Part shown: positions 1 through 64,000 of the stretch, piece after piece | Layout: each line of letters opens with the position of its first letter | Position numbering within the stretch: position 1 is the first letter of the stretch | Source: a bacterium | GTDB lineage: Archaea > Thermoplasmatota > E2 > JACPAO01 > JAHFTW01 | Length of the DNA stretch: 64,000 nucleotides | Direction of reading: 5' to 3' | Assembly: GCA_040390065.1 (NCBI GenBank) | Contig: JAZJZE010000011.1 | Coordinates: 32,001-96,000 of the forward strand | The notes under the pieces: model-generated | Databases searched by the model: none | The model's input: only the letters and a program-made list of their open reading frames with translations | Told to the model about the DNA's origin: nothing | Program-made: the position numbers and the translations under genes

Positions 1-216
1 ATCGCAACGGACGTTGACCTCGGCGCCATCGTGGCCAAGCTGCGCGCCGTCTCCGGCGCAGACATCCAAGCCATCTGTACCGAGGCCGGCATGCGCGCCA
101 TCCGCAACGAACGCGAAGCCATCACGCAAGCCGACTTCCTGGCCGCCGTGAAGAAGTACGAGAAGGGCGAACTGCACAGCACGTTGTCGCTCAGTGGCGC
201 GCCACAATACGCATAG
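1..216 (+). CDS. pan: Proteasome-activating nucleotidase (AAA+ ATPase), C-terminal part; 5' end lies outside the window
   Basis: Frame is open from base 1: DVDLGAIVAKLRAVSGADIQAICTEAGMRAIRNEREAITQADFLAAVKK is the AAA lid motif (SGADIxAICTEAGMxAIR) of PAN/Rpt. It ends in QYA, an HbYX-like tail. Confidence 0.85.
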   Translation: MATDVDLGAIVAKLRAVSGADIQAICTEAGMRAIRNEREAITQADFLAAVKKYEKGELHSTLSLSGAPQYA

Positions 217-374
217 TCCCCCCCGGACGCGCCCGTCGGTGCCATCCGTGTTTCCGCGTACCCATGGGCTGAGGCATCCGTGGTGTGATGCCAAGCCGAT
301 GGCCGGCCACGTCAACCTCCGACGGCGGCGGCTGCGACGAGGTGGCCGCGTGGCTGGATCGCGCTCCGACTTAT

Positions 375-425
375 CCACTGAGCTCACTGAGACGACCCGT
401 TCAGTGAGTTCAGTGGGCTCAGTGG
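375..425. repeat. Inverted and tandem 9-bp repeat cluster (TCAGTGRGY)
   Basis: CCACTGAGCTCACTGA (375-390) is the reverse complement of both TCAGTGAGTTCAGTGG (401-416) and TCAGTGGGCTCAGTGG (410-425), with one mismatch each. Confidence 0.8.
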
Positions 426-447
426 TTCGTCGGTCGTAGGCGTGGGC

Positions 448-538
448 GGCCTGGAAAAACAGTGAACCCTAGAAAACGCCTGAAAGCCCCAACAGCGGGT
501 TTCCCCCATTTTCAGATGGTTCACTGTTTTCCGAGGCC
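448..538. repeat. ~90-nt imperfect palindrome / hairpin
   Basis: GGCCT-GGAAAAACAGTGAACC (448-468) pairs with GGTTCACTGTTTTCC-G-AGGCC (518-538). Inner GAAAA/TTTTC and GAAAGCCC/GGGTTTC pairs extend the stem. Confidence 0.75.
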
Positions 539-977
539 TCCCACACTCAGGCCAGACGAGACAAATCGGACCATTGGTGCAATCGCCGCCGGCGGCCCCG
601 CGCGACCTTCAGAAAGGTCAATCATCAAGCAGTGGAGCCTTCGCCTTTCCAAGGCTCCGACCCCACGGCGTGGACGCTTGCGGAACTCAATTTCGGCGGC
701 GTTTGGTGCTCGCCGTCTCTCGCCCCGGCCGGAGGCGTTTCTGTGGATTCGGTGGGCTCCAATGTCAGCCAGGCGTGGCGGCGAAGTCCCGTTCGATTTC
801 CTCGTTGAAGGAGCCGCCGTCGGGGCTACGCAAATCGCTCATCGGCCTTCGACAAGCAGGTTTGCCTTTGCCGCCATCCGGCCCGTTGTATCCAGCGTCC
901 CTCCTGCTCTTGCCATGACTCTCTACTACCGCACCCTGCCCGTGCCCTTTATGCCCCCCTTGCCGGTGGCGCCACCG

Positions 978-1568
978 ATGGAAGTCCAAGAGGCCCTCCG
1001 CCAGGCCGATGCGCACCTCAAGAACGCGCAGGAGCTTGCCGGCCGCCCCGTCGGCAAGGAGGAGCTTCTCTACATGTGGGACAACCAGATCACGGCGTTG
1101 GACAATTTCCTCGCCGACACGGAGGCCGTTCCCGATCCCGGCTTCAAGGCCAAACGCGCCGACCTGCGCGACGTGAAGAAGAAACTCACCGACGCCGTCG
1201 TCGCCTTCGAGGCCCAAGCCGAGGGCGGCGCCCCCGAGGCTCCAGGCGAGGAGCCGTCGAAGGAGGAATGGGTGCAAGTCTACCTGGAGCAGGCGCAGGA
1301 CATGATCGGCCTCGTCAAGGAATCGCTTGGCGAGAAGGTCAAGTCCGTGCAGGACCTCGTGAAGTGGGAGGAGCCGCTCGCCGTCGTCAACGGCTACCTC
1401 GCGGACTCCGAGCCCTTCCAGGAGGCCAACCGTGACCTGCGCAAAGCCCGTAGCGTCGTACGCATGGCGCGCAAGGACCTGAAGGCCGCCATCGACGACG
1501 TCTTCGTGAAGTGGAAGGCCGCCGACCGCGCCTCCGCATCCTCGGGCGACGACGAGGACGACGACTAG
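978..1568 (+). CDS. Hypothetical all-helical protein with an internal duplication and acidic tail
   Basis: Strong GC3 codon bias. TTTATG box about 25 nt upstream of ATG 978 suggests a leaderless start. The two halves share W...(FL/YL)AD(T/S)E...R. Confidence 0.8.
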   Translation: MEVQEALRQADAHLKNAQELAGRPVGKEELLYMWDNQITALDNFLADTEAVPDPGFKAKRADLRDVKKKLTDAVVAFEAQAEGGAPEAPGEEPSKEEWVQVYLEQAQDMIGLVKESLGEKVKSVQDLVKWEEPLAVVNGYLADSEPFQEANRDLRKARSVVRMARKDLKAAIDDVFVKWKAADRASASSGDDEDDD

Positions 1569-1913
1569 ATGTTCACGGGCGCCCACGCCATCCTGTACAG
1601 CACGGACGCGGAGGCCGACCGGGCCTTCTTCCGCGACGTCCTCGAGTTCCCCCACGTCGACGCCGGCCATGGCTGGCTCATCTTCGCACTGCCGCCCTCG
1701 GAGGTCGCCGTCCATCCCGGCGAGGCAAACGGCGCGCACGAGCTGTACCTCACCTGCCGCGACCTCAAGGCCACCATGAAGACGCTCAAGGCAAGGAAGG
1801 TCAAGTGCGGCGACGTCACCGAGCAGCGCTGGGGCACGCTGACCCACATCCAGCTGCCCGGCGGCGGCACACTCGGGCTCTACCAGCCCAAACACCCGCT
1901 TGCGCACGGCTGA
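1569..1913 (+). CDS. VOC/glyoxalase (extradiol dioxygenase-like) family protein
   Basis: GAHAILYSTDAEADRAFFRDVL...GWLIFALPPSEVAVHP...HELYLTC...EQRWG...LGLYQPKH. Abuts the upstream stop (TAGATG). Confidence 0.9.
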   Translation: MFTGAHAILYSTDAEADRAFFRDVLEFPHVDAGHGWLIFALPPSEVAVHPGEANGAHELYLTCRDLKATMKTLKARKVKCGDVTEQRWGTLTHIQLPGGGTLGLYQPKHPLAHG

Positions 1914-1941
1914 GGACCTGCGCCAAGCCGGGTGGCAGACC

Positions 1942-1947
1942 TTAAAT
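1942..1947 (+). promoter_or_regulatory. Putative TATA box of the tRNA-Val gene
   Basis: TTAAAT in a GC-rich context, about 50 nt upstream of the tRNA 5' end. Confidence 0.5.
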
Positions 1948-1995
1948 CGGCGCCCCAAGTCGGCGCAACGTCCCGGGACATCCCGGGGCAGCCAC

Positions 1996-2068
1996 GGGTC
2001 TGTGGTCTAGCGGTTATGACGTCACCTTGACATGGTGAATATCACCAGTTCAAATCTGGTCAGACCCA
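1996..2068 (+). tRNA. tRNA-Val(GAC)
   Basis: Acceptor stem GGGTCTG/CAGACCC plus discriminator A; anticodon arm TCACC-TTGACAT-GGTGA; T arm ACCAG-TTCAAAT-CTGGT; no encoded CCA. Confidence 0.97.
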
Positions 2069-2259
2069 CTGCACACGTCGAGTAGGATTGCGTCCCATCG
2101 CTGTTGGACGGAAAACGTGGGTCTGGATGGGCGCGAACGGCGGGCACGCCAACCCCCTGGTTTCGCCTGAACGCCTACAGACAGCGCTTCGTCCAGGCCC
2201 TTAACCATTATCAACGGGCCCGATGTAGCTACTGCGTGGTCGGTCACCGCATTCGCCTA

Positions 2260-3009
2260 GTGGAACCCGTTATCGTGGAGTTGCCGGGTGGGGTGCGTCT
2301 GCAACTGACCCTTCTTGGGGCCGCAACGCCTCCGGCTAGGCGTGGCCGCAAGCCCAGCCCGGCCACTCGTGCCTTGGTTGCGGCCTTGCAACAGGACGCC
2401 GCCGGGGGAATTGTCCGGGACCGTGCCGCATACCTTTCGATCCTGCGCCGCAGCGGCCACAATGGCTCAGCTGCAAGTGCTGGACTCATCGTGAATCGTG
2501 AAGCCAAACGCACCTTCGGCCACAGCCTCGGCCGCTTGACGGCCAGTCGAAGGCAGGGTCGCGCCGGCGCCGTCTTGCCGGCCCAAATGCGCAAGCGCCG
2601 GGGACGCAAACCGAACCCCGGAACGGTTGCCCTCATGCAGGCCCTATCCGCCGATGCCGCCTCCGGGCGCGTCCAGTCCCGTGTCGCGTACCTACGAATT
2701 CTCAGGCAAGGCGGCCATAAGGGTTCCAAAGCTAGCGCGTCTGCAATCCTGGCTCGAGAAGTACGCCGACACCTGGGTCACCCACTCGGACGACGAACAC
2801 GCACGCCCCGCATATACAAGGCCAAGTCGGGGGCCGGCCGCAAACCCACGCCAAACACGGTCGCCCTGCGCCAACGCCTAGCAACCGACAAAGCCGCCGG
2901 CGCCCTCCGAGACGCCACACACTACGTTCGCTGGCTCGTCGACCACGCCAACATTGGACTCAAGAAAGCGCGCCCGGTCGTGTACCGGGAATTGCGAGCC
3001 ATCAAGTAG
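2260..3009 (+). CDS. Very basic protein with three ~60-aa repeats (GRKP-x-P-x-T-x-AL...D.AAG...Y...RE); putative DNA-binding protein
   Basis: Three clear repeats beginning RRGRKPSPAT, RRGRKPNPGT and GAGRKPTPNT. The GTG 2260 start is inferred; the ORF is open from 2104. Confidence 0.75.
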   Translation: MEPVIVELPGGVRLQLTLLGAATPPARRGRKPSPATRALVAALQQDAAGGIVRDRAAYLSILRRSGHNGSAASAGLIVNREAKRTFGHSLGRLTASRRQGRAGAVLPAQMRKRRGRKPNPGTVALMQALSADAASGRVQSRVAYLRILRQGGHKGSKASASAILAREVRRHLGHPLGRRTRTPRIYKAKSGAGRKPTPNTVALRQRLATDKAAGALRDATHYVRWLVDHANIGLKKARPVVYRELRAIK

Positions 3010-3180
3010 CCTGGCCGAGAAACGCAAAGCCCTCCTTGCGGGCGTCCGGATCCTCGTAGGCCATGGGCGTGCAGCTTGGCTCAACTTCCGGGTCTCGGGA
3101 AACACTTTCCCTCCCCTGAGCAACAGGAGGGGCTGCCACGCGGTTCGAACTTTCCGCAACTTTCCGCAAATTCCCTCAAA

Positions 3181-3217
3181 CTGGTCTTTCAACTTTCCCT
3201 CCTGTTGGGAACCTTCC
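3181..3217. repeat. Dispersed non-coding repeat motif A, copy 1
   Basis: CTGGTCTTTCAACTTTCCCTCCTGTTGGGAACCTTCC, similar to 3393-3429, 16719-16752 and 53102-53138. Confidence 0.6.
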
Positions 3218-3320
3218 AGGAAACGAACCCGGCATCCTTGCGTCTTGGTGCGGCCGTGCGCGCCAAATCTTGGTCGGCCTGCCCTCCAGGCGGCCGGGCC
3301 ACGTCATTTCCCGCCCTCAG

Positions 3321-3430
3321 GTGGCCAAGTCCCTCTCCTGGGCAACAGCAAGGGCCACGCGGCCGGGGTCATCGCCCGCCACTTCCCTCGATCTGGTGCT
3401 TTCACTTTCTCGCCTGTTGGGCACTTCCCG
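3321..3430. repeat. Dispersed repeat A, long copy; direct repeat of 53020-53140
   Basis: GGCCA-GTCCCTCTCCT...TCGCCCGCCACTTCCC..GATCTGGTGYTTTCACTTTCTC.CCT.TTGGG is shared with 53020-53140. Confidence 0.7.
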
Positions 3431-3639
3431 CCAAACGAAACTCGAAGCCGACTTCACCCCGAGATTCTTCGGCCCCCCCCCGGCATTTTTCCAGAGGTGG
3501 CGGGCGCCGAAAAGACCAACGACCTCCATGCAGGCGGCGCCGGTCGGTCTCGATTGACGCGGGCGATGCGGGAAGTGGGCCTGCTGTGCTATCCGCGTCA
3601 CGCCAGGTGCACGCAACTGGCCGGCGATATGCAAACTGT

Positions 3640-3700
3640 TTCAAATTGCGTCAAAATGCACTTTCAAAATGTTCCCCTGTTGAGCAAAATGCTCCCGACG
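3640..3700. repeat. Dispersed repeat B (CAAAAT-rich), similar to 16870-16940
   Basis: TCAAATTG..CAAAATG...CTTTCAAAATGTT....TGTTGRGCAAAATGC.CCGAC is present at both loci. Confidence 0.65.
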
Positions 3701-4218
3701 ACTCTGCCGAACGGAGGCACAAAACAAGTCGTCCCCTCTCACCGTGCCCCAGCGCGTTGCTTTCACTCGCCGCCTGGAAACCCAAGCCGGCCTGCACCAC
3801 TGCGACTACGTGTCGCAATCCCCAGTCGGAGAGTGCGCCCGTCCATGAAACCCCAGAGCGCTCGTCTGCGCTCCGCACCCTCCGGCCGTTAACCGGCACG
3901 ATAGCCGATGGAGGCTTGTTCTGCAACGAGAGCCGGGGCAACTCAAGGGCACCGGGTACCGCGGTCCTGAATGCTGCCCATGGAACGTCCAGGCAGACGG
4001 GAGAAGCATGTCCATTGGAAGCCGTATGGCGAAATCTCCTCTGGCTTTGGCCACAATGTGGGCCCGATTGCAGCTGCATCCAGTTCCAAGAGGCCCTCCA
4101 GGGCGTTCTGGAGTGACGTGCGCGGCGAGGGCCGGGGTTTCCGAACGTCCATAAAGACGGGGAAAACGCGTTTTCGCCAAGGAGTGCAAGTTGCCGAGCC
4201 TGAATCGGCGGCCCGGCG

Positions 4219-4500
4219 TCATCGAATCGCCTCGAACAGTCCCGCCTGGCGGGCGGCCATGGGCGCGGGTCGTAGGTGCGGGGCGGCAACGCGCGGATCC
4301 GGAAACAGAGGGTCCAGACTCTCCGGCCTGGTGTCGGCCGCTGGGCGACCGTTCCAGCCGACCTGGACGAAGCGATTGTCCAAGTGCCGAAGGAGTGTCG
4401 GGCGGTAGTGGGTGGGTTGCCAAGACACGGCGCGCACCGCATCGATTGCCTCAGGCGTCACGCAATCCCTCGAGGCCAAGGAGAACCTCGTCGAACTCAT
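4219..4500 (-). CDS. Small hypothetical protein
   Basis: ATG-started 93-aa ORF, co-oriented just downstream of the DUF6015-like gene; no recognisable motif. Confidence 0.3.
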   Translation of the reverse strand: MSSTRFSLASRDCVTPEAIDAVRAVSWQPTHYRPTLLRHLDNRFVQVGWNGRPAADTRPESLDPLFPDPRVAAPHLRPAPMAARQAGLFEAIR

Positions 4501-4561
4501 GACAAAAGAGGCGCCCTAGCCGGCGTTACTCATTTCACCCCGGCTAGCGCCCAAAGAGCAA

Positions 4562-5131
4562 TCAACCATGGGACCCAGCCGGGATGCAATGCCACGAATT
4601 TGCGCAGCGTTGGCAGGTGACGAACATCGTTTTCCTGATTTTCTTCATGGGGAAGCGCCCTTTGACTTCGTCCAAACTCGTTCCATCCGTCGCTTGGATG
4701 AAGAAGCCCGTTTGGGACCCGCACCTTCTACAGCACAAAACCTGCCTGGCTTCGACCGTCTCATGCACGGGCCGCTTCGCCAACGGAGGTTCAGGCAGTC
4801 GCTGAGCGCAGGCCAGCGATTGGATTTGGCCCAGGTTTAGCCGCCAGGAGTGAGTTGCACGGGCTGGGCTGCTGAACCCGCCGGTTTCGTGCCTTTCAGC
4901 CGACACCAGCCCCTTCTCTTCGAGAATCCCGAACAGATGTCGGTCCTCGGGCGACAGGCCGTGATCATCAAGGCGTTCCGCGCCGCCAAACGCGGTTAGC
5001 ACGAGATGAGCGTCCTGGAGTGCTTCCTCGTGCCGGATGGCCACTAGCTGGGTCAGGGCGCTTGCAAGGCTTTCCACGGTGGTAGTTTGCGCAGCAAAGC
5101 CGTCAACGTTCGCCAAGCTCTGCCTCTCCAT
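4562..5131 (-). CDS. DUF6015-like winged-helix protein with C-terminal Zn ribbon
   Basis: VLTAFGGAERLDDHGLSPEDRHLFGILEEKGLVSAERHET...HSWRL resembles the Thermoplasmatota DUF6015 motif (FG...D..L.PEDR.LF..LE..GL...RE...H.W.L). C-terminal CRRC...CQRC. Confidence 0.7.
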   Translation of the reverse strand: MERQSLANVDGFAAQTTTVESLASALTQLVAIRHEEALQDAHLVLTAFGGAERLDDHGLSPEDRHLFGILEEKGLVSAERHETGGFSSPARATHSWRLNLGQIQSLACAQRLPEPPLAKRPVHETVEARQVLCCRRCGSQTGFFIQATDGTSLDEVKGRFPMKKIRKTMFVTCQRCANSWHCIPAGSHG

Positions 5132-5482
5132 CCCGCGATTTGCATCGAGACGGGCCGTCCGCCGCTCATTCCGCTCCCCCTGCCACCATGCAAAACCCCG
5201 TACCTTCATCCACGGGGAGGCAAACCACCGCGGCTTATGATTTGATTGGCTGCATTCGTCCGGCAGGCACTGGCCTGGCCCAATCGAGACAGAATCCTTG
5301 CCGCAGCCTGGGCTCGCGCCGGTGCCTTGTCGACGACCTCGGCGCCCCGGCCGCGGGCGCCAGCCCCGCGGCATGTGGAAGCCTCACCATCCGGCGCGCC
5401 GTCGCCGTCCCGCATGACACGCGCAAGCCCACACCTACGAAACCACCGGCCCGCCACAGGGAGCCGCCAAGGTGGTGGCGCG

Positions 5483-8400
5483 CTACCGTCGGCGGCGAAT
5501 GGTCACGCCGACGGCGCAGAGCCCCGCGACGCCCAAAATGGCGCCCACAAGCCCCACCAAGAAGGTGGGATCGGTGGCCGCGGGCGGGGCGCCGTCGCCC
5601 CTGCGTGCCGGAGACACGCTCACCGTGGCTGGATGCTGGTAGGTCGCTCCCGTCAGGCTGTCGCCGGTGCGCATCGTCACCTGGTATTCCCCGCTAGCCG
5701 CGTAGGCATGCGTGGTCGGGCCGGTGGTCATCTCAACTGGTGCGCCGTCGCCGAAGTCCCACAGATAGGATGGTGCCGAAATTGAGGGGGCGGCCGTGAC
5801 CAAGCCCCCAGGTCCGACCGTGAGCATGAATCCCGTGGCGGGGACGGCCGCAGCGTGGTTGACGGGCGGCATCGCCGAGACGCTGAAGGACACCATCGAC
5901 GACGCCGCTGCGAGGCCGTCACTGACTTCGACGATGAAGCCGTAGGTACCCGCTTCAACGACGGCGACGTGCACTTTGGATTCCGACGAGGCGGCGACGG
6001 GCACTGGCGGTCCGGCAAGCTGCGTCCAATGGAACGTCAGGAAATCGCCGTCTGCATCGCTTGACCGCGAGGCGTCCAGGGTGACGGTCTCGCCCACGTT
6101 TGCCCCACTGGGCGCGATGGCCTGCACCACCGGCAGGATGTTGCCGTTGTGCACCATGACCATGACTCCGTCGATGGCGGTTTTTTCGGCGAGGGAAGCG
6201 GTAACTTCGAAGTACAGGGCTACCGGGTCTCCTCGAACGTCGGGGGCCGTAAAGGAAGGATGTGCCGTACCCGCGCCAGCCAGCAAGATGTGCGGTCCTG
6301 CACTCTGGATCCATTCGAATGACGCACCGCCGGGTCCGGTCGCCTGTAAGCTGACCGGGGTGCCGGAGAGCGCGGTCAGCGGATTGCCTGCCTCGACGCC
6401 GAAGGCGGGAGGTGTCGAGGGGTCCGTTGGCTGCGAGGCGGGTGGCTGCGCCGGCGCAGGGTTCTGTGCCTGCCCGGTTGGCGCAAGGACCGACTGCACC
6501 CGGCACGTGGTGAGGCTTCGCCCGCCGTAGCCGTCGCGCGCCGTGAGGCAGACGCTGGGCGACCCGACGACGCCGAAGATGTGTGTGGGGTTGCGCGCGG
6601 ACGATGTGTAACCGTCGCCGAAGTCCCACGTCCACGCCGCGACGGCGTCGCCTTGGTCCGGGTCCGACGATCCGTCGACGAAGACGACGGCCTCGCCGAT
6701 GCGGGACGTGCTCGGCGCGGCCGTGAACCTTGCGGTGGGAACCTGGTTCACCTTCACTGTGATGGACACGGTCGCCGATGCGGAGGCACCGCCGCCGTCT
6801 GTCACGGTGTAGCTGAAAGATTCCGGCCCCACGTAGCCGGTGAGGGGTTTGTACTTGATGTCCGGCCCCGCGATGACGGCCGCACCGCCAGCCGACGGCA
6901 CCGTCACGGATGTCACGGCGAACGTCGACCACGAGGCGGGGCCGCCTGCCTCCGCATCAACATCGTTGATCGTGACGCGCGGGGCGAGCGCTGCAAGCGG
7001 CGTGTCCTTGATGATCGTGTAGGTGTCACCTGATGGCTGTGGCGTGTCGTTGACGCAAGCGACGTTCAAAGTTGCCGTGGCGGTGTTGACAGCGGCAAGG
7101 GCCGTTGCGTCGTAGAGTTGGTAGACGAAGGAATCTGTGCCGCAGAAGCCGGCATTCGGCCGGTAGGCGAAGGCACCGCTCGACGAAAGGGGCGTCGTGA
7201 GGCTGCCCTGGGAGGGCCCCGAGACGAGAGTCGATTGCAGGGTGTGGCCAGGTGGGTTCGGGTCGTTGCAAAGGACCCCACCGGGCGCGGCACAACCGGG
7301 GAGAGCCGTCGCCGCAAAGGGAGTTGCGCACAGCAAGGCCGGTGAAGCGCTGCAGTCCTCGTTGAGGTTGTACGTGTCTGCGGCGGCGGTAGGGGCGCCG
7401 GCAGCGCACGTCACCGTGATGGCAACGGTCACCGTGTTGAAGTCAACATTGTCCGTAACGTCGTGCAGCGTATACTGGAAGGAGTCCGGTCCGCAGTAGC
7501 CGATGGTGCCAGTGTAGGCGATGCCGCCTTTTGCAGCGAGGGTGAACGCGGCGGCGTGCGTGGGCCCGGAGGCCGCGACGAGGACCGCTTGGAGTGCATG
7601 GTTCGCGGTGTCCTGGTCGTTGCACAGGACGTCCGAGTAGGGGCCGCCGACGGTGGCGGGGGGAGTCGCGCAGAGCCCAGACACAAAGGCGGTCTCCTGC
7701 GCGACAGTGTATGCATCGCCGATGGCCGACGGCGCGGGTGGGGCTGCTCCATCGTTGTCCGCCACACTTGCCGTGACGGGAACGACGGAGATGCCGTTGT
7801 AGAAGGGGTCGGCGCTTGAGGCGCTGTGGCTGGTGACACCGGGGTGTGGGTTGGCTTCGGTGACAGCGTCGTCGACCGCACCCACGGTGATGGTTTGCGG
7901 CGAAGACCACGTCGCTGCCGTGAACGTTAGGGTGGCAGGCGCGCGTGTGACCTGGGCATCCGCGGTGACGGTGACCATGACGGCGGCCGTAGGTTGGCTG
8001 TTGAGTTTGACCGTGTAGGTATCGGTGGCGGCGCTGCCTTCGGCGACGGCGGTGCCACCGCCGGTTTCGGCGACGATGACGCCAGCCACGTCATTGTCGG
8101 TCACGGAGACGGCCAGCGAGCGGCTTGCACCGTCATACTTCGGGTCGTTCGAGCTCATCGAATGCAGGATCGAGGACAGGAGGGGGCTCGTCTCGGCCAC
8201 GGCATCATCGATTGCGGTGACCGTCACAGTTTGGGCCACGTTCCAGTTCGCCTGGCTGAACGTCAACGTGGCCGGCGTCGTGGTGACTTGCGGCGACGAC
8301 ATTGTCACCGTGACCGTCCCGACCGTGGGGTCTGCCGAACTGGCAGGCTTGAACGGCAGGCGGACCTGGTACGTATCCGTGGTGCCGCCTTCCGTGACGT

Positions 8401-8974
8401 CCGTCCCGGTCCCCGTGGGTACGAATATGACAGTGCCTCGGTCGTTGTCGTAGACAAGAATCTGGTATGTGTGACTCTGGCTCCCGTAGTCCGGCGTGCT
8501 CTGCGTGATGATGGTCGAGACGGACGGGTTGACGGGGTCGATGACGACGCCGTCCTCAAGGGCCGTAATCTGGTAGTTCTGGTCTTGGCCATAGGTGGAC
8601 GGGAAGAACTCGAACGAGGCTGGGCTCACCTGGATGTCTGCATTCTTGTAGTAGGAGTATGGCGTCCCCCCCGGCGATGGGGTCCCGCCCGGGATGAGGA
8701 AATCGACGCGCGGCGGCACGCCATCGGTCATGGCGCCGGTTGCCACTGCAATAATTCCATGGATGGTGAAGGACGTCGGCGGGTCGCCCTCGACGATCTC
8801 GAGGCCTGCGGCCGGAAGCGTCGTGGACCAGAAAGTATGGTTGGCCTGCGCGTGCGGGACGAGAGCGAGACCGAAAAGCAACACAGCCAAGCCCAGCCCC
8901 CGGCGCGCCCATCGATTTTCCCCCGCATCTCGCACGTTCTTGCCGCAAGCGCGACGCCCACTGGACCAATCCAT
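5483..8974 (-). CDS. Large surface adhesin: signal peptide, Calx-beta/cadherin-like and Ig-like (Big_9) repeats, PKD domains, C-terminal TM anchor
   Basis: Signal peptide (LAVLLFGLALVPHAQA); TLTF...W...QTVTVTAxDD repeats; DVLxND...G.F.Y.P..G.CG.DSF.Y repeats; WDFGDG PKD motifs; TM followed by RRRR. Confidence 0.88.
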   Translation of the reverse strand: MDWSSGRRACGKNVRDAGENRWARRGLGLAVLLFGLALVPHAQANHTFWSTTLPAAGLEIVEGDPPTSFTIHGIIAVATGAMTDGVPPRVDFLIPGGTPSPGGTPYSYYKNADIQVSPASFEFFPSTYGQDQNYQITALEDGVVIDPVNPSVSTIITQSTPDYGSQSHTYQILVYDNDRGTVIFVPTGTGTDVTEGGTTDTYQVRLPFKPASSADPTVGTVTVTMSSPQVTTTPATLTFSQANWNVAQTVTVTAIDDAVAETSPLLSSILHSMSSNDPKYDGASRSLAVSVTDNDVAGVIVAETGGGTAVAEGSAATDTYTVKLNSQPTAAVMVTVTADAQVTRAPATLTFTAATWSSPQTITVGAVDDAVTEANPHPGVTSHSASSADPFYNGISVVPVTASVADNDGAAPPAPSAIGDAYTVAQETAFVSGLCATPPATVGGPYSDVLCNDQDTANHALQAVLVAASGPTHAAAFTLAAKGGIAYTGTIGYCGPDSFQYTLHDVTDNVDFNTVTVAITVTCAAGAPTAAADTYNLNEDCSASPALLCATPFAATALPGCAAPGGVLCNDPNPPGHTLQSTLVSGPSQGSLTTPLSSSGAFAYRPNAGFCGTDSFVYQLYDATALAAVNTATATLNVACVNDTPQPSGDTYTIIKDTPLAALAPRVTINDVDAEAGGPASWSTFAVTSVTVPSAGGAAVIAGPDIKYKPLTGYVGPESFSYTVTDGGGASASATVSITVKVNQVPTARFTAAPSTSRIGEAVVFVDGSSDPDQGDAVAAWTWDFGDGYTSSARNPTHIFGVVGSPSVCLTARDGYGGRSLTTCRVQSVLAPTGQAQNPAPAQPPASQPTDPSTPPAFGVEAGNPLTALSGTPVSLQATGPGGASFEWIQSAGPHILLAGAGTAHPSFTAPDVRGDPVALYFEVTASLAEKTAIDGVMVMVHNGNILPVVQAIAPSGANVGETVTLDASRSSDADGDFLTFHWTQLAGPPVPVAASSESKVHVAVVEAGTYGFIVEVSDGLAAASSMVSFSVSAMPPVNHAAAVPATGFMLTVGPGGLVTAAPSISAPSYLWDFGDGAPVEMTTGPTTHAYAASGEYQVTMRTGDSLTGATYQHPATVSVSPARRGDGAPPAATDPTFLVGLVGAILGVAGLCAVGVTIRRRR

Positions 8975-9135
8975 AACTGAACACCCTGGAACACCGCCTT
9001 AAGTTTTGTCGCCGGGCCGAGTGTAGCCAAAGGACAACGAATGGGCCGGACTTAGCCAATCGGTGGCCCTCATGCAGCCAATCGAGTTATGACGTGCACA
9101 TGATTGCTCGCCTTTTGCCCCGCACGGGGGTCGAG

Positions 9136-9876
9136 ATGAACTGCATGAACACCAAACCAACACTGATGACCTTCGCCGCCATCGCACTGGCAGCAACCAT
9201 GGTCGCACCCGGCGCCAGCGCCGTCGTCGTCCAAGCCACGCACCACCAAACCGCAGGCGGAACGCCGGTCTTCGGCTCCCTCTGGGGTTGCATCGTCGTC
9301 TCCTGCAGCAACCTGCTCGAGGACTCCACGGACCACCTCAGCCTCAACACGCCGACCTACCTCGTCGCGGCCCGCATCATGTACGCCGGAACCGCTGCCT
9401 GCGGCGACGGCATCTACCGCCCTGGCCTGTGCCAGCCCGGCGGCGCGGACAACCAGGCCTACTTCTACGGCCGCGGCACGCAGGCACCACTGACCGGCGC
9501 CTTCCCAGCCATTTGCATCCTCGCTGACGGCGACCCGGGCGCGACGGGCTTCCCGAACAACGACGGTGGCTCCGGCGCCGTCGACTTCGGCATGACCTAC
9601 TCCGTCTGGCAGAACGTGCCCTTTGTCCAGAACGGTGTCATGTTCGCCAACGGCGGCACGACGACCTCGAGCGGCCCGTACTTCGTGTCGGACTTCCTGG
9701 TCATTGGCACCGGCACGGACGTGAACTTCCAGGTCAACATCTACAACCCGAACACCACGGCCTGCAACTCGTGGTTTGATGCGGACGCCGGCGCTGACGT
9801 TGATGCCGGTGAGACGACCTCCATCACGCCGACCAACGGCAACAGCGACTGGGTCACCTTGCACCTGGTCTACTAG
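9136..9876 (+). CDS. Secreted beta-rich hypothetical protein
   Basis: Signal peptide MNTKPTLMTFAAIALAATMVAPGASA; strong codon bias; several Cys. Start is 9136 or 9145. Confidence 0.85.
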   Translation: MNCMNTKPTLMTFAAIALAATMVAPGASAVVVQATHHQTAGGTPVFGSLWGCIVVSCSNLLEDSTDHLSLNTPTYLVAARIMYAGTAACGDGIYRPGLCQPGGADNQAYFYGRGTQAPLTGAFPAICILADGDPGATGFPNNDGGSGAVDFGMTYSVWQNVPFVQNGVMFANGGTTTSSGPYFVSDFLVIGTGTDVNFQVNIYNPNTTACNSWFDADAGADVDAGETTSITPTNGNSDWVTLHLVY

Positions 9877-9900
9877 ACCAGTGCGGATGCAGAATTCCCA

Positions 9901-9920
9901 GCCTCCTCCCCCTTTTTCTA
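9901..9920 (+). terminator. Pyrimidine/oligo-T archaeal-type terminator
   Basis: CCTCCTCCCCCTTTTTCTA about 25 nt after the stop at 9876. Confidence 0.45.
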
Positions 9921-9946
9921 TCCGCCGCACTCCTCCCGGTCTTGCC

Positions 9947-11101
9947 ATGACTTGTCGTCCCATCGCCGGCTTCACCGCCGTGTTTCTTGTCCTCCTTCTT
10001 GCCGCACCCCTGCCGGCGTCCGCCGAAGCGCAGGCTCAACCCGCGGGCGCAGTGGAGCAGGCCGCACTTGCCCGCATCGAGCAGCAAATCCGCGACCTGG
10101 CGGCCGCAAATCCAAAGCTCCCGGGACCGACGTTTGCGTGGAACGCCATGGCCGCTGACCGGCCGGACCTTGCCGTGCGGGATGCAGCGCGCGAACTGGC
10201 CTTCTACCGATGGCGCGCGTGGCTCGACTTTGACGAGAATCACCATTCCTCCCTCACAGGTCGCCAGGCATTGGACCGGGCCCGCAGCGAGTCCGCGGCC
10301 ATGCAGGCCGAGGCCCTTGCGACGATGCATGCGTTGGATGACTCCCCCGTCGCCGGCTCCGGGCCGGAACTGGAAGACGGCGTTGCCCGCGCCTTGCCTG
10401 CTGCTGGCATCGTCACCCAGTCGCCCTATGTCGACAATTTCCTCCTTTCCTGGCAGCGGCGCTACGCAGACAACGCGACCGACCTGAGCCCGCTCATCAC
10501 GGTCATGGCCGCATTCGAGGCATCACGGATCCTCATGCAAGAGTTGCCGCCCCCTGCGCGCGGCGCAAGCGTCGTGGCCGCTCTCGACGAAGGGACCGCC
10601 CGCCGAGTCCATGAAAACGTCACGTACTGGATTGGATCCAGCGATCTCCCAAGTGTGGTGGCGGGGGCGGGCGAATCGTATTACCAGGATGCCCTCGAAG
10701 CGCAGCGCCCCCTTGCAGCCTTGGTCTATATGCTGGCGGCCGAGATGGCCCACGAGCAATCCGAGATTGGCGCCGAAATCGGCGCGAAGGGCTACGACAT
10801 GCCCGCGACCTTGCGCTCGATGCATGACGAAGGGATGGGCTGGAAGCCTTCGATGCTCACTCGCGAGGCGGTCGATCTTGCCGGTTTCGTGCTCGAGGAC
10901 GGGCGCATCGCCGAAAACGAATCCGGACTCGCAATCGAAGCCGTGGCGCGCCTCGCCATGGTGCGGCTCCTGCACGGGGAGTCGCCTCCAGTCGAGTACA
11001 GTCGGGCGCCATCGCAAGATTCCCCCGGCGTGGGAGAACTCGGCGCGTCCCTGATGGTCCTCATTGCGGCCCTCCTGGTCTCGCGGCGCCGTCGGTCCTG
11101 A
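9947..11101 (+). CDS. Secreted helical protein with PGF-CTERM-like (archaeosortase) tail
   Basis: N-terminal signal peptide; C-terminus DSPGVGELGASLMVLIAALLVSRRRRS. Confidence 0.82.
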   Translation: MTCRPIAGFTAVFLVLLLAAPLPASAEAQAQPAGAVEQAALARIEQQIRDLAAANPKLPGPTFAWNAMAADRPDLAVRDAARELAFYRWRAWLDFDENHHSSLTGRQALDRARSESAAMQAEALATMHALDDSPVAGSGPELEDGVARALPAAGIVTQSPYVDNFLLSWQRRYADNATDLSPLITVMAAFEASRILMQELPPPARGASVVAALDEGTARRVHENVTYWIGSSDLPSVVAGAGESYYQDALEAQRPLAALVYMLAAEMAHEQSEIGAEIGAKGYDMPATLRSMHDEGMGWKPSMLTREAVDLAGFVLEDGRIAENESGLAIEAVARLAMVRLLHGESPPVEYSRAPSQDSPGVGELGASLMVLIAALLVSRRRRS

Positions 11102-11175
11102 CGCCGAGCTGGGGCAATCGCGAGCGGGCCTCTTGCAGCCAAAGGGGCTATGTCTGTCCCGTCCATCGTTCCCTG

Positions 11176-12666
11176 ATGCGCGCCATCGCAGTTTTCGGCC
11201 TATGCCTCGCCATGCTGGTTCCCACGGTCGCGTCCCTGGCACTTCCTGCGCCCGCCGCGGCGCCCGCCACGATGCAGGCCAATACAGCCAGCCCACTATG
11301 GAGTGCATTGCGTGAATCGGGGCGCACCCCAGCCCAGTGGGCGGTCCTTCTGACCTCGGACGCGGATGGCAACCACAGGACCGATTTCCTGGACGTCCTG
11401 CTTTCCATTGCTGCCGCGACCGGCCACCTCCAGACACCGGTCGAACTCCTTGTGTACGCCGATGCGGGCGGCCGGGCGTCGCTATTGGCCACCCAGCCGG
11501 GTGCCACATCCATCGACGGCGCGGGCGCAGTCTTCCTCCAGGCGGCCTTGAGCCGCGTCGCTTCCCTGGCAAGCCAGCCAGGTGTGTCTCTTGTCGTTTG
11601 GGAACCCCGTGCCTACGTCGACGGCACGTCGAACAACCCGGCAAGCAGCAACCCGGCAGGTTTGGCCCAGATTGGAATCCACCAAGGGGACCAGGCGTGG
11701 AGCGCCGGCTATGCGGGCTCGGGCGTCAAGATTGCCATCATCGATACCGGCGCAGACATCGGCCACCAAGCCCTCGATGGGGGCAAGGTGACCGCGTTCA
11801 AGGACTGCGTCGGCAGCGGCGCCACGTCGTACGACAACAACGGCCATGGAACGCATGTGGCGTCCATCGCCGCGGGGGACGACGGCACGGACTTCCGCGG
11901 AATCGCCTACCAAGCCGATCTCGTCATCGTGAAGGTCTTGGATGCGGCCGGCAGCGGTTCTCTCGCCGGATTCCAGTGTGGCATCACGTGGCTAAAGAAC
12001 GGCGGCTCGCCGCGCGCAGACGTGGCCTCCATGTCGGCCGGACTCGCCGTTCCGCCCTTGGGCATCACGACGCTGAACGGCGGCGAAACCGACCTGTTCG
12101 GGTGGGACACCGTTGCGCAGCAGCTCCCCGGCGCCGTCGACATGCCGTTTGCCATTGCCGCCGGAAACTGGGTCTCGACGGCCTACACGGACGTCAGCGG
12201 CGTCGACGAGACGACGCATGTCGGCGTCAACGGGGTCAACCAAGTATCTTCCCCGGGCTTCGCCAACGGAATCATCGCCGTCGGCGCAGTCGACAACAAG
12301 CAGGCCCCAGCCAGCTTTACGGCCCTTGGCCCAGGAAAGCATGGCACAATCTACAAGCCCGACGTGGCCGCCATGGGCGTCGACACGTGGGGCGCCGCCT
12401 ACGGCAGCACCTCGTACTACGTGCAGTGGTCGGGGACAAGCATGGCCACACCCCTTGCCGCTGGCGCGCTGGCCCTACTCGTCGACAAGGACAACACACT
12501 CACCTATACCCAGTACAACGACGCCCTACGCAACGGTGCCGGCCCCGGCTGTATCGTGGCCCTCAGTGGCGCAGGTTGCCTGGCAGGACTCAACGAGGTT
12601 CCCGACCCCAATTTCGTGGTTGGCTTCGGCGTCGTGAAGGCAAAGACAAGTCTCGACCTCATCTGA
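11176..12666 (+). CDS. Secreted S8 (subtilisin-like) serine peptidase
   Basis: Catalytic triad motifs IAIIDTG, HGTHVA and SGTSMATP; AAGN oxyanion motif; KPDVAA; signal peptide and propeptide. Confidence 0.95.
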   Translation: MRAIAVFGLCLAMLVPTVASLALPAPAAAPATMQANTASPLWSALRESGRTPAQWAVLLTSDADGNHRTDFLDVLLSIAAATGHLQTPVELLVYADAGGRASLLATQPGATSIDGAGAVFLQAALSRVASLASQPGVSLVVWEPRAYVDGTSNNPASSNPAGLAQIGIHQGDQAWSAGYAGSGVKIAIIDTGADIGHQALDGGKVTAFKDCVGSGATSYDNNGHGTHVASIAAGDDGTDFRGIAYQADLVIVKVLDAAGSGSLAGFQCGITWLKNGGSPRADVASMSAGLAVPPLGITTLNGGETDLFGWDTVAQQLPGAVDMPFAIAAGNWVSTAYTDVSGVDETTHVGVNGVNQVSSPGFANGIIAVGAVDNKQAPASFTALGPGKHGTIYKPDVAAMGVDTWGAAYGSTSYYVQWSGTSMATPLAAGALALLVDKDNTLTYTQYNDALRNGAGPGCIVALSGAGCLAGLNEVPDPNFVVGFGVVKAKTSLDLI

Positions 12667-12770
12667 CGCGTGGTGGTCATGAGGGGCCGGCGCGGCCGAG
12701 GTTCCCCACGAGGGTTCACCGGGCCAACCTTTAGGACGCCTCCCCATCATGACGAGTCGGCCGTGAGGTT

Positions 12771-13307
12771 ATGGTGTCGGTCGGCACGTCAATGTTGGTT
12801 CTAGGCGCGCTTCTGCTCCTCCTAGCGCCGGGCGCAAGCGCAGGCGTCTGGGTGGATGGGGAGACGACGTCGGACAACCCCCGCGACCTGACCATCGACC
12901 GCACGGCTGGGCCGTGGAACGTCTTGCACTGGAAGGCACCGTCCGCCACGGACGGACGGACACTCACGGGCTACTGGGTGTACCGTGACCCGGGGACCTC
13001 GACCTTCGACCCAGCGACCGACTCGTATTTCATCCCCATTTCATCGGGGACGGCGTTCACGGACACCGCGTGGCCGTATTCGCAAGCCGCGCTCTACTAC
13101 GTGACCGCCGTCTTCCAAGATCCGGTGAGTGGCGTGGTCACCCAGAGTTGGCCAAGTGTTCCGGCCCCGTCATACAGTCTGCCCGCGGGCCACATCGCCT
13201 GGCCGTGTCAGCCCTTGGACTATGATGCCGCCGCCTCGGTCCCGACGGCCACGGCTGACCCCGTTTGTCTCCTGCGGTATTGGAAAGCCCTTCACGTACC
13301 GCCGTAG
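12771..13307 (+). CDS. Secreted single FN3-like domain protein (paralog 1)
   Basis: Signal peptide; PRDL...LHWKAP..DGRTLTGYWVYR...FTD...YYVTA is an FN3 pattern. Confidence 0.82.
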   Translation: MVSVGTSMLVLGALLLLLAPGASAGVWVDGETTSDNPRDLTIDRTAGPWNVLHWKAPSATDGRTLTGYWVYRDPGTSTFDPATDSYFIPISSGTAFTDTAWPYSQAALYYVTAVFQDPVSGVVTQSWPSVPAPSYSLPAGHIAWPCQPLDYDAAASVPTATADPVCLLRYWKALHVPP

Positions 13308-13628
13308 ACCCACCGCTTGCCGGGGGGACACCAACTGCCGACGAATCTTTGGCCAAAGCATGCGGGCGGCCCGCAGCTGTGGGGGCCGTTGCGAACGGGG
13401 AAAGCGCGTGGGGGTGGAGTGACCAAGACCGGCGTGGTGGATTGTCCGGATCCACGGTCGGTGAGTCGGCTGCTGATTTGCCGCCCCCATACGCAACCCC
13501 CTCCCTGCACCGAAATGCAAGAGTCGTTTGGCTAGATGGGGATATGGCGTGCCGCATGTAGCCAATCTTGTTATATGGGCCCCGTCGGTCGTGCTCTTGC
13601 GGCAAGATTTGCCGCGAGGTGGTGTTCA

Positions 13629-14147
13629 GTGAGGACTCTATTCGCCATGTTGGTTCTGACCATGACGGTGGCCTGTGCGCCGCCCGCAACCGCCGACCCT
13701 TTGCCGGTCAACTGGGTCATGACGCCAGGCCATGTGGGCTTCTGGGCCGATGGCATGACGACCACAAACCACCCGACGGACCTTTCCCTCAGCCGCTCCG
13801 CGACCTCCAACGAGTTGTCGTGGAACGCTCCCCTGTTCTCCGACGGGCGGACGTTGGTCGGCTACTACGTTTACCGACTCCCTGGAGACGCGCAGCTTGA
13901 CCCCGTTACATCGTTCTACGTAACAACAGGCACGTCCCTTTCCGACACGACAGCCGACCCCACGCACCCGTATGTGTACATGGCCACGGCCGAATTCCAA
14001 GATGCGTCGACGGGGCAGTTCACCCAAAGCCTGCCGGGGAACGTCGCTGTGGCGTTTGCCGGTGGATACCCGCACTGCATGACACCGCAATACAACCTTG
14101 CAGTCTTTCCCTATGTCTTCGTGGACGCTGGCTGCATCATTCCCTGA
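13629..14147 (+). CDS. Secreted single FN3-like domain protein (paralog 2)
   Basis: G.W.DG.TT...P.DL...W.AP...DGRTL.GY.VYR.PG...DP is shared with 12771-13307; signal peptide. Confidence 0.82.
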   Translation: MRTLFAMLVLTMTVACAPPATADPLPVNWVMTPGHVGFWADGMTTTNHPTDLSLSRSATSNELSWNAPLFSDGRTLVGYYVYRLPGDAQLDPVTSFYVTTGTSLSDTTADPTHPYVYMATAEFQDASTGQFTQSLPGNVAVAFAGGYPHCMTPQYNLAVFPYVFVDAGCIIP

Positions 14148-14152
14148 GTGAC

Positions 14153-15676
14153 ATGGGCCGGATTCTCGTTGTCGTAATGCTGGCCATTTTGCTGACCATG
14201 CCGGTCGCGGCCGCTGACCCCTTGCCTTTCCTGTCGGGCAGCACGCGGGAGGCTTCCCTCGTCGGCGACGTGCAGGCCACGGGAGACCTGTCCTATTTCG
14301 CGTCGCTTGGCCGCCACGACCAACAGGACCCGGCGTCCAGGCTTCCGCCTGGTTCGCCAGAGATTGCTCCGACGACCATCACTCTTTTTGCTGAGTCGGT
14401 CGATGCGCAGACGGACGTTATGCGCTCCGATCCAACGGTGCTGTTCGTGGGGCCCGTGCAGAGCTACTCGGTGGAGAACCGGACGTTTGCGGGCGGAGTG
14501 TCGTTTTCATCCTCGGCAATTCGGCCAGGGTTCGATTTCTTTCTCGCGCCATCGCCGGGTCGGCCGCTTCCCCGGGTCAGCCTGTCGGCAGATTCCGGTG
14601 TGTTGCGGGCGGTGCCTGCACCTGGCAAGGAGTCGAACAAGATTGTGGCAGGACCGCATGAAGCGCTTCCGTCGGCCGGCCAAGCAACCATGGCCTGGAC
14701 CCCCGTGTCGTCTTGGCGTACGCTTTCGGTCGAGGGAGATTTCACGCTCGTCGCTTGGGAGATGGACTTCCACGCCACCTCGAGCGAAGCGGCGGTTGAC
14801 CTTGCGACTGGTTACGTCTTCAAGCCGGCTGCCCCCGTTCCAACGGGGGACGTAAACACCGTGGGATCAGTGGAGATGCGTCAGACTTACCTCGCCGTCC
14901 ATGCCGGAACGATTAGCTTCACCTTCGCTGCCGCGCCGACGGCGCAATTGGACTTCTCTGCCGTCCATGCCAACGTCGGCTATCAGGTGACGCTTCCGGA
15001 CGCCGACGGGTCCGTGCAAGGCCCGGCGGGGCCCGAGGCGTTCAGTCGTCGAGATGTGTTCGTCCAGGGCATCCTGGAGGTGTCGTTCGCCGACGCGGGC
15101 GCGACCGTCTTCGACGCCAGGGTTTCCGGTGACGCGGCGCAGGCGGTCGTGGGCGGCAAGGTCTATCACTTCTCGCCTCAGGGGAGCGTTGGGGCTCGTG
15201 GCGTCGCCGTGACCCCCACCGCGTGGCTTCCCGTCGCTGGTGGCGCAGTGGTGGTCGCCGGCCTCGGTGCCTATGCGCGACGGCGGTCTCAAGTGAAGAG
15301 GATGAACCACCTGGAGCTTCTCATGGAGGCGGCCATGTACAGGGACGCCGCCCGCTCGGCTGGTCGCCTAGTCCGGTCGCGCCGCCACGGGCAGGATGCC
15401 CAAGTCATCCAAACCGTGTCGCTTCTTCGCCTTGGGCGGCTGCCCGAAGCGCAGGCGTGCCTGCGGTCATGGCGCGGGCCGCAGGCAGCCACGGTGGATT
15501 ACCTGTGGGCATTCCTCCACGCGCTCCGGGGCGAGTCGCGCGAAGCCCGCATCCGACTCGACCAATGTCTCGCAAAGGACCGCGAAATGCACTTGGAGAT
15601 TGACACGAATCCGGTTTTCCAGCGGTTGTCCAAGCCGGCCGGGCCGGCAGCACACGAGGCTGGTGCATACACATAG
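14153..15676 (+). CDS. Single-pass membrane protein: extracellular beta domain, TM, cytoplasmic TPR-like domain
   Basis: Signal peptide; TM WLPVAGGAVVVAGLGAYARRR; TPR-like helices (SLLRLGRLPEAQACL, YLWAFLHALRGESREARIRLDQCL). Confidence 0.82.
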   Translation: MGRILVVVMLAILLTMPVAAADPLPFLSGSTREASLVGDVQATGDLSYFASLGRHDQQDPASRLPPGSPEIAPTTITLFAESVDAQTDVMRSDPTVLFVGPVQSYSVENRTFAGGVSFSSSAIRPGFDFFLAPSPGRPLPRVSLSADSGVLRAVPAPGKESNKIVAGPHEALPSAGQATMAWTPVSSWRTLSVEGDFTLVAWEMDFHATSSEAAVDLATGYVFKPAAPVPTGDVNTVGSVEMRQTYLAVHAGTISFTFAAAPTAQLDFSAVHANVGYQVTLPDADGSVQGPAGPEAFSRRDVFVQGILEVSFADAGATVFDARVSGDAAQAVVGGKVYHFSPQGSVGARGVAVTPTAWLPVAGGAVVVAGLGAYARRRSQVKRMNHLELLMEAAMYRDAARSAGRLVRSRRHGQDAQVIQTVSLLRLGRLPEAQACLRSWRGPQAATVDYLWAFLHALRGESREARIRLDQCLAKDREMHLEIDTNPVFQRLSKPAGPAAHEAGAYT

Positions 15677-15714
15677 CCGCGCGGCGCGATGGGGAAGGCA
15701 GCCGGTCCCGCATC

Positions 15715-16140
15715 GTGCAACTGATTGGGAGCGAACCCGGCATCAACAAGACCACGCTTTGCCGGGAATTGGGCCTCGGCTGGGGAACTGTTTCGCACCA
15801 CCTGCGCGTGTTGACGCGCCGTGGACTCGTTGCGGCCTACGGTCGTGGAAAGGAAGTCCACTGGTTCCCCTGCAGCGTCGATGAGGCCCAGTACCGATGG
15901 TTGTGCGTGCTGCACGATGGCCGGGCGGCGTCAATCGTCAATCATCTCGAGAGGCGTCCCGGCCTGCGGTTGAGTGACCTTTCGGACTCAATCGGGATTT
16001 CGCGGAAAGTCATCCGGCGTCACCTGTCGCAGCTGGGGGAAGAGGGCTTGGTGACCCACGAAGGCGAAACACAGCGGCGCTACCGTTTGCAGCGGCCTCT
16101 TCTCCCTGCGGGGCCGGACGACGTGAGCCATCGACAATGA
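15715..16140 (+). CDS. Tandem winged-HTH transcriptional regulator
   Basis: EPGINKTTLCRELGLGWGTVSHHLRVLTRRGLV and RPGLRLSDLSDSIGISRKVIRRHLSQLGEEGLV. Start is uncertain. Confidence 0.88.
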   Translation: MQLIGSEPGINKTTLCRELGLGWGTVSHHLRVLTRRGLVAAYGRGKEVHWFPCSVDEAQYRWLCVLHDGRAASIVNHLERRPGLRLSDLSDSIGISRKVIRRHLSQLGEEGLVTHEGETQRRYRLQRPLLPAGPDDVSHRQ

Positions 16141-16333
16141 CCCGACGCCTGTTTGCTGGCGCCGACGTTGAGCCGAATGGTGCAAACGCTGCGGCCCCCC
16201 GGTCTCCTCGCGGTCCTCGACTGGGCTGAACCGCCGGCCCCGACCGCGCAGTCCAGGGATCGGACCACAGCGGCTACCCACGGGAGGTAGCCCGGATCCG
16301 GCTTGTCTTGTCTTTGAAATCCGGCCCACCCCG

Positions 16334-16340
16334 TTCAATA
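16334..16340 (+). promoter_or_regulatory. TATA-like box (TTCAATA), shared with the copy at 29141-29147
   Basis: The same heptamer lies 24 and 25 nt upstream of the GTG of Cys-rich peptide copies 1 and 3. Confidence 0.55.
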
Positions 16341-16364
16341 GGTCTGGTGCCTGGTATGGCGTCG

Positions 16365-16673
16365 GTGCCAAAAATGCGCTACGCCATCGTCTACGCCTTG
16401 CTTCTGCTGGCCACAGCAGTCCCGACCGCCACCGCCGATACAGGCGTGTGCGCCTTCCGCTCCGAGACCTGCGGCAACGACGGCTCATCCAGCTGCCCGA
16501 CCTGCGTCATCTTGCCCAGTGGCGAATTGGGCGGCTGCGTGCGCTATCCCGACTGCATGGCGGTCCCAGTTCCCTGCCACCCCGACCCGGGGTCCGGGGC
16601 TACCATTTACTGCACCCAGAACAGCTTTGGAGATGGCGTCTGTTATGGGTCAGTCACGGCAGGCGAAGCGTAG
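16365..16673 (+). CDS. Secreted Cys-rich mini-protein, copy 1 (9 Cys)
   Basis: Signal MRYAIVYALLLLATAVPTATA followed by DTGVCAFRSETCGNDG...CVRYPDC..PVPC...YCTQNSFGDGVCY; paralogs at 23786 and 28786. Confidence 0.88.
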   Translation: MPKMRYAIVYALLLLATAVPTATADTGVCAFRSETCGNDGSSSCPTCVILPSGELGGCVRYPDCMAVPVPCHPDPGSGATIYCTQNSFGDGVCYGSVTAGEA

Positions 16674-16718
16674 GTGTTCCAGGCGTCTTGCATGAGTTTC
16701 TGCGGGTCTTGTGGGGCC

Positions 16719-16752
16719 CTGATTTCATTTTCCCTCCTATTTTGCCACTTCT
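16719..16752. repeat. Dispersed repeat A, copy 3
   Basis: CTGATTTCATTTTCCCTCCTATTTTGCCACTTCT. Confidence 0.55.
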
Positions 16753-16869
16753 CGATCAGGTGAATCCGGCCCGTAGGGCCCATGCGCGTCGTGTGCCCCG
16801 GTCTCGGCTGGCCCCCTGGTTTCGTCAACGATTTTCGGGGCGGCCGGATGAAAACAACTCGCAGCGAGC

Positions 16870-16940
16870 CTCAAATTGTCGCAAAATGGTCCAAACAGCC
16901 CTTTCAAAATGTTAAGGTGTTGGGCAAAATGCGCCGACCC
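16870..16940. repeat. Dispersed repeat B, copy 2
   Basis: Similar to 3640-3700. Confidence 0.65.
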
Positions 16941-17063
16941 TCAAACCCGGCATCACCCAAAAACAACACCCTCGCCGGGAGAGCACCATCCCATGCAAGC
17001 CTGGTCAGGATACTGTGGCGCGGCCGTCAAGGATGGCTTTCTCCGTTCGTGACCTTGTCACGT

Positions 17064-17495
17064 TTAGCGCCAGCTGCCGTGCAAGAACACCCGTCGGTGT
17101 TGGCCTTCCCTGAGGAACTCGATGAACGGGTCATGGCCGGGCTCCGTCCATTGGATTGCCTTGGCAAGTCCGTCGTTGGCCTTGTCTTCGGCCTCGATGC
17201 CGCCGTCGGCGAGCAACCGGAAATTTGCCGAAGGCAAACCGGCGTTGACGAGGCAAAGCCGGATGTGGCCGTAAAACGTGTATTTTCCGCCCCCCTTCGA
17301 GGCCGTGAGGTCGCCAAAATCCACGGGCTGAACCCTCCACGCTGCTTTGGGACACGGCAAATCGCCGTTTGGGTTTTCGCAGAACATCGTGGAGGCCGGA
17401 TTGAATCGCGCATGGATGTTTGCGCCCATCCGCTTCCAGAAATCTTCCGCCGCCGTTGCGGCGTCCACTTTGTCAGATATCGAAATGGAAGCCAT
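17064..17495 (-). CDS. Hypothetical protein (~143 aa)
   Basis: Globular-looking ORF beginning MASISISDKVDAA; divergent from 17629. Confidence 0.6.
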   Translation of the reverse strand: MASISISDKVDAATAAEDFWKRMGANIHARFNPASTMFCENPNGDLPCPKAAWRVQPVDFGDLTASKGGGKYTFYGHIRLCLVNAGLPSANFRLLADGGIEAEDKANDGLAKAIQWTEPGHDPFIEFLREGQHRRVFLHGSWR

Positions 17496-17628
17496 GGGGG
17501 GCGCAACGCGTGCCGCGAGAAAGGACTTTGGGCGGAGCACGTATTTCCTTAGGGAAAGCCCGCAGAGGATTGCGGTGCCTCGGGAGCGGAACAAGCTCCT
17601 TCAAGACTCTCGTGGGAATAGCCGGACC

Positions 17629-17886
17629 ATGGCCAACCCGTGGCTCAACATCGTCGGTTTGTGCGCCGACTTCGTAGGCGTTCTCGTTTTCTTCTGGGGC
17701 ATCTACATTCCGAAGGACGCTCTTCAGCGCATGAAAATGGAGGTCGCCCAGGTGGGCACTATTGGCGGTGGCGGGCCGGACCAGCTCATGAAGGATCGTG
17801 AGCAATCCATCAAGATAGGTATGTGGGGCACCCTTCTTTTAGCGATCGGCTTCCTGTTTCAGCTTGCGGGAAGTTGGCCGAACTAG
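17629..17886 (+). CDS. Small two-TM membrane protein
   Basis: TM1 WLNIVGLCADFVGVLVFFWGIY; TM2 IGMWGTLLLAIGFLFQLAG. Confidence 0.75.
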   Translation: MANPWLNIVGLCADFVGVLVFFWGIYIPKDALQRMKMEVAQVGTIGGGGPDQLMKDREQSIKIGMWGTLLLAIGFLFQLAGSWPN

Positions 17887-18096
17887 GTCTCGAGGTGGCC
17901 AGGGAACGCGGTGTAATCCCGACGAGGATTTCGCCACGGTTTGGGGACTAATCCTGGGGACAAGGGCACCGTCGCGCTGCTAGGCCTCGACGGTCCTTCT
18001 TGATCTACGAGCGGGCCCGCGCGTGCAAGACTTTGTGCGTCTCGGTTCCGCCGTCTTGTAGGGGCGACCTCAAATCGTGTCGCAGAATGCGCAACC

Positions 18097-18834
18097 ATGG
18101 CTCACCCGGGTCGCGTTCGCTGGCGCCGCGTGTTCGCTGACCTCGAGGTTATCGCGGACAAATGGACGTCAAGGCCGTTCCGGCGCCGCACTGCCAACCT
18201 GGCATTCTATTGGCTCCTCGCAATTGCTGTCGGGGGCGGGTTCCTGTGGGTTGAGTTCCATCCGCTGGTGGGCCCCAAGCAGCACCCGACGTGGGTCGAC
18301 GCAAGTCAGGACGCACTTATTGGATTCATGTTCTCCGCCCTGGCGGGGTACTCCTTTCACTTCAGACCGAGGCCACGGACCTGGGCCGAGCCTAGCGACG
18401 CCGAGACTCAACTTATCGCCGCGCAAATCTCCTCGTTACGAGAAGGTCGGGACAGCAATCGCGTCAAGTGGTTGGCGGCAGTTCTGGTGGTTCATACGGC
18501 GACCTTCAGCCTGTTCGGGTGGCTCCTGGACAAGCATGTGGCGACCGACCGCTTTCCAGGCCAACAATTGGTGGCCGTCGGTCTGACTGCGGCGTGGCTA
18601 GTGTGTTGGGGTGCCGCGGCCTCAATCTTGGAGTATGCGTACCGATTGAGAACGGCTGTTGATTTCCTGGCCAAGGGCCACAAGGGCCTGGTGGGCGACT
18701 TCTTCCGGTCCGTTCATCAGCCACTCCCCACTTCAGTCGTCCATGCGGCCGTTCCCCTCGCGCTCTTCCTTCTGGGAGGATACTGGGCACAGGTTTCCCT
18801 GAACGTCTGGGTCCGGATTCTAGGCTGGGCATGA
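18097..18834 (+). CDS. Multi-pass (about 5 TM) membrane protein
   Basis: Five hydrophobic segments separated by charged loops. Confidence 0.72.
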   Translation: MAHPGRVRWRRVFADLEVIADKWTSRPFRRRTANLAFYWLLAIAVGGGFLWVEFHPLVGPKQHPTWVDASQDALIGFMFSALAGYSFHFRPRPRTWAEPSDAETQLIAAQISSLREGRDSNRVKWLAAVLVVHTATFSLFGWLLDKHVATDRFPGQQLVAVGLTAAWLVCWGAAASILEYAYRLRTAVDFLAKGHKGLVGDFFRSVHQPLPTSVVHAAVPLALFLLGGYWAQVSLNVWVRILGWA

Positions 18835-18909
18835 CGCACAACCCTGGGTAGGATTGCTGGAGGGCGAGCGTAAATCACCAGGCCCCTTTTCGTGGCGAGC
18901 CCTACCTGG

Positions 18910-19938
18910 CTACGCGGGACCCGGGATTGCCCAGGCACGTTCATGCCCATCATCTGAGGTATTTCGGGCGAAGAACACCTGTGCATCGAAGTCATAGCCG
19001 TGGCCGTCGAGGTCCATGGGTCGCAGGATACCCCGTGCCCGTCGCACGACGTCGGCAAACACGTCCTTCATCTCGCCGCGGATGCGTCCCCATTCCGTTT
19101 CAGGGTCGACGGATAGCGCCATGAGACAGGAAAGGTCCGACGCGAACTTGCGCAAGAGGAACGCCAAGCGCCCCTCGGCCTCGTGCCGGTCGCGAAGTTC
19201 GAAAAAGCCTGTTTCTAGTGCGGTGATGAGTGCAAGGGCGATAAGGGACTCCGTGAAGACCCCGTGGAAGACGACGTAGGCGGACCGGCGGTCGTCGGCT
19301 TGGCCGGTGATGGCGGATGCGCGCACCTGGTCCCATGGGGCAGGGTCCGGGAACATAGACGAGAAGAGTGTGTGGCCGCATTGGTGGGCTACGTCCTCCG
19401 TGAGGCCGGGAACGGACACGTGCTTGGGGAGGCTCAGGAACGATATGCCGTGCAGGGCCTCCGTTGCGAATGACCGCAGCCGCTCCTGCCGGGAGAATAC
19501 GAATCCCCGCGTCGTCGCCTGCAAGAGGCGCCAGTAGGCCGGGACAAGAGCCTCAAGGGCATTCAGGGCCTTTGCGAGCGTGGCCATAGCTGCCTCGTCG
19601 TGGACGACCTCCAAAAGCACGGATTGGTCCTCCTCGGGGGTGTACGTCTGGAGCAGCAAATCCATTGCGGTGTACACCGTGAAGTCGCGGATCTCGGCCC
19701 TGCCGTCTCTGGTCGGGGCGAGCACGGAACGCTCGATGGCCCGGCCTGGCTCCGGCTGCCGGGCTGCTGCAAGGAGAAGGGGGTGGAGGAACGCGGCGTC
19801 GTCTGAAAAGTCGAGCCGCGCGAAGGCGTCGGGGGCCATCCGGTAGACGAGGATGCGATGCTGCATCGACCGCTGGTGTTGCCCGAGGAGGGCACGTTCT
19901 TGCCAGTGCGGCCAATCGAGTTCAACGCGGCGGGTCAT
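18910..19938 (-). CDS. aKG-HExxH-type peptide-modifying enzyme (HQxxH variant)
   Basis: SFAT..LHG.SFL...EDVAHQCGH followed by the distal DDRRSAYVVFHGVFTE, the layout of the HExxH RiPP-maturase family. SD GGTGGTG lies between it and the upstream peptide gene. Confidence 0.8.
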   Translation of the reverse strand: MTRRVELDWPHWQERALLGQHQRSMQHRILVYRMAPDAFARLDFSDDAAFLHPLLLAAARQPEPGRAIERSVLAPTRDGRAEIRDFTVYTAMDLLLQTYTPEEDQSVLLEVVHDEAAMATLAKALNALEALVPAYWRLLQATTRGFVFSRQERLRSFATEALHGISFLSLPKHVSVPGLTEDVAHQCGHTLFSSMFPDPAPWDQVRASAITGQADDRRSAYVVFHGVFTESLIALALITALETGFFELRDRHEAEGRLAFLLRKFASDLSCLMALSVDPETEWGRIRGEMKDVFADVVRRARGILRPMDLDGHGYDFDAQVFFARNTSDDGHERAWAIPGPA

Positions 19939-19962
19939 GCGAAAGGCACCACCTAGATCGGC

Positions 19963-20223
19963 CTAGCGGGACAGCTCCTTGGGCGTGACTGGGCCGCGCA
20001 GCGCCATCATGGCATCGAGCTTCTGGAACACCGGCACGAGCTCGGGAATCCAGATTCCGGTGGCCTGGTAGAAGCAGTTGTGGCAGCCAGAGTAGCTTCC
20101 GCCAGTGATGCGGGTCATCAGCTTGTTGACATCAGCCGAGCCGGCCTTGCGCAGGAACTCGTCGAGCGACATCGTTTGCGCCTTGTGCGGCGTTTCGGGC
20201 TTCATGGTGGTTGAGTACGTCAT
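19963..20223 (-). CDS. Putative RiPP precursor peptide with double-glycine leader
   Basis: Leader MSLDEFLRKAGSADVNKLMTRITGG, core SYSGCHNCFYQATGIWIPEL...; ends 24 nt upstream of the HExxH gene. Start could be 20223, 20205 or 20172. Confidence 0.78.
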   Translation of the reverse strand: MTYSTTMKPETPHKAQTMSLDEFLRKAGSADVNKLMTRITGGSYSGCHNCFYQATGIWIPELVPVFQKLDAMMALRGPVTPKELSR

Positions 20224-20351
20224 TCTTTCAGTTCTCCATGTGCGCTCATCCAGGCCCCGGGATGCCCAGCCGAGCACGGAAGCACATGAATTGGGGGCGG
20301 GAGTTAGGCCTTGGGCGTGTGGAAAAATTACAAAAGTCCCAACCTAACCAA

Positions 20352-20368
20352 TTTCATTAAATATGAAA
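20352..20368. promoter_or_regulatory. Palindromic operator overlapping an AT-rich promoter
   Basis: TTTCAT-TAAAT-ATGAAA within an unusually AT-rich patch (about 20320-20370), upstream of the precursor gene. Confidence 0.55.
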
Positions 20369-20611
20369 CTCCGGGCGAAGAATCACGCCGCTCGCCCGAA
20401 CTCCTGCTTCGCAATTTCCGGACCAGCAAGGCCACGCTGAATGATGCGCGCCCACGCGACGCAGGCGTCATGGATCCATCGGAGCAGGCCGCCAGCGGTC
20501 CACGCACGATGCCGTAATGGATTGTGTGCTCCAGCCAAATTCGGCCTCGGGGGGAGGTTCGGCCGGGAACCCTCTACCCTATTGTGGCGATTTCCCCTCT
20601 GCCACCTGAGC

Positions 20612-21294
20612 ATGAGGCTGTCATCCGACGAGAGCAAGGTCTTGCAGGCGCTGCTCCAGTCCTATCGTACTGATGCCAAGTGGCCCTCCTTTGGCGGCCT
20701 GCACCGCCGCCTTGCGCTCCAGCTCGACGGCGAGCTCGGCGACGTAGTATCGTCATTGCTTCGAAAGGTTGGCCAACCCGAAGTGCGCTTCGAGTGGGGG
20801 GACTTGGTCCGTTTGCCCCCCGGGCCATCTTGATGGACGAACATGTCGAGCAGACCTACAGCGTTCTGCTCCGAGCACTACCACTTCTGAAGGATTTCTA
20901 CCTACGAGCGAACGAAAAGCCAAGGGTCACCCATCAATACTTCTTGGACATGGGATGGAGTCAGTGCGATGTTTGGCGGCTCCACAACCTCTGCATGTCG
21001 CAGCGATTCTGGTCCGACATGGGCTCCACTCCGGAGACCGGTACCTGGGTGATGGATCTCACGCCGGAGATTACGAGATACGCAAAGGCCGGCTCGGCAA
21101 AGGAACTCTGGGGCTGGCTTGCGAAAGATGAGCGGAAGTGGAGGAAGCGCGCCCGTCGGCCGGACACGGGCCCTTTGGGGCAGCCTACCAAGGCCGGCCG
21201 TGAGTGGATGGCCCATTACATCGTGCCGTTGATACTTGGTGTGCTCGGCGCCGTCATCGCTGGCGCCATCTTGTGGCGACTCGGATTGCACTAG
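20612..21294 (+). pseudogene. Frameshifted gene for a C-terminally membrane-anchored protein
   Basis: MRLSSDESKVL...WPSF...DLVRLPP in one frame continues as RAILMDEHVEQ... plus a C-terminal TM in the -1 frame. The junction is at the C6 tract 20816-20821. Confidence 0.6.
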
Positions 21295-21442
21295 GGCCGC
21301 CATGACGGCCCGCCACAGCGCGAGACGAAGCCGAGCCCGCAATCACCCGTGGTGGCTTGTGACACGGCCCCGGGTTTGCGGCAGGTCCCTAACAATCTCC
21401 GAGGCGGGACATCACACAGAAAAGCCTCTTGCGCCACACCCC

Positions 21443-21757
21443 ATGACAACCCCGATGCCCACTCCAAATGCGCCACGCTTCAACGCAGCTGCGGGGGCCC
21501 TTCACACGGCCATCGCGCAACTTGCCGGATTCATGGCGCAGCGCCCAATCTCGGAAGCGTCATTCCAGACGCCATCAAATCCCGAGGGGCAGACAAGTCC
21601 CCGCCTGCGGGCCGCTGCGGAGCTTACCCAAATCCTGTTGGAAATTCCCCAAATCAACGGGCCAGCCATGGGCGAAAGAGAGGGAATTGAAACGCTGGGA
21701 AACCTGTTCGTGGACGTGGGGGAAATTCTTCAACGGGTGGGCCCAAACCTGCCCTAG
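21443..21757 (+). CDS. Small helical hypothetical protein
   Basis: 104-aa ORF with amphipathic helices; double stop TAGTAG. Confidence 0.55.
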   Translation: MTTPMPTPNAPRFNAAAGALHTAIAQLAGFMAQRPISEASFQTPSNPEGQTSPRLRAAAELTQILLEIPQINGPAMGEREGIETLGNLFVDVGEILQRVGPNLP

Positions 21758-21823
21758 TAGGTAATCCCGTTTAGACGGAGCCAGGCGTGGATTGTGGACC
21801 TTTTGCGAACCTTTCGTGGTTCG

Positions 21824-23308
21824 CTAGGCCTTTTCCGAAAGAGCCGCGACCGTCTCCTTGGCAATTTCAAGCATTTTCCTGGCGTCCGTCTGGCTGCTGG
21901 TTTCTCCGTGCAGGATGGAGTTACGTTTCCGGTTGTAGGCGATAATCTTGGCGGCCGTCGCCGGAGGAAGCCACCCTGCGATTTCCAGGCCGCCTGCCAT
22001 TTGGACCGTTTGCCAGGCTGCGTCTGACTTGGTGCCTTGCGCGCCCGTCGCCTTGCGGAGAAGGCCTTCCCAGGATTCGTTGAGGCGGCGCTCCACGACC
22101 GTCCACGCCAGGAAGAACGCCTGGCGCCATTCCTCGTCGTCCAAGTGGCTCTCCGCTTCCAGGAGCGCGACATGCCAAGCTGCCGCTGGGTCACTGAGGC
22201 TTGCCGACGCTTTGCGAAAGGCGGTCGCCACGGTGGTCTTGGATATCCAGGCGCTTCCAAGCCAAACCCGTTCGGCGACCTTGACTGGCGGGCGATCCTG
22301 CGGGACGAAACCCCATGACGAGTACTCAATGGGTCCCGTGGAGTTCCTGCGCACAATAAACGGCGCTAGGTCTTGCGGCCTAAGATGCGCAGTCTTGTGG
22401 TCACCTCGGCGCAGGTGAACGCAGACGAGGTTGAGAAAGCGCTGCGCCTTCTTCTTGTCGGCACACTCGATACCGATGCTTCCCTCTTATGTCGCAAAGG
22501 CCGCGCCCAGTGGCGTCTTCACCTCGACGATTCTAGTGCCAGGACTCCCGCTCGTGAAAGGGCCCCACAACAGTTCTGCCATCGTCGAGGCAGGATGCTT
22601 TCCGATGTTGCAAGGCGGGTAAAGTCGGCTGGCATATCCGCTGGGAGGCGGCTCGACGTAAGGAACGGGCGGGGTCGGGATCGTTTGCCGGACTTCGCGT
22701 AGGTAGTGGCGCCGCCGTTCCCGGTTGCCTCGTGCCTCGCGGAAAAATTGGTCAACAAAATCAGCAGGATTTCTTTGCAGCAGGTACCCGTGGAATACGA
22801 CAGAGCCGTGGTTCGCATCCCACCCCTGTAGGTACAAGGCCGAGTCTTCGCGAGACGGATTCATGAGGTGCACGCGAAGGGTATCGAAAATGCTGCCAAT
22901 CTGCCGGGCGAGGTGGTCGCTTAGGCGCCCCCTGCTCGTGGGATCCCGGACCGAGAAGACCGGACCACGCCGCTTGAGCTTGACCGGCCATTGGAACCAG
23001 GGTTCCGCATACAATTCCTCGAGAACCCGTTGGAGGTCCTTGGGCTCGAATGGCCCCCAACTGTAGGTCACGCCATCTGAAAGGCTTGGCCAATGCATGG
23101 CAACGACAAAGTGAAACTCCGTGTCTGGCCAGCTTCTCATCCACAGGTGGGCAAACTGGGTCGGGCGGCCAAGCCGCTGTGATACGTGAACCAAGCGTCG
23201 GACGGGGGCGTCCTCGCTGCGGGCCCGCTTCCGGTACTCCTCGATGAGGCGAGCAAACCATGCAAGCGCTCGCGCATCTTGGCGAGGCACTGGTTTCTCA
23301 TCCACCAT
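21824..23308 (-). pseudogene. HEPN-domain (RxxxxH) protein gene interrupted by a single in-frame TAA
   Basis: ORFs 22487-23356 and 21824-22354 are in the same frame. The 44 codons between them are open (EGSIGIECADKKKAQRFLNLV...). The only stop is TAA 22487-22489. C-terminus has AFFLAWTVVE...RKRNSILHG. Confidence 0.78.
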
Positions 23309-23780
23309 GTCGCGGACGCCATGCCCATTGAAAACAGGGCGCTTGGAGCACGGCACTGGTGTTAGATTGTCGAAGCCGCGCTAGAAGCGTGGGCGGCCGA
23401 CGAAAAATCGGCGAGGAAGTGCGGGTGGGCGCGTCGTCGCGATGGGCAGGGTCCCTTTTTGGATCGGTGCCCTCGTGAAATCCCCTCATGGCTTGCGCCG
23501 CCCACCACTAGGCGGGCGAGGCCGTTCATTCCTTGGGCTGTGCGGCTAGATGCCAGCACAAACCCTCGCTTCCCCTGAGCCGGTCGCGGCGATGGGTTCG
23601 CTTCGTTTCGGCAATGGAATGCCGGGGCTACTTTGGATAGATTGGGCCCATTCATCACGCGCTTTCCCTCCTGTCGGTTCGGCCTGCCGTCTACTGGGTC
23701 ACGTTGCCCAGGCGTTGGACGTGCCTTACCAATCCATCGTCCTGACGAGAAACCGAAAGAGGGGCAGAGGGCTCGAACCG

Positions 23781-24043
23781 AGGCGTCACAGGTTCCGCGT
23801 GTCAACTGTGGTGTGCCCCACGTTGGCCGACGCGTAGCAAAGGCCGTCTCCAAAGCTGTTCTGCGTGCAGTAGACGGTAGCCCCGAAGCCCGTGTACGGC
23901 TGGCAGGGAACAGGGGCGTCCAAGCAGTCCGGGTAGCGCACACAGCCACTCAGTTCGCTTCCGGGCAAGACCCAGCAGGCAGGGTACCCGGACGAGCCGT
24001 CGTTGCCGCACGCGTCGGAGCGGAACGCGCACACCCCCGTGTC
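23781..24043. repeat. Direct repeat of 28781-29043 (~94% identity by manual count)
   Basis: About 15 mismatches in about 263 nt; offset 5000 bp. Confidence 0.92.
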
Positions 24044-24109
24044 GGCGGAGACGGTCGGGACAACGGCAAGGGCCGCGAGCAGGAGTATGCCGGCAAGGAT
24101 GGGTCGCAT
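23786..24109 (-). CDS. Secreted Cys-rich mini-protein, copy 2 (8 Cys)
   Basis: Signal MRPILAGILLLAALAVVPTVSA; mature part nearly identical to copy 3. Confidence 0.88.
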   Translation of the reverse strand: MRPILAGILLLAALAVVPTVSADTGVCAFRSDACGNDGSSGYPACWVLPGSELSGCVRYPDCLDAPVPCQPYTGFGATVYCTQNSFGDGLCYASANVGHTTVDTRNL

Positions 24110-24250
24110 CAGGGACACCAAGCCAGGCAAGGCTGCCCGTTCGACATCCTTTGTGGAGAAAAAACCGGCATGCCGGAGCCGTAACGCGCCAGCCGCGGCC
24201 CGACGAGGCCGACTTGGAAGGTGTGCCTGAAGTCAGCCCCGCGGGAGTCG

Positions 24251-25558
24251 TCAGCGAACGCCCGCAAGGCCCCAATAGACATCCTGATCGTCGGTTGCCC
24301 AGACGACGTGGTCGCTTCCGTCTGGCCCGATCGCGACTTGCAGGAAGTCCCCGAGCGGGGGCGTGCCGCCGCATGAGGAGTAGCCCGTCGTGCAGATGAC
24401 CTTCGTGGAGACGGGCTCGTCTGTCATGGCCAGCCTCGTGATGGCCGGCGTGATGGAGGCGGCATCCAGGATGTCCACCAGGTAAGGTCGCCAAGGGCCC
24501 TTCACCTTGTTGGGGTCGCCGGGATGCCCGGGCGCGGCGTAGAACGCAACGGCTGCGTGGCCCGCCGCGGCGGCGGCGATCCAGGGGCTGGCGGCCGCGC
24601 CGCCCGGGTCCGAGACGCGCACCGGCGCCATCCAGGTTGCACCATGGTCGGAGCTCGCGGAATAGAACACCTGGGCGTTGCCGTCCTTGAGCTCGGCCCA
24701 GGTGGCGTATAGGTTGTTGGCGGCGTCGGCAGCGACGGATACGAACGTGTAGTCCGTGGGGTTCGTCGTATCGAGGACCTTGGCCGCAACGAACGTCTGG
24801 CCCGCGTCCCGGCTTACATAGGCGTTGACCCCGTCGCCGTTGTTGCCGACGACGATTGTGCCGTCGGGCGCGATGGCGATGCCACTGGCCCCAGCAGGCG
24901 GCGCTTCGACCACGGGCGTCTGTTGCGCGAAGGTGAGGCCGCCGTCCGTCGACACGGCGACCCAGAGCTGCGTGATGGCGCCGACGAAGTTGAGTTGGCT
25001 GATCCATGTCACCGCGACGAGATCACCCTCGCCGGCGGCAACCCATTCCCTGTCTCCCCAGGGGACTGCGAGCGCGGCTGCATTGCGGACCAGCCAGGTT
25101 CGTCCTGCGTCGTTCGACCTCGACACGGTCACCGATGCCAGGGTCAGGTCGACGAAGTACGCGGTCCCTTGCGGGCTGACGGCCAAGTCGCCTTCCATGC
25201 CATACGGTAGGTTGCTGACGCCGGTGGCCGCGTCCACGGGTTCGACCTCGGCGAAGCCGGTCCCGTTGTGCGCCACCCATAGCCGGCTCGATTGGACACC
25301 GTCGACGCCGCGCTCCTGATGCAGGCCTTCGGCCGCCGTGACGTAGATTGTCCCGTCGGGCCCGACCTTGACGCTCGGTTCAAAGCCGACGCCGGCCTGG
25401 TTGACTTTGAGGTTGGCCAGCACCGAGAGGACGCGCCCCGGTACGATGGGGTCGATAGCTGGCGCGTCCGGCACGGTGGGCGCCGCAGGGCCGCGGCCCG
25501 GCTGGACGCAGCCAGCCAGAACGATGAGCGCTAGCAGGAGAACGGCCGAATGGCGCAT
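24251..25558 (-). CDS. BNR/Asp-box (sialidase-like beta-propeller) lipoprotein
   Basis: Lipobox LAGC; Asp-boxes SNDAGRTW, STDGGLTF, SRDAGQTF, SSDHGATW; DREW motif. Confidence 0.9.
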   Translation of the reverse strand: MRHSAVLLLALIVLAGCVQPGRGPAAPTVPDAPAIDPIVPGRVLSVLANLKVNQAGVGFEPSVKVGPDGTIYVTAAEGLHQERGVDGVQSSRLWVAHNGTGFAEVEPVDAATGVSNLPYGMEGDLAVSPQGTAYFVDLTLASVTVSRSNDAGRTWLVRNAAALAVPWGDREWVAAGEGDLVAVTWISQLNFVGAITQLWVAVSTDGGLTFAQQTPVVEAPPAGASGIAIAPDGTIVVGNNGDGVNAYVSRDAGQTFVAAKVLDTTNPTDYTFVSVAADAANNLYATWAELKDGNAQVFYSASSDHGATWMAPVRVSDPGGAAASPWIAAAAAGHAAVAFYAAPGHPGDPNKVKGPWRPYLVDILDAASITPAITRLAMTDEPVSTKVICTTGYSSCGGTPPLGDFLQVAIGPDGSDHVVWATDDQDVYWGLAGVR

Positions 25559-25667
25559 GCGAGTCAAGGCGATCATGTCCATCACCGGCTCGGCCCTTAA
25601 GGGGAGCTTGGAGAGATTGTTGGCATGAGGGACGAGAACTCGGAAAAGCAAAAGAACCCGTCCCCGA

Positions 25668-27326
25668 GTGTTCGCCGTCGTGGCCGACCGACCGTCCCGG
25701 CATTCTGCGGTCTGGCCGTGCCTCATCCTCCTGCTTTTGACGGGCTGCGCGGCGGCAGTGCCGCTTGCAACCACGGCAGGTCGCGACATGGACCCGCCCG
25801 GAAGCGAGAGGGGCGAGGCGCCGGCCAATGCCACGCAGCGGACGCCCCACCGCTCAGCGTCGGCTGTGGAGGTGACCTTCGATGACACGAACTACTTGGC
25901 CACGCAACACGTCACCCTTTCCAACGATTACGGCGGCGCCCCGGCGGCCCGCGTGCACCTGGCCACGCCCCGCGGTGGCGTGATGGCGCGGCCTGGCCAA
26001 CGTAATGCGTACGAAGTCGAGGCGGTCCTGCACGCGCGAGGCCCCACCGAACAATCGGCGCGCAACCAAATCGCCGCCATGCACGTCGTGGCGCGCGACC
26101 GCCTGGGCCAAGGAAAGCTGTTCCTTGACGTCGACGTGGAATTGGCGGCCGCCAAGTCCGATTTCCCCTGGGATGCCCTGGACACCTTGGGCGGCACGCC
26201 CAGGTGGGCCGATATCGTTGCCACGTTGCCCGCCGAAGCGGACCATGACCTCGATGCGCAGACGACCGACGACGCCCTGGCTGTGACTGGGCTGCGTGGG
26301 CAGTACCTCGATTTGCAGACGACGACGGGTCGGCTCGCGGTTGACGGCCAATGGGCGGCAGCCCGTCTGCGAACCACCTATGGCGACCTCGACTTGAGTG
26401 GGGAGTACTCCGAGGCGTCAGCCACAACTGAACGGGGCAGCATTTTCGTGCGCGGCACCTACGGCGACTTCCAGGCGGTGAGCCAAAGCGGCGAGATCCG
26501 CGGCACGGTGCACCCACAAGACGGTGCCCGCCACGCCCTTTCCACCGAGGATGGACCCATCCACTGGGACCTCGAGCAGACTCCCCTGTTTGGACTCAAC
26601 CTGACCGCCGCCTCTTCGCGCGGCCAGGCACAACTGAGCGTGGCCGGCGTGGCGACGCAGGGTCAGGGCGAGTTGCACCAAGCCGTCCATGCCGACGCGT
26701 GGCAGGTGGTGACGGTCCAGGCCTCAAGTGACCGCGGCGACGTCGTCCTCAGCGCACCCGCCGTCGTGGCTGTCGGGAACAGGCCGTTCGACTTGCAGGT
26801 CGGGACGGCGTTGCTCGGCCTCGGGGCCATCGCCGTCGCCGCGAAGCTGTTCGGCGGACGCCTCCTCGCACTGTTCACCCGTCTCGACACGAACCAGGTC
26901 CTCAACCACCGGCGGCGGCAAGCCATCATGGACCACGTCACGGAAAATCCTGGGCGATCCTTTAGCGACCTGCGCCGCGACATCGGGCTGCCCAACGGCG
27001 TCCTGGTCCATCACCTTCGCGTCCTCGCGGCCCATGGGCTGCTTGTCTCGAAGGGCCGCGGCAACCGCCGGTGCTATTATGCACCGCGGGCCGCCGTCCA
27101 TCCGTACCTGACGACGGTCCAGGCCAGGATCCTGGCCGCCCTGGATGCTGAACCAGGCATCACCCAACAGGAGCTTCGTGACCGCGTCGGCATCCCGCGT
27201 GGCACGCTCGGATACCATCTCGGCGTCCTCCGAGACGCGGGCCTGCTGCATGAAGCCAAGAAAGGCCGCTTTACGCGATACGCGCCCACTGCGCCGAATG
27301 CCGTGGACAACGCAAAGCCCTCGTAA
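25668..27326 (+). CDS. Membrane-spanning one-component regulator: extracellular DUF4097-like beta domain, TM, tandem wHTH
   Basis: LLLTGC lipobox-like N-terminus; TTxGx(I/L) beta-strand repeats; TM followed by LFTRL; two wHTH (NPGRSFSDLRRDIG.., EPGITQQELRDRVG..). Confidence 0.88.
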   Translation: MFAVVADRPSRHSAVWPCLILLLLTGCAAAVPLATTAGRDMDPPGSERGEAPANATQRTPHRSASAVEVTFDDTNYLATQHVTLSNDYGGAPAARVHLATPRGGVMARPGQRNAYEVEAVLHARGPTEQSARNQIAAMHVVARDRLGQGKLFLDVDVELAAAKSDFPWDALDTLGGTPRWADIVATLPAEADHDLDAQTTDDALAVTGLRGQYLDLQTTTGRLAVDGQWAAARLRTTYGDLDLSGEYSEASATTERGSIFVRGTYGDFQAVSQSGEIRGTVHPQDGARHALSTEDGPIHWDLEQTPLFGLNLTAASSRGQAQLSVAGVATQGQGELHQAVHADAWQVVTVQASSDRGDVVLSAPAVVAVGNRPFDLQVGTALLGLGAIAVAAKLFGGRLLALFTRLDTNQVLNHRRRQAIMDHVTENPGRSFSDLRRDIGLPNGVLVHHLRVLAAHGLLVSKGRGNRRCYYAPRAAVHPYLTTVQARILAALDAEPGITQQELRDRVGIPRGTLGYHLGVLRDAGLLHEAKKGRFTRYAPTAPNAVDNAKPS

Positions 27327-27436
27327 CCCAGGCGACCGCCGCGAGGCCGGCCGACAGGCCGAACTCCGCTCCACGCTCCCTATGTTGCACCTCAGCGTCC
27401 GTCACAAGCAGGGCTACCTGCCCCAGAAGATTCCCC

Positions 27437-28726
27437 ATGAACATCCGCGTTCTTGCTGCCCTTGCAATCCTTCTCGCCGGCTGCGCCACCACGCAACCGA
27501 CGACGGCACCGACTGACGCGACGCCGGCCACGACCGCGGCGGACCAGGTGGCCAAGGACGTGACGGTCCCGTCCGCTCCATCGACCGGCCCTCGGCCGCC
27601 CACCAGGTTGTATGACGCCTGCGACAAGTTATGCGAACCAAGCGTCACAGTCGACGGCAAGGCTCGACTCGTCGTCACCGAGACCATGCAGCGCAAGGGC
27701 GGGTACCTGGCCGTAATTGACGGAAACGGGACCGTTGCGCGCGTGGCCTACCCTCCCACACCGTCCGGCACGACGGCTGACGCCTTCCAACAGGACAACC
27801 TCGTCCAGACGGATTCCCAAGGCCGTCTCGTGTTCTCCGCAATGGTGTCGGACTGGTTCCCCAATGGCCAGCACGCCTACTTCAACACGGTCGGGCTGCA
27901 AGTCGCCGTATCGCCGGACAGCGGCCGCACCTGGTCCTCCAACGTCCTCGTCACGATCCCGGCCCTCGCGGCGCCGCTGCATGACCGCCAATGGCTGGCC
28001 TTTGGACCGGATAACGTCATGTACCTCGTGTTCCAGCAGATTCCCACCGGCATCTGGGCTGCGCGGTCCGACGATGGCGGCAGCACCTTCCAGACGGCAA
28101 TGCCGGTGGCAACCCATGCCGATCGGCTGTACGTCCGGGCAAGCGGCTTGCCCGCGGTCGACCACGACGGTCGACTCGTTGTTCCGTATTTCGCGGTCCT
28201 CGACCCGACAACGACGGACACGGAAGCCTCAGCTACGGTCAGGATCGCCGTCTCGACGGACAAGGGCCTTACGTTCACGCAGACCATCGTCGCCGTGGAA
28301 CCAAGCGACCACGGAGCCTGGCCCACCGTCGTGGCCGACGATGGCAATGGCCTTCATCTATCCTGGGCGTCGGCGACCGAGGGAGTCTTGGTGGCGCACT
28401 CGGCGGATCATGGCGCCACGTGGACCGCCGCAACTGCCTGGGTGAAGGAAGGTGTCATCCCGGAGCAGACGTGGATGGCGACAACGCCACAGAAGACGCT
28501 CCTGGTGGCGTGGTATGCCAAGGACGGGAACGGCCACGTCCTGCGCCTGGCGCGCGGCGGAGCCAACTACGCGGACCCCCAAGAGGAAGCCATCACGATG
28601 TCCCCGAAGCTCGCGGGCGGACAGCCCTCCACCGACTTCCCAAACTTCACTGTCATGGCGGACGGCACCGTCGCATCGGTCTGGGGGGAGACCGATGCGG
28701 GCGTGACCCTGGGACTTACTCGATAG
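27437..28726 (+). CDS. BNR/Asp-box (sialidase-like) lipoprotein
   Basis: Lipobox LAGC; SPDSGRTW, SDDGGSTF, STDKGLTF, SADHGATW; DRQW motif. Confidence 0.9.
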   Translation: MNIRVLAALAILLAGCATTQPTTAPTDATPATTAADQVAKDVTVPSAPSTGPRPPTRLYDACDKLCEPSVTVDGKARLVVTETMQRKGGYLAVIDGNGTVARVAYPPTPSGTTADAFQQDNLVQTDSQGRLVFSAMVSDWFPNGQHAYFNTVGLQVAVSPDSGRTWSSNVLVTIPALAAPLHDRQWLAFGPDNVMYLVFQQIPTGIWAARSDDGGSTFQTAMPVATHADRLYVRASGLPAVDHDGRLVVPYFAVLDPTTTDTEASATVRIAVSTDKGLTFTQTIVAVEPSDHGAWPTVVADDGNGLHLSWASATEGVLVAHSADHGATWTAATAWVKEGVIPEQTWMATTPQKTLLVAWYAKDGNGHVLRLARGGANYADPQEEAITMSPKLAGGQPSTDFPNFTVMADGTVASVWGETDAGVTLGLTR

Positions 28727-28780
28727 GCAACCAAGACCGTTCCAGAAAAAAGGGGGAATGGGGAAGAGGGCTCGAGCTAG

Positions 28781-29043
28781 AGGCGTCACAGGTTCCGCGT
28801 GTCAACCGCGGTGTGCCCCACGTTGGCGGACGCGTAGCAAAGGCCGTCTCCATAGCTGTTCTGCGTACAGTAGACGGTGGCCCCGAAGCCCGTGTACGGC
28901 TGGCATGGAACAGGGGCGTCCAGGCAGTCGGGGTAGCGGACACAGCCGTTCAGCTCGTTTCCGGGCAAGATCCAGCAGGCAGGGTACCCGGACGAGCCGT
29001 CGTTGCCGCACGCGTCGGAGCGGAACGCGCACACCCCCGTGTC
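28781..29043. repeat. Direct repeat of 23781-24043
   Basis: See partner copy. Confidence 0.92.
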
Positions 29044-29115
29044 TGCGGTAGCGGTCGGGACTGCTGCGGCCAGCAGAAGCAAGGCGTAGACGATGGCGTA
29101 GCGCATGTTTGGCAC
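28786..29115 (-). CDS. Secreted Cys-rich mini-protein, copy 3 (8 Cys)
   Basis: Signal peptide like copy 1, mature part like copy 2. Confidence 0.88.
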   Translation of the reverse strand: MPNMRYAIVYALLLLAAAVPTATADTGVCAFRSDACGNDGSSGYPACWILPGNELNGCVRYPDCLDAPVPCQPYTGFGATVYCTQNSYGDGLCYASANVGHTAVDTRNL

Positions 29116-29441
29116 CCGATACGCGACAATGGACCCGGTCTATTGAAGCGTCTGGTGAACAAGCCGAGACTGGCCGCGCTCCTCACGACGCATTGCCTGC
29201 GGCGCAGGGAGAGACCACGCAGGGTATCAGGTCCGCCGGCGACGCGCACGTCCATCGACTTTTCTCCTTCAACAGCCGGCGTGGTTTGACTGCATGGTGG
29301 CCCTTGCGCGGCTGACCAACGGCGAGTGGGGCGGCATCGAGGTATTACCGGCGCCGTGGCGCGGCCGGGGACGACCACAGCGTCATTACCAGATAGGAGG
29401 AGGCCTCGGAGGGACCGGTTACAGGTGCCCCGTCTCTCGGC

Positions 29442-31496
29442 ATGTTCACCACACGCCTTTTGACCCGGCCGCTCCAGTCAGTGCGCGTGGCCAGCGGCGG
29501 GGCAATCCGTGTCGCCGTGGCGATTACCCTGCTCGCGGCCGCCGCCGCCTTTGCAGCAGCCCCGCATGGGGCCGTGGTCGAACCTTCGCGGCTCTCGTAT
29601 GGCGACCACGCCGTGTATCACGTTTCTCGATTCGACGACTCGGGCCACGCCGTCTCCAGCCCGGTCCAGCGACTCGACGTCGACGTAGGCGCCACGACGA
29701 CGGTCGCCGATCACGCCGGGCGGCCGCGCCTTGCCACTCCTTTGGAGTTCAGCTTCGGTAAGACTGAAGCCGGGCGCGAGGCACAATTCATTCGCAGCTA
29801 CTGGCTCGACGGCAGCGACGCCGTATCCGTCAGTACCCAAGGCCACATGTGGCGGGGCAAGGCAAGCTTGCCGGCGCTTTCCAATTCCTCCACGGATTCC
29901 ACTCAATCCGTTTCCTGGCACGACATCCTTTGGGACGCCGCACCAATGCCGTGTGGATTCGGGTTGGTTGGACCCGAAAAGGCTGGCGCCGATTGCCGGA
30001 CCCATTGGACGGCCGGCTCGCCGTGGGCCGATGACATTGAGGGCCCTCTGGCTGACCTCTTCGGCTCGCCCGGCCCCGGCCACTCCGCTTACCGCCTCTC
30101 GCTCGTAGGGACTGGCCGCTCGCGCCTCGATTGGTCCACGCCGTCGACGGTGGCGGCCCTGCCTGCGCTCGTACAAGCCCCCCGCTCGATGCAAGGGCCA
30201 GGCGGCACAGGCCCGGGAATCTTCCTTCTCGGCGACGCCCTCCGGGCCATGCAGAACGACCCGGCGGACGCAAGTGCCAGGGACCTTGTCCGACGCCATG
30301 CGGACGCCTACCTGGCGTACGCCCGGTCATACGAGGCGGTCAACGCCGCAGGGCAAACCCAAGTGGCTTGGCACCTCGCCGTCGTCGGCGGTACAGAACG
30401 CGTCGAACGGGCGGTCACCCGCGAAGCAGCTCCAGTTCCTGGCCTGCCGCCCGTCACCCGGGTTGTCCATCCGTCGTCCATGGAGTATGCGATAGACGCT
30501 GCCCCGGCCACCCTGGCCCCATCCTTCCTCGCCCCCTCCCGTATGGCCTCCATCGACTCATTGCAGGTCGCTTTCTTGGCTGCCACGGGCCAGCAGCCTA
30601 CGGGCTGGGGTTTTTCCATCGCCTGCCCCAGCCTTTCCTGCCTGACGATTGACGTCCATGTGCAAGTATTCAAGGAGGAATTGTACCCCGCAGGCGCGAA
30701 CGGCGTTGGCTGGCAACGCAATGTGGCCTCCCGTGACCGCCTCGACGCGTCAGGTGATGGAACATTCTTGGGCCTTGGCCACGCCGCCTTCGGCCAACCC
30801 ACGCCAAACATCCTGGCAACCGGCCCCCTGGGCGAACGCGACCCGGCACAGCCTTCGAGGATGCCTTGGCCGGTCACGCCCGCCACTGTGGCAGCCGGCA
30901 CGCTCGGCCTCCTTGGCGCCATCCTGGCCCTTTCGCCCGCCTGGAAATACGCCGTCGCCCTATTCTCGAGGATTGAGGCATCGCGCATGCTCGACCACCC
31001 GGTGCGGCGAAGGGTCTACGACTTGGTGCAGGAGGATCCAGGAATCCATGCGCGGCTCGTCGCAACGCGCCTGGGCATCGCCGGAAACACGGCGGTCCAT
31101 CACCTCGCTCGGCTCGTCGGCGCCGGCTACATCGGCGAACGCCGCATCGCAGGCTACCACTGCTACTTCCCGCGCTCCGGCCTTGACGAACGCCTGCAAT
31201 CCGCCATTCCAGCTTTGAAATCAAGAGGCGCCACGGCCGTTCTGAACACCGTTGCCGCCCAAGGCTCGCCGTCCTTCCGCAGCCTCATGGCCGCCACAGG
31301 CCTGGGATACGCCACCGTCCACCACCACGCCGAATCCCTTTGGAAGGCAGGCCTGCTTTCCGCCGAGCGTGATGGCCGCACACGGCGCTTCCGCCTCACC
31401 GAACTTGGCCGGCGTATCCAGGAGCAGGCCTTGGCGAGTATCGGGAGGTTCCCCACGCAGCCTAAGAATCCCGCACAGTTGGGTGGACATGCATGA
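29442..31496 (+). CDS. Membrane-spanning one-component regulator: large extracellular domain, TM, tandem wHTH
   Basis: Signal-like N-terminus; TM followed by LFSRI...LDHPVRRRVYDLVQEDPGIH; second wHTH ATGLGYATVHHHAESLWKAGLL. Confidence 0.88.
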   Translation: MFTTRLLTRPLQSVRVASGGAIRVAVAITLLAAAAAFAAAPHGAVVEPSRLSYGDHAVYHVSRFDDSGHAVSSPVQRLDVDVGATTTVADHAGRPRLATPLEFSFGKTEAGREAQFIRSYWLDGSDAVSVSTQGHMWRGKASLPALSNSSTDSTQSVSWHDILWDAAPMPCGFGLVGPEKAGADCRTHWTAGSPWADDIEGPLADLFGSPGPGHSAYRLSLVGTGRSRLDWSTPSTVAALPALVQAPRSMQGPGGTGPGIFLLGDALRAMQNDPADASARDLVRRHADAYLAYARSYEAVNAAGQTQVAWHLAVVGGTERVERAVTREAAPVPGLPPVTRVVHPSSMEYAIDAAPATLAPSFLAPSRMASIDSLQVAFLAATGQQPTGWGFSIACPSLSCLTIDVHVQVFKEELYPAGANGVGWQRNVASRDRLDASGDGTFLGLGHAAFGQPTPNILATGPLGERDPAQPSRMPWPVTPATVAAGTLGLLGAILALSPAWKYAVALFSRIEASRMLDHPVRRRVYDLVQEDPGIHARLVATRLGIAGNTAVHHLARLVGAGYIGERRIAGYHCYFPRSGLDERLQSAIPALKSRGATAVLNTVAAQGSPSFRSLMAATGLGYATVHHHAESLWKAGLLSAERDGRTRRFRLTELGRRIQEQALASIGRFPTQPKNPAQLGGHA

Positions 31497-32608
31497 AGCT
31501 GGTTCCCATCGCCGTGCTCTCCCTACTCGTCGCCGGATGCGCGACGCCCAATCACCCGACGACCGCCGAGTCGACGGATCCAATCATCGTGTCAGCTCCC
31601 GATGATTACTCGTACCTCAACCAGACGAACCAGGCCAACCGCTCCCACATCCACGACTACTGGGGAGGCCGGACACAGCTGACCGAAATGGACACCAACA
31701 GGAGTGGCCGCGAGCAATGGGTCACCACGGGGAACTCGGCCACGCAGTGGAACCTTGAAGACTTCGTCCTGCCCCCGGGCAGCGTGATTCCCCAAGGAAC
31801 TGCCGCCGTGACCGTCACAGTGACCATCACGCCGGCGGCCGGCGACAAGTACCGGGACGTGTCGCTGACATACCGCACCGCCGCTGGCGCCGATAACGTG
31901 ACCGGGCCCCTTCCCGCGGACAAACCCATCCGCATCGCCACGCTGGCCGCCGATGCCGACTTGCCGCACCAGATGCTCTCGGCCTGGCGATTTCGCGTCA
32001 GTGCCGCCGGAGACGGCTACCTCCGCCTGACGGGAAACATCCGCTTCCAGGTGGTCGCCGAACGAGGTTTGCCGATTCCCTTGTACCCTGGTCACCCGGA
32101 CCAGTGGAACGGCACGCGGCAGATCGAACTCTTTTCCGACGCCGGCGAACTGGAGGATGTCTACGTGCCCCCCGGCGTCGTGCCCGGCTCGCCCGAAGTC
32201 TGTTCATCCCTCCCGCCGAGTGGAAACTGCGTGTGGCTGCACCTCCCGTCGGCGGGGGCCATCGTGCCGGTGGATGCCTGGTACGTTGGCGTCGAGGTTG
32301 AAGCAGCCGGGACGCCGCAGCCCAGCTTTGACTTGTACTATCACGGCGCAGATGCATGGGATTTGACCAAGGCCGAACCGGCCCAGCACACAGGGTCGAA
32401 GACCACGTACGAGATTCCGTTGAAAGGCAACGGCGACGGCCCGTATTCCCGGCTGAGCCTGTGGGAGTTCGCCTTGTACGGCACGACCCGGGCCCTGGAG
32501 ACCGGCTCCTTCAAGATCACCGCAATCGCGTATCACGATGCGCCCCTGGGCCCGGCAACTGCCCCGGATCTTGGAACCGCCTCGGGTTCCCCTGGGTGGG
32601 TTACCTAG
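31493..32608 (+). CDS. Lipoprotein with two related beta domains
   Basis: Lipobox VAGC; ATGA overlap with the upstream regulator; HIHDYWGG motif; internal duplication (PPGSVIP...DAD...LSAWRF and SAGAIVP...GDG...LSLWEF). Confidence 0.85.
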   Translation: MKLVPIAVLSLLVAGCATPNHPTTAESTDPIIVSAPDDYSYLNQTNQANRSHIHDYWGGRTQLTEMDTNRSGREQWVTTGNSATQWNLEDFVLPPGSVIPQGTAAVTVTVTITPAAGDKYRDVSLTYRTAAGADNVTGPLPADKPIRIATLAADADLPHQMLSAWRFRVSAAGDGYLRLTGNIRFQVVAERGLPIPLYPGHPDQWNGTRQIELFSDAGELEDVYVPPGVVPGSPEVCSSLPPSGNCVWLHLPSAGAIVPVDAWYVGVEVEAAGTPQPSFDLYYHGADAWDLTKAEPAQHTGSKTTYEIPLKGNGDGPYSRLSLWEFALYGTTRALETGSFKITAIAYHDAPLGPATAPDLGTASGSPGWVT

Positions 32609-32637
32609 TGTGCGAGTACTGGATCGACGCTTCTGAC

Positions 32638-32990
32638 TCACGCTCGCAGGCCATCAATGAACCCCAGGAGCAAGAGGTACAGAGCGCCCGTTGCACTGAG
32701 GAGGCGGTTGCGTCCAGTTGCCAGAAGCACGATGGGGGGATGGCCACCGCCAGCATGGCGAAGCCCAGAACAATCGCGGTCAGGTCCAGCGGCGTCAGGG
32801 AATGTTGAGCCCCCTTCTACTCACAATAGATGGTCCCGTGAATGGTTCCCACCCCTTGGCCATTAGGGTTCAGGAAATACTCGGCCACGAAGATCGGTTC
32901 GGTGCTTCCGGTCGGCCTGCCATCGTGGGGGGGCGACGCGCCATATCCTCGTGGCTTGTGCGCGCCGTAGCCGTTACGTTCGCCGACCAT
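32638..32990 (-). pseudogene. Decayed membrane-protein remnant
   Basis: ...GTIHGTIYCE*KGAQHSLTPLDLTAIVLGFAMLAVAIP, then a frameshift at the G6 tract 32734-32739 into IVLLATGRNRLLSATGALYLLLLGFIDGLRA*. Confidence 0.35.
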
Positions 32991-33056
32991 GAGTGGGGAA
33001 GTCGTGGGGCACCTTTCATCCAATACTCCTAAAAGAAAGGGCCTGCTTTCCTCGCA

Positions 33057-33983
33057 ATGCCCGCCGTTGCGTCGAAGGGGCCCGCCGTTCGGGAACCATC
33101 CGGCATCATCGTGGAGGAGCTCGGGCCGACGTATGCGTTCCCCATGGAGGTCAGCCGTCCAATCCTTGACACGCTGGATGCCTTTGGCCCCCACGCTCAC
33201 AACCTTGTCTCGCTCGACACTCTGTACGCCACGGCGGTCGCGCAGGTGCCCGAGCTGGCGCGCGGCGAGTTGACTCGCGCCTACTGCTCCACGACCTCAT
33301 ACCGAAATCGTTTCCAGGACATTGCCAACCGGTTCAAGGACGCCGTCAGCGGCACGAAGGTCAGCAAGACGGAGCCCGAGCAGACGATTTGGATTCCCAT
33401 GACTGAATTGCACTGCCCGGCGGCCATTGGCTGCACGGCCAAATGGACCCGTGCGGCGTCGTCGGAGCGGGATGCCAATGTTGGGATTCGAATTGCTGGC
33501 TTGGGCAGCGAACTGTCCTTTTCCAGGAAATTCGGCTTCAACCGGTCAACCACGACGCCGGTGTGCGCACGAATCGAGTTGGCCGCGAAAGGCGTCCTGG
33601 AGCACTGCACCCGGTCGGATGGATCGCGATTCACACGAATCCGGATAACCGCGATTCAGGACACTGAACGCCGAACTCCATTGGGAGACGAAGCCGACGG
33701 ATGCCAACATCTTCCCGCCGACCGCGAGGCGCCCTGGGCGTCGAGCCGCGAGGAGTTCAACCTCATCGCGGGCATGACCGAAGACCGCGGACTTGATGTC
33801 GAAGCGGGCCACGCAGCTGATTTTGACTTCAAGGTCGACGTCGGGCTGTTCAGTTTCAATCCTAAGGCCTCGGTCAAGCTACTGCGTTCGACGACGTACG
33901 ACTACCACTTTGACGGCGCCCGCACATTTACTGGCTACTTGCCCAAGGGTCGGCTATCCCACCTATGGGCGACCTCGACCTAG
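33057..33983 (+). CDS. Hypothetical cytoplasmic protein with two amphipathic beta-hairpins
   Basis: 308-aa ORF; alternating-pattern segments ANVGIRIAGLGSELSFSRKFGF and ADFDFKVDVGLFSFNPKASVKL. Confidence 0.75.
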   Translation: MPAVASKGPAVREPSGIIVEELGPTYAFPMEVSRPILDTLDAFGPHAHNLVSLDTLYATAVAQVPELARGELTRAYCSTTSYRNRFQDIANRFKDAVSGTKVSKTEPEQTIWIPMTELHCPAAIGCTAKWTRAASSERDANVGIRIAGLGSELSFSRKFGFNRSTTTPVCARIELAAKGVLEHCTRSDGSRFTRIRITAIQDTERRTPLGDEADGCQHLPADREAPWASSREEFNLIAGMTEDRGLDVEAGHAADFDFKVDVGLFSFNPKASVKLLRSTTYDYHFDGARTFTGYLPKGRLSHLWATST

Positions 33984-34638
33984 CCCAAGGGAACCGGGGA
34001 GGCCGGACCTTGGCCTTCGTCCGGACATCCCGGAGTGCTGCACAAGCTGCCCGGCAGCGTGGAGCTATCCCCAACCGGGTTGTGAGTACCGCGGGGAGGC
34101 GACGCGCCATATCCCTTCGTGGCTTGTGCCCGTCGGCTGGGCTCCCATGGTGTAGCCTACAAATCTCCGCCCTGGGAGAATGCCGGTTCGATAAGAAGCG
34201 CCTTGGCGAAAGCGGTGGCATCGCATCCAAAAGGGGGTTGCATGCCGGCATGAGCCACCGTAACCCCTTGGCAGGAAATCACGTGACGGCAGGATCTGGA
34301 CGCTATTCTGAATGAAGCCGCCAAACCGCGCGCGGAAAAGTTCCACCCTCAGGCGGGCGCCTTGGCTTTTGTCGAATGGCCTGTCCCCCAGGGGTTGTCG
34401 CAAGTGAGGGGCCTGCGACGGCAGGCGCCAGGAGGATCTGGCGCGGGTGAAAACCGGCCCTAGCGTCAACGGCATCTGGCGGTAGGATTACGTGGGGACT
34501 TGGGTGGACAAGCCAGGCGCCTTCCGGGCATGGGCCGAGCAAGAGAACCATGACTTCTTCGACGGCCGAGCAGTTCGCATGGCAATCGCATGAATCCGGA
34601 ATCGCCTTATGTGGAGGGCCATCGGCCATGCTTGACGG

Positions 34639-37263
34639 GTGGGCCTTGCTGCGTACTTAGGTACCCGGCCCGCGCACGGGACGCAACCGCGGCTAACATC
34701 TAGCTCGATTACCGCCAGGCTTGGGGATAATCTTGAAGTATTTGTTCAGCCGTCATTGGCATACTTGAACCAGGGAGGTAACTGGGAAGGGCATCTCGAC
34801 CGGTTCGGCGACGCCGCTCGCAAGGCGCTGTTATCCGTAGAGCCCAAACTGGAGTACGTCCACCGCGAACGAGCGGTTCTCCTGCTGCGCCTCCTGGTGG
34901 CCGCCGAATTGGCAAGGGTGCAGCTGACAATCGGCCAGATTCGGAACGCCAAACTGGTTCCTGCGCAAGCGACAACAGAGGGCAAGATCCTCCAGAACGA
35001 GCACCGGCGCTTTCGGGACACATACTCCAAGAGCGACGCGTCCGGCCGCCCGCTGGTAATCGATGACAACACGTTTGGCCGCCTGGTTTCCCGTTTGGAG
35101 AGGGCGGGTCTCGTACGCAAGGATCAACTGGGGCGCGAGGCGTACCTACACATCGGCGCTGCTCTGGACGACGCTTGGATTGCGGCGAAGACGGTGCCTG
35201 CCCCCGAATCAAAGCTGGAGGAGGGCCCATCCATCGCGGAGACCGGCTTGGACGTAACGGCGCTGCCCGAATTCGAGATTGACCGCACGAAGAAGAATGC
35301 CCCCGCGCACTTGACCTTGCGCTGGAACGGCAAGGCCCAGCCCGCCCGCCTATCGACCGACTTGACGGCGCCCGGCATGCCGCGCGATTGCTACGTTCTG
35401 ACTCGCCAACAATTCAGCAGGTTTGGCGGCTTTGAGGATGCCGCGTTCCACGGCGTCGGCGCCGCGCTACAGGCGCTGCGCGACCAGCTAATGGCGGTCG
35501 GTAGCGCCAACGACAGCCGTCTGGACCACGAAAAGCGGCTTGCGCTCAATTGGAAGCGGCGAGACCTGTTGCCGGCCGGCCGCCTCGTTACCATTTTCAC
35601 GTATGGCGAGGTCCCGGCGGTCCAAGTGGGCCGCGTGGTTCAAGATGGAATCCAATACAAAGTAGTCGTCTTCGATAATCTCAAAGACACCGGGATTCCA
35701 GGCCGCTCCTCGGACATCGACCAGATTGTGCGGCGGTTGGCGTGCCGCCGGGCCTGCGGCTTCGACCACGTAATGAAGGACTACTGTACGGAGCTGGCAG
35801 AGACATTGCACGAAATCTGCACATGCTCGGACAAGCCTCGGGCGGCCCGTCTTGCGCGCCGTCTTGAGAAGCGATACAGCGAAAGCATCAACTCCAAGCT
35901 TGGCGAAATCAAACGGGCCAAGAAGGATGTCCGGCGCGCCGCCGAGGGGCGCCTGCGCGTCCGTTTCTCACCGGCTGAGCTTGATTTGGTCGATTCCTTC
36001 CGGCGCGACCACGCGGACCTCGTCGCGGTCTTGGAATCTCTAGGTCCGTTTCTCGCCTTTGTATCGGCCGCCATTCGCGAGCGCCTCCTGGGTTTCGGCA
36101 GCACACGTTATCCGCTGGCTTGGTACAGAAAGGCGGCCGAGGGCGCCATGGAACCGCCTCCAACAGAGGACTCCGATCTCATGGCCCTCCATGAAGCAAT
36201 GCGGTCCTTCCTCGCCTTCGCGTCGCCGACCCGGCAGGCCACTCTTGGAACGTGGGAACACAAGCTGATTCGCAATCTGGACTTCCTTTCCCAAGCCCTG
36301 CGTGACGGACGCGACTTCCAGGCGCTCCGCGTTCACGTGAAGTGCGCCCACTTGCCGGAATCCACCGCGTCGATTCTCTTCCGCCGAACATTGCAATCCT
36401 ATCTCCAAGCTTTGCCGACCGTCGGCGGTGGCCCGAAGGTGGCGCTCCTGCCAGCCCGTCCAGACTCCAAGGAGGACGACCGCATCGACGTCTGGCTTTG
36501 CGACGGCATGCTAATCCACGTTCCGGCCCACGCATGGGACCAGCTTCACCATCGCCAGCTCCCGTTTGGCCCGCTCGTCGAAGCCGCCGTACAGGCCATG
36601 CGGCGCGACAAACCGGTTTTCTTCGTGCTGGAACATGCGGAACAGTCGAAGGACCTGTTCCGTGCTGCCATGGATGACGCGCTGGTGAACGGCCGTCTCA
36701 ATCCCGACGAAGCCACTCGCCTAAACTGGTACCTGAACTCCGCCCATACAAAGTCGGTGCCGTCGCTGGACGAGCTGGACGCCAACTCCGATGCAAACCT
36801 GCTTGGGATCCTACAGCAGATAGCCGAATTGTACGTGAAAGGTCGGCTGCAAGCGGTTCGTCTTTCGTTCCCCCGCTCGCAGTGGCGCGTCGTGCGCGCC
36901 ATCGGCAAGGCAGGCCCTCCCAAAGTAGGGCTAGCGGACGTCCGCCGGGCGTTGGCCGAAGACCCTGTCTTTCTAGAAGATGGCGTGCACGACGACCGAG
37001 GGGAACTCGACGCTAGCAGCACGCTCGACCGAGCTCGCACCATGCTGCTCGGTTTCCGGGTCCTCGGCCGCGGCGGCCAAGTAGAGGACGGTTTGGCAAT
37101 TCTCCAGGAAGACCTGGAGAACGGCTGGTTGCGCCATCTGCTACACGAAGCGGGTGACCAGATGGCTGACAGCACAGGATTCGCCATGGACCTGCGGGAT
37201 TTTGTTCAGAAGCTGGTCCTTGAAGAGGATCTCGACGAGCCAGGCAACCTGGCAAACCACTAA
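34639..37263 (+). CDS. Large hypothetical protein: N-terminal wHTH, NDT/TIR-like domain, C-terminal helical or HTH region
   Basis: DNTFGRLVSRLERAGLVRKDQLGREAYLHI (wHTH); DRIDVWLCDGMLI...GPLVEAAVQAMRRDKPVFFV (nucleoside deoxyribosyltransferase-like pattern). Start is uncertain. Confidence 0.8.
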   Translation: MGLAAYLGTRPAHGTQPRLTSSSITARLGDNLEVFVQPSLAYLNQGGNWEGHLDRFGDAARKALLSVEPKLEYVHRERAVLLLRLLVAAELARVQLTIGQIRNAKLVPAQATTEGKILQNEHRRFRDTYSKSDASGRPLVIDDNTFGRLVSRLERAGLVRKDQLGREAYLHIGAALDDAWIAAKTVPAPESKLEEGPSIAETGLDVTALPEFEIDRTKKNAPAHLTLRWNGKAQPARLSTDLTAPGMPRDCYVLTRQQFSRFGGFEDAAFHGVGAALQALRDQLMAVGSANDSRLDHEKRLALNWKRRDLLPAGRLVTIFTYGEVPAVQVGRVVQDGIQYKVVVFDNLKDTGIPGRSSDIDQIVRRLACRRACGFDHVMKDYCTELAETLHEICTCSDKPRAARLARRLEKRYSESINSKLGEIKRAKKDVRRAAEGRLRVRFSPAELDLVDSFRRDHADLVAVLESLGPFLAFVSAAIRERLLGFGSTRYPLAWYRKAAEGAMEPPPTEDSDLMALHEAMRSFLAFASPTRQATLGTWEHKLIRNLDFLSQALRDGRDFQALRVHVKCAHLPESTASILFRRTLQSYLQALPTVGGGPKVALLPARPDSKEDDRIDVWLCDGMLIHVPAHAWDQLHHRQLPFGPLVEAAVQAMRRDKPVFFVLEHAEQSKDLFRAAMDDALVNGRLNPDEATRLNWYLNSAHTKSVPSLDELDANSDANLLGILQQIAELYVKGRLQAVRLSFPRSQWRVVRAIGKAGPPKVGLADVRRALAEDPVFLEDGVHDDRGELDASSTLDRARTMLLGFRVLGRGGQVEDGLAILQEDLENGWLRHLLHEAGDQMADSTGFAMDLRDFVQKLVLEEDLDEPGNLANH

Positions 37264-37275
37264 GGAGTAACCACA

Positions 37276-37554
37276 ATGGATAATCCCCACCCTGCAAGAG
37301 CGCCAAAGCCCCGCGACGGGACCACGGGCACCTTCCTCGTGCCGCGCGACCCAGCCAAAATTGAACGACGCGCCGAGTATATCGTAAAGGTCGAGAACTT
37401 CGGGGATGGCTTTACCGGTTACTGCAAGGGGAAGGCGCTCTACGTCGGTGTACCCCCCGGCAAGCTTGTGGTGGAGGTGTCGCGTGAGAAGCATGTGCGT
37501 TTGACTAGCGAGGCCGTTCAACGTGGCTTGGCCCTAGTCTACTTCCGTGGATGA
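37276..37554 (+). CDS. Small TRAM/OB-fold-like protein
   Basis: SD AAGGAG upstream, 12 nt after the previous stop. EYIVKVENFGDGFTGYCKGKALYVGVPPG resembles TRAM domains. Confidence 0.65.
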   Translation: MDNPHPARAPKPRDGTTGTFLVPRDPAKIERRAEYIVKVENFGDGFTGYCKGKALYVGVPPGKLVVEVSREKHVRLTSEAVQRGLALVYFRG

Positions 37555-37970
37555 ACTCGGGCGATGCTGCGACCTTGGGTCGCGAGGCCTGCGAAATCCG
37601 TCCGTCGAGGTGGGGCGAAGCCGATTCGAAAAACGGTGACGACGTGGGATGAAGTTTCAATGCCCCAGCACCTTGCGGCGGCCGCCGTGTTCCCGTTGTC
37701 GTGGCCGCCGCCACGTCGCCCTGGTGCCGCGCACGTGACGCGCCGACCGCCTGGCATCCGACTCGGGCCGTCTTTCCTGAGATCTCGTCCCCAAATTCCT
37801 CAGGACTTGCGCTCGAGCGTGCCGGGCGTACAGTCCTCGGAAGGGATAGGTTCATGGGTCCCGCTCGTCCGCGGTGACCGCTCCTCTGCCCAACGCACTT
37901 GTCGCTCTAGCGCGAACCGCCTAGGACGGCAAACGTTGCAGTAGAACGGCTCAATGAGGACGGGCCGCTA

Positions 37971-40112
37971 TCAGGCCGAGAAACGCGCGGCCTGATGGAA
38001 CACCGAGTACGATCCGTAGCGATACACGGATGCATCGATCCCAGCGGCATTCTCGATGCCCGTAACGTGGTTTCCACCGTCGGACAGGACCCGGTCAAGG
38101 CGAACCTCAATCGCGTTTGATCCCTCGAACAACACGACCTGGAACGTCGCCGGCGCACTCGCAGACCCGTAGTGGGGAACATCCGTCCACTGCACGACAA
38201 GGGAACGAAGGGGGGCTGTGCCAAGGGTCTGGTACTTGATGGAACCCCCACCAGGGGGATACAGGTCTTCCCAGTATCCGGCCACCAAGTCGTTTGGGGC
38301 AGTGGCGTCTGGCAGCGACTGGCCGCTGCAGCACCCGCTACCAGCTGCCGCATCGAAGGTGAGGTAGCCGTTGCTGCTGACGTAGGCATTCGTGTGGCTC
38401 GTGCCGAACATCTTGAAGGAAAATCCGATGGAGATGGCCACGCTCAACTGATCGTCGCCCAGGTTGAGGGCCGTTCCCGTGGCCGAGATGTCAGTAAACC
38501 GGAACGGGATTCCGGTGCACGTGTACCCGAAGGTACTGGACGTTACTGATTGGCAGGGAAGGCACGACGAGCCCGCGTTGGCCGTCGTGGCCCCGGGGTT
38601 GGCGCCATTGAAGTCCACGATGGCCGACACTTCGCAAGGCAGGCAGTTGAGTCCGAGTAGCCCCTTGAAGAAGACCGATCCGGCCTGCGCGTTTTGGTCA
38701 AGGATATTGGGCGGGCACACGGGCCGGGTGGGGCCTGCTGCGTCGAGGTCGCCGCAGTTCGTGAAGGCCGACGAGATGATGACGTCCAGTGTGTCCCCGT
38801 TGGGCAGGTCCAGGTAGACATGGATGAAGTTGACGCGCAACGACGAACTTCCCCCGCTGGACAACGGCTCCTGCTCGTTTACGATGACGGTGACCCCCGG
38901 GGCTTGGTAAACGGTGTTCGGGGCCGGTACCACGTTGACTGGGGTGCCAAGCACGAGTAGCCCGGCAAGGCTCGTGCCTGCCGAATCCGATTTTGCTGGC
39001 GCAGGACTTGTGACTGTGTGGGACGCGGCCTGCACGACGTTGGCCGTGACGATGGTGCCCAAGTTGCCCAAGCCCGTCTTGAAATTGAGGCCTTCGACTC
39101 TGGCTAACGCGCTTGAGTCGGATGCGGTGCTCTGTGCCTCGCTGTGCAGCAGGCCCGAGTCAAAGATGGTCGGCCCGAGTGTGATGACGGTGAGCGGAAC
39201 GACGGAGTTTTGGTGGTCCAAGGGCGCCGTTTGCTTGTTGTATTTTTGAATCAGGACCGTGGAGGGTGGGGCCGGGTGATGGATTTCGGCGTTGAGGTTG
39301 AATGCCTCGGCGCCCGCGTTGACGACTGCCCCCAGAATCAGATTCGTCACGTCCTGGGCAAAGTCGGCGCCGATGGTGCCATAGGTTCCGCCCGTTTGGG
39401 TCGCCGCGTACTGCAAGGCGGCAATTGTTGCCGCAACGCCCCCACTCACATCAACGGAAACGACCTGGGCGCCCAATCCAGCCACGACGGCTTCAAAGTC
39501 CAAGTCGTCGGCGTCTGCGGCAATTGCATCTGTGCCGGGATCGCCGCCGAAGTTGTTGCCCCCAAAATTAAGGTCGTGGGGAGGGGCATCTGTGAATAGG
39601 ACGATGATGCGGCTGCTCCCTTGCCATCCGACGGCGGCGTTGGCGCCGGAGTCTGACAAGGCCCGCGTCATGGCCTCTGGTGTGTCGCCGCCGCCCGCCG
39701 CCGAAAGAGTGTTGATGATGGTCTGCACACCGGCAGGGGGTGTTCCCATGGGCGCGTCAAGCTTCCACGGATAGTCGCCCGGGCCGCCGTATGCAGCAGA
39801 GTATCCGGGATACGTGTAGCTCGCGGGATAGTCTTTGTAGTCCGCCACTCCGAAACGCGTTGTGGGAAGGGTCGCAAGTACATTGTTCATGATGTTGGTG
39901 GCTGCCGCTTGTACGTCGACGAGGGTGGCCCCCATGCTTCCGGTCGTGTCGAAGAGAAACAGCACGTCAACACTTGCCGTGCAACTGCTTGGCGGTGGGG
40001 TGGAAATGCCGGCGCTGGCGGGCAGGCTGCTTGCCGCGGCCAAGCACAGGGCCAACCATGCGCTCCAGGGCTTTGGCTTGATGGTGGTGTCGGGGGTTAG
40101 AGGATGTCGCAT
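37971..40112 (-). CDS. Secreted vWA-domain protein with choice-of-anchor-P-like middle and NIDO-like C-terminus
   Basis: Signal peptide; MIDAS DTTGSM, GGGDTPE, LFTDAPPH; LVLG..V...PAPNT...VNEQ; GDD....IGFSF..FG......VSSNGYLTF. Confidence 0.88.
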   Translation of the reverse strand: MRHPLTPDTTIKPKPWSAWLALCLAAASSLPASAGISTPPPSSCTASVDVLFLFDTTGSMGATLVDVQAAATNIMNNVLATLPTTRFGVADYKDYPASYTYPGYSAAYGGPGDYPWKLDAPMGTPPAGVQTIINTLSAAGGGDTPEAMTRALSDSGANAAVGWQGSSRIIVLFTDAPPHDLNFGGNNFGGDPGTDAIAADADDLDFEAVVAGLGAQVVSVDVSGGVAATIAALQYAATQTGGTYGTIGADFAQDVTNLILGAVVNAGAEAFNLNAEIHHPAPPSTVLIQKYNKQTAPLDHQNSVVPLTVITLGPTIFDSGLLHSEAQSTASDSSALARVEGLNFKTGLGNLGTIVTANVVQAASHTVTSPAPAKSDSAGTSLAGLLVLGTPVNVVPAPNTVYQAPGVTVIVNEQEPLSSGGSSSLRVNFIHVYLDLPNGDTLDVIISSAFTNCGDLDAAGPTRPVCPPNILDQNAQAGSVFFKGLLGLNCLPCEVSAIVDFNGANPGATTANAGSSCLPCQSVTSSTFGYTCTGIPFRFTDISATGTALNLGDDQLSVAISIGFSFKMFGTSHTNAYVSSNGYLTFDAAAGSGCCSGQSLPDATAPNDLVAGYWEDLYPPGGGSIKYQTLGTAPLRSLVVQWTDVPHYGSASAPATFQVVLFEGSNAIEVRLDRVLSDGGNHVTGIENAAGIDASVYRYGSYSVFHQAARFSA

Positions 40113-40304
40113 GTCCGTCACGTCCGAGTGCGGCAATCAACAACGAACGGCATAATGCTTGACGCGACTTCTGAGAAATCGATAAACGCCCATGAATCAG
40201 GAGCCCGGAGCCGCAGCGGCCCCAGTAGAACGCCGCACCTGGCACACGATATCCTGAGTGGTTTATCGCGACGGCCGGCCTGATAGCCTGAGTCAGCTGG
40301 CGCC

Positions 40305-40760
40305 CTACGGGGGTAGGGGCTTCACGTAGACGTGGCCATGCTGGGGCGCGGAGGCGGTGATGAGGAGGTCCGTGTGCGATATGGCGATGGCTGCACCAAA
40401 GTCGTCGCCGTCGTTGGGAAGTAGGAATTGGCCGTCCTGGGTCCAGTTTCCTTGGTTGGGCGTGAATCGGGAAACGCTGGGTTGGCTCGTCGTGACCCAG
40501 AGGGGGTCTTCGTGAAAGAGGACGGGGTTCGTCGTCCGAGTGTCGCTGTCAAGAAGGAGTTGGGTTCCGCCCGAAATGAGTTTTTTTTCCCGCTAGGATA
40601 TAGGATGCAATGCGTAGCGCTCCGGCCCGGTCAGGGAAAGACGCAACCAGAAGCGAGCCGCTTGCCGCCAGAGTCGTGCCGAGGTACTGGGCGGTCTTGG
40701 GCAGGGCCAATGCCTGGCCGCTCCAGCGGCCCGTCCGCACGAAGGCGTACAGGACCCACC
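40305..40760 (-). pseudogene. 5'-truncated, frameshifted FG-GAP/beta-propeller remnant
   Basis: VLYAFVRTGRW...YLGTTLAASGSLLVAS...GKK, then a +1 shift at the A8 tract (T8 at 40581-40588) into LISGG...GNWTQDGQFLLPNDGDDFGAAIAISHTDLLITAS...GHVYV*. Confidence 0.6.
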
Positions 40761-40941
40761 GCGCATCCGGGTGCGAGCGCCGCGGAAAACGTTTCTGGGG
40801 AAGCACTGCGACGTGATGCCAACGGCTGGGGATATGCGAATTTCGGTCAAGTGTATGGAACTAGAGGCGTCTCCAGAGCTTCTTCATCGCGTCACAGCCT
40901 TCAGCCAAGTCCTAAAGTGCGTGCGACACGTGCCAGAACCC

Positions 40942-41463
40942 ATGCAAAGCCTAGGCCGCGTTGTTGGCATTGTTCTTCTGGTGCCATGTCTCTTCCAATT
41001 TGTTCCGGTGGGCGCCGCCCAAGACTACGAGCCCTTAACGGGCGCAACGCCAGCCATTCGCATCAACCTCAGTAACCCCGTGACCCAGACGTTTTACTAC
41101 AACTGGACGACAAGTGCGTCCTCGATTTCCATAGACTACAAGAGCAATGTCACGAAGGGCACGGTAAGCGTTGAGATTCGCTCCCCCGAAGGAACTCTAG
41201 CGTTTGCCCGGGCAATCGACGCGTCCATCTCAGCCAACCAGACTCTGCCCACCAAGAAGCCTGGCACCTGGACGGTTTCCCTTGCCTTGTCGGGCTACCA
41301 GGGCCTGCTACTCATGAAGTTCAAGGCTGGCCCGGCTCCAATTCAACAAAGCAATTCGGCGTCCGGCCCGCCGTCCTCGTCTGGCACCAAGGCGTCGCCT
41401 GCGGATTTGCTGGCCGCCTACGTGATCATTTTCGCCGTGATGGCAAGGCGTCGCAAGGCCTAG
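40942..41463 (+). CDS. Small secreted beta protein with PGF-CTERM-like tail
   Basis: Signal peptide; S/P-rich linker; KASPADLLAAYVIIFAVMARRRKA. Confidence 0.8.
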   Translation: MQSLGRVVGIVLLVPCLFQFVPVGAAQDYEPLTGATPAIRINLSNPVTQTFYYNWTTSASSISIDYKSNVTKGTVSVEIRSPEGTLAFARAIDASISANQTLPTKKPGTWTVSLALSGYQGLLLMKFKAGPAPIQQSNSASGPPSSSGTKASPADLLAAYVIIFAVMARRRKA

Positions 41464-41521
41464 CGACCGTGTTGAAGCCGTCATAGAATGAGGCCATAGG
41501 GAATGTTCTTCTAACAGCCCT

Positions 41522-44500
41522 TTGTCGGCCAAATCCGTGCAGACGGAATCTCTTGGCCAGCCAACGGGCAGTCATGGAACGGTAGCTGCCTCGGCCAGGT
41601 CGATTATTCTTGCCGCATTGCTGCTGATGTGCCTTGCGATTGCCCTTGTTCTGCTTGTTCCGCAAGCAAGCGCCACACCCGTTGCGCCCGTACCCGACTC
41701 GCCGGCCGAGAACTCCGTTCCTCCAATCTACAACGACGGCGACGGTACCTACGTGATTGCCACGTGGGACCACGCCATCCCGTGTCGGAACGGAATCTAC
41801 ATGGCAGCGTCATATGGCCTGGGAGGCGGCTACGCCGGATCCGACATTGGGTCGACCTGCACCGGCCACATCTGGGCCGGATGCGGATCAACATGGAGGG
41901 TGAAATACCAAGACTCCAGCGGGTGGAGTGCGTGGAGTGAACTCCGACACTACGGAGGATCATGTGAAACCCCGCCGCTGCCGCCGCCACCGCCTCCACC
42001 GGCCCCGCCGACGCCGCCCCCCGAATGGGGGCCAACGCCGCCAAGTCCCGACTGCTCGGATGGAATCGACGACGACGGCGATGGAATGACCGATGCCGCG
42101 GATCCTGGCTGCACCGGAGACCCCACGCATACAGAAGCGCCCTGGAATGCCCCCGAGCCAACGCCGGCCGGTCCGAGCCAGTGTAACGATGGCATCGACA
42201 ACGATGGCGACGGGTACGTCGACATGCAGGACCCAAGCTGCGACTACAACCACATGTCCACGGAATCCCCGGTCAACGCGGCGCCGCCGCCCCCGGAATG
42301 CGGGGATGGCATTGACAACGACGGCGACGGATACGCAGACAGCAATGACCCGGAATGCCAACATGAGCCCTACACGGTCGAGTCGCCCTGGAACGCGCCT
42401 CCCCAATGCACCGACGGGACTGACGATGACGGCGATGGCCTGATTGACGCCGCCGACCCCGGCTGCGGCTACTATCCCTTCGACCGTGAAGACACCCCGG
42501 CACCACCGCCGAGTCCAATCCTTTCTATTTCGGGAGAATGCGGGCCCCAGCCCGGTCGGATTGTCCTGACATGGACAGCACAAAACACGAACGACGTAAC
42601 CTTGCACCGCATCACCGGCTCCGGCACGACCCTAGCAACCTCCGCGCCGCCATCCCCAATTACAGATGACAGGACTGTTATCGGGACCGTCTATTACTAC
42701 AGCCTCAGTGCCCCGTGGAACGGCAACACGATTTACAGCAACCAAGTCAGCGTGACGGCCGGCCGCCCCCCCGACACGCCGACGGGCGTCACAGCCACCG
42801 CCCAATCCCCTGGCACATCAATCCATCTCACATGGACGCCCGGAAGCACCGGCGGATGCGAACCAGTAACGTACAATGTTTACGGCTCCAGCTACGCCAG
42901 CGGAACGTTTGAGATCCTTGCCAAGGACCTCACGACTCCCGAGTACACGCAGTCTTCTTTGCCGCCGGGTACCTGGCGCTTCTACCGCGTCTCTGCCCAG
43001 AACCCCACAGGCGGCAGTGCCCAGTCCGACCTAGCATATGCACGGACATGGGATGCAGCCACCCCGCCAACGAAATTCCACGTCCAACCCGGTGACAAAC
43101 AACTGGTATTGACCTGGTCAGGACCATCGTCGAGCGGCGGGGGAACGATTACCGGTTACAGGCTCTCGGGAGCGCACCCCGGCGATTCGATGACCGTCCT
43201 GCACGACGGCGCAAGCTGGTACTCACCCACCGCCAGCGGCTACACCTACCCCCACACCGGTCTGACCTACGACGAGACCTGGGATTACGACATCGAGGCC
43301 ACAACCGGGGTTGGTAATGGCGGCTCGGCCACGGACAGCGCAAAGACATTCGGCGTTCCGGCCATTCCCATGCACATCATTGGCAAGGCCGGCACCGCGG
43401 CCGGCCAGATTGCCCTAACCTGGCAACCTCCTAACATGGACGGGGGGTATCCCGTCACCAAATATTCGGTCTTCCGAGGTCTCAGCGACGCCCTCTGTTC
43501 GACAACCTTCCTCGGGGATGTCACCGACCTGTCGACCTTGCCGTTCGTCGATTCCGGGCTCGCGGCCGGCATAACTTACTCCTTCTGCGTGGACGCCACC
43601 AACGAAGCCGGTCCGGGCAAGACAGGGGTCGTCCGCGTGACGCCACCAGAGCGGCCATCGCCCCCACGGGATTTGCAGGCCGCCCTCGACACGCCAAACA
43701 CGAAGTTGACGTGGCTCGTCCCCCTAACGGACGGAGGTTCACCGCTCACCGGCTACGGCCTGTACACTTCGCCCGACGGTACCACGTACACAGGGCCGAC
43801 GATGCTGCCCGTTGCACCCCTGAGCTATTCTAGCCTTCCGTGCAGTGCGAGTTGTCACTACTATGTCACCGCCTGGAACATCTACGGAGAGAGCCAGCCC
43901 TCCAACATCGTGCCAGCTGTCGCAACGTTTCCGCAAGAATCCATCAGAGGAACGACGCCTGGTACTGGCATGAAGCTCAAGCAGACCCTCAACTGCGGCG
44001 TGGAACAGAACGAAACCATCAACGCCGTGACCGGTCAATTCGTCGCTTCCCTGTGCGTCATGACTGCCCGGTCCGAATACAAGGGCATGAATTTGACGAT
44101 TCTTGCCACCCACCGTTCTGACTCGTTGTCCTCAGACTTCATTGGCAAGAATTGGTTCTTATCCATTGACCGCCGGCTCGATTTCGTCACACAAGGAATC
44201 ATCCTGAACGACGGAACCGGAAGGCTGGACGGATTCCTTGAGACCTCCCCCGGCGTCTACAAGTCCCCCCCGGGCTTCTACGAGACGCTCACACCCACTG
44301 CCAGTGGTTACGACCTTGTGCATGTCGGCGGCATCACGGAGAAGTTTGATTCGCACGGCCTGCGGACCAAGGTAGAGGACGTTTTCGGCAACTCAATCCG
44401 GTTCTCGTACGCAGACGGAAAAATCGTCGAGATTACGGACGCCCACGATCGCATTACCCGGCTCCAGTACGACGGGGACAGGCTTGCAACAATCACTGAC

Positions 44501-47500
44501 TTCGATGGTCGGGTAACTGAATTCGCGTACGGCGGCGACGACCTAGCGGGAATCAAGCTCCCGGCGGCCACTGCCGATGGCCCCGCCACCACGCACGAGT
44601 TCACGTACACGCCCCAGCACAATGTCCGGGCCGTCAAGGATCCCGCAGGGCACGTTTACATCACGAATTCGTACGATGCCCTGGACCGCGTATCGGACCA
44701 AAGCGATGGAACGTCGTCGTTCCGTCTGACCTACACGCCAAGCCAGTCTACCACGACGGTCACGGACAGAAACGGAAACATCGTCGGCTGGGGCTACTCC
44801 GGCGTCTTGCCGATCTTCAAGAAGACATACATGAACCGCGGTGTAGCGCCCGACCAGCTTCTGGAATACGACACCAGCTTCACGACGACCGCGGACCTCG
44901 AAATCAGCCAGATTCTGCAGGCGGATGGCATTCAAACCTCCTTCACGTTCGACAGTGCAGCATCAGCTGCGTTGCCTCATGGAAACCTCAGGAGGCAAGA
45001 GATTGCCGCGCCGTCCGGGGCGGGTCTCGCTCCCCTAGTTGCCACGTACGACTACGAGCCACTCTACCAAAACGTCCGCTCTGTTACAGCGCCCGAAGGA
45101 AACGACGCCACCTACGTGCCCCAAAACGGGGGATCTACTTCTCCGGCACGGTACACGACGACCTACTACTACGGCGACGACGAGGTCACCATGGGCGACT
45201 TGAACGGCGACGGCATTGCCACCGGCGAGCCCCACGGCAGGCCAGTGCGCATCGTTCACCCTCTCCTCAATCCGACAGGCTCACCCTCGCCCCTCACGGA
45301 TGGCTACCAGCCGCAAATTGAATGCATCCAATACAATGCGCACGGCCAGGAAACACAACACATCTACCCAGACGGGCGCCTTGTCGGCACCCTCTACTAC
45401 AAGTCGAACGGAATCCCTGGTGACCCATCCGACCAGGAAGGTTTCGTCTTCGCAGCCCTCGAATACTGGGATGCCGATACATCGTCGTGCGCCCCCCTGA
45501 GTAGCGGCTCGATGGCCGCGATGGCGTCGCCCGCAGCGCCCGAGAGCGACCAGCCCCAGACGCCTGTCGGGGAATTCCTGAACTGGACATACACGTACGA
45601 CAATTCCGGGAACCTCCTGACGCAAACGGACCCCACCGGCAACGTGACCACGTTCGAGTATGACCGCCTGAACCGGATGACTCGAACAGTCCTCCCCGGA
45701 CCCGCAAAGGCCGACATCAAATTCTCATATGACGCAGATGGAAACCTCGTTACTCGCCAGACGAAGAACTCCGTCCAACTGCCAGATGGAAGCATTGCAA
45801 CGGACCCTACCAACCCATACCTGACGGACACATTCGCCTACGACGCACTCGACCGGCGTACCGACGAATGGCTAAGCGCCGCTCGTCCCACTGGTGCAAT
45901 AGACAGCACAACGGCCCTGACCTTGCATGGCAAGTTCGGCTACGACAAGAACGGAAACCTCGTCATGGTGCGACGGGCTCCATCCGCCCAAGGAATTGAC
46001 GGAAACGACGCCACGACCTACATCTACGACGAACGAAACCAAATGCAATACGCCACTACGGGAGGCTTGAACCCGCTGTTCAGCCGCCTCGCCGCAAACA
46101 ATCAAGTCACCACGAGTGGCTTGACGGATCCATTTACGTTGTACTTGCACGATACGGCCGTGGCCAAGACCACGGCCCAGTGCATCTCCGATACGCAAGA
46201 GTGGACTCCGGGCGACATCATCGCGAACCCGGGAAAGGCTCCCCAAATTGTTTGCACCAGTCTCTATGCCTGCACCACGGGGTGTCCTGCGCCTACTTGT
46301 GTCTCAGTCCCCCCCAAGCTCCTGTGCGCGCCAGAACCTGTTTGCGCGGCCGGATCGCTGCTCGGCCTGTCAAATCCCGTCGACGTGACGTTGGCGCCGC
46401 CAACTCTGACGGCCAATCCGCCGCCTTGCGTCGCCGCTAGCCTCGGAGACACCATGGACCCCGCTTGGCCCACCAATCTCCGGCCTCAAACGGATCCCAT
46501 TCTCGTACCCGACGCCACGGGCGGCGCAAGCGCCCGCCTGGTCGTGGGCGAGACGCCGCTCCAGAATGCCAAGGTTTCCTGGACGTACACGCCCTCGCCG
46601 CCCTTGATGGTGCAGGACGCCCGCATCATGCTCGACTTCTGGGCGATGCAGACGGACACGACTACGACACCCAACACTTGGAAGGCTCGCCTCTACAGCG
46701 GAGCAACTCTATTGGCCTCCAACGACCCCGTCGCAGGAACGACGTTTTCCAATCGACCGATTGGAGAAGCCCACGAATACCGCATCGCCCTCGGGACGGC
46801 GTCCTTCACGGTGTCCTCCTTGCGGCTCGAAGTCGAGGCCGTCGGGGCCCAGCCGGGCCGCCTGGTTCTCATGGACTCGCCCCGCGCCCCTTCCCGCCTT
46901 GAGATTGGCACCGCCGCAACGACCAGCAACGACTACGATGCGGGCGGCCGAATATTACAACAAAGCGATTCGGATGCGCGTACGACCCGCAACGAGTATG
47001 ATGGCATGGGTCGTCCAACGACCATGACTGCGCCGGACGGAACACGCACGGTCCAGACGTACGATGCCTCGGGTCGGGTCGTTGACAAGAAGGTCTACGG
47101 CGCCACCAGCGGCATCGGTTTCCAGACAACTCCCGGGCCGTCTGTTCTGCTGGCTAAATCACGCCTCTTCTACGACGAAGCCGGCCGCCTGTTCCGCACT
47201 GACGTTGGCCGCTTCGACCCGACCACTGGCACCAACCTGCCAGATGCGGGCCTCTTCCCCGGCGATGGCTTCGCGTCAACCCTGGTCGATTACGATGCTG
47301 GTGGCCATCCAATCAAGGTGATCTCGGACACTGGAGCCACGCACGAGTACCAGTACAGCGGGCTCGGTCGCCTCACTTGGGAAAAGGATGTAGGCGAAAA
47401 CGAGGCCACCTACAGCTACGGAGCGAATGGGCGCCCAATGAAGATTGACGTGACGATGACAGAACTGGGCCCGGCAGGCACATGGACCCTGCCGGCACAC

Positions 47501-49996
47501 ACCGTCACGACGCTGCTCTCCTATGATTCCGCAGGCCATCTCGTCCGAACCGTGGACATCTTGGGCCAGGCAAGGAGGGCGGGTTACGACTCCAGGGGCA
47601 ACGTGGCCTGGACCACTGACACAGCGGGCCCGCTGTTGCCCGACGCTGCGGAGGCATACGACGGCTTCATCAACGCCGATGGCAACGTGGTAAGCTACAG
47701 CTACGACGGGAACAACCGGCTGATCGAAGTCCGGCGCGATCTCCACCAGGACGGCACGACTAACAGCGTGCTGACGGGCTACGTGTATACATTCCAGGAT
47801 TGGGACGCCGACGGGCGCCTCGCTGCAATCACGGACGACATGGGTCACAAGACGACCTACACTTACGACAGACTCAACAATGTCCTCCGCGAGACGATGG
47901 CCGACGGCACCGCGACCAACTATCTCTACGATGCAACGGGTCATGCCGTGCGCAGGACTGATGCCCTAGGCAACGCGGTGGCCATCGGCTTGACTGCGAC
48001 CGGCCTTCCTGCACGCGCAGCCGTAGCGGGGCCCGCTACCCTGTCGACGCTTCTGACCTACGAGTATGACGGCCTCGGGCGCGTGACGCGGGCAACGGAC
48101 AACAACAATCCTGGCCTTCCTGCGGACGATGCAACGACAGTCCTGCACTACGACTCGACCGGAATGCAGGTCGCCGACGTACAGAATGGGATGGGCGTTT
48201 CGCGGACGTACGACAGCGTTGGCCTCGCCACTGGCCTGACCTACCCCAACGGACGAGCCGTCCTCAAGGCGTACGACGCCGCGGGCCGCCTCACGCAAGT
48301 GGCCGATCCGGGAACGCCTCTGCCGAATCCGATTGTCAACTATGCCTACGGCACCATGCACCTCGGGATGAAGGACTATGGTGGGATGGCCACCTATTTC
48401 GGCTACGACAGTGCTGGCCGACTGGCAGGTATGACTGGGGCTCTGCATTATTCGTTCCAGTACGATCGCCAGGGGAGCGTCACTGGGGAAGTTAACTATG
48501 CATACCCTCACGAGAGCCGTGCAGCTTCCTATGACTCTCTGGGCCGACTCGTGGATGAGGACACGTCCAACTTCGCCAACCTCTACACAGTCTCGCCTCC
48601 GACGGACTACCAGGCGTCCCACATGACGTGGGAGCTTGACACGTCGAACGACTGGGTCCACCTCGCCTCCACACATGTGGCGGGTACGGCGACGGAGGCT
48701 AGGTCGCATGGCCCTGTCGACCAACTCAGGAGCATCACCGTGGACGGCGTCAAGACGACCTACACCACCTCCGCGGCCGGCAACCGGCTAACCGACGGCA
48801 CCCAGGCATACACCTGGGACGCGTTCAACCGCTTGCGCAGCGTGACGACCCTCGCGACCGGAATGGAGGCGGGCCACTACACGTACGACGCCCTCGGGCG
48901 GCGAACCTCAACCGTGACGCCGCTGGCAACGACGGCGTTCTACTACGACGGCCTCAACGTCATCGAAGAACGAAGCGGCACGGGAACGCTGCTCCGCCAG
49001 TTCGTCCACGGTTCGGAGGCAGACGAGCACGTCGTGCTCGACCGGAACCTGGACGGCGACAATTCGGCCACCGGCCCTCTTGACGAGCGTGTCTACTATC
49101 TGCAGGACCGCATGGGCAACGTCGTCGCCTTGGTCAGCTCCGGCACCGTGCGCGAACGCTACGTGTACGACCCGTATGGGCACATGGTCATCATCTCAAA
49201 CCTTGTCTTGCCCGCGGCGGCCATCCCGGTGTCCGCCTTCGACAACCCGTACACGTACACAGGGCAGCGTTTTGACTCCGAGAGCGGACTCTTCTACTAC
49301 AAGGCTCGATACTACGACGCGGAGGCAGGCCGGTTCCTCAGCCGTGATCCGGTTGGTGCATGGGGAACACCAAGCCTTGGGAACGGATACTCCTACGTTT
49401 CGAACATGCCGCTTCAGTTCCGGGACGCCACGGGCAAGATGTTCGGAATTGACGAGCTCGTATCTGGATTTGTTGGTGCGGCGAGTGGCCTTACGGTTCA
49501 CTTGCTTACAGATTGTTTTAGCGGAGATGGGTGCAATGACTCCCTCGGAAGCTATGTCAATGCCGCTGTGGATGGGGCGTGCCTTGGGGTGGCCGTGGAC
49601 GACGCGCCCGTTGGTGTCGGAATCGCGCTTGGGGCCACGTGCGGCGCCATTGGGAACATTGCGGGACAGGCAACCGACATCGCCACAGGGGCACAATGCG
49701 GACCGGACTTCAACAGTTTGGCGGTGGACACGGCGATGGGAGCCGTGAGCGGCGGCGTCGGTGCCAAGATGAAAATCAGGAAGGTTCACTTGAACGTGGG
49801 CGCGGGGAGCATGCGGGCGGTTGCGAAGGGAGCGCTCACCGCTCTGCGAAATGGAGGAATCCACGACCTGTCGTACAAGACCGTCGGGAAAATGTACGTG
49901 GCGACGCTGGTACCGACATTCATCACGGATGCCGGGTCGGATCTTACTGAGCCTGGCCTGGAATACCTTGTGGACCCGGGGCGTGCAGGTTGCTAG
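41522..49996 (+). CDS. Rhs/YD-repeat polymorphic toxin with signal peptide, 4 CxDGxDxDGDG repeats, about 5 FN3, DUF6531-like domain and Rhs core
   Basis: INAVTGQF...IGKNW (DUF6531-like); many YD repeats; core PYTYTGQRFDSESGLFYYKARYYD...GRFLSRDP...YSYVSNMP...DATG; ~186-aa Gly/hydrophobic C-terminal domain. Confidence 0.93.
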   Translation: MSAKSVQTESLGQPTGSHGTVAASARSIILAALLLMCLAIALVLLVPQASATPVAPVPDSPAENSVPPIYNDGDGTYVIATWDHAIPCRNGIYMAASYGLGGGYAGSDIGSTCTGHIWAGCGSTWRVKYQDSSGWSAWSELRHYGGSCETPPLPPPPPPPAPPTPPPEWGPTPPSPDCSDGIDDDGDGMTDAADPGCTGDPTHTEAPWNAPEPTPAGPSQCNDGIDNDGDGYVDMQDPSCDYNHMSTESPVNAAPPPPECGDGIDNDGDGYADSNDPECQHEPYTVESPWNAPPQCTDGTDDDGDGLIDAADPGCGYYPFDREDTPAPPPSPILSISGECGPQPGRIVLTWTAQNTNDVTLHRITGSGTTLATSAPPSPITDDRTVIGTVYYYSLSAPWNGNTIYSNQVSVTAGRPPDTPTGVTATAQSPGTSIHLTWTPGSTGGCEPVTYNVYGSSYASGTFEILAKDLTTPEYTQSSLPPGTWRFYRVSAQNPTGGSAQSDLAYARTWDAATPPTKFHVQPGDKQLVLTWSGPSSSGGGTITGYRLSGAHPGDSMTVLHDGASWYSPTASGYTYPHTGLTYDETWDYDIEATTGVGNGGSATDSAKTFGVPAIPMHIIGKAGTAAGQIALTWQPPNMDGGYPVTKYSVFRGLSDALCSTTFLGDVTDLSTLPFVDSGLAAGITYSFCVDATNEAGPGKTGVVRVTPPERPSPPRDLQAALDTPNTKLTWLVPLTDGGSPLTGYGLYTSPDGTTYTGPTMLPVAPLSYSSLPCSASCHYYVTAWNIYGESQPSNIVPAVATFPQESIRGTTPGTGMKLKQTLNCGVEQNETINAVTGQFVASLCVMTARSEYKGMNLTILATHRSDSLSSDFIGKNWFLSIDRRLDFVTQGIILNDGTGRLDGFLETSPGVYKSPPGFYETLTPTASGYDLVHVGGITEKFDSHGLRTKVEDVFGNSIRFSYADGKIVEITDAHDRITRLQYDGDRLATITDFDGRVTEFAYGGDDLAGIKLPAATADGPATTHEFTYTPQHNVRAVKDPAGHVYITNSYDALDRVSDQSDGTSSFRLTYTPSQSTTTVTDRNGNIVGWGYSGVLPIFKKTYMNRGVAPDQLLEYDTSFTTTADLEISQILQADGIQTSFTFDSAASAALPHGNLRRQEIAAPSGAGLAPLVATYDYEPLYQNVRSVTAPEGNDATYVPQNGGSTSPARYTTTYYYGDDEVTMGDLNGDGIATGEPHGRPVRIVHPLLNPTGSPSPLTDGYQPQIECIQYNAHGQETQHIYPDGRLVGTLYYKSNGIPGDPSDQEGFVFAALEYWDADTSSCAPLSSGSMAAMASPAAPESDQPQTPVGEFLNWTYTYDNSGNLLTQTDPTGNVTTFEYDRLNRMTRTVLPGPAKADIKFSYDADGNLVTRQTKNSVQLPDGSIATDPTNPYLTDTFAYDALDRRTDEWLSAARPTGAIDSTTALTLHGKFGYDKNGNLVMVRRAPSAQGIDGNDATTYIYDERNQMQYATTGGLNPLFSRLAANNQVTTSGLTDPFTLYLHDTAVAKTTAQCISDTQEWTPGDIIANPGKAPQIVCTSLYACTTGCPAPTCVSVPPKLLCAPEPVCAAGSLLGLSNPVDVTLAPPTLTANPPPCVAASLGDTMDPAWPTNLRPQTDPILVPDATGGASARLVVGETPLQNAKVSWTYTPSPPLMVQDARIMLDFWAMQTDTTTTPNTWKARLYSGATLLASNDPVAGTTFSNRPIGEAHEYRIALGTASFTVSSLRLEVEAVGAQPGRLVLMDSPRAPSRLEIGTAATTSNDYDAGGRILQQSDSDARTTRNEYDGMGRPTTMTAPDGTRTVQTYDASGRVVDKKVYGATSGIGFQTTPGPSVLLAKSRLFYDEAGRLFRTDVGRFDPTTGTNLPDAGLFPGDGFASTLVDYDAGGHPIKVISDTGATHEYQYSGLGRLTWEKDVGENEATYSYGANGRPMKIDVTMTELGPAGTWTLPAHTVTTLLSYDSAGHLVRTVDILGQARRAGYDSRGNVAWTTDTAGPLLPDAAEAYDGFINADGNVVSYSYDGNNRLIEVRRDLHQDGTTNSVLTGYVYTFQDWDADGRLAAITDDMGHKTTYTYDRLNNVLRETMADGTATNYLYDATGHAVRRTDALGNAVAIGLTATGLPARAAVAGPATLSTLLTYEYDGLGRVTRATDNNNPGLPADDATTVLHYDSTGMQVADVQNGMGVSRTYDSVGLATGLTYPNGRAVLKAYDAAGRLTQVADPGTPLPNPIVNYAYGTMHLGMKDYGGMATYFGYDSAGRLAGMTGALHYSFQYDRQGSVTGEVNYAYPHESRAASYDSLGRLVDEDTSNFANLYTVSPPTDYQASHMTWELDTSNDWVHLASTHVAGTATEARSHGPVDQLRSITVDGVKTTYTTSAAGNRLTDGTQAYTWDAFNRLRSVTTLATGMEAGHYTYDALGRRTSTVTPLATTAFYYDGLNVIEERSGTGTLLRQFVHGSEADEHVVLDRNLDGDNSATGPLDERVYYLQDRMGNVVALVSSGTVRERYVYDPYGHMVIISNLVLPAAAIPVSAFDNPYTYTGQRFDSESGLFYYKARYYDAEAGRFLSRDPVGAWGTPSLGNGYSYVSNMPLQFRDATGKMFGIDELVSGFVGAASGLTVHLLTDCFSGDGCNDSLGSYVNAAVDGACLGVAVDDAPVGVGIALGATCGAIGNIAGQATDIATGAQCGPDFNSLAVDTAMGAVSGGVGAKMKIRKVHLNVGAGSMRAVAKGALTALRNGGIHDLSYKTVGKMYVATLVPTFITDAGSDLTEPGLEYLVDPGRAGC

Positions 49997-50445
49997 CGGA
50001 ACGCCTTGAAGTGCATGGCAGCCGTTCACACTTGGTGGCCCTCTGCATCGTATATTTCCTCCCGATTGGAGCGGCGATGGTCGTGGCGGCCATGCGCAGC
50101 ATGCCTAGTCTGGCCTTGCTGGCTATTCTTCCAGCACCTCTTGTCACGTGGCACATCGTGAAGGTTGCCACGTACTCCGTCCTGCTTGACAGTCATTGGA
50201 TTTCCGTTCGTCATACATTTTTCGCTCGACGAATGGCATGGGATGATATTGAGTCCATGGAAATCTGGGGGTTCGGTTCCACCCGAGGCACTTCGCTATC
50301 GACTGGCTTCATTGTACGAGACTCGAAGGGGCGCAAGCTCGCGGTCTCCACCCGCATTCCCGACGGCAAGGACGCCAAGGCCGTCGTAGACTTCGTCGAA
50401 GCGCGCCTTGGCCGGCGGGGCGTCCGGGCCCGGTCGCGCGCCTAG
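49990..50445 (+). CDS. Two-TM plus PH-like domain protein; candidate Rhs immunity protein
   Basis: Overlaps the Rhs stop; 2 TMs, then ISVRHTFFARRMAWDDIESME (bacterial PH-like pattern). Confidence 0.72.
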   Translation: MLAERLEVHGSRSHLVALCIVYFLPIGAAMVVAAMRSMPSLALLAILPAPLVTWHIVKVATYSVLLDSHWISVRHTFFARRMAWDDIESMEIWGFGSTRGTSLSTGFIVRDSKGRKLAVSTRIPDGKDAKAVVDFVEARLGRRGVRARSRA

Positions 50446-50958
50446 GGTCGGAAGCCTTCCCTGCGCCCCAGGCATGACGAATCTGCGGGTCTGGGCGCGA
50501 TAGCGTGGCGGCGCCGTCGACGCATGACCCGGGCGAATCCGGTGCCCAGCACCGTCCGGCGCCGGGCCACTCGTCCAGGCCGGCGGCACGGACCGGACGG
50601 TGGGGCCGCCCCCTGGGGCCACCCGGCCGGACCACTTTTGCGAGATGCTTACTGTATATGGTGCACGTGTTTGTGCATCTTCCACGAACGCCCGCATCGC
50701 GCTCACCATGCTCGCAGCCACCCTCCTGGCCCCCCAGGCCCAGGCGGCAAACGTCGTCATCCAATTCCCCGAGGAAGCCACCCTTGGAGAGATCTAGGCG
50801 GTCCCGGGGCTGCACATGGAGTCGCACCGGCCGTGTTCAACCACCCCGCAACCTCGTAGAGGTGCGCGACCCGGGACCTATCCCCGCTCAGGAAAGCACC
50901 GACACCAACGAGTGTGCGCCAATAGGGAAAACGTACTTCACCTCGCCGTGGGGCTCCG

Positions 50959-51035
50959 CCACTCAGGCTTGCGTGAGACGCGTGGAGGTCTCCCACTCAG
51001 GCTTGCGTGAGACGCGTGGAGGTCTCCCACTCAGG
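50959..51035. repeat. Perfect 34-bp tandem repeat (about 2.3 units)
   Basis: CCACTCAGGCTTGCGTGAGACGCGTGGAGGTCTC x2 plus CCACTCAGG; internal GAGAC/GTCTC hairpin. Confidence 0.9.
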
Positions 51036-51187
51036 ATATCGCGCACGTCAGCCCGTTTCCGTCCGGACGGAAACCTAGCCGGCCGGTGACTCGCCCTATC
51101 CGTTCTGAAGAGTTGCGCCAGGTGGTTGGCTATGGCCGAGGCAGGCTATTGCGATTGTGAATGCCGGTGTCATCCGGCGCGGGCCAC

Positions 51188-51727
51188 CTAGTGGACCCGA
51201 ACAAAGCACGTATCGTCGACGAAGTCGCCGTCGGGGCCGTCGAAGACGGCTTCCACCGCAATTAGGCCGGGGGCGACGATGAGTGCCTCGACTTCGTGGT
51301 AGCCTTCCCCTGGCTCTAGCTTGTAGGCCCAAAATGCCTTCTTTAGCCACAGGAACCCCTCCCGATGCGGCGGATCTTGGCGTGTGCGCAGGACTTGCCT
51401 GTGCGCCACGGCTGGGGCCTTGGAGTAGTTGATGAAGGCGTTTTGTGGTGCACCCGCCGGTACGGCGCGCACGGTCACCAGTAAACCCTTGGCGCCGGGG
51501 CGAATGATGACCTTCCCAATATTCTTCAGCTGCACGTGGACGACCAAGAGGCGGAGACTAGCATTGTACGGCAACACGTCGGCCTTGACGCCGACTTGGA
51601 GATTCCACTTCGCGGTGCGCTCGCGCCCAAACTTCAGGTACGCCCACAGGCCACCGATCACGACGGCAAGCATCGTCACGACCTTGCTTGCGGCATCGAG
51701 GATCTTGTTCCACTCGTCCAGGTTCAC
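51188..51727 (-). CDS. N-terminally membrane-anchored hypothetical protein
   Basis: VVTMLAVVIGGLWAYLKFGRER TM, then an Ig-like beta domain (VHVQLKNIGKV...LEPGE); SD GGAGGTGG. Confidence 0.8.
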   Translation of the reverse strand: MNLDEWNKILDAASKVVTMLAVVIGGLWAYLKFGRERTAKWNLQVGVKADVLPYNASLRLLVVHVQLKNIGKVIIRPGAKGLLVTVRAVPAGAPQNAFINYSKAPAVAHRQVLRTRQDPPHREGFLWLKKAFWAYKLEPGEGYHEVEALIVAPGLIAVEAVFDGPDGDFVDDTCFVRVH

Positions 51728-51923
51728 AACTATTCACCACCTCCAAGCCTCAAGACACCGTTGGCTACGTCCGGCCCAAATCAGGCTCGGGAGTCGGCTG
51801 GGCAGCAGGGACGAAAGCGTCGTGATATCCCTTCCGAGGATAGGGCAGGCCGCACCGCCGCCCGGCGTGACAGTGCACATGTCTGGGAAGGTTTGGAATG
51901 AAGGGAAAAGGTGCGAGGCACGC

Positions 51924-52598
51924 CTAGTGGGCGTTGCAGCTGTAGGCTGAGCCGACGTGGGCGAGTTTGCCAGTCAGGGTGAGGCCGGAGTCCTGCATTC
52001 CGCTGGGCGCCGCCGTCGTCGTCATGCCGGGGTGGAACGTGGCGCCTTCGCTCATCGGCATCGCGAAGGAGCTGGTGCCTTCCTCAGTTGTCGCCGTGCC
52101 TAGGAACCACAGGACGTCTTGGTCGGTGACCAGGATGCGGCCGTCGTACGTGGTGTCGGTCCAGGATCCGTTCCAGTCGTCAGACGTGACGCGGCAGGTG
52201 ACTTTGACCTTGTCGGCAACGCCGGCAATCTTCTCGGTTCCTACTGGGGGCAGGTCGCAGCCCATGGTGAGGCTGCCGAAGATGTTGGAGGCCGACATCG
52301 AGGCGTGAGATGGCCACAGGCCGGTCTTGGTGGAGCTGGCCGTGGAGTAGACGGCCGCGCCGGGGGCGGGGTAGTCTGCGTGGCCGTCGGTGTGGCTGGC
52401 AACGAGGGCAAGGCCCGTGCTCGCGCTTGTTGCGGCGCCGACGCCGATGGATGACGCGTTGGCCGAGGCGGATGAGCTACTGCAGCTGACGCCGCCGCCG
52501 GTTCCGATAGGTGCGCCGCTGGCGCTTGCGGGCGGCGACAGTACCGCCACGACCAGGAGGATGGCTGCCGAAAATAGGCCAAAGCGTTTGGTGTTCAT
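51924..52598 (-). CDS. Secreted Ser/Thr-rich hypothetical protein
   Basis: Signal MNTKRFGLFSAAILLVVAVLSPPASA; 4 Cys. Confidence 0.8.
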   Translation of the reverse strand: MNTKRFGLFSAAILLVVAVLSPPASASGAPIGTGGGVSCSSSSASANASSIGVGAATSASTGLALVASHTDGHADYPAPGAAVYSTASSTKTGLWPSHASMSASNIFGSLTMGCDLPPVGTEKIAGVADKVKVTCRVTSDDWNGSWTDTTYDGRILVTDQDVLWFLGTATTEEGTSSFAMPMSEGATFHPGMTTTAAPSGMQDSGLTLTGKLAHVGSAYSCNAH

Positions 52599-53019
52599 GG
52601 GTTCACGTCCCGCGGGGCGGGCGGCCATACAATGACGTCGTCTTCTTGCGTCTTCTGGCTACAACGAGCCTCACGCACGGCTACGAGCCTGCCACAGCAC
52701 CAATTCGTTCTGAAGACCCCAAACTGACTCCACCTCGGGCCCTCCGGGGATTTGTCCCAAACAAACCCCCGCAGCGCATCGCGGACTCGCAGGACACGCC
52801 AATCCGTGAGAAGGCGTTGCTCGACGGTGAACCCTGGGGGCCCGTGGTCAATTCGCCTCCCGCCCGTGCAATCCACGCCTGGAGAGGGCGACGGCGGTTC
52901 CAGGCGGCCCTGGGCCGGTGGCCGGAAAGTGTCAGGAACTGGGGGGCCATCGCCGCTGGGTCGCTTCGGGTGCGCGGGGCCTCGAATCCGGGCTGGCGGG
53001 CGACATGTCCTTGGCGTGG

Positions 53020-53140
53020 GCGGCCATGTCCCTCTCCTCCGCAGCAGGAGGGACGGCCCCGCCGCGATCTTCGCCCGCCACTTCCCGTCACTTCCCGCGA
53101 TCTGGTGTTTTCACTTTCTCTCCTATTGGGTACCTCCCGG
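53020..53140. repeat. Dispersed repeat A, long copy; direct repeat of 3321-3430
   Basis: See partner; contains an internal duplication CACTTCCCG x2. Confidence 0.7.
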
Positions 53141-53185
53141 GCACGTAACCTCGACGTTTGTCAGAATGTGCCCCACCGTTCTCCA

Positions 53186-54469
53186 TCAAGGGAGCCGGAT
53201 GACGGAGGGGCCGGGGTCGGCGGGTGCGTTCGAGCCAGTGCGCGGCGCCTGCGTGGACGGGAACTGCCGCGTTGCGGAGAGCGGGTTGGCGGCGACGATT
53301 CCCAGCCCCAGGGCCGCGTTCAGGTTGCTGGCCAGCAGGGTCTTGGGCGTGTTCAGGCTGCGGTGGACCCAGTAGCGGAAGGCCGCCAGGTGCCAGGAGT
53401 GGCCTTGGATGGTCGTGCGGACGTACGCCTCGATGGCGGCCTGCGCCGCGGCGCGCACCGCAGGGCTCACGCCGGGCCTCTCGAAGTAGTCCAAAAGCGG
53501 CTCGAACGGCTGGATCTGCTGCACGAAGGAGGTCCCGTTGCCAAGGTCGCCGAGCACGTACGCTCGATGAAACTCGCGCGTGAACGTCGTGGTCCATGCC
53601 TCAACCTCCGAGTTGTCGCCTTGCAGAATGCTGCCGGATCGCACGTGGCGGATGTGGTCCAGCTCGTGGTTGAGGACGATGCGGCCCCAGAGGAAGTTGT
53701 CCGGCTTCAGCGCCTTGGGGCCGAGTATGACGAAGTGGCTGAAACCGGTGGCGATGCTGCCCGTGCTACGTGTCCGGCCCGCCAGGTTGCGCCCCGCCTT
53801 TGCCTCCAGGTTCTCGTCGTAGTTCACGATGGGGTTGGCGAAGCTGTATCCGCTGAGCAAGCTCGTGTTGATGGCGGGGCTGCTGGCGGCCTGGGCGGTG
53901 ACGTCGTTGACGGTCACGTTGGACGCGACGACACCGGAGTTGGACGGGATGGCGGCCGCCTGCTGCAGGAGCGCCGCCATGGCGCCGGGGGTCACGGCAG
54001 CCGTGACTGCGTTCTGCCAGCCCACGGGTGCCGCGCTGGCCCCCGGCCCGTAGAATACCGTGGTTGGCTGCTGCGCGGGCGGAATCGCCTGCGCGGGCTG
54101 CGCCGCTTGCTTGCCCCTGAAGAAGCCAAAGGACCGGACGGGGGAGGTGGGGGCGACCTGCTGGCGGGACGTCCCCGCGTCACTGCCGTCGGAAGTGTCG
54201 GCCAAGCAGCCCGTGGCGCCGTTGCCGCGTATTGGGTTCAGCAGAGCGGCGTCGAGGGCGGTCCACGTCAAAGGGCCCACAATGCCGTCCACGACCAGGG
54301 ACTCGCCGGCCTGGAAGTCCCGCACCGCCTTCAACGTCTTTGGGCCGAAATCGCCGTCGGCAGCAAGCGGCGGTTGTGCTCCAGCAAGGTTGAGGTCATT
54401 CTGCAATTCGATGACGGACTGGCCCTTGGATCCTTGTCGAAGCATCGGCCTTGTGATTGCCTGCGGCAT
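53186..54469 (-). CDS. Peptidoglycan-binding domain plus HExxH metallopeptidase-like protein; candidate eCIS effector
   Basis: LRQGSKGQSVIELQNDL...DGDFGPKTLKAVRDFQ...L.VDGIVGPLTW.AL (PG_binding_1); VLNHELDHIRH...SEVEAW; no signal peptide. Confidence 0.85.
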   Translation of the reverse strand: MPQAITRPMLRQGSKGQSVIELQNDLNLAGAQPPLAADGDFGPKTLKAVRDFQAGESLVVDGIVGPLTWTALDAALLNPIRGNGATGCLADTSDGSDAGTSRQQVAPTSPVRSFGFFRGKQAAQPAQAIPPAQQPTTVFYGPGASAAPVGWQNAVTAAVTPGAMAALLQQAAAIPSNSGVVASNVTVNDVTAQAASSPAINTSLLSGYSFANPIVNYDENLEAKAGRNLAGRTRSTGSIATGFSHFVILGPKALKPDNFLWGRIVLNHELDHIRHVRSGSILQGDNSEVEAWTTTFTREFHRAYVLGDLGNGTSFVQQIQPFEPLLDYFERPGVSPAVRAAAQAAIEAYVRTTIQGHSWHLAAFRYWVHRSLNTPKTLLASNLNAALGLGIVAANPLSATRQFPSTQAPRTGSNAPADPGPSVIRLP

Positions 54470-54670
54470 GCCGCCGTGGACCGGCCCATGCAACATAATG
54501 GAGATTCACGCGACATGGGACCATCGCGTCGGCGGGCGGACGGCCAACGTCGAATCGCAATCGAAACAGGCGCGCGAGTATCCTTAGGACTCGCCGTGGC
54601 TGCCGCGCCTGCGCCACTACGGAAAGTCGCAGTAGGGCCTGTTCCCGTCGTGCGGCCCAGAAAATCATTA

Positions 54671-56452
54671 CTAGAACCTGAACGTGCCGAAGTGCGGTGT
54701 CACGCCCGGCACGAAGAAAAGGGACCACACGCCTCCAACGGCGGCCTGGCGGAAGCAAGTGACGACGCCCGCGCCGGCGTCCGCGTACATCTCGATTGAT
54801 GGGAAGATTGTGGTGAGGGGGCGGAAGTCCACTTGCCGACGGGCCAAGTCGATGATTAGGTTCCCCCGGATTGCGATGTCCGGCGATCCAAACACGCACG
54901 GGTCATTCGCCGTGGCATCGAAGAGAACGTCGTAACGCCGGGAAGATGGCAACGCGGGGCCGACGGTCGTCACGGCCGCGCTTGGCGCCGGCCTAGCGCT
55001 GCACTTGTACGCTCCCGTCCCGCAATCCACCTCGAAGGTTAGGTCGCCGTTTTCAGAGTGGCTTGCCGTGCCGGTGGAGGTGTCGAAGTCGATGAGGAAC
55101 CTCAGACGCGAGCTTGCCCCGATGGCTGGATTGAATGTGCGCTCGTCCGTTTCGAAGCATGAGTTCCAGTGCGGTCCTGGAAGTGGCGGCCCCTCGAAGA
55201 CCTGGCGGCCGGCGAACGGGCCTCCTCGCTGGATGTGGGCACCCGAAAGGGTGTTTGGGATGAAGGCGTGAAACCAGAACCTGATGTGGCGGGGAAGCGG
55301 CCGCGCTGCCGCGGCCGGAGTTGGAAGGGGCGCAGGAGTGTGGGTGGGGCGCGGCCCTTCGAAACTCACGGTTGCCCGCCGGTTCCTGCCCTCTACTCCG
55401 AACTGCGTCGTCTGACCGTGAACGAACCGTTCGATGGAGACGTTGGGAATGCCTTGCAGACCGCCCGCACGAGGTGATTGCAATGCTGCTACGACCGCCA
55501 AAGCCCTGCGGCAGGAGAGACGCCAGTTGTACTCCTGCGCCACGTGTTCATCGCGGCTGCCACGAAACCGTGTACTCGAGTAGGCGTGAACCTGAATCCG
55601 CGGCTGGTTCCCCGCGGCATGCCAGTTCCGAATCACTTGGTCGAGCGCATCGCGCCGAGCGTCATCCAACGAGTCCTCATCGTTGCCGAAAAGGGTTTCC
55701 AGGACGACGTTGGCAGGATCCTGGTTGGCGACCGGGCAACGCAGGTCGGCTGGCGGTCGGCCTGCCTGCTCGGGGAAAACTGGTCCTTGATGCGCCTGCC
55801 GATGAACTATCCATGGATTATCGGCACACGTTGCCGCCGTGCCCTGCTGGATTGTATGCACGAGTTCGTGCGCAAGAAGCCGTCGGCCTTGCGTCGTGGT
55901 CGGGTGATACGTCCCGGCAGCGAACGAGATGTCGTTTCCCACAGTGAAGGCATGCGCGGAGAACGACTCTGCTGCGGAGGCAGCCCTGGAATCCGTGTGG
56001 ATCCGGACGCCGGCGAAATCAGCGCCAAGCCGAGGCTCGAAGAAATCGCGTACGTCCTTCGGCAGCGGCGCCCCTGCGTTCGACGGCGCCACGGCGTAGC
56101 CGTCCGCCTCGAGTCGCGGCTCGCCAGCTGCGAATCGGTAAACGCCTTCCTCCTGGTCAGCACATGGTCCCTCTCCGGCGCAAGACGAGCAGCAGGAACG
56201 CTGAAGTGCGGAATTCGCGCCCGCCTGGTGCAGAACCGGCTGCTCATTGGTGGCCATCCGCATGACGCGGTCCGCCAGCATGTCGGCCTCCACCTCGGCG
56301 GCATCGTGCGGCTGGCTGACCTTCAGTTTGGCTTGCAGTCGCCGCAGGTTGAATTGGTTGCTCGCCCTCGGGTGGCAATGAGGGCGCGCGGCCGGGACTT
56401 CGGCGGGAGAGGTCGTTTGCGTGCGGTGGGACAGGCGTGCGGCCAGAGCCAT
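54671..56452 (-). CDS. DUF4157 (eCIS core) protein with OmpA-like domain and beta-rich C-terminal domain
   Basis: LQAKLKVSQPHD..E.EAD..ADRVM; PLP...R.FFEPRLGADF..VRIHTD...A.AFTVG.DI.F..G.Y.P....G..LLAHELVH..QQ; OmpA-like YNWRLSCRRA.AV...NRRA. Confidence 0.9.
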   Translation of the reverse strand: MALAARLSHRTQTTSPAEVPAARPHCHPRASNQFNLRRLQAKLKVSQPHDAAEVEADMLADRVMRMATNEQPVLHQAGANSALQRSCCSSCAGEGPCADQEEGVYRFAAGEPRLEADGYAVAPSNAGAPLPKDVRDFFEPRLGADFAGVRIHTDSRAASAAESFSAHAFTVGNDISFAAGTYHPTTTQGRRLLAHELVHTIQQGTAATCADNPWIVHRQAHQGPVFPEQAGRPPADLRCPVANQDPANVVLETLFGNDEDSLDDARRDALDQVIRNWHAAGNQPRIQVHAYSSTRFRGSRDEHVAQEYNWRLSCRRALAVVAALQSPRAGGLQGIPNVSIERFVHGQTTQFGVEGRNRRATVSFEGPRPTHTPAPLPTPAAAARPLPRHIRFWFHAFIPNTLSGAHIQRGGPFAGRQVFEGPPLPGPHWNSCFETDERTFNPAIGASSRLRFLIDFDTSTGTASHSENGDLTFEVDCGTGAYKCSARPAPSAAVTTVGPALPSSRRYDVLFDATANDPCVFGSPDIAIRGNLIIDLARRQVDFRPLTTIFPSIEMYADAGAGVVTCFRQAAVGGVWSLFFVPGVTPHFGTFRF

Positions 56453-56480
56453 GTTGGTCGAAGGAATGCGTCGCAGGGGA

Positions 56481-56495
56481 TGAATAAGCGATTCA
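56481..56495. promoter_or_regulatory. Palindromic operator over a putative TATA box of the DUF4157 gene
   Basis: TGAAT-AAGCG-ATTCA about 30 nt upstream of ATG 56452, in the divergent region with the wHTH gene. Confidence 0.45.
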
Positions 56496-56900
56496 CGAAA
56501 GAAAGGCACGCCGCAGGCTACAGGCTGGACGGCCTGTGCAAGGCCGCGCAGCCCGGGGGGGTTTCGGGGGGCCTTCTACTTGACCTTGGATGCGGCCGCA
56601 AGGACCCGTGGCCTCGCGATGCCAAGCACAAAACTGGGTGCAAACAGCCAAATCCAGCGCGGGTCGCACAAATGGGAGACCACGGCCACTGTGCCCGTCG
56701 CACCCAGGAGCCCGAAGATGGCGCTTGCGTCCTTTGTAATCTCGATGCGCATGGATGTGCGAATGCGACCGGGCCAAAAATCTTTGCAGGCGGTTCATTC
56801 GCGAGACCCAGGCATCGTGCCGGGCTCTCGCGAATCGGCGGCGATGTGTGAAGGATGTGCAGACCCAGTCGTTATGGTCATCCGGCTTTGTGGCCCCATC

Positions 56901-57455
56901 ATGGACGGGCCCGCTTGGAACCCCTTGAAAAGGAAGCGAGACGGCGCGGCGACCCGGGCCCGCCTTCAGGGTATTGTTCAAGAGCGGCCCGGCCTGAGCC
57001 TGAGTCGACTTGCATGTTTGGGTGGGGTTGCATGGCACACAGCTCGGTATCATCTACAGATTATGCAGGAACAAGGATTGCTGACCATCGAGAAGGGCCG
57101 GTGGGACAGCCGCATCTATCTCAGCTCCATCCCAACGGCGGAACGGCCATGGCGCCGCGCCCTACATGAAGACCGGACACGTCTCATCCTGAGCGCACTC
57201 TCAAGCCAGTCAGCGGCCGGTGTGCGTGATATCAGCGTGGCCGTCGGCTTGAGCAGGAAGATTGTCCGCAACCAGGTCAAACGCCTCGTCCAAGACGGGG
57301 TGGTCGCTACCAGCGGCGGCGCCCGTCCGCGCTTCTGGGCCACCGCCGCGGCCCACCGGGGCGCAGGCGGCGAGTCGCACACCGATGTTGCGCCGCCAAC
57401 CTCCGGGCAGCCCTTGGCGGAAATCACGCCGCTGCAACCCACCCTGCCGGTCTAG
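56901..57455 (+). CDS. Tandem winged-HTH transcriptional regulator
   Basis: ERPGLSLSRLA...VAWHTARYHLQIMQEQGLL and AGVRDISVAVGLSRKIVRNQVKRLVQDGVV; similar to 15715-16140. Start is inferred. Confidence 0.85.
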   Translation: MDGPAWNPLKRKRDGAATRARLQGIVQERPGLSLSRLACLGGVAWHTARYHLQIMQEQGLLTIEKGRWDSRIYLSSIPTAERPWRRALHEDRTRLILSALSSQSAAGVRDISVAVGLSRKIVRNQVKRLVQDGVVATSGGARPRFWATAAAHRGAGGESHTDVAPPTSGQPLAEITPLQPTLPV

Positions 57456-60400
57456 GCCTCGTGGAGCAGAATCCAACGGGCTGCATGGCCGCCCTCGCGG
57501 CCGCAAGGGGGGAATGTCTCGCCGCGGCTCAGCGGAATCGTGTTCTCCGGATGGGCGCTGCACTGGTAGACGCCGCTGAGACGGTTTTTCTTCCCAGTGG
57601 TTCCCGGCTCCGCTACGAGCGCGACCTGGCCTTGGTCGCCACCCAAGGGGGATTCTGTCGTGGGCGCATCTGCCCACTCTGTGTCTTGGCGGGCTTCCCC
57701 TTGCGCCGTGTTGATTGCGACTACGGGGGGCCAACCAGGCCGAACCTCGAGGCCAAGAGGGTCGGAACCAGCGGGAGGCGGCCCTCCGACGCCAACCTGG
57801 AAAAACTCGGTGCGGCCAGGCTGGCACCGCACGCGTGTTGCGGTCCTGTGCCGGACGGGCACATTCTTTCCTTCGCCGGCGCCCTGAACCGCCAAGCGCA
57901 CGGTTGGCCAGAAAATGCCATACGCCGGGCCGTCGAAGGCGAACCGGAACGCGCCGTCCGGCCCCGTGACCATGGACCGCCGCCAAGCGCGACTCCATGC
58001 GCACCACCACGGTGCATCAGGCTGAACTTGAACGCCCGCAACCGGCTGGCCGGCAGGGTCCACGACGCGGCCAGCAAGGGTGCACGAACGGGAAGCGACC
58101 GATGCAATTGGCATCCCCTCGACGGCCTCAAGCGCGGGCCCGAGTTCGGCGTCCTGCCTCGTCGTGCCCTGGGCCGCGGCCCATGCGGTCACCAGGGCCT
58201 GTAGTTCCGCCAGCACCGTCGGCTCGGAGGACGCCCAGTCTCCGAGCGGCGTCTGCAGCCCAAGGCCGGAAGCGGCGGCCGCGGACATTGGCATCGCGGC
58301 GCCCGATGCCGCCTTCGCGATGAGGCGGGCGGCCGTGGTTGGAACGGGGCCTTCACTGGCCACCACGTTTGCCGACTCCGACACGATAGACGCCACGGCG
58401 ATGAGTTGCCCTTCCGTGGGGCCTGCACCGGCGACGCGGAACGTGTTACCTTGGACGATGACTGCCGTCGGCGTCACACAGGCCACCGCGCTTGCGCCTC
58501 CGGAGCCGCACACGACGTCGTTACCGCAGAACCGGATGTCACCGGAGGCACCGCCCGTCGCGGGCGCGGCGCCTTCCACGTGAACCGCGAGGTGCGAGGA
58601 AGGCGTGGCCGTCAGGGCGGGCCAGAGCGGATCGGTGCCGGCATTGTGGAGGTAGGCGGCTGCGCCGACGATGGGCGTCGAATGGTCTGGGCCGCGTGCG
58701 TCGAGGGAGTTTCGCTCGACGCGGAGGCGGCCAATCGCTGTGACGACGAGCGCTGGGCCAGCCGGGCACGTGAAGCGGTTTCCTTCGACGAGCGCCGCGT
58801 CCGCGGCGGCTTCGGCCGTTCCCGAGGCGAACGCCCCGAGCACGTGCACGGCCGCTTGCCCGGGCTGCCCGACGTCGGCGGTGCCGTTGCCGGCCACCTC
58901 GTTCGCTAGTAGTTGCAGTCGCGTGCATCCGCGGATGGCTACGCCCTGCATGGGTCCGCCTGCTGGTCCTCCGTTGCCCACGATGCGGTTGCCGCGCAAC
59001 GCAAGGCCGGCCACGCGGGTGGCGCGGATGGCGCAACGTGGTTCGCCGTCCGGCCGCGGCGCGCGTGCGCAGTCCGTGACGACGTTATCAACGAGCTCGA
59101 CTTTCTCGATAGTGGCGAGGTCCTTGTCGGATCCGACCACGATGCCCTCCAGGGCGAAGCCGCGGATTCGGTTGCCATGGAGCCTGACCTCGACCGTTCC
59201 CGCCGAAGCTTGGCCCGGCTGCGGCATGCCGCCGACGGAGATGCCGGGACCGGAACCTCCCGACAACTCGCTGTCGGCGACGGCGACGCTTCGTGAGCCC
59301 CCTGTAATCCAGATGCCTCCGCCGTCCAAGTGGCAAGCGGCGAGGGAGACCCCGGCCGCGCCCTCGCTGCGCACGAGGACCGCTGCCTCGCCGCGGACGG
59401 TCAGGCGCGAAAGGCGTGCACCCGCTCCCCGCAACACGAGGGCCGATTGCCCCGGGTACGCCTGGATGACCGTGCGACCGGCCTGGCCTTCGATGGTGAC
59501 GTTAGGCTGGTCGACGATTACGGGGCCATCGAGGCGGTGGATGCCAGCGAGTACGCGCACCGTGCTGCCTTCGCCGGCGGCGCGCACGGCATCCTCGAGG
59601 CGACCATAGTTACCGAAGGACGACACTCCATCCCCGACCGTCAGGATGCCGGCCTCGCTGCGGGAGACGGCCGGCGAAAAGAAGGACCGGACGTCTTTGA
59701 CGCGCCATGTGACCCCACCTCTTGCTGCCGGGCTCCACTCGAGAGCGGCCAACGGGGCGGTGGCGTGCCGCACGCCCTGCGGCGGGGCCCGCTGCAGGAT
59801 GTCAATGGTGGCAGTTGCCGTACGTGTCGCGAATGTCCAGTAGTCGCCGCTTACGAGGCAGGTCCCTTCGATCTTCGGCTCGATGTCGCCCTCTAGGAAG
59901 CCGTGGCCTCCGGCCGGGAAGCAGGCCGGCCCGGAACTGGCCCACCGGCGAAGGCGCAGCCGTGAGGGTGATTCCGCGCCGGCATCTGGCCGCGTTTTCA
60001 CTGGCGGGTCCAGCACGACCCGCCGGCCGCGAATCTCGATGTCTGCAATGCGGTGGAGTGTGCCTGGCTCGCCAGCCATCTCCTGCGCGACACTTTGCAG
60101 TTCCACCGCGTCGTTGACGCGCAGGGCGAGGGGAGCATCCTGGGCCCACGGGTCGAGCACCACGGCGCCGCCCGCTTCCGCGTCGACGGTCGCGACGCTG
60201 TACGCCACCGAGGCGTTGTCACGCGCCCACTTCCACGTTGCGACGCGCCGGACGCGCCGAGCAGCCCCGACGTCGGGGAGGCTGCGATCAAGTTGCAGAG
60301 TCGTGCCGCGGCCATCAACGCCCACGACCTGCGCTAATGCCCCCGGCTGGCCCGCCGCTTCTGTGTCTGCGCCGTATACCTCGACCCACTGGCCCACTTG

Positions 60401-61150
60401 CCACAGCCGGCCATCGCACAGCCGGTGCGGAACGTGCACTGCCTTGTCCATGTCGTCGTATGCATCCGCCCCGACTTCGACCGCCTCGATTGCATTGGGC
60501 CGGGGCCAACCGTACGCTGCCCCGCCGTCGTGCACCTCGATGCGGTAGAGGCAGTCGTGTGATCCCCGGTAGCGCCCCTTGCCAGGCGCGACCGGCGGGG
60601 CGTCGATGGTCAGCACCGCGTCCGTTCTAATCGCCTCGGTGGCCGCGTCCCGGCCGTCCTCCGCATCGCGCACGACCTGGACCTTCACCTGGGCGACGGT
60701 CTGCACACGAGTTGCCGTATCCAGTCCCCGAAGGCCAGCGTCGAGGAGGCTCGGGTCTTCCAAGGCCGACACATGGCGCTCCCACACGTCGAGGTAGGCA
60801 AGCGCCGAGCCTGCCTTGGATAGGTCGAGGCGGGGCGCGGCCGGCAGCATTGGTTGGGAGAAGTAGCGCACCGGCCCGTCAAGCCGGCAGGCCTTGCCAT
60901 GCACGTAATACAATCCCGCGGAGATGTCGAAGTCGCCGACATCGTTGGGGGTACCGATGGCGAATCCTGCGGCGTGTCGCGGCCCCCCCGCGGGGCCCAC
61001 CGCGTCGCGGACGAACTGCTCACGCAAGTGGTCGTGGATGGCTGCAGCCTCGTTCCAGTCCGCATCCAGGTCGACGCGACCCTGTTGCCGCAGGACGCGG
61101 GAGTAGTTCTTCGTGGGGTCGTGCCTCAGCGTGGTAAAGTCTCCTTTCAT
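57452..61150 (-). CDS. DUF6519 eCIS protein with right-handed beta-helix repeats
   Basis: MKGDFT...YSRVLRQQGRVDLDADWNE; YLDVWERHVSALED..L...L.G.DTATR; LYRIEVH..G; WKWARDNAS; GDYWTF..R; parallel beta-helix repeats. Confidence 0.9.
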   Translation of the reverse strand: MKGDFTTLRHDPTKNYSRVLRQQGRVDLDADWNEAAAIHDHLREQFVRDAVGPAGGPRHAAGFAIGTPNDVGDFDISAGLYYVHGKACRLDGPVRYFSQPMLPAAPRLDLSKAGSALAYLDVWERHVSALEDPSLLDAGLRGLDTATRVQTVAQVKVQVVRDAEDGRDAATEAIRTDAVLTIDAPPVAPGKGRYRGSHDCLYRIEVHDGGAAYGWPRPNAIEAVEVGADAYDDMDKAVHVPHRLCDGRLWQVGQWVEVYGADTEAAGQPGALAQVVGVDGRGTTLQLDRSLPDVGAARRVRRVATWKWARDNASVAYSVATVDAEAGGAVVLDPWAQDAPLALRVNDAVELQSVAQEMAGEPGTLHRIADIEIRGRRVVLDPPVKTRPDAGAESPSRLRLRRWASSGPACFPAGGHGFLEGDIEPKIEGTCLVSGDYWTFATRTATATIDILQRAPPQGVRHATAPLAALEWSPAARGGVTWRVKDVRSFFSPAVSRSEAGILTVGDGVSSFGNYGRLEDAVRAAGEGSTVRVLAGIHRLDGPVIVDQPNVTIEGQAGRTVIQAYPGQSALVLRGAGARLSRLTVRGEAAVLVRSEGAAGVSLAACHLDGGGIWITGGSRSVAVADSELSGGSGPGISVGGMPQPGQASAGTVEVRLHGNRIRGFALEGIVVGSDKDLATIEKVELVDNVVTDCARAPRPDGEPRCAIRATRVAGLALRGNRIVGNGGPAGGPMQGVAIRGCTRLQLLANEVAGNGTADVGQPGQAAVHVLGAFASGTAEAAADAALVEGNRFTCPAGPALVVTAIGRLRVERNSLDARGPDHSTPIVGAAAYLHNAGTDPLWPALTATPSSHLAVHVEGAAPATGGASGDIRFCGNDVVCGSGGASAVACVTPTAVIVQGNTFRVAGAGPTEGQLIAVASIVSESANVVASEGPVPTTAARLIAKAASGAAMPMSAAAASGLGLQTPLGDWASSEPTVLAELQALVTAWAAAQGTTRQDAELGPALEAVEGMPIASVASRSCTLAGRVVDPAGQPVAGVQVQPDAPWWCAWSRAWRRSMVTGPDGAFRFAFDGPAYGIFWPTVRLAVQGAGEGKNVPVRHRTATRVRCQPGRTEFFQVGVGGPPPAGSDPLGLEVRPGWPPVVAINTAQGEARQDTEWADAPTTESPLGGDQGQVALVAEPGTTGKKNRLSGVYQCSAHPENTIPLSRGETFPPCGREGGHAARWILLHEA

Positions 61151-63228
61151 GATGGTTGCCTCGATGCGTCAATGATGCGGATGTCAGTCGATGGGGGAAA
61201 GAATTCCTCGATTCGGGTGCGTAGGTTTCGGCTGCGGAAGCCCTGGCGGAAGGGCCCATAGGCACCCATTTCCTCGCCGTCCTTGCCGCCCTCGAGGATT
61301 GCCTTGTCGCAGTCCGTGAGGAGCTTGGCGTACAATGGGTGGCCCAATATCCTTGATTCGAAGAGTGGCCGCGGCGGCGACGCCTTACTTGCTGGGGCTG
61401 CGCCCGGGAGGCAGCCGGGACCTTGAACCGGACCTCCGGCGGCCTCAACGAATGAGTGGTCCATGGATCCGTAGGGCCGCAGGACGTAGGCACCGTCCGC
61501 GACGATGGATCCAGTGCATGCCTGCAACTCGACGGTGTGCACCTGCCCGAAGACCGTGCATTGCACAAGTTGAAGGGGGGCACCTTTAGAAGGGGGGCCG
61601 TTCGCCTGCGCTGGTCCACAGTACGCCGCCGAGCCGGCCCGGCCGAGACCCGCGTCGATGATGCTGCCCGAGGCCCGGACAGTGGCGCCGACGGCGGGCA
61701 GCTGGATTGGACCCACGACGCTGCGCTCCAGCTCCAGCTCGAGGTCGACCACGTGGATGCCCGTGATGGCGGGCGCCCGAACAGTACGGCCGCCGTGCAG
61801 CGTGCAGTGGTCGATGCGCACGCCAAGGCGGCCGGTCAGCACGAGTCCCGCCGAGATGGCAAGGCCTGCCAACGAAAGATTCGCGTCGCCGTCGTCTACG
61901 GAAATCTTCCATGGCGCGGCCCGACGCAGGGCGGGGCGGTCGCCGGGCGCCGCCTCGATTGTCAGTTCATCGCCCGGACGCAGCAAAATGTCGGGCACGG
62001 GGAAGAGCCCATTTCCCGCAACGCGGATGATGGCCTTGGACCCCCCGTCGGGGACCGCGTTGCGCCATGCGGCCAAGGCCGCGCGCAGGGACGAGACAAC
62101 GGGCCATGGCGGGGGTTCGTTCTCGTCTGGAGTTGCCTGCGAAACCGTGAAGCGGTGCGCGTCATCCATTTCCGGCCTCGCTTGGAAGTAGGACCCGCCC
62201 CCGATGGGTTCAGGCAACCCGACGCTGGCGTCGACGCGCAATCCCCCGGCCTCGCCGTCGGGGACCACGATGCGGCCGGTGCGGACATCGATGCCGAGAC
62301 GACACCGCGTCCGATGGGAGATGCCGTTGGCGTCCCTCCACGTCGCATGAGTGGGCGGTTTCCTCCAGGTTGTGAGGTCCATGGCCACGACGGATTCGGC
62401 CGGAAGCGGCGTGCCTTGCATCCGCACGGCCAGGCTTTGTCCAAGCCCGAAAAGGGTGCTAGCCGGCTTGGCGGCGCAGCGGACCTCGTCGAGGTCGCGT
62501 GCCAACTCCGACGGGTCGATGGCCCTGGGGACCGACATGGCCCCCGTAGCTGCGCCATTGTCCGCCGCGGTTGGCCTGACGAAGAGTGGGCGGTCGGTGC
62601 CATGAGGGTCGACGGTGAAGGCCCGGATGCCTGGTATGCCGGCGGGAGCAGGCTCGATGTCGTCCAGCGGGTAGCTGCGGACCGGCCAGCAGTACACCGT
62701 GACGCTGGCGGCCGTGTGATGCGCAGCTGGCGGTTCACCGGTGCGCAGGTCCGCGCTTTGCGCCCAGGGGCGAAACGGTTCCCCGCCCGCCCAGGGGGCC
62801 TGGCGCAGGTCGACGGTCGACGGCCGGGCTGCGCCCAGTATCGGCATGGCCGCGCGGGCCACGCGAGCGCGGCCTGGCACGACGTGGACCGTCCAACCGG
62901 TCAAAGTCCGCGCCAGTTCCGCAAGCATTGGGTACGTGGCGCGGCGGCGCTGGAACCAAACGGTCTTCGCGACATCACCACGCGGGCTCAGGCCCGCCGG
63001 TGGAAGGGGGCGGTTTCCTACAAGGTCGCCGATATAAGGCAAGGCCCAGTCGCGGCAGGTCTCCACGAAGAGGTCGTCCAGGAGGCGGTCGATGTCGCGC
63101 TTCAGGACCTCGGCCTCCTCGCTCAAGGTGCCAAGGAACGCAGCAAGGGCGCCGCCACCGTACGCGTCGTCGCGCCGGTACATGGCCGGCATCAGCTGGA
63201 ACAGGTCGAGGCCTGGGCTAGACGTCAT
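61147..63228 (-). CDS. eCIS/phage-tail baseplate wedge protein (tail protein I-like N-terminus)
   Basis: LFQLMPAMYRRDD...DDLFVETC..W.LPYIGDLVG...R.DVAKT...RR.T...LA..LTGW; C-terminal EMGAY...LRTRIEEFFP. ATGA overlap with DUF6519. Confidence 0.85.
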   Translation of the reverse strand: MTSSPGLDLFQLMPAMYRRDDAYGGGALAAFLGTLSEEAEVLKRDIDRLLDDLFVETCRDWALPYIGDLVGNRPLPPAGLSPRGDVAKTVWFQRRRATYPMLAELARTLTGWTVHVVPGRARVARAAMPILGAARPSTVDLRQAPWAGGEPFRPWAQSADLRTGEPPAAHHTAASVTVYCWPVRSYPLDDIEPAPAGIPGIRAFTVDPHGTDRPLFVRPTAADNGAATGAMSVPRAIDPSELARDLDEVRCAAKPASTLFGLGQSLAVRMQGTPLPAESVVAMDLTTWRKPPTHATWRDANGISHRTRCRLGIDVRTGRIVVPDGEAGGLRVDASVGLPEPIGGGSYFQARPEMDDAHRFTVSQATPDENEPPPWPVVSSLRAALAAWRNAVPDGGSKAIIRVAGNGLFPVPDILLRPGDELTIEAAPGDRPALRRAAPWKISVDDGDANLSLAGLAISAGLVLTGRLGVRIDHCTLHGGRTVRAPAITGIHVVDLELELERSVVGPIQLPAVGATVRASGSIIDAGLGRAGSAAYCGPAQANGPPSKGAPLQLVQCTVFGQVHTVELQACTGSIVADGAYVLRPYGSMDHSFVEAAGGPVQGPGCLPGAAPASKASPPRPLFESRILGHPLYAKLLTDCDKAILEGGKDGEEMGAYGPFRQGFRSRNLRTRIEEFFPPSTDIRIIDASRQPS

Positions 63229-64000
63229 GTCGTGCCTCCGCCACATCCACGACGATTTCGCCAGCTGATGCGACTTGGTTGCCTTCGAATGCCAGCGCGC
63301 CCGACAAGGTCGGCTGCGCTGCTTCGTCCTTCCGGAACCGAGTAAGCTCGACGGATGCAACGCCAGTTACCCGTTGCAGGCAGGCCACCAGCCTGCTGGC
63401 GTGCAGGGGCTGCCCGACGTCGCTTCCCATCTCGGCAAACAGGCTCCGGATAGCGGCGACTCCGGCAGCCTGGACGCGCGCGCCTTCGCGGGCGTCTGTG
63501 ATGCGCAGGCGCGCCGTGACGGCGACGCGCACGAACTCGGGCGCGACGACTCGAACGGTGACCGTTGGGTCGCCCAACGCGTCTAGATAGGCGGCAACGG
63601 CCTGCTGAAGCTTCTTGTCCGGCTGAGGAGTGCCCGCGACGACGACCTCCACCACGCGGCGGCCGTCCACGAGGGTCGCGCTGGCGCGGGCGAGGCCGAT
63701 GCCGGCAAGGCGGCACGCCGCGTCCTCATAGTCGCGCAAGGAGACCAGTTGGCCAAGGGCGCGCACCGAACGTCCGGCCCGCCGCCGCACCGAAGACGTG
63801 TCCTCCGCGTCTGCTCCGCCGGCGCCACCGGCGACATTTCGTGCGCGCTGCAGCCGGGCTGGCGAATCAACGAGGGCGCAGACCTCGCCGGCAGCGACGT
63901 TTCCGGCCCTTCCCAACCCAACGCGGTAGCGGGCTTCGATGGTCGTGCCGCCGGGTGGCCGCATACCGTGGCGACCGTCGCCGAAGAGGATGGTGGTTCG
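63218..64000 (-). CDS. Baseplate assembly (J-like) protein, C-terminal part; 5' end lies outside the window
   Basis: ILFGDGRHGMRPP....ARYRVGLG..GNV...GGADAE...LVSLRDYED.A...GI..A.A. Confidence 0.88.
   Translation of the reverse strand, partial: RTTILFGDGRHGMRPPGGTTIEARYRVGLGRAGNVAAGEVCALVDSPARLQRARNVAGGAGGADAEDTSSVRRRAGRSVRALGQLVSLRDYEDAACRLAGIGLARASATLVDGRRVVEVVVAGTPQPDKKLQQAVAAYLDALGDPTVTVRVVAPEFVRVAVTARLRITDAREGARVQAAGVAAIRSLFAEMGSDVGQPLHASRLVACLQRVTGVASVELTRFRKDEAAQPTLSGALAFEGNQVASAGEIVVDVAEARHDV

Follow-up and report, generated by a model that had tools for sequence, protein, structure and literature searches.

The genome of an uncultured Thermoplasmatota archaeon has four genes that encode a small secreted protein, acidic and with eight Cys residues. 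Three of the genes (c1, c2, and c3) lie in the 64,000-nt stretch of DNA analyzed here, which we call the window, and a fourth (c4) lies elsewhere in the genome. They are very probably orphan secreted paralogues that are selectively constrained and exchange tracts by gene conversion. The genes are as follows.

16356..16673, forward strand: c1 gene, with candidate starts at ATG 16356, GTG 16365, and ATG 16374; signal peptide followed by a mature part of 78 aa that contains 9 Cys.
23786..24130, reverse strand: c2 gene, starting at ATG 24109 or TTG 24130; 85-aa mature part with 8 Cys; signal-peptide DNA of its own, unrelated to the others.
28786..29115, reverse strand: c3 gene, starting at GTG 29115 or ATG 29106; mosaic, with a signal peptide of the c1 type and an 85-aa mature part of the c2 type that contains 8 Cys.
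G000:C9:379581-379895: c4, a divergent 10-Cys paralogue on another contig of the same genome.

The initial annotation had described three open reading frames in the window, each encoding a signal peptide and a mature eight-Cys domain of about 80 aa, as a family of secreted Cys-rich mini-proteins, and both parts of this description hold. The precursors are 99-107 aa long. Chance can be ruled out as the source of the kinship of c1-c3 because a family profile matches the window copies with E = 1e-62 to 1e-70 (c1, E = 3.4e-62). GC3 is 0.83 for c2 and 0.84 for c3. Pairwise dN/dS among c1-c3 is 0.14-0.23 (0.23 for c1 vs c2, 0.20 for c1 vs c3), and a further allele from a second sample (run X2) differs by 12 synonymous and 5 non-synonymous codon changes, with 0 at Cys. 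The dN/dS values and the codon changes indicate purifying selection and not the diversification that had been proposed. c1-c3 are real, intact, selectively constrained genes.

A Sec-type signal, as judged by eye, is present in all 12 known family members: the n-region has an N-terminal Arg or Lys, the h-region forms a hydrophobic core, and A-x-A comes after it. An RR motif, a lipobox, and a C-terminal anchor are absent from all 12 sequences. The signal peptides of c1-c3 end in ATA or VSA, and DTGVCAFRS follows immediately. The mature proteins, which are 68-94% identical among c1-c3, have a mass of about 8-9 kDa, are soluble by sequence and rich in Gly, Pro, and Asp, and are acidic, with a pI of about 4.0-4.5 and 7-15 acidic vs 1-6 basic residues in the 7 sequences examined. 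The eight Cys, spaced C-x6-C-x10-C-x10-C-x5-C-x6-C-x11-C-x9-C, are invariant in 12/12 members, and a second clade has two extra Cys in all 8 of its members (ten Cys in total). Both hallmarks of a generic secreted, disulfide-rich mini-protein, the Sec signal pattern and a conserved, even-numbered Cys set, are therefore present throughout the family, with the exception that c1 has an odd ninth Cys. This residue, pointed out in the initial annotation, replaces the Tyr of c2 and c3 (SSSCPTC vs SSGYPAC). C-x-N-D-G and Y-x-D-C are almost invariant across the 12 sequences, and the N-D-G-(D/S)-S-G loop shows conservation as well. An internal duplication of a 4-Cys half, to which the spacing 6-10-10 / 6-11-9 pointed, was rejected after hhalign of the halves gave a probability of 0.05. 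The structure prediction suggested earlier could be run and gave no usable fold: AlphaFold2 reached a mean pLDDT of 39.8 for mature c3 with a 7-row alignment and 42.3 with P0003 as the first row, both runs predating the growth of the family to 12 sequences. The 89%-complete genome yielded no gene for DsbA, DsbB, VKOR, or Thioredoxin_4, so disulfides would need to form spontaneously or with unknown machinery.

The sequence identity among the window copies is distributed in a manner that points to exchange between them. At the DNA level, c2 and c3 are 93% identical over 282 nt, c1 and c3 81% over 293 nt, and c1 and c2 79% over 238 nt. Mismatches between c1 and c3 number 3 in the 63 nt of signal-peptide codons and 55 in the 222 nt that encode the mature part (Fisher p = 2.9e-4); between c2 and c3, 15 of 258 nt differ in the mature part, amounting to 5 aa, and the signal-peptide DNA is unrelated. 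Two shared words and two upstream boxes bear on this pattern.

16374..16412, forward strand: 39-nt word identical in c1 and c3, covering the first signal-peptide codons; in c3 it occupies 29068-29106 of the minus strand.
23972..24043: 72-nt word that c2 and c3 share without a difference, at 28972-29043 in c3; in the k=31 contig graph it is the node at which a 5000-nt loop closes.
16334..16341, forward strand: TTCAATAG box 5′ of c1, TATA-like, with TTCAATA at 16334-16340, 23 nt before GTG 16365.
29140..29147, reverse strand: TTCAATAG box 5′ of c3, with TTCAATA at 29141-29147, 24 nt before GTG 29115.

As had been proposed for copy 3, c3 is a true mosaic, in which a c1-type promoter box and signal peptide are joined to a c2-type mature part. 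The 39-nt word probably marks a gene-conversion tract, and the copies appear to swap short tracts in this way. An A+T peak lies at −29 to −25 before start codons genome-wide, and c1 and c3 each carry a putative TATA-like box of their own at a distance that, in this genome, is characteristic of leaderless transcripts. TTCAATA was discarded as a general promoter word, since it occurs just 16 times in the whole genome and only its position fits the A+T peak. The two boxes coincide with the exact ends of the span covered by the initial annotation (16334..29147).

Alternatively, the copies might be assembly duplicates or chimeras, or the ORFs might not be genes. The two shared words (39 and 72 nt) do interrupt the k=31 contigs of run X1, the c2-c3 spacing is exactly 5000 nt, and the intervening piece forms a loop in the X1 k=31 graph. 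Against this, the variant sites specific to each copy and both of its flanks lie on separate long contigs of 15.7, 7.6, 5.0, and 21.9 kb. In run X1 the 39-nt word is a separate contig at a depth of 46 vs 12 in its flanks, and the 72-nt word has a depth of 33 vs 12-14. Moreover, the copies are 7-21% different, a related allele is found in the second sample, the codon-level constraint is clear, and either path through the loop yields intact genes with the same mosaic. The possibility, raised in the initial annotation, that the copies collapse as an assembly artefact was checked and is not borne out, because in the public runs each copy and its flank belong to a contig separate from those of the others; an artefact of any of these kinds is almost certainly not the explanation.

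The family is an orphan. The mini-protein has 0 matches in Pfam, NCBIfam, PHROGs, and PADLOC and 0 among PDB sequences at E <= 10, and our literature search found no paper on such a family, in line with the earlier failure to recognize it. Three search rounds through 5.77 billion protein clusters gave 8 foreign relatives, and 1.84 billion representatives searched with no length filter gave 3 matches, one of which is the window's own protein. The search for further copies recommended in the initial annotation turned up c4 in the same genome and matches in 0/400 other Thermoplasmatota genomes at E <= 0.001. Among the genomes searched, the family thus appears confined to this species, to which eight short metagenomic contigs can be added. 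Weak genome matches (best E = 1.5e-3 and 4e-3) were set aside, one sharing the signal peptide only and the other being non-coding. Searches for the loci of the relatives gave 32 pattern matches in genome contigs and 391 in metagenome contigs, with 0 confirmed in either; a further search of metagenome contigs gave 233 pattern matches, among them one "relative" that proved to be an antisense frame inside an ATPase gene. Viral contigs held no relative (one match, false), and plasmids and phages gave no match.

Comparison with known systems yields resemblances and no membership. Defensins and fungal AFP are small secreted proteins of 45-55 aa with 3-4 disulfides, cationic, and encoded by stand-alone genes. 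The mini-proteins resemble them (AFP, PF11402) in being small, secreted, and encoded by stand-alone genes, but they are acidic and 78-85 aa long, with acidic residues outnumbering basic ones where a defensin or AFP has net positive charge. No defensin, AFP, or halocin model was matched, and the label "defensin-like" given to them earlier is not supported. The first feature-based ESM Atlas look-alike, an AFP cluster, scored 0.79, and an unrelated viral family matched for P0008 scored 0.80, both at chance level (the former by the tool's calibration). The actinomycete secreted enzyme inhibitors tendamistat, SSI, and SMPI are disulfide-bonded with 4 Cys. They share size, Sec export, stand-alone genes, and extracellular action with the mini-proteins as a functional analogy only; the mini-proteins have 8-10 Cys, and Pfam and PDB sequences show no relationship. 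Halocin C8 is reported to be released as the C-terminal portion of a 283-aa precursor exported by Tat, which is also the source of the immunity protein HalI, with ABC transporter genes adjoining and the regulator gene halR next door (bioRxiv 10.64898/2026.07.27.741052). Halocin C8 and the mini-proteins both come from archaea, are secreted and rich in Cys, measure about 76-85 aa when mature, and have an adjacent regulator gene; they differ in that the mini-protein precursor is 99-107 aa, has a Sec-type signal, and comes without an immunity domain or a transporter. A long Tat precursor with a HalI part was rejected, as there is no twin-arginine and the mature part directly follows the signal peptide, and TIGR04449 halocin_C8_dom is unmatched (NCBIfam scan of c1, c2, and c3: 0 families at E <= 0.01; Pfam: 0). 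A bacteriocin or RiPP with dedicated machinery was likewise rejected, with no maturase, exporter, or immunity gene common to the copies.

The genes around c1-c3 are as follows.

14153..16140, forward strand: Reg-C, secreted ectodomain, one membrane helix, and double wHTH; directly 5′ of c1.
24251..25579, reverse strand: BNR-A, BNR/Asp-box beta-propeller lipoprotein with lipobox LAGC; 5′ of c2.
25668..27326, forward strand: Reg-A, DUF4097 toastrack ectodomain, membrane helix, and double wHTH; divergent from BNR-A.
27437..28726, forward strand: BNR-B, second BNR propeller lipoprotein; convergent with c3.
29442..31496, forward strand: Reg-B, ectodomain of unknown family, membrane helix, and double wHTH; divergent from c3 across a 326-nt spacer.

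Membrane-anchored double-wHTH regulators therefore lie beside c1-c3 and BNR-propeller lipoproteins beside c2 and c3. Reg-C is split into two frames (14153-15676 and 15715-16140; Pfam HTH_5 and HTH_HVO_0163_N), and its HTH match begins at 15700, ahead of any start codon in that frame. The Pfam matches of BNR-A to BNR and BNR_2 are at or below cut-offs; c2 lies on the same strand, 121 nt downstream, and BNR-A and BNR-B share 29% identity (E = 5e-19). The c4 gene is flanked by a housekeeping DUF1405 gene on one side and by two tRNA genes on the other, and the corresponding spot in the closest relative lacks it. In run X2, 23.6-32 kb of the window is present and 14-23.6 kb is wholly missing, with the cassette c2 - BNR-A - Reg-A - BNR-B kept at 94-99% identity. 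All four genes sit in strain-variable DNA. Conserved neighbors, which the initial annotation had suggested looking for, did not emerge: scans of the neighbors with Pfam, NCBIfam, PHROGs, and PADLOC gave none common to c1-c4 and no adjacent maturase, ABC exporter, or immunity gene common to the copies, and small membrane ORFs near c1 and near c4 are unrelated to each other. Elsewhere in the window are genes for a 2824-aa RHS protein and a PG-binding protein, together with eCIS core and DUF6519 genes. We count this setting in favor of an extracellular effector, but with RHS and eCIS 12-30 kb away the association is weak. An Rfam scan of the window gave tRNA-Val only.

This arrangement suggests that the mini-protein could be a ligand (signal, co-sensor, or modulator) of the adjacent regulators and/or BNR lipoproteins, or a target of their regulon. 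c1 comes directly 3′ of Reg-C, c3 and Reg-B are transcribed divergently, c2 falls within the BNR-A / Reg-A / BNR-B unit that the second sample preserves, and two of three immediate neighbors being regulators exceeds chance, which we estimate at about 2% per gene from about 30 regulator genes of this type (36 HTH_HVO_0163 matches) in 2.68 Mb. However, there is no sign of ligand-receptor co-variation, because the regulator ectodomains are unrelated (one DUF4097 toastrack, two unknown) while the mini-proteins are so similar, and c4 lacks such a regulator neighbor. BNR-A, in addition, belongs to a large paralogue family, with 9 matches in the genome and members in 25/31 genomes of the taxonomic family, yet 0/13 of the relatives' BNR loci examined have a mini gene beside them. 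The same-genus BNR homologues are just 32-37% identical, and none of 10 loci scanned (7 BNR-homologue and 3 weak-hit) carries a mini gene. Operator-like words of at least 9 nt common to the intergenic regions gave nothing of note. A complex prediction for BNR-A (residues 25-442; alignment of 11 rows) together with mature c2 (alignment of 7 rows) scored 0.01, which counts neither for nor against binding. On balance, we regard this reading as rather unlikely. Its extension is that the mini genes serve as both product and recombination handles of a modular surface-sensing system, in which a self-made ligand would be read by membrane-anchored one-component transcription factors, and copy exchange would duplicate, excise, or reshuffle the 5.0-kb mini - BNR-A - Reg-A - BNR-B cassette, as a junction in the second sample hints. 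We consider this highly improbable; if true, it would represent archaeal protein-based cell-cell signaling or kin recognition.

The composition of the mature protein invites a different explanation, that of an extracellular structural or ion-binding protein, such as a Ca/metal module or an envelope-associated small subunit, in which the Cys and the C-x-N-D-G-D-S-G loop would help the protein to fold or to bind metal. The acidic, Gly/Pro/Asp-rich sequence with its conserved loop and the strong purifying selection are consistent with such a role, and a dosage need would be well served by several copies with different promoters. Absence from all 400 other genomes of the phylum is nonetheless an unusually narrow spread for an envelope building block, and no anchor is present and no known Ca- or metal-binding family was matched, which together make a structural role doubtful.

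We tentatively favor, at somewhat less than even confidence, a stand-alone extracellular effector or binder, antimicrobial or inhibitor, because the copies have no common neighbor and no transporter, maturase, or recognizable immunity gene and lie in strain-variable DNA. Cleavage at A-x-A would be followed by pairing of the eight Cys into four disulfides, giving a compact, protease-resistant extracellular protein. Released to the medium, it would act on a target outside the producer, either as an antimicrobial or by inhibiting foreign enzymes, and having three copies in the window would allow one and the same protein to be made from different promoters. Counted against an effector are the acidic pI, unlike most membrane-active antimicrobial peptides; the lack of a common immunity-like partner and, in the 89%-complete genome, of Dsb/VKOR-type genes; and the purifying selection together with the close similarity between c2 and c3, which are not the arms-race pattern common in toxins. 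The adjacency of c1-c3 to membrane-anchored regulators fits the ligand alternative at least as well.

To our knowledge, very few secreted archaeal effector proteins have been described beyond haloarchaeal halocins and Sulfolobus sulfolobicins, and we know of none from uncultured freshwater or soil Thermoplasmatota. The very narrow distribution of the family limits the generality of any result. The family is nevertheless a clean candidate, being tiny, under selection, multicopy, and matched by no described family, with candidate partners (two propeller lipoproteins and three membrane-anchored regulators) adjoining. If the mini-protein is an antimicrobial or inhibitor, it would provide a new scaffold, and if it is a ligand of the neighboring sensors, it would be a first example of protein-based extracellular signaling in archaea.

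Three genes of the window (c1, c2 and c3) encode Cys-rich secreted mini-proteins, and a search with an 11-row profile of the family recovered a fourth paralogue, c4, on another contig of the same genome, G000 (E = 8.8e-12).

c1: 16356, 16365 or 16374 to 16673, plus strand; open reading frame aligning with c2 and c3 over its entire length
c2: 23786 to 24109, or to 24130 from a TTG, minus strand; open reading frame aligning with c1 and c3 over its entire length
c3: 28786 to 29106, or to 29115 from a GTG, minus strand; open reading frame aligning with c1 and c2 over its entire length
c4: G000:C9:379581-379895 (L122:1480-1794), minus strand; divergent family member of 104 aa with 10 Cys

The proteins of c1-c3 begin with M-R, followed by a hydrophobic stretch and an A-x-A (ATA or VSA), directly after which the mature part opens with DTGVCAFRS and runs to 78 aa in c1 and to 85 aa in the other two. 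Signal peptides were judged by eye, as was the absence of a twin-arginine motif, lipobox or C-terminal anchor in these three proteins, because of which we read the products as putatively Sec-exported and soluble. The mature proteins are acidic (pI about 4.0-4.5) with the spacing C-x6-C-x10-C-x10-C-x5-C-x6-C-x11-C-x9-C, and c1 does carry the ninth Cys ascribed to it in the initial annotation. Third-position G+C is 0.83-0.84 in c2 and c3, and the surrounding region has 62-65% G+C. The organism is an archaeon, since it has a TBP gene, the product of which shares 95% identity with its counterpart in a MAG labelled "Thermoplasmatota archaeon" and about 70% with those of Thermoplasmata MAGs.

The mini-proteins have no match in Pfam, NCBIfam, PHROGs or PADLOC, nor among PDB sequences at E <= 10. 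Three rounds of profile search over 5.77 billion protein clusters returned only the window's own proteins in the first round, 4 foreign proteins in the second and 8 in the third (P0003-P0010), each of 102-111 aa, unnamed and from contigs of 1.1-7.3 kb. Filter-free HMMER over 1.84 billion representatives gave three matches at E <= 0.001, one being the window's own protein, and no longer, fused form. The 11-row profile matched none of 400 other Thermoplasmatota genomes at E <= 0.001, eight of the same genus included, and a 3-row profile run over the full set of 12 genomes in the genus found no real match. All 12 family sequences keep the same eight Cys, C-x-N-D-G and Y-x-D-C are nearly invariant, and c4 forms a second, ten-Cys clade with P0004-P0010. 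In size and Cys content the nearest archaeal analogue is halocin C8, which is described as being released by cleavage of a Tat precursor of 283 aa in which its immunity protein is contained as well, with transporter genes adjoining the locus (bioRxiv 10.64898/2026.07.27.741052); its NCBIfam domain model does not match the mini-proteins. The family had been likened to defensins, and this likeness was rejected together with fungal AFP, as neither is matched in Pfam and the mini-proteins, unlike those, are not cationic. Because these comparisons fail, we class the mini-proteins, after a limited literature check, as a family not yet described within the broad category of "secreted disulfide-rich mini-proteins".

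The initial annotation called the family diversifying and named a collapse of the copies in assembly as a possible artefact; the data bear out neither. By the Nei-Gojobori method, dN/dS is 0.14 for c2 vs c3 (10 synonymous and 5 non-synonymous differences), 0.23 for c1 vs c2 and 0.20 for c1 vs c3. Public sequencing runs were compared with window positions 14-32 kb. X1 probably represents the source sample; its k=31 contigs span 14000-16403, 16383-24001, 24014-29001 and 29077 onward, so that every copy has its own flanks; breaks are confined to two shared words, of 39 nt (c1/c3) and 72 nt (c2/c3), where depth is 46 and 33, respectively, vs 12-14 in the flanks. X2, another sample of the same study, covers 23.6-32 kb at 94-99% identity, and 14-23.6 kb is wholly missing from it. 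Between its mini-gene allele and c2, 17 codons differ (19 listed in-gene sites), 12 synonymously and 5 non-synonymously and none at a Cys codon; this classing applies to the listed sites, which omit up to 3 of the 25 differences on the contig. Taken together, c1-c3 are therefore real genes under purifying selection, neither collapsed nor duplicated by the assembler, and they are not diversifying if that word is taken to mean positive selection.

A three-way DNA alignment and difference counts confirm that c3 is a mosaic. The TTCAATAG box, the GTGCCAAA word and the signal-peptide codons are common to c1 and c3. These codons have 3 differences in 63 nt, none of them within the first 39 nt, against 55 differences in 222 nt for the mature part (Fisher p = 2.9e-4). 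Between c2 and c3 the signal-peptide DNA is unrelated, only 15 of 258 nt differ in the mature part, and the similarity extends about 30 nt beyond the stop codon. This pattern requires at least two exchanges of different age. The X2 allele, which has the c2 letter at 14 and the c3 letter at 5 of the c2/c3-diagnostic sites, is a further patchwork, and because it mixes the two, gene conversion between copies is recurrent. As direct repeats, c2 and c3 stand at a distance of exactly 5000 nt (23780-29061), and in the k=31 graph of contigs the DNA between them closes into a loop. One X2 contig runs from the end of the propeller lipoprotein gene BNR-B through a diverged c3-type 3' flank into a gene with a c2-type signal peptide and 64 nt of c2-type upstream DNA. 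Such a junction is expected for a circle or tandem copy of the unit mini gene, BNR-A, Reg-A, BNR-B, or for a different arrangement in the X2 strain.

A+T-rich words are very rare in the 2.68 Mb of G000 (TTTATA 43 times, TTTAAA 36 and TTCAATA 16). Ahead of the start codons of 665 well-delimited genes, A+T climbs from a level of about 0.33 to reach 0.45 between -29 and -25, which points to weak, non-canonical TATA boxes and to a large number of leaderless transcripts. Counted from the GTG start, the TTCAATAG box occupies -32 to -25 in c3 and -31 to -24 in c1, and since this is TATA-box spacing, c1 and c3 plausibly each have their own predicted promoter. The three-way alignment has no such box before c2, which starts 121 nt downstream of BNR-A, beyond a hairpin and a T-run.

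The window copies lie among membrane-anchored double winged-helix (wHTH) regulators, Reg-A to Reg-C, and Asp-box propeller lipoproteins. Reg-C, which precedes c1, comprises a secreted ectodomain, a membrane helix and a double wHTH domain over two frames; HTH homology begins at 15700, ahead of any in-frame start codon of the second ORF.

14153-15676: membrane protein ORF of Reg-C
15715-16140: double-wHTH ORF of Reg-C, probably joined to the first by a frameshift (15607-15715) that may reflect a pseudogene, a sequencing error or recoding
12771-14147, plus strand, upstream of Reg-C: a pair of paralogues, small secreted proteins of 178 and 203 aa that share the fn3-like motif SWNAP...DGRTLxGYxVYR and have no Pfam match
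7983-8069, plus strand: ARAGORN tRNA-Pro (agg) within a 1163-aa PKD/cadherin ORF, no Rfam match at the gathering threshold; probably a false call
41522-49996, plus strand: 2824-aa RHS-repeat protein with fn3 and DUF6531-type domains, which looks like a polymorphic-toxin-type giant in an archaeon
53186-63360, minus strand: genes for proteins that contain PG_binding_1, eCIS core + OmpA and DUF6519 + beta-helix domains, apparent components of an extracellular contractile-injection-like cluster or a related one

The 7-kb interval between c1 and c2 (16700-23700) has lower G+C (0.60-0.63), is missing from X2 and contains ORFs of 176-342 aa with no match in Pfam, NCBIfam, PHROGs or PADLOC. BNR-A precedes c2 and is transcribed divergently from Reg-A, a regulator that combines a DUF4097 toastrack ectodomain with a membrane helix and a double wHTH domain. 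Reg-A is followed by BNR-B (29% identical to BNR-A), with which c3 is convergent; on its other side c3 diverges from Reg-B. The HTH_HVO_0163 model has 36 matches in G000, in about 30 genes, and such a gene stands immediately beside two of the three window copies, more than chance would give, which speaks for the mini-protein being a ligand or regulon component of the adjacent regulators and lipoproteins. We nevertheless consider this main rival reading unlikely. The three regulator ectodomains are mutually unrelated; the BNR lipoproteins are a large paralogue family (9 matches in G000; of the 31 genomes in the taxonomic family, 25 have matches), with no mini gene at any of 13 BNR loci examined in relatives; and c4 sits in a quite different setting, flanked by a conserved DUF1405 gene on one side and tRNA-Leu/tRNA-Asn on the other. 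Small membrane ORFs occur near both c1 and c4 and are likewise unrelated to each other, and together these facts weaken any specific link to a neighbor. DUF1405 is described as the family containing B. subtilis LhaT (PMC12345273). At the same spot the closest relative (DUF1405 77% identical) lacks a mini gene and has its two tRNA genes swapped in order and orientation. In a related genus, a secreted ORF with 10 Cys in its final 115 aa (L130, G019:C11, 2214-2561, plus strand) lies directly downstream of the DUF1405 gene; it is unrelated to the mini-protein and may represent another small Cys-rich secreted family at this variable spot.

No dedicated partner gene is common to c1-c4. The eight Cys would pair into four disulfides and give a compact, stable fold. 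A structural or ion-binding role for such a protein seems improbable to us, on a par with the ligand reading. Our preferred but tentative reading is that the protein would work on its own outside the cell, as an effector or binder that is either antimicrobial or inhibits foreign enzymes, although its acidity, the absence of an immunity gene and the failure to find any Dsb or VKOR gene in the 89%-complete genome count against it. The mini-protein is a secreted, constrained, Cys-rich orphan, which this archaeon encodes in several copies, under different promoters and each in strain-variable DNA.

What the first reader, a model, noticed from the sequence alone, without database searches (positions are those of the whole stretch)
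18910..20370. Minimal archaeal RiPP operon: double-Gly precursor plus stand-alone aKG-HExxH-type enzyme (HQCGH)
Seen: a short gene encoding MSLDEFLRKAG...KLMTRITGG|SYSGCHNCFYQATGIWIPEL... (44-aa core with a CHxC motif). It is followed after 24 nt and an SD by a 342-aa protein with EDVAHQCGH plus a distal RSAYVVFHG. Known: HExxH-motif proteins of RiPP clusters are Fe/aKG-dependent peptide oxidases (e.g. beta-hydroxylation), usually partnered with radical SAM enzymes, and GG leaders are cut by peptidase-containing transporters. Inference: this is a two-gene peptide-modification system in an archaeon with no radical SAM enzyme or transporter nearby, and Gln in place of the motif Glu. It may modify the Cys-His-Asn-Cys unit to give a metal-binding or antimicrobial product. 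I know of no such system described in archaea.
Basis: partly seen in the sequence, partly recalled or inferred. Interest (0 to 1): 0.82.

Follow-up and report, generated by a model that had tools for sequence, protein, structure and literature searches.

The report
Borrowed peptide-modifying gene pair in archaeon
An archaeal genome carries a two-gene cassette of bacterial type, a small conserved peptide with an invariant Cys-His pair next to a divergent relative of iron-dependent peptide hydroxylases, and it belongs to a widespread family that nobody seems to have characterised.

Summary
Window 19963-20223(-) encodes an 86-aa peptide. After 24 nt, 18910-19938(-) encodes a 342-aa protein with HQCGH.

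The enzyme belongs to a large clade: 451 cluster representatives, with Gln invariant in 116 of 116 aligned. This clade is a remote branch of the aKG-HExxH peptide-hydroxylase superfamily (hhalign 96.5%, E 7.5e-10; predicted-model TM 0.71). The window protein itself misses the curated model TIGR04267.

The peptide is a conserved partner. 43 of 48 peptide-seeded loci have the enzyme just downstream, and 15 of 19 enzyme-seeded loci have a peptide upstream. All peptides share a leader-like N-terminus and an invariant Cys-His about five residues after a Gly hinge.

Bacteroidota relatives add a C39-ABC exporter and HlyD. Other relatives add or fuse an aldo/keto-reductase-like protein, or carry Tat signals. 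The two-gene form recurs in 10 judgeable loci.

The host is an archaeon. The cassette sits in a compositionally odd island and was not found in 400 other genomes of its phylum, so it was probably acquired horizontally.

The chemistry is inferred: oxidative modification at Cys-His. GG cleavage is unsupported here, because no C39 peptidase was found. I read this as a new variant of a known kind.

The parts
19963..20223 (-). Gene for the 86-aa precursor-like small protein (stop codon included). It has a leader-like N-terminus (..MSLDEF..), a Gly-Gly hinge, an invariant Cys-His and a conserved C-terminal block.
   Evidence: ORF. GC3 is 0.82. An 86-aa stored gene call is identical (P0156). There are 31 homologues at up to 65% identity, and 48 metagenome loci.
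20098..20103 (-).
   Evidence: Read. Gly42 is invariant in 31 of 31 homologues, but Gly41 varies (T, R, A). In the Tat-signal clade the motif is E-G-H/K or C/R-G-S.
20080..20085 (-). Codons for Cys47-His48, the only core residues shared by all peptide types. This is the proposed modification site.
   Evidence: Invariant in 31 of 31. Present in all type-A loci. Present in 6 short Bacteroidota peptides that otherwise share only the leader.
20011..20058 (-). Codons for residues 56-71 (GIWIPELVPVFQKLDA), a nearly invariant C-terminal block of the type-A peptides.
   Evidence: G56-F66, K68 and D70 are invariant. Q67, L69 and A71 are at least 90% conserved.
19939..19962 (-). 24-nt spacer between the two genes, with an AGGTGG Shine-Dalgarno-like element. 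The tight spacing suggests co-transcription.
   Evidence: Sequence read directly. Co-transcription is inferred.
18910..19938 (-). Gene for the 342-aa HQxxH protein, a divergent member of the aKG-HExxH peptide-oxygenase superfamily.
   Evidence: 451 representative homologues. Profile-profile match to canonical TIGR04267 proteins at 96.5%, E 7.5e-10, with a reversed control at 1.1%. Predicted-model TM 0.71 to an aKG-HExxH cluster.
19372..19386 (-). Codons for His185-Gln186-Cys187-Gly188-His189, the presumed metal-binding motif. Gln replaces the Glu of HExxH.
   Evidence: H185, Q186 and H189 are invariant in 116 of 116. The motif aligns with HEFQH of PDB 22nu_A and with HExxH of canonical proteins.
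19249..19287 (-). Codons for Arg218..His225..Glu230 (RSAYVVFHGVFTE), the second conserved block.
   Evidence: R218, H225 and T229 are at least 90% conserved in 116 sequences. R218 aligns with the Arg of the canonical W-R-x-D-P-R-P block. The proposed roles as third ligand or 2OG binder are inferred.
20318..20367 (.). AT-rich stretch (28% GC) about 95-145 nt upstream of the peptide ATG, in the divergent intergenic region. It is a candidate archaeal promoter (TTTAAT-like element).
   Evidence: It lies in the lowest 0.01% of all 50-nt windows of the 64-kb window. Promoter function is inferred. No RNA data are available.

Best explanation
This is a horizontally acquired, self-contained two-gene peptide-modification cassette.

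The 86-aa product of 19963-20223(-) is the substrate. Its N-terminal part (..LSLDEF.. up to the Gly hinge) acts as the recognition or leader region.

The 342-aa HQxxH protein is a mononuclear-iron oxygenase of the aKG-HExxH fold. Its metal would be held by His185 and His189, and probably His225. It oxidatively modifies the invariant Cys47-His48 dyad, which sits 5-6 residues after the hinge. The most likely reaction is His beta-hydroxylation, an oxidation or cross-link involving the Cys, or both.

In this archaeon nothing indicates GG cleavage or dedicated export. The product is therefore probably a modified small protein of about 70-86 aa that acts in or near the cell, perhaps through metal or redox chemistry at the modified Cys-His. 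A secreted bacteriocin is less likely.

Shown: gene pairing, homology, conservation pattern, host and island.
Inferred: iron and 2OG dependence, the modified residue, the fate of the leader, and the function of the product.
For: Pairing:
- 43 of 48 loci found with the peptide alone have an HQxxH enzyme downstream on the same strand. The other 5 break off, or show only a peptide-then-reductase-like start (seen whole in L025, L031, L052) before an enzyme gene could appear.
- 15 of 19 loci found with the enzyme alone have a matching peptide upstream. The other 4 have 541 bp or less of upstream sequence.
- Enzyme clades follow peptide types: Tat clade 99, fused clade 100, window+L001+L024 clade 98 (SH-aLRT).

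Substrate-like nature of the peptide:
- Bacteroidota relatives have short peptides with the same leader pattern and G-x4-C-H, followed by hypervariable tails.
- Those loci also carry a homologue of one 734-aa protein (6 loci). The L005 copy has Peptidase_C39, ABC_membrane and ABC_tran domains. HlyD-like and metallo-beta-lactamase-fold genes are present too.
- The stored model of the window peptide is of low confidence (pLDDT 0.57).

Enzyme family:
- 78 of 116 clade members hit TIGR04267 at E<=0.1, best 1.1e-13.
- hhalign against 13 canonical proteins gives 96.5%, E 7.5e-10 over 301 columns, with motif aligned on motif.
- The clade profile hits PDB 22nu_A at E 7.6e-4.
- Predicted-model TM is 0.71 to an aKG-HExxH cluster and 0.64 to a cyclophane rSAM-HExxH fusion.
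- Published members bind iron through the motif and hydroxylate His, Asp, Phe, Gln and Pro (PMC13060819 passages; PMC12636437 introduction).

Two-gene sufficiency: L024, the closest full locus, also has only the pair between convergent housekeeping-like genes. 10 loci with at least 1.3 kb of downstream sequence lack the reductase-like gene.

Horizontal transfer:
- The host has archaeal SSU and LSU rRNA.
- The enzyme was found in 0 of 40 relatives and 0 of 400 other genomes of the phylum.
- The 8.2-kb segment has a tetranucleotide correlation of 0.916, below the 5th percentile (0.931).
- GC is 0.60-0.63 across 16-24 kb, against 0.668 for the genome.
Against: - The window enzyme itself has no TIGR04267 hit at E<=1.
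- It lacks roughly 60 residues of the N-terminal half that its nearest relatives keep.
- It sits on a long branch (1.58), so it may be impaired.
- The peptide is far better conserved than the enzyme: 59% versus 31-34% against the L024 pair. That is unusual for a RiPP core and suggests the small protein has constraints of its own.
- The motif Glu is replaced by Gln throughout the clade. Iron or 2OG use therefore cannot simply be carried over from HExxH enzymes.
- Many relatives need, or at least keep, a third protein: the aldo/keto-reductase-like gene, fused to the enzyme in 5 loci. This genome has none.
- No modification, cofactor or transcript has been observed.
Confidence: 0.6

Rival explanations
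1. The cassette is a decaying relic of a transfer. The pair was acquired from a bacterium, but in this archaeon the enzyme is crippled by the N-terminal deletion and lacks its helper proteins, so the module no longer makes a modified product.
For: - About 60 residues are missing relative to L024/P0002.
- The terminal branch is long, at 1.58.
- No reductase-like, C39 or exporter gene was found in the genome.
- It occurs once among 401 genomes of the phylum.
- It lies in an atypical island.
Against: - Both ORFs are intact and have host-like GC3 of 0.77 and 0.82.
- Every clade-invariant residue is kept: H185, Q186, H189, R257 and the others.
- The peptide keeps all 17 invariant positions.
- The 24-nt coupling with a Shine-Dalgarno-like element is intact.
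- The same two-gene layout occurs in L024 and 9 other loci.
Confidence: 0.17
2. The small protein is not a substrate in the RiPP sense. It is a small metal- or cofactor-binding protein with Cys-His as ligands, and the HQxxH protein is its dedicated maturation factor or metallochaperone. The protein is loaded before Tat export in some bacteria, and no oxidative chemistry is involved.
For: - Clear twin-arginine signal peptides precede the conserved domain in one whole clade (L003, L009, L034, L045, L057, L058, L061-L067). That clade lacks Gly-Gly. Tat typically carries folded or cofactor-loaded proteins (established knowledge).
- The C-terminal block is extremely conserved.
- The peptide is more conserved than the enzyme.
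Against: - The Bacteroidota counterparts are typical short GG-leader peptides with hypervariable tails and C39 exporters, which is what substrates look like.
- The stored model of the small protein shows no confident fold.
- The enzyme's relatives are oxygenases.
- Fusion to a reductase-like domain points to redox chemistry.
Confidence: 0.13
3. The 342-aa protein is an ordinary zincin-type metalloprotease that cleaves the small peptide, for example removing the leader at Gly-Gly.
For: - The fold is described as zincin-like (PMC12636437 introduction).
- PflC shows metal-dependent hydrolysis of truncated substrates (same paper, passages).
- The window cassette has no other protease.
Against: - The catalytic Glu of HExxH is Gln in 116 of 116 members.
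- No peptidase family in Pfam or NCBIfam matches.
- Bacteroidota loci already carry a C39 peptidase for GG cleavage.
- The Tat clade has no GG.
Confidence: 0.04

Closest known systems
aKG-HExxH-type peptide beta-hydroxylases (TIGR04267 / IPR026337): ChlH domain of ChlBH, BpmH, PflC/PosC, PesO
   Same: - Remote but significant sequence relatedness over about 300 columns, with motif aligned on motif.
- The same predicted fold.
- The gene lies next to a ribosomal precursor peptide with a leader-like N-terminus.
- Stand-alone (non-rSAM-fused) forms are known in the family (PMC12636437, PMC13060819).
   Different: - HQxxH replaces HExxH in every member.
- The second conserved block differs: D-x-R-S-x-Y-x-x-x-H-G-x-F-T-E against W-R-x-D-P-R-P..G-x-Y.
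- Most members, including the window protein, fall below the curated cut-off.
- The clade has its own precursor family with an invariant Cys-His.
- In the papers I read, published examples work alongside other tailoring enzymes (rSAM, MNIO and others). Here the enzyme can be the only one.
Double-glycine leader peptides exported by C39-peptidase ABC transporters (class II bacteriocin / Bacteroidota GG-type precursors)
   Same: - The N-terminal pattern M..LSL.E(L/F)K......(I/L).GG matches, and Gly-Gly is present in the window peptide.
- Bacteroidota members of the same enzyme clade sit beside a C39-ABC exporter and HlyD.
   Different: - No C39 peptidase was found in this genome, nor in the type-A neighbour clusters.
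- The first Gly is not conserved, and a whole clade lacks GG.
- The 44 residues after GG are highly conserved rather than hypervariable.
- No NCBIfam or Pfam model matches the peptides.
Bufferins (MNIO-modified, signal-peptide-bearing RiPPs that chelate copper; PMC11626156, search listing and abstract only)
   Same: This comparison concerns how the system works, not membership. Both involve a conserved small precursor with Cys at the modified site, an iron enzyme encoded next to it, and export by a general secretion signal rather than a dedicated transporter in part of the family (Tat signals here).
   Different: - The enzyme family is different (aKG-HExxH fold, not MNIO/DUF692).
- Tat-type rather than Sec-type signals are seen here.
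- The window copy has no signal peptide at all.
- Metal binding by the product is untested.

Membership tests
aKG-HExxH-type peptide beta-hydroxylase (NCBIfam TIGR04267) | Score at or above the curated cut-off (40 bits) of the family model | tested here: not met
   The window protein has no hit at E<=1. In the clade, 78 of 116 hit at E<=0.1. Of 10 members scanned singly, 5 hit and 2 reach 40 bits, at 41.3 and 40.1. In whole-genome searches the L004 and L010 enzymes score 36 and 25 bits.
aKG-HExxH-type peptide beta-hydroxylase (NCBIfam TIGR04267) | His-Glu-x-x-His metal-binding motif | tested here: not met
   The motif is HQCGH. Gln186 is invariant in 116 of 116 aligned clade members and in all full-length locus enzymes (HQCGH, HQGGH or HQCAH). 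The two His are kept.
aKG-HExxH-type peptide beta-hydroxylase (NCBIfam TIGR04267) | Common ancestry and fold with the characterised enzymes | tested here: met
   hhalign of the clade profile against 13 canonical proteins gives 96.5%, E 7.5e-10 over 301 columns, with a reversed control at 1.1%. An earlier run with 14 rows, one of them a wrong-frame fragment, gave 96.9%. PDB 22nu_A matches at E 7.6e-4. The stored predicted model has TM 0.71 and 0.64 to aKG-HExxH and rSAM-HExxH clusters. These are predicted models, not solved structures.
aKG-HExxH-type peptide beta-hydroxylase (NCBIfam TIGR04267) | Fe(II)- and 2-oxoglutarate-dependent hydroxylation of a precursor peptide | not testable with these tools
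   This needs biochemistry. Only the conserved His residues and an Arg that aligns with the canonical PRP Arg hint at it.
Double-glycine leader / C39 export system | Conserved Gly-Gly (or GA/GS) at the leader-core junction | tested here: inconclusive
   The window has T-G-G. Gly42 is invariant in 31 of 31, but Gly41 varies. The Tat clade has E-G-H, C-G-S or R-G-S. Bacteroidota short peptides have GG in 5 of 6.
Double-glycine leader / C39 export system | Peptidase_C39-containing ABC transporter | tested here: not met
   There are 0 matches to PF03412 in the window's genome, which is 89% complete. The nearest ABC ATPase is about 78 kb away. The feature is present in Bacteroidota relatives (Pfam on L005; homologues in 6 loci).
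Zincin metalloproteases | Catalytic Glu in HExxH acting as general base | tested here: not met
   Gln is invariant at this position. No peptidase family matches.

The most novel reading that the evidence does not exclude
The HQxxH clade is not a 2OG hydroxylase at all. Instead it would be a three-His iron enzyme that binds the substrate thiolate and joins the adjacent Cys and His side chains. The result would be a thiohistidine-type (thioether or sulfoxide) cross-link inside a ribosomal peptide, a ribosomal counterpart of ovothiol and ergothioneine chemistry. The products would be small redox- or metal-active proteins that some bacteria export by Tat and that one archaeon has captured. The comparison with the ovothiol and ergothioneine sulfoxide synthases is recalled knowledge, not a result of any call.
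Probability: 0.12. Interest if true: 0.85.

Novelty: new variant of a known kind. Interest (0 to 1): 0.6.

Why it matters
aKG-HExxH enzymes were only recently recognised as an iron-oxygenase fold, and their reactions cannot yet be predicted (PMC13060819 discussion).

This finding marks out a large uncharacterised sister clade:
- It has 451 representatives at 50% clustering.
- The motif Glu is always Gln.
- It has its own precursor family with an invariant Cys-His.
- It comes in four recurring architectures: two-gene, plus reductase (also fused), plus C39 exporter with a beta-lactamase-fold protein, and Tat-signal.

The clade is therefore a well-defined target for finding a new peptide modification. 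Cultured holders exist: Rhodococcus sp. T7, Spirosoma lacussanchae CPCC 100624 and Spirosoma utsteinense LMG 31447.

The archaeal copy shows that the two-gene core can move between domains and stay intact. That supports the view that the pair is sufficient on its own.

Tried and rejected
- Direct family assignment: Pfam and NCBIfam scans of both window proteins gave nothing meaningful. PADLOC gave nothing for the pair or for six neighbours.
- Structure prediction of the enzyme was switched off. I used the Atlas's stored model search instead.
- Complex prediction of enzyme plus peptide was not available, so there is no verdict on binding.
- Peptide profile against PDB: only chance-level kinase hits at E 0.3. 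Rejected.
- RNA evidence: no RNA holder was listed. Only one DNA run holds the stretch, and it is probably the source sample.
- I tried to show synteny of the flanks in same-genus genomes. The left-flank protein has only paralogue-level matches of about 31%. 19.8 kb of right-flank DNA gave only short matches, the best 431 bp at 73%. No empty-site comparison was possible. The archaeal origin of the contig therefore rests on tetranucleotide likeness of the rest of C11 (0.985-0.994), three HVO_0163-type HTH proteins and 0.3% estimated contamination.
- I looked for canonical HExxH paralogues in five genomes holding the clade. None were found; the only hits were the HQxxH proteins themselves.
- The Nat Chem 2024 paper that defines the family is not held. 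The iron ligands and the role of the Glu were therefore taken only from what later papers say. Supplementary files (SSNs, AlphaFold models) were not opened, and they may show whether HQxxH sequences were already noticed.
- 'Defence system' and 'toxin-antitoxin' readings were considered and dropped for lack of any supporting hit.
- The CHxC metal-site idea was dropped because the second Cys is not conserved.
Full report
**1. What is in the sequence**

On the minus strand, an 86-aa ORF (19963-20223) is followed after 24 nt by a 342-aa ORF (18910-19938). The spacer contains AGGTGG.
- Both ORFs have the third-position GC of real genes in this 64-67% GC genome (0.82 and 0.77).
- The quoted strings are all present: ..MSLDEF..TRITGG|SYSGCHNCF.., EDVAHQCGH and RSAYVVFHG.
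The stored gene call is 86 aa (P0156), and the extra residues (P.T.HKAQ) are conserved in the nearest homologues.
- The enzyme starts at the ATG at 19938. Residues 1-24 align with homologues, even though one stored gene call (P0001, 318 aa) begins later.
- A 50-nt stretch of 28% GC lies 95-145 nt upstream of the peptide gene. It is in the lowest 0.01% of the window and is a candidate promoter.

**2. The enzyme**

Neither Pfam nor NCBIfam names the window protein. It does have many relatives.
- An exhaustive search found 451 cluster representatives at E<=1e-3, 272 at E<=1e-10 and 9 at E<=1e-30.
- I aligned the window protein with 115 of the 150 listed hits. I left out its own gene call, short fragments and three forms of about 830 aa.
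- H185, Q186, H189, G164, R257 and F317 are invariant. R218, H225, T229, E253 and others are at least 90% conserved. The Gln is therefore the rule for the clade, not a mutation of this copy.

Link to the aKG-HExxH hydroxylases:
- 78 of the 116 sequences hit TIGR04267 (aKG-HExxH-type peptide beta-hydroxylase) at E<=0.1, best 1.1e-13.
- Few reach the 40-bit cut-off: 2 of 10 scanned singly.
- The clade profile finds PDB 22nu_A ('Radical SAM core domain-containing protein') at E 7.6e-4, with HEFQH under HQCGH.
- I fetched canonical family members from 80 further genomes of one bacterial order, searched around G041. 14 of the 81 genomes searched have a match over the cut-off.
- The profile-profile comparison with 13 of these gave 96.5% probability and E 7.5e-10 over 301 columns. 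A reversed control gave 1.1%. A first run contained one wrong-frame row.
- The Atlas's stored model of the window protein (pTM 0.78) has TM 0.71 to an aKG-HExxH cluster and 0.64 to a cyclophane rSAM-HExxH fusion cluster.

From the literature: the family uses the HExxH motif to bind iron and needs 2-oxoglutarate. It hydroxylates His, Asp, Phe, Gln and Pro, and can cleave the backbone oxidatively (PMC13060819 passages; PMC12636437 introduction and passages).

The window enzyme is thus a remote relative of this family, with the Glu replaced. It fails two formal membership criteria, the model score and the motif.

**3. The peptide and the pairing**

Upstream of the enzyme in loci from distant bacteria lies a homologous small protein.
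- A peptide search found 31 homologues, up to 65% identical.
- C47, H48 and the block G56-IWIPELVPVF-x-K-x-D70 are invariant. Gly42 is invariant but Gly41 is not.
- Seeding a metagenome scan with the peptide alone gave 48 loci. 43 of them have the HQxxH enzyme downstream on the same strand.
- In the other five the contig ends first, or a reductase-like gene follows the peptide and the contig ends before any enzyme gene (L027, L036, L040, L051, L057). The full peptide-reductase-enzyme order is seen in L025, L031 and L052.
- Of the 19 enzyme-seeded genome loci, 9 have the type-A peptide directly upstream and 6 Bacteroidota loci have a short peptide. The other 4 have almost no upstream sequence.

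The Bacteroidota peptides share with type A only two things: the leader pattern (M.RLSL.ELKA....I.GG) and Cys-His four residues after the Gly. Their tails are unrelated to one another. That points to Cys-His as the site the enzyme cares about.

Those loci also carry further genes:
- a homologue of one 734-aa protein (6 loci); the L005 copy has C39 peptidase, ABC membrane and ABC ATPase domains;
- a HlyD-like protein;
- a metallo-beta-lactamase-fold protein of about 490 aa.

This is a classical exported-RiPP layout.

**4. Architectures**

Besides the Bacteroidota type, the type-A loci fall into three groups.
- (a) Loci with an aldo/keto-reductase-like protein of 420-485 aa. It lies after the enzyme, between peptide and enzyme, or fused to the enzyme's C-terminus in L046, L047, L049, L050 and L053.
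- (b) A clade whose peptides carry a twin-arginine signal (..SRR.ALG..). They have E-G-H-T-F-M-M-C-H instead of N-G-G. None of the 6 loci with enough downstream sequence to judge has the reductase.
- (c) Plain two-gene loci, including L024 and the window.

On an enzyme tree these groups are clades: 99, 100 and 98 SH-aLRT. The window groups with L001 (a Zetaproteobacteria MAG) and L024, on a long branch.

L024 shows the pair alone between convergent housekeeping-like genes.

**5. Host and origin**

- The genome has full-length archaeal SSU and partial archaeal LSU rRNA and a TFIIB gene (two adjacent domain matches in one 387-aa frame).
- The rest of the 226-kb contig matches the genome's tetranucleotide signature (0.985-0.994). 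The 8.2 kb around the cassette scores 0.916, below the 5th percentile.
- GC is 0.60-0.63 across 16-24 kb, against 0.668 for the genome.
- The enzyme is single-copy.
- It was not found in 40 relatives, 12 of them from the same genus. It was not found in 400 other genomes of the phylum.
- All 19 GTDB-species hits were bacterial.
- Horizontal acquisition from a bacterium is therefore the simplest reading. The donor is not identified: the best enzyme identity is 31-40%, while the peptide reaches 59-65%.
- No C39 peptidase and no reductase-like homologue was found in the genome. There is no radical SAM gene on the contig, and no ABC ATPase within about 78 kb.

**6. Mechanism**

Shown:
- a conserved, mobile enzyme-peptide pair;
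- an enzyme of the aKG-HExxH fold with two invariant His and an invariant Gln;
- a substrate-like peptide with an invariant Cys-His.

Inferred:
- The N-terminal LSLxEF region docks the peptide, and the iron centre oxidises the Cys-His dyad. His beta-hydroxylation has precedent in the family. A Cys-centred oxidation or cross-link is the bolder option.
- In this archaeon the leader is probably not removed by a C39 peptidase, and the product stays a small modified protein.

Caveats:
- The deletion of about 60 residues and the long branch of the archaeal enzyme.
- The peptide is more conserved than the enzyme.
- The helper proteins seen elsewhere are absent here.
- There are no expression or structural data.

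**7. Novelty**

Searches of the held literature found the known HExxH work but nothing on this Gln clade, its Cys-His precursors or an archaeal example. The terms searched were:
- HExxH with ketoglutarate and RiPP;
- HExxH with cyclophane, hydroxylase and zincin;
- HQxxH;
- KG-HExxH;
- RiPP with HExxH and Bacteroidota;
- histidine/cysteine crosslink RiPP;
- IPR026337 and TIGR04267;
- RiPP with twin-arginine terms.

Subscription papers and supplements were not visible.

I rate the finding as a new variant of a known kind. It is interesting mainly as a sharply defined genome-mining target, and less for the single archaeal occurrence.

Noticed in passing
window 16308-16673(+), 23786-24130(-), about 28761-29062: Three paralogous genes for small Cys-rich proteins with signal-peptide-like N-termini. 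Two of them form 238-nt inverted arms (79% complementary, 16419-16656 and 23824-24061) that bracket the roughly 7-kb segment holding the cassette. The third copy is 92% identical to the second over about 300 nt. No Pfam, NCBIfam or PADLOC hit.
   Followed up: partly
window 52000-64000: Genes typical of a contractile injection or tail-like particle: Baseplate_J (63218-63964, -), DUF6519 (57452-61150, -) and a PG_binding_1 protein (53186-54496, -). This may be an extracellular contractile injection system or a prophage tail module in an archaeon.
   Followed up: no
window 41522-49996(+): A giant 2824-aa ORF in a stretch with strong AT skew and negative GC skew. Not examined.
   Followed up: no
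window 15715-16140(+), 25668-27326(+), 29442-31496(+): Three proteins with HVO_0163-type or ArsR-type winged-helix domains. One is fused to a DUF4097 'toastrack' domain. They lie near BNR-repeat and PKD/cadherin surface proteins and an S8 peptidase. This looks like a variable surface-protein region.
   Followed up: no
L003, L009, L034, L045, L057, L058, L061-L067 (peptide ORFs): One whole clade of the peptide family carries twin-arginine (Tat) signal peptides ahead of the leader-like region and lacks the Gly-Gly. L034 carries such a signal but keeps Gly-Gly. My literature searches turned up no Tat-routed RiPP-like precursor.
   Followed up: partly
L046, L047, L049, L050, L053 (enzyme ORFs of about 845-863 aa): Natural fusions of the HQxxH enzyme to the aldo/keto-reductase-like protein that is a separate neighbour gene in other loci. 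Proteins of about 820-840 aa also appear (P0080, P0091, P0133).
   Followed up: partly
L005 6779-7933, L010 6344-7510, L018 6411-7508: In Bacteroidota loci, a conserved protein of about 380 aa lies between the short peptide and the HQxxH enzyme. It contains an H-E-L-T/V-H string and has no Pfam or NCBIfam hit. It may be a second zincin-like component.
   Followed up: partly
L006 and L007 (Rhodococcus sp. T7): The same peptide-enzyme-reductase locus appears with the same ORFs, translations and coordinates in the region compared, on two contigs of one assembly (29 kb and 950 kb). This is either a duplication or an assembly redundancy.
   Followed up: no

Follow-up and report, generated by a model that had tools for sequence, protein, structure and literature searches.

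The locus at positions 53186-64000 raises the question of why an archaeon should carry an injection system next to genes for proteins with peptidoglycan-binding modules. A preliminary description of this DNA had proposed either an archaeal injection device whose cargo targets bacterial cell walls or a recent transfer from a bacterium. The window analysed here, a stretch of 64,000 nucleotides, corresponds to positions 32,001-96,000 on the forward strand of contig C11 (JAZJZE010000011.1); no RNA sequencing runs containing the stretch are listed. The genes named in the preliminary description were all recovered in place by Pfam on the minus strand, the wedge gene by a sub-threshold match combined with synteny. 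Starting from the end of the window, the features of this region are the following:

63218-64000 (continuing to approximately position 97605 of contig C11), minus strand: C-terminal part of the second Baseplate_J gene (Afp11-like); Pfam E 4e-18
61147-63360, minus strand: baseplate wedge protein of 737 aa in the Afp12-like position; sub-threshold Phage_Mu_Gp48 match (E 0.0018) and a syntenic homologue
57452-61150, minus strand: tail fibre of 1232 aa with an N-terminal DUF6519 domain; Pfam DUF6519 E 7e-38
56510-57451, no strand assigned: region of ca. 0.9 kb without coding signal between the tail-fibre and effector genes; frame-specific GC3 profile and junk-like ORF translations
54671-56509, minus strand: effector candidate 2, with DUF4157 (HELVH), a divergent OmpA-like module, a proline-rich linker and an all-beta C-terminal domain; eCIS_core/DUF4157 E 2.1e-30
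53186-54496, minus strand: effector candidate 1, with PG_binding_1, a linker and a C-terminal HExxH...E domain; Pfam PG_binding_1 E 1.2e-14

This region makes up the distal third of a 26-kb extracellular contractile injection system (eCIS) of the Afp/PVC/AlgoCIS kind, which is intact and whose gene cluster runs beyond the window end. In the adjacent DNA, where the preliminary description had proposed looking for the rest of such a device, we found a sheath (Phage_sheath_1, E 9e-13, and Phage_sheath_1C, E 3e-12; Pfam), an inner tube gene (Phage_T4_gp19, E 7e-42) with a second tube-like gene, a baseplate and spike set (GPW_gp25, E 2e-14; Phage_GPD hub, E 5e-9; Phage_base_V spike, E 5e-25), a Pvc16/Afp16 cap or terminator (Pvc16_N, E 4e-38) and an Afp15/Pvc15 ATPase (AAA, E 8e-26; WHD, E 2.5e-13). 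The locus contains two Baseplate_J genes in all, and also gives weak LysM and PAAR-like matches. Its sheath-tube-tube-cap-ATPase gene order is common to 66-80 of the 80 best sheath relatives. A prophage, which capsid or terminase genes would have betrayed, had been raised as a further reading; a Pfam and PHROGs scan of ORFs from the locus and the flanking DNA, several of the flanking ones matching no family, gave no capsid, portal or terminase gene.

The wedge protein has a syntenic homologue of 31% identity in the eCIS of another genome of the same genus (referred to as G286), and the tail fibre likewise has a syntenic homologue there. DUF6519 has been described as the eBAP5 baseplate-anchor domain (PMC12923769), and the sequence of the fibre beyond it yielded weak beta-helix and CarboxypepD_reg-like matches. 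A sequence search with its C-terminal 600 aa against solved structures gave no match, and hence no clue to the target. DUF4157 occurs once in the whole genome, within the eCIS locus, which also has an eBAP anchor in its DUF6519 fibre. The region at 56510-57451 could provide the effector genes with a promoter of their own. Two ORFs, one of 186 aa (56493-57053) and one of 762 aa on the plus strand (52511-54799), were rejected as genes, having neither a family match nor coding signal.

The host is a Thermoplasmata archaeon, and the contig is archaeal at the position of the eCIS. The genome contains archaeal SSU and LSU rRNA with a contamination of 0.3%, and an archaeosine TgtA equivalog on the same contig scored 493 bits versus a cut-off of 350. 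Neither a PBP transpeptidase nor a SEDS match turned up when the genome was searched for peptidoglycan synthesis, a search in which each of 10 bacterial controls did match; judged from this gene content, the host makes no peptidoglycan.

Effector candidate 1 likely starts at the Met at 54469, which corresponds to a 427-aa database gene call. Its N-terminal PG_binding_1 domain matches the Pfam model over the full length, and the HExxH motif further on reads HELDH. The family of the C-terminal domain counts 71 representatives (candidate 1 included), and across 36 aligned members the H, E and H of the motif as well as the downstream E are invariant, pointing to a probable zincin-like metallopeptidase. 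DUF4157 is carried by 22 of these 36 members, and is absent from candidate 1 itself. While the AF2 model of the domain was confident (pLDDT 92.6), Foldseek retrieved nothing from the PDB at E <= 0.001, and VIA-align established no fold family (the best Z being 5.5, and zincin peptidases lying scattered through the matches at Z 4.2 to 4.8). ESM Atlas searches with the C-terminal domains of both candidates gave no usable lead beyond weak zincin-like neighbours. Named relatives of the HExxH domain stem from Acidimicrobiales and Bacteroidia MAGs.

Effector candidate 2, for which database gene calls place the start at 56281 or 56452, has the architecture of DUF4157-tagged cargo, i.e. an N-terminal DUF4157 with HExxH followed by a variable C-terminal domain. 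Its OmpA match reached 24.5 bits, under the Pfam cut-off of 27.2, and a profile of its 13-member family matched solved OmpA-like peptidoglycan-binding domains (PA0833-PD, E 2.8e-5; Pal, E 0.0034). In OmpA_C domains, a conserved Asp and Arg contact the peptide stem of peptidoglycan. In a weak pairwise alignment with YfiB (E 0.17), GSRD...YNWRLSCRRA of candidate 2 lies over GHTD...YNQKLSERRA, with candidate 2 keeping the D of GxxD and the RR of LSxRRA. The C-terminal domain is conserved and all-beta, and has the fold of BAS0735 (PDB 3c5p), a structure without assigned function. Eight of its 12 homologues carry DUF4157 according to Pfam, and 7 of the 12 carry, by reading of the sequences, an OmpA-like or PG_binding_1 module, these being two unrelated folds at the same position. 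The one named relative is a Streptosporangiaceae MAG. Neither this domain family nor the HExxH...E family matched a Pfam family (E <= 0.01).

The preliminary description had counted two peptidoglycan-binding cargo candidates. Both are present, but the count is three, since another peptidoglycan-linked protein, outside the range that it covered, adjoins the sheath gene. This protein, with PG_binding_1 (E 3e-17) and Phage_lysozyme2 (E 4e-13), has the architecture of a modular peptidoglycan hydrolase, in which recognised wall-binding and wall-cleaving domains are combined and the activity is predicted. Its lysozyme domain, belonging to a tail-lysozyme family annotated on phage tails, has 370 homologues, mostly Actinomycetota where named; among the best 120, 10 are fused to DUF4157 and ca. 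45 to PG_binding_1. Searched alone against solved structures, it gave no meaningful match. Of the three candidates, only candidate 2 carries DUF4157; the HExxH and lysozyme proteins, which lack it, were not classed as DUF4157-tagged cargo, and it is only their C-terminal domain families that are DUF4157-linked. Direct reading of the N-termini revealed no signal peptide in any of the three proteins. PG_binding_1 has two copies in the genome, both in this locus, and occurs in 18 of 401 genomes of the phylum and in none of the 12 other sheath-positive ones.

Taken by their domain content, these proteins make bacterial targeting the best reading of the locus, and we consider it fairly probable that this island-borne archaeal eCIS (see below for the island) arms three wall-directed effector candidates against bacteria. 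Each of these signal-less proteins joins a peptidoglycan-binding or OmpA-like module to an effector-type domain. The particle would be assembled in the archaeal cytoplasm with the help of the AAA ATPase, and the effectors would be loaded into it, as is reported for DUF4157 proteins of AlgoCIS and of a haloarchaeal CIS. That two of the three proteins are without the DUF4157 tag counts against this step. Upon release of the particle, the tail fibre would bind a bacterial surface and contraction would follow, delivering the effectors into or through the wall, where their binding modules could hold them on peptidoglycan, leading to cleavage or other damage. More tentatively, and with somewhat more doubt than belief, we propose that a wall-less archaeon wields this mobile particle as an inter-domain weapon in which PG_binding_1 has replaced the DUF4157 tag, with the BAS0735-fold and HExxH...E domains representing two new wall-directed toxin families. 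If this were true, PG_binding_1 in place of the tag would imply that effectors can be loaded, or mounted at the tip, by a second route.

The binding modules might also recognise something other than peptidoglycan, such as archaeal envelope glycans, pseudomurein or chitin, with archaea or eukaryotes as targets, as for the haloarchaeal CIS or insect-active eCIS. The sole tested archaeal CIS is reported to kill other archaea (PMC11566945), LysM-type wall-binding domains are reported to be able to bind chitin (PMC12352652), and the BAS0735-fold and HExxH domains come without a known substrate. However, three different wall-related modules converge in the locus (PG_binding_1 twice, the OmpA-like module and the phage-tail lysozyme family), and the PG_binding_1 sequences match wall-binding domains of known structure from endolysins and an L,D-transpeptidase, making such another ligand quite improbable.

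The contractile system of Halogeometricum borinquense is T6SS-like, membrane-bound and horizontally acquired as a cluster, and is reported to secrete DUF4157 proteins in a CIS-dependent manner and to kill other haloarchaea by means of toxin-immunity pairs (PMC11566945); the word 'peptidoglycan' has 0 occurrences in the text of PMC11566945. The present locus resembles it in being an archaeal contractile system with a DUF4157 protein, but differs from what is reported there (PMC11566945) in that it encodes wall-directed modules as well as a cap and a tail fibre, and that immunity genes are not evident. By analogy with haloarchaea or Streptomyces, the system described here could thus be membrane-anchored (T6SS-like) or intracellular, acting on contact or in the life cycle of the producer, and nothing in the locus evidently serves to lyse an archaeal envelope or to release particles through it. 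Its eBAP5-anchored tail fibre, an eCIS tail-fibre marker, and its Pvc16_N gene, a distinctive marker of eCIS loci (PMC12923769), nevertheless make this very unlikely, and even a system acting on contact could have bacteria as its targets.

Compared with Afp (Serratia), PVC (Photorhabdus) and AlgoCIS (Algoriphagus; PMC8894135), the locus has the same gene set from sheath through tail fibre, plus DUF4157 proteins, which in AlgoCIS fill the tube lumen (PMC8894135). The host here is instead an archaeon without peptidoglycan, and the locus lies on an integrative island at tRNA-Val. Moreover, PG_binding_1 stands in two of the three candidates at the place where DUF4157 is often found in proteins with homologous effector domains, bacterial as far as named. 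For bacterial eCIS-associated toxins (EATs), peptidoglycan hydrolysis is among the predicted functions (PMC8213781); EATs have been validated in bacterial producers (PMC8213781), whereas the HExxH...E and BAS0735-fold domains described here matched no Pfam family at the threshold given above.

Archaeal proteins that combine PG_binding_1 with a wall-cleaving domain are represented by Woldo and Danwoldo (Halogranum) and a GH25 muramidase (Aciduliprofundum), which are of bacterial origin with domain shuffling (PMC12352652). Such archaeal hydrolases are reported to kill bacteria, and ca. 5% of archaea have genes for them, with Thermoplasmatota being prominent (PMC12352652). A Tat signal peptide is present in both Woldo and Danwoldo, and a Sec or Tat signal in 32% of the archaeal hydrolases surveyed (PMC12352652), in contrast to the three signal-less proteins inside an injection-system locus described here. 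The same source gives a hint at genome level only (P = 0.059) that CIS might deliver archaeal peptidoglycan hydrolases, and states that targeting of bacteria by archaeal CIS is untested (PMC12352652). Rather than mere co-occurrence at genome level, the present locus provides physical linkage of three wall-directed, signal-less proteins inside one archaeal eCIS. Because of this linkage, and because these domains are the only ones of their kind in a genome whose owner they should be unable to harm, the 26-kb locus is a compact and directly testable candidate. A further yield is two effector domain families, both uncharacterised, for which the structure models are confident.

The eCIS locus rides on a mobile genomic island integrated in a tRNA gene. 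The left boundary lies in the window:

1996-2069, plus strand: tRNA-Val(GAC), identified with ARAGORN and Rfam, the last 22 bases of which (2047-2068) form the left attachment repeat

The identical 22-bp right attachment repeat is located beyond the window, at positions 126084-126105 of contig C11 (BLAST E 4e-5 versus the whole genome), and these direct repeats of the tRNA-Val 3′ end enclose ca. 92 kb. A tyrosine integrase gene (PF00589) is located 1.6 kb inside the right repeat. DNA-level synteny with five genomes of the same genus was poor (nothing for window positions 22000-41500, and two short matches of 67-73% identity for the right flank), and the island flanks were therefore traced with protein queries. 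The flank genes, 94 kb apart here, are 1.6 kb apart in the same-genus genome G155, with the same tRNA-Val between them, corresponding to an empty site; in G403 they are 4.8 kb apart.

These boundaries bear on whether misassembly or mis-binning has placed bacterial DNA in an archaeal contig, a doubt that the preliminary description had itself voiced. The genome is metagenome-assembled, the sole run containing the stretch is probably the one from which it was assembled (two other runs of that study giving tiny fragments only), and in an independent assembly of this run there is a break at window position ~51000. This break, which was also considered and rejected as an attachment site, proved to be a tandem repeat of 34 bp; two small pieces span it, and the depth is 12.8 on both sides. 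Together with the tRNA-Val repeats and integrase bracketing the island, the empty site in the same genus, and the related syntenic eCIS of G286 on a 368-kb contig of another Thermoplasmata MAG, this makes an artefact extremely unlikely, the taxonomy of the contig standing as archaeal, with an island in an archaeal tRNA-Val whose flanks adjoin in a relative.

Third-position GC averaged 0.785 for 18 eCIS genes versus 0.874 for 32 core ORFs on the contig, the latter having been pre-filtered at a third-position GC >0.75. This lower value and the island context support a horizontal origin. The recent transfer from a bacterium envisaged in the preliminary description is not supported for any sampled bacterium, no close donor having been found: bacterial relatives are at most 64% identical for structural genes (part of the sheath) and at most 69% for effector domains (the lysozyme domain).

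Since third-position GC is lower and the named relatives of the effector domains are bacterial, the peptidoglycan-linked genes might be inherited baggage. The island would then have brought an eCIS of bacterial ancestry with antibacterial effectors or with an endolysin that served to free particles from a walled bacterial host, the genes being without a current role or the system idle. The position of the sheath inside a large, mostly bacterial, radiation fits this possibility, as does the sister eCIS of G286, in which the DUF4157 protein has no peptidoglycan module and the genome has no PG_binding_1 at all. Nevertheless, none of the three genes is disrupted: their domain matches are full-length, and catalytic-type residues are invariant. 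The peptidoglycan-binding modules, whose degeneracy the preliminary description had considered, are not degenerate at the family level. In tetranucleotide composition the eCIS chunks are unremarkable for this genome (69th to 77th percentile), and the distance to bacterial relatives given above and the archaeal tRNA used as attachment site likewise speak against mere inheritance. The two PG_binding_1 copies, each beginning at residue 1 of its protein, share 69% identity, suggestive of shuffling in the lineage of this locus. Furthermore, of 80 related, mostly bacterial, loci, only 1 shows any similarity to PG_binding_1 at up to 6 kb from its sheath gene, and the arrangement is therefore no standard eCIS lysis cassette. 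On balance, we regard inherited baggage as rather unlikely, and retain the reading of wall-directed effectors aimed at bacteria.

The absence of peptidoglycan modules from the G286 eCIS in turn means that this trait is not a conserved feature of the eCIS of this lineage. The locus does show tRNA-integrating islands to be a means by which eCIS can spread among archaea. Besides the eCIS, the island also holds an RHS toxin gene and SLATT/TIR-like genes.

Pfam searches recovered every gene that the preliminary description had listed at the end of the window, each on the minus strand and in its place:

53186–54496, minus strand: PG_binding_1 + HExxH protein (N-terminal PG_binding_1, E 1.2e-14, model positions 2–57 of 57).
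54671–56509, minus strand: DUF4157 protein (eCIS_core/DUF4157, E 2.1e-30, then an OmpA match).
57452–61150, minus strand: DUF6519 protein (E 7e-38; weak beta-helix and CarboxypepD_reg matches).
61147–63360, minus strand: gene with a sub-threshold Mu Gp48 match and nothing else in Pfam.
63218–64000, minus strand: Baseplate_J gene (Pfam), continuing past the window end.
Not in that description, beyond the window and divergent from the sheath gene: lysozyme protein, 297 aa (PG_binding_1, E 3e-17; Phage_lysozyme2, E 4e-13).

Between the DUF4157 and DUF6519 genes lies a 186-aa ORF with an Arg/Cys-rich, junk-like translation. Neither this ORF nor a 762-aa plus-strand ORF gave a Pfam family match or a third-position GC signal, and the ~0.9 kb between the two genes is therefore taken as intergenic. 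[quoted passage not shown] A second Baseplate_J gene is followed by gp25, a weak PAAR-like ORF (DUF4280, E 0.07), Phage_base_V spike and GPD hub genes, a 96-aa ORF (weak LysM match) and a 348-aa gene without assignment, a winged-helix-bearing AAA ATPase and then Pvc16_N, and a 533-aa gene without assignment together with a tube-like gene (T4_baseplate match); gp19 tube and sheath genes close the series. This gene set, at C11 85186–111534, is complete and of the Afp/PVC type. A prophage is not indicated, as Pfam and PHROGs scans of the flanking ORFs revealed no capsid, portal or terminase.

The source genome (2.68 Mb, 67% GC, 89% complete, 0.3% contaminated) carries archaeal SSU and LSU rRNA, and TgtA, which acts as archaeosine transglycosylase, is encoded on C11 itself (equivalog match at 493 bits; cut-off 350), in support of an archaeal contig. 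HVO_0163-type regulators are encoded within the window, and the eCIS of a same-genus relative (G286) is syntenic at 30–58% identity. Searches of the source genome for a PBP transpeptidase and a SEDS gene found neither, with matches in 10/10 bacterial controls; its one Mur-ligase-fold match is of a kind seen in two of four archaeal controls (M. jannaschii and H. volcanii).

The lysozyme protein is a third peptidoglycan-linked protein, outside the view of the preliminary description. All three lack a signal peptide and a hydrophobic N-terminus; two of them have PG_binding_1 beginning at about residue 8, the two copies being 69% identical to each other. The lysozyme catalytic domain has 370 homologues, the best 120 at 55–69% identity; by our own count about 45 of these best 120 carry PG_binding_1 and 10 carry DUF4157. 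Named homologues are mostly from Actinomycetota and labelled 'phage tail tip lysozyme'.

A full-length search with the HExxH protein returned only itself as a match covering both domains. Downstream of PG_binding_1 its translation reads HELDH, within a C-terminal 297-residue region whose family counts 71 representatives in 1.84 billion proteins. Invariant among the 36 members aligned are the H, E and H together with a Glu located 16 residues further along; DUF4157 occurs in 22/36 members, and PG_binding_1 only in the present protein. Where a source is named, the members are from MAGs of Acidimicrobiales and Bacteroidia. In the confident domain model (pLDDT 92.6) the HExxH and the Glu lie on consecutive helices. 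Because structure searches gave no convincing solved relative, 'zincin-like metallopeptidase' is a predicted label.

The OmpA match of the DUF4157 protein (24.5 bits) falls below the Pfam cut-off of 27.2. The family profile of this middle module reaches solved OmpA-like domains, and a weak alignment with YfiB keeps the Asp of GxxD and the Arg of LSxRRA. The C-terminal ~210 residues of the protein make up a conserved module in which Cys, His, Glu and Asp positions are invariant. It has 12 homologues, 8 of which carry DUF4157 by Pfam; an OmpA-like or PG_binding_1 module occupies the same position in 7 of the 12, on our own reading of Pfam columns, source names and alignment. The model of this module (pLDDT 90) matched BAS0735 alone, a Bacillus anthracis Sterne protein whose function is unknown (Foldseek E 2e-11; Z 19.8 and rmsd 2.4 across 184 residues).

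Judged from sequence, this archaeon keeps three intact, putatively wall-directed proteins, without export signals, in an injection-system locus, while itself being unharmable by wall-directed enzymes. Effector-type domains of two of the proteins are DUF4157-linked elsewhere and the third bears DUF4157 itself; DUF4157 proteins have been described as lumen cargo of AlgoCIS (PMC8894135) and as secreted in a CIS-dependent manner by a haloarchaeon (PMC11566945). Delivery to bacteria, as cargo or as tip-mounted wall-openers, is the most economical explanation. Its main rival reads the wall-linked genes as baggage that the locus inherited from a bacterial ancestor. PG_binding_1 occurs in 18/401 genomes of the phylum; both copies in the source genome lie within the eCIS locus, and the domain is absent from the other 12 sheath-positive genomes and from 18 other genomes of the family. 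Of 80 related, mostly bacterial, loci, a single one has similarity to PG_binding_1 at up to 6 kb from its sheath gene. In G286, the 1285-aa DUF4157 protein of the sister eCIS bears no wall module. Archaeal eCIS are already known (19 genomes, one phylum; PMC8213781), and a Thermoplasmata sheath homologue is tabulated in PMC9230969. Archaeal PG_binding_1 hydrolases kill bacteria (PMC12352652), and the same article raises CIS delivery of such hydrolases from a genome-level association (P = 0.059), calling it untested. Full-text literature searches of main articles found no description of an archaeal eCIS locus with candidate wall-directed cargo.

The eCIS lies on a mobile island. The 3′-terminal 22 bases of a tRNA-Val(GAC) (window 2047–2068) are repeated exactly, in the same orientation, 92 kb away at C11 126084–126105, with a tyrosine integrase 1.6 kb inside the right repeat (PF00589 E 4e-14; phrog_1). 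Here 94 kb separates the two genes that directly flank the repeats; their spacing is 1.6 kb in the same-genus relative G155, where tRNA-Val sits between them, and 4.8 kb in a second relative, G403. Repeats, integrase and closed-up flanks argue strongly against a chimeric join at the eCIS, which the preliminary description had considered. A second assembly contains a 32.9-kb piece running from window 51006 into the eCIS and a 21.9-kb piece ending at 50988, both at depth 12.8 and bridged by two tiny pieces; its run is probably the source run, so that it is not independent evidence. The region's sole assembly break coincides with a 34-bp unit tandemly repeated at window 50959–51022, adjoining a 20-bp inverted repeat.

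In a tree of the conserved part of the sheath (86 rows), the sheath of the present eCIS sits on a long branch (0.92 versus a median of 0.29) within a poorly resolved, mostly bacterial radiation, with the G286 sheath as weakly supported sister (75.6); archaeal rows require at least five label changes. Mean third-position GC is 0.785 in 18 eCIS genes versus 0.874 in 32 C11 ORFs outside the island (pre-filtered at >0.75). In tetranucleotide make-up the eCIS chunks do not stand out from the rest of the genome (69th to 77th percentile). Tree, third-position GC and island together indicate that the locus was acquired horizontally, on an element integrating into an archaeal tRNA. Of the 'recent transfer from a bacterium' raised earlier, the horizontal origin thus stands, and a close sampled bacterial donor does not, the best sheath identity over the conserved part being 64%. 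Carriage on a mobile island also accounts for the patchy occurrence of the eCIS, the sheath being present in 13/401 phylum genomes (this one included) and in one of eight other same-genus genomes sampled.

The island further carries surface proteins and a polymorphic-toxin-type RHS gene (2824 aa, window 41522–49996, plus strand; RHS_repeat E 2e-60, fn3, DUF6531-like), with no C-terminal toxin domain recognised; small ORFs without assignment follow it, and the 20-kb chunks around it have the contig's most deviant composition (95th percentile). Between eCIS and integrase (C11 117574–119774), SLATT_1/SLATT_3 and weakly matching CAP12/Pycsar-TIR-like genes lie side by side and resemble a defence-type pair. 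Two large plus-strand proteins ending in tandem HVO_0163-type winged-helix domains (window 25668–27326 and 29442–31496), one with a DUF4097 'toastrack' domain, look like island-borne archaeal regulators. An 87-nt tRNA-Pro(AGG) called by ARAGORN at window 7983–8069 (plus strand), absent from the Rfam calls, is probably false, as it lies inside a 1163-aa PKD/cadherin surface-protein ORF on the opposite strand. Left of tRNA-Val, relatives align only to residues ~160–368 of the gene at window 462–1568 (plus strand), and incomplete copies of its N-terminal ~140 residues recur elsewhere in the same genome (C11 27200–27619, and contigs C9 and C2), some with stop codons. In G155, which lacks the island, the 3′ end of tRNA-Val is partly duplicated ~110 nt downstream of the gene on contig C3, suggesting that integrating elements have used this site repeatedly in the genus.
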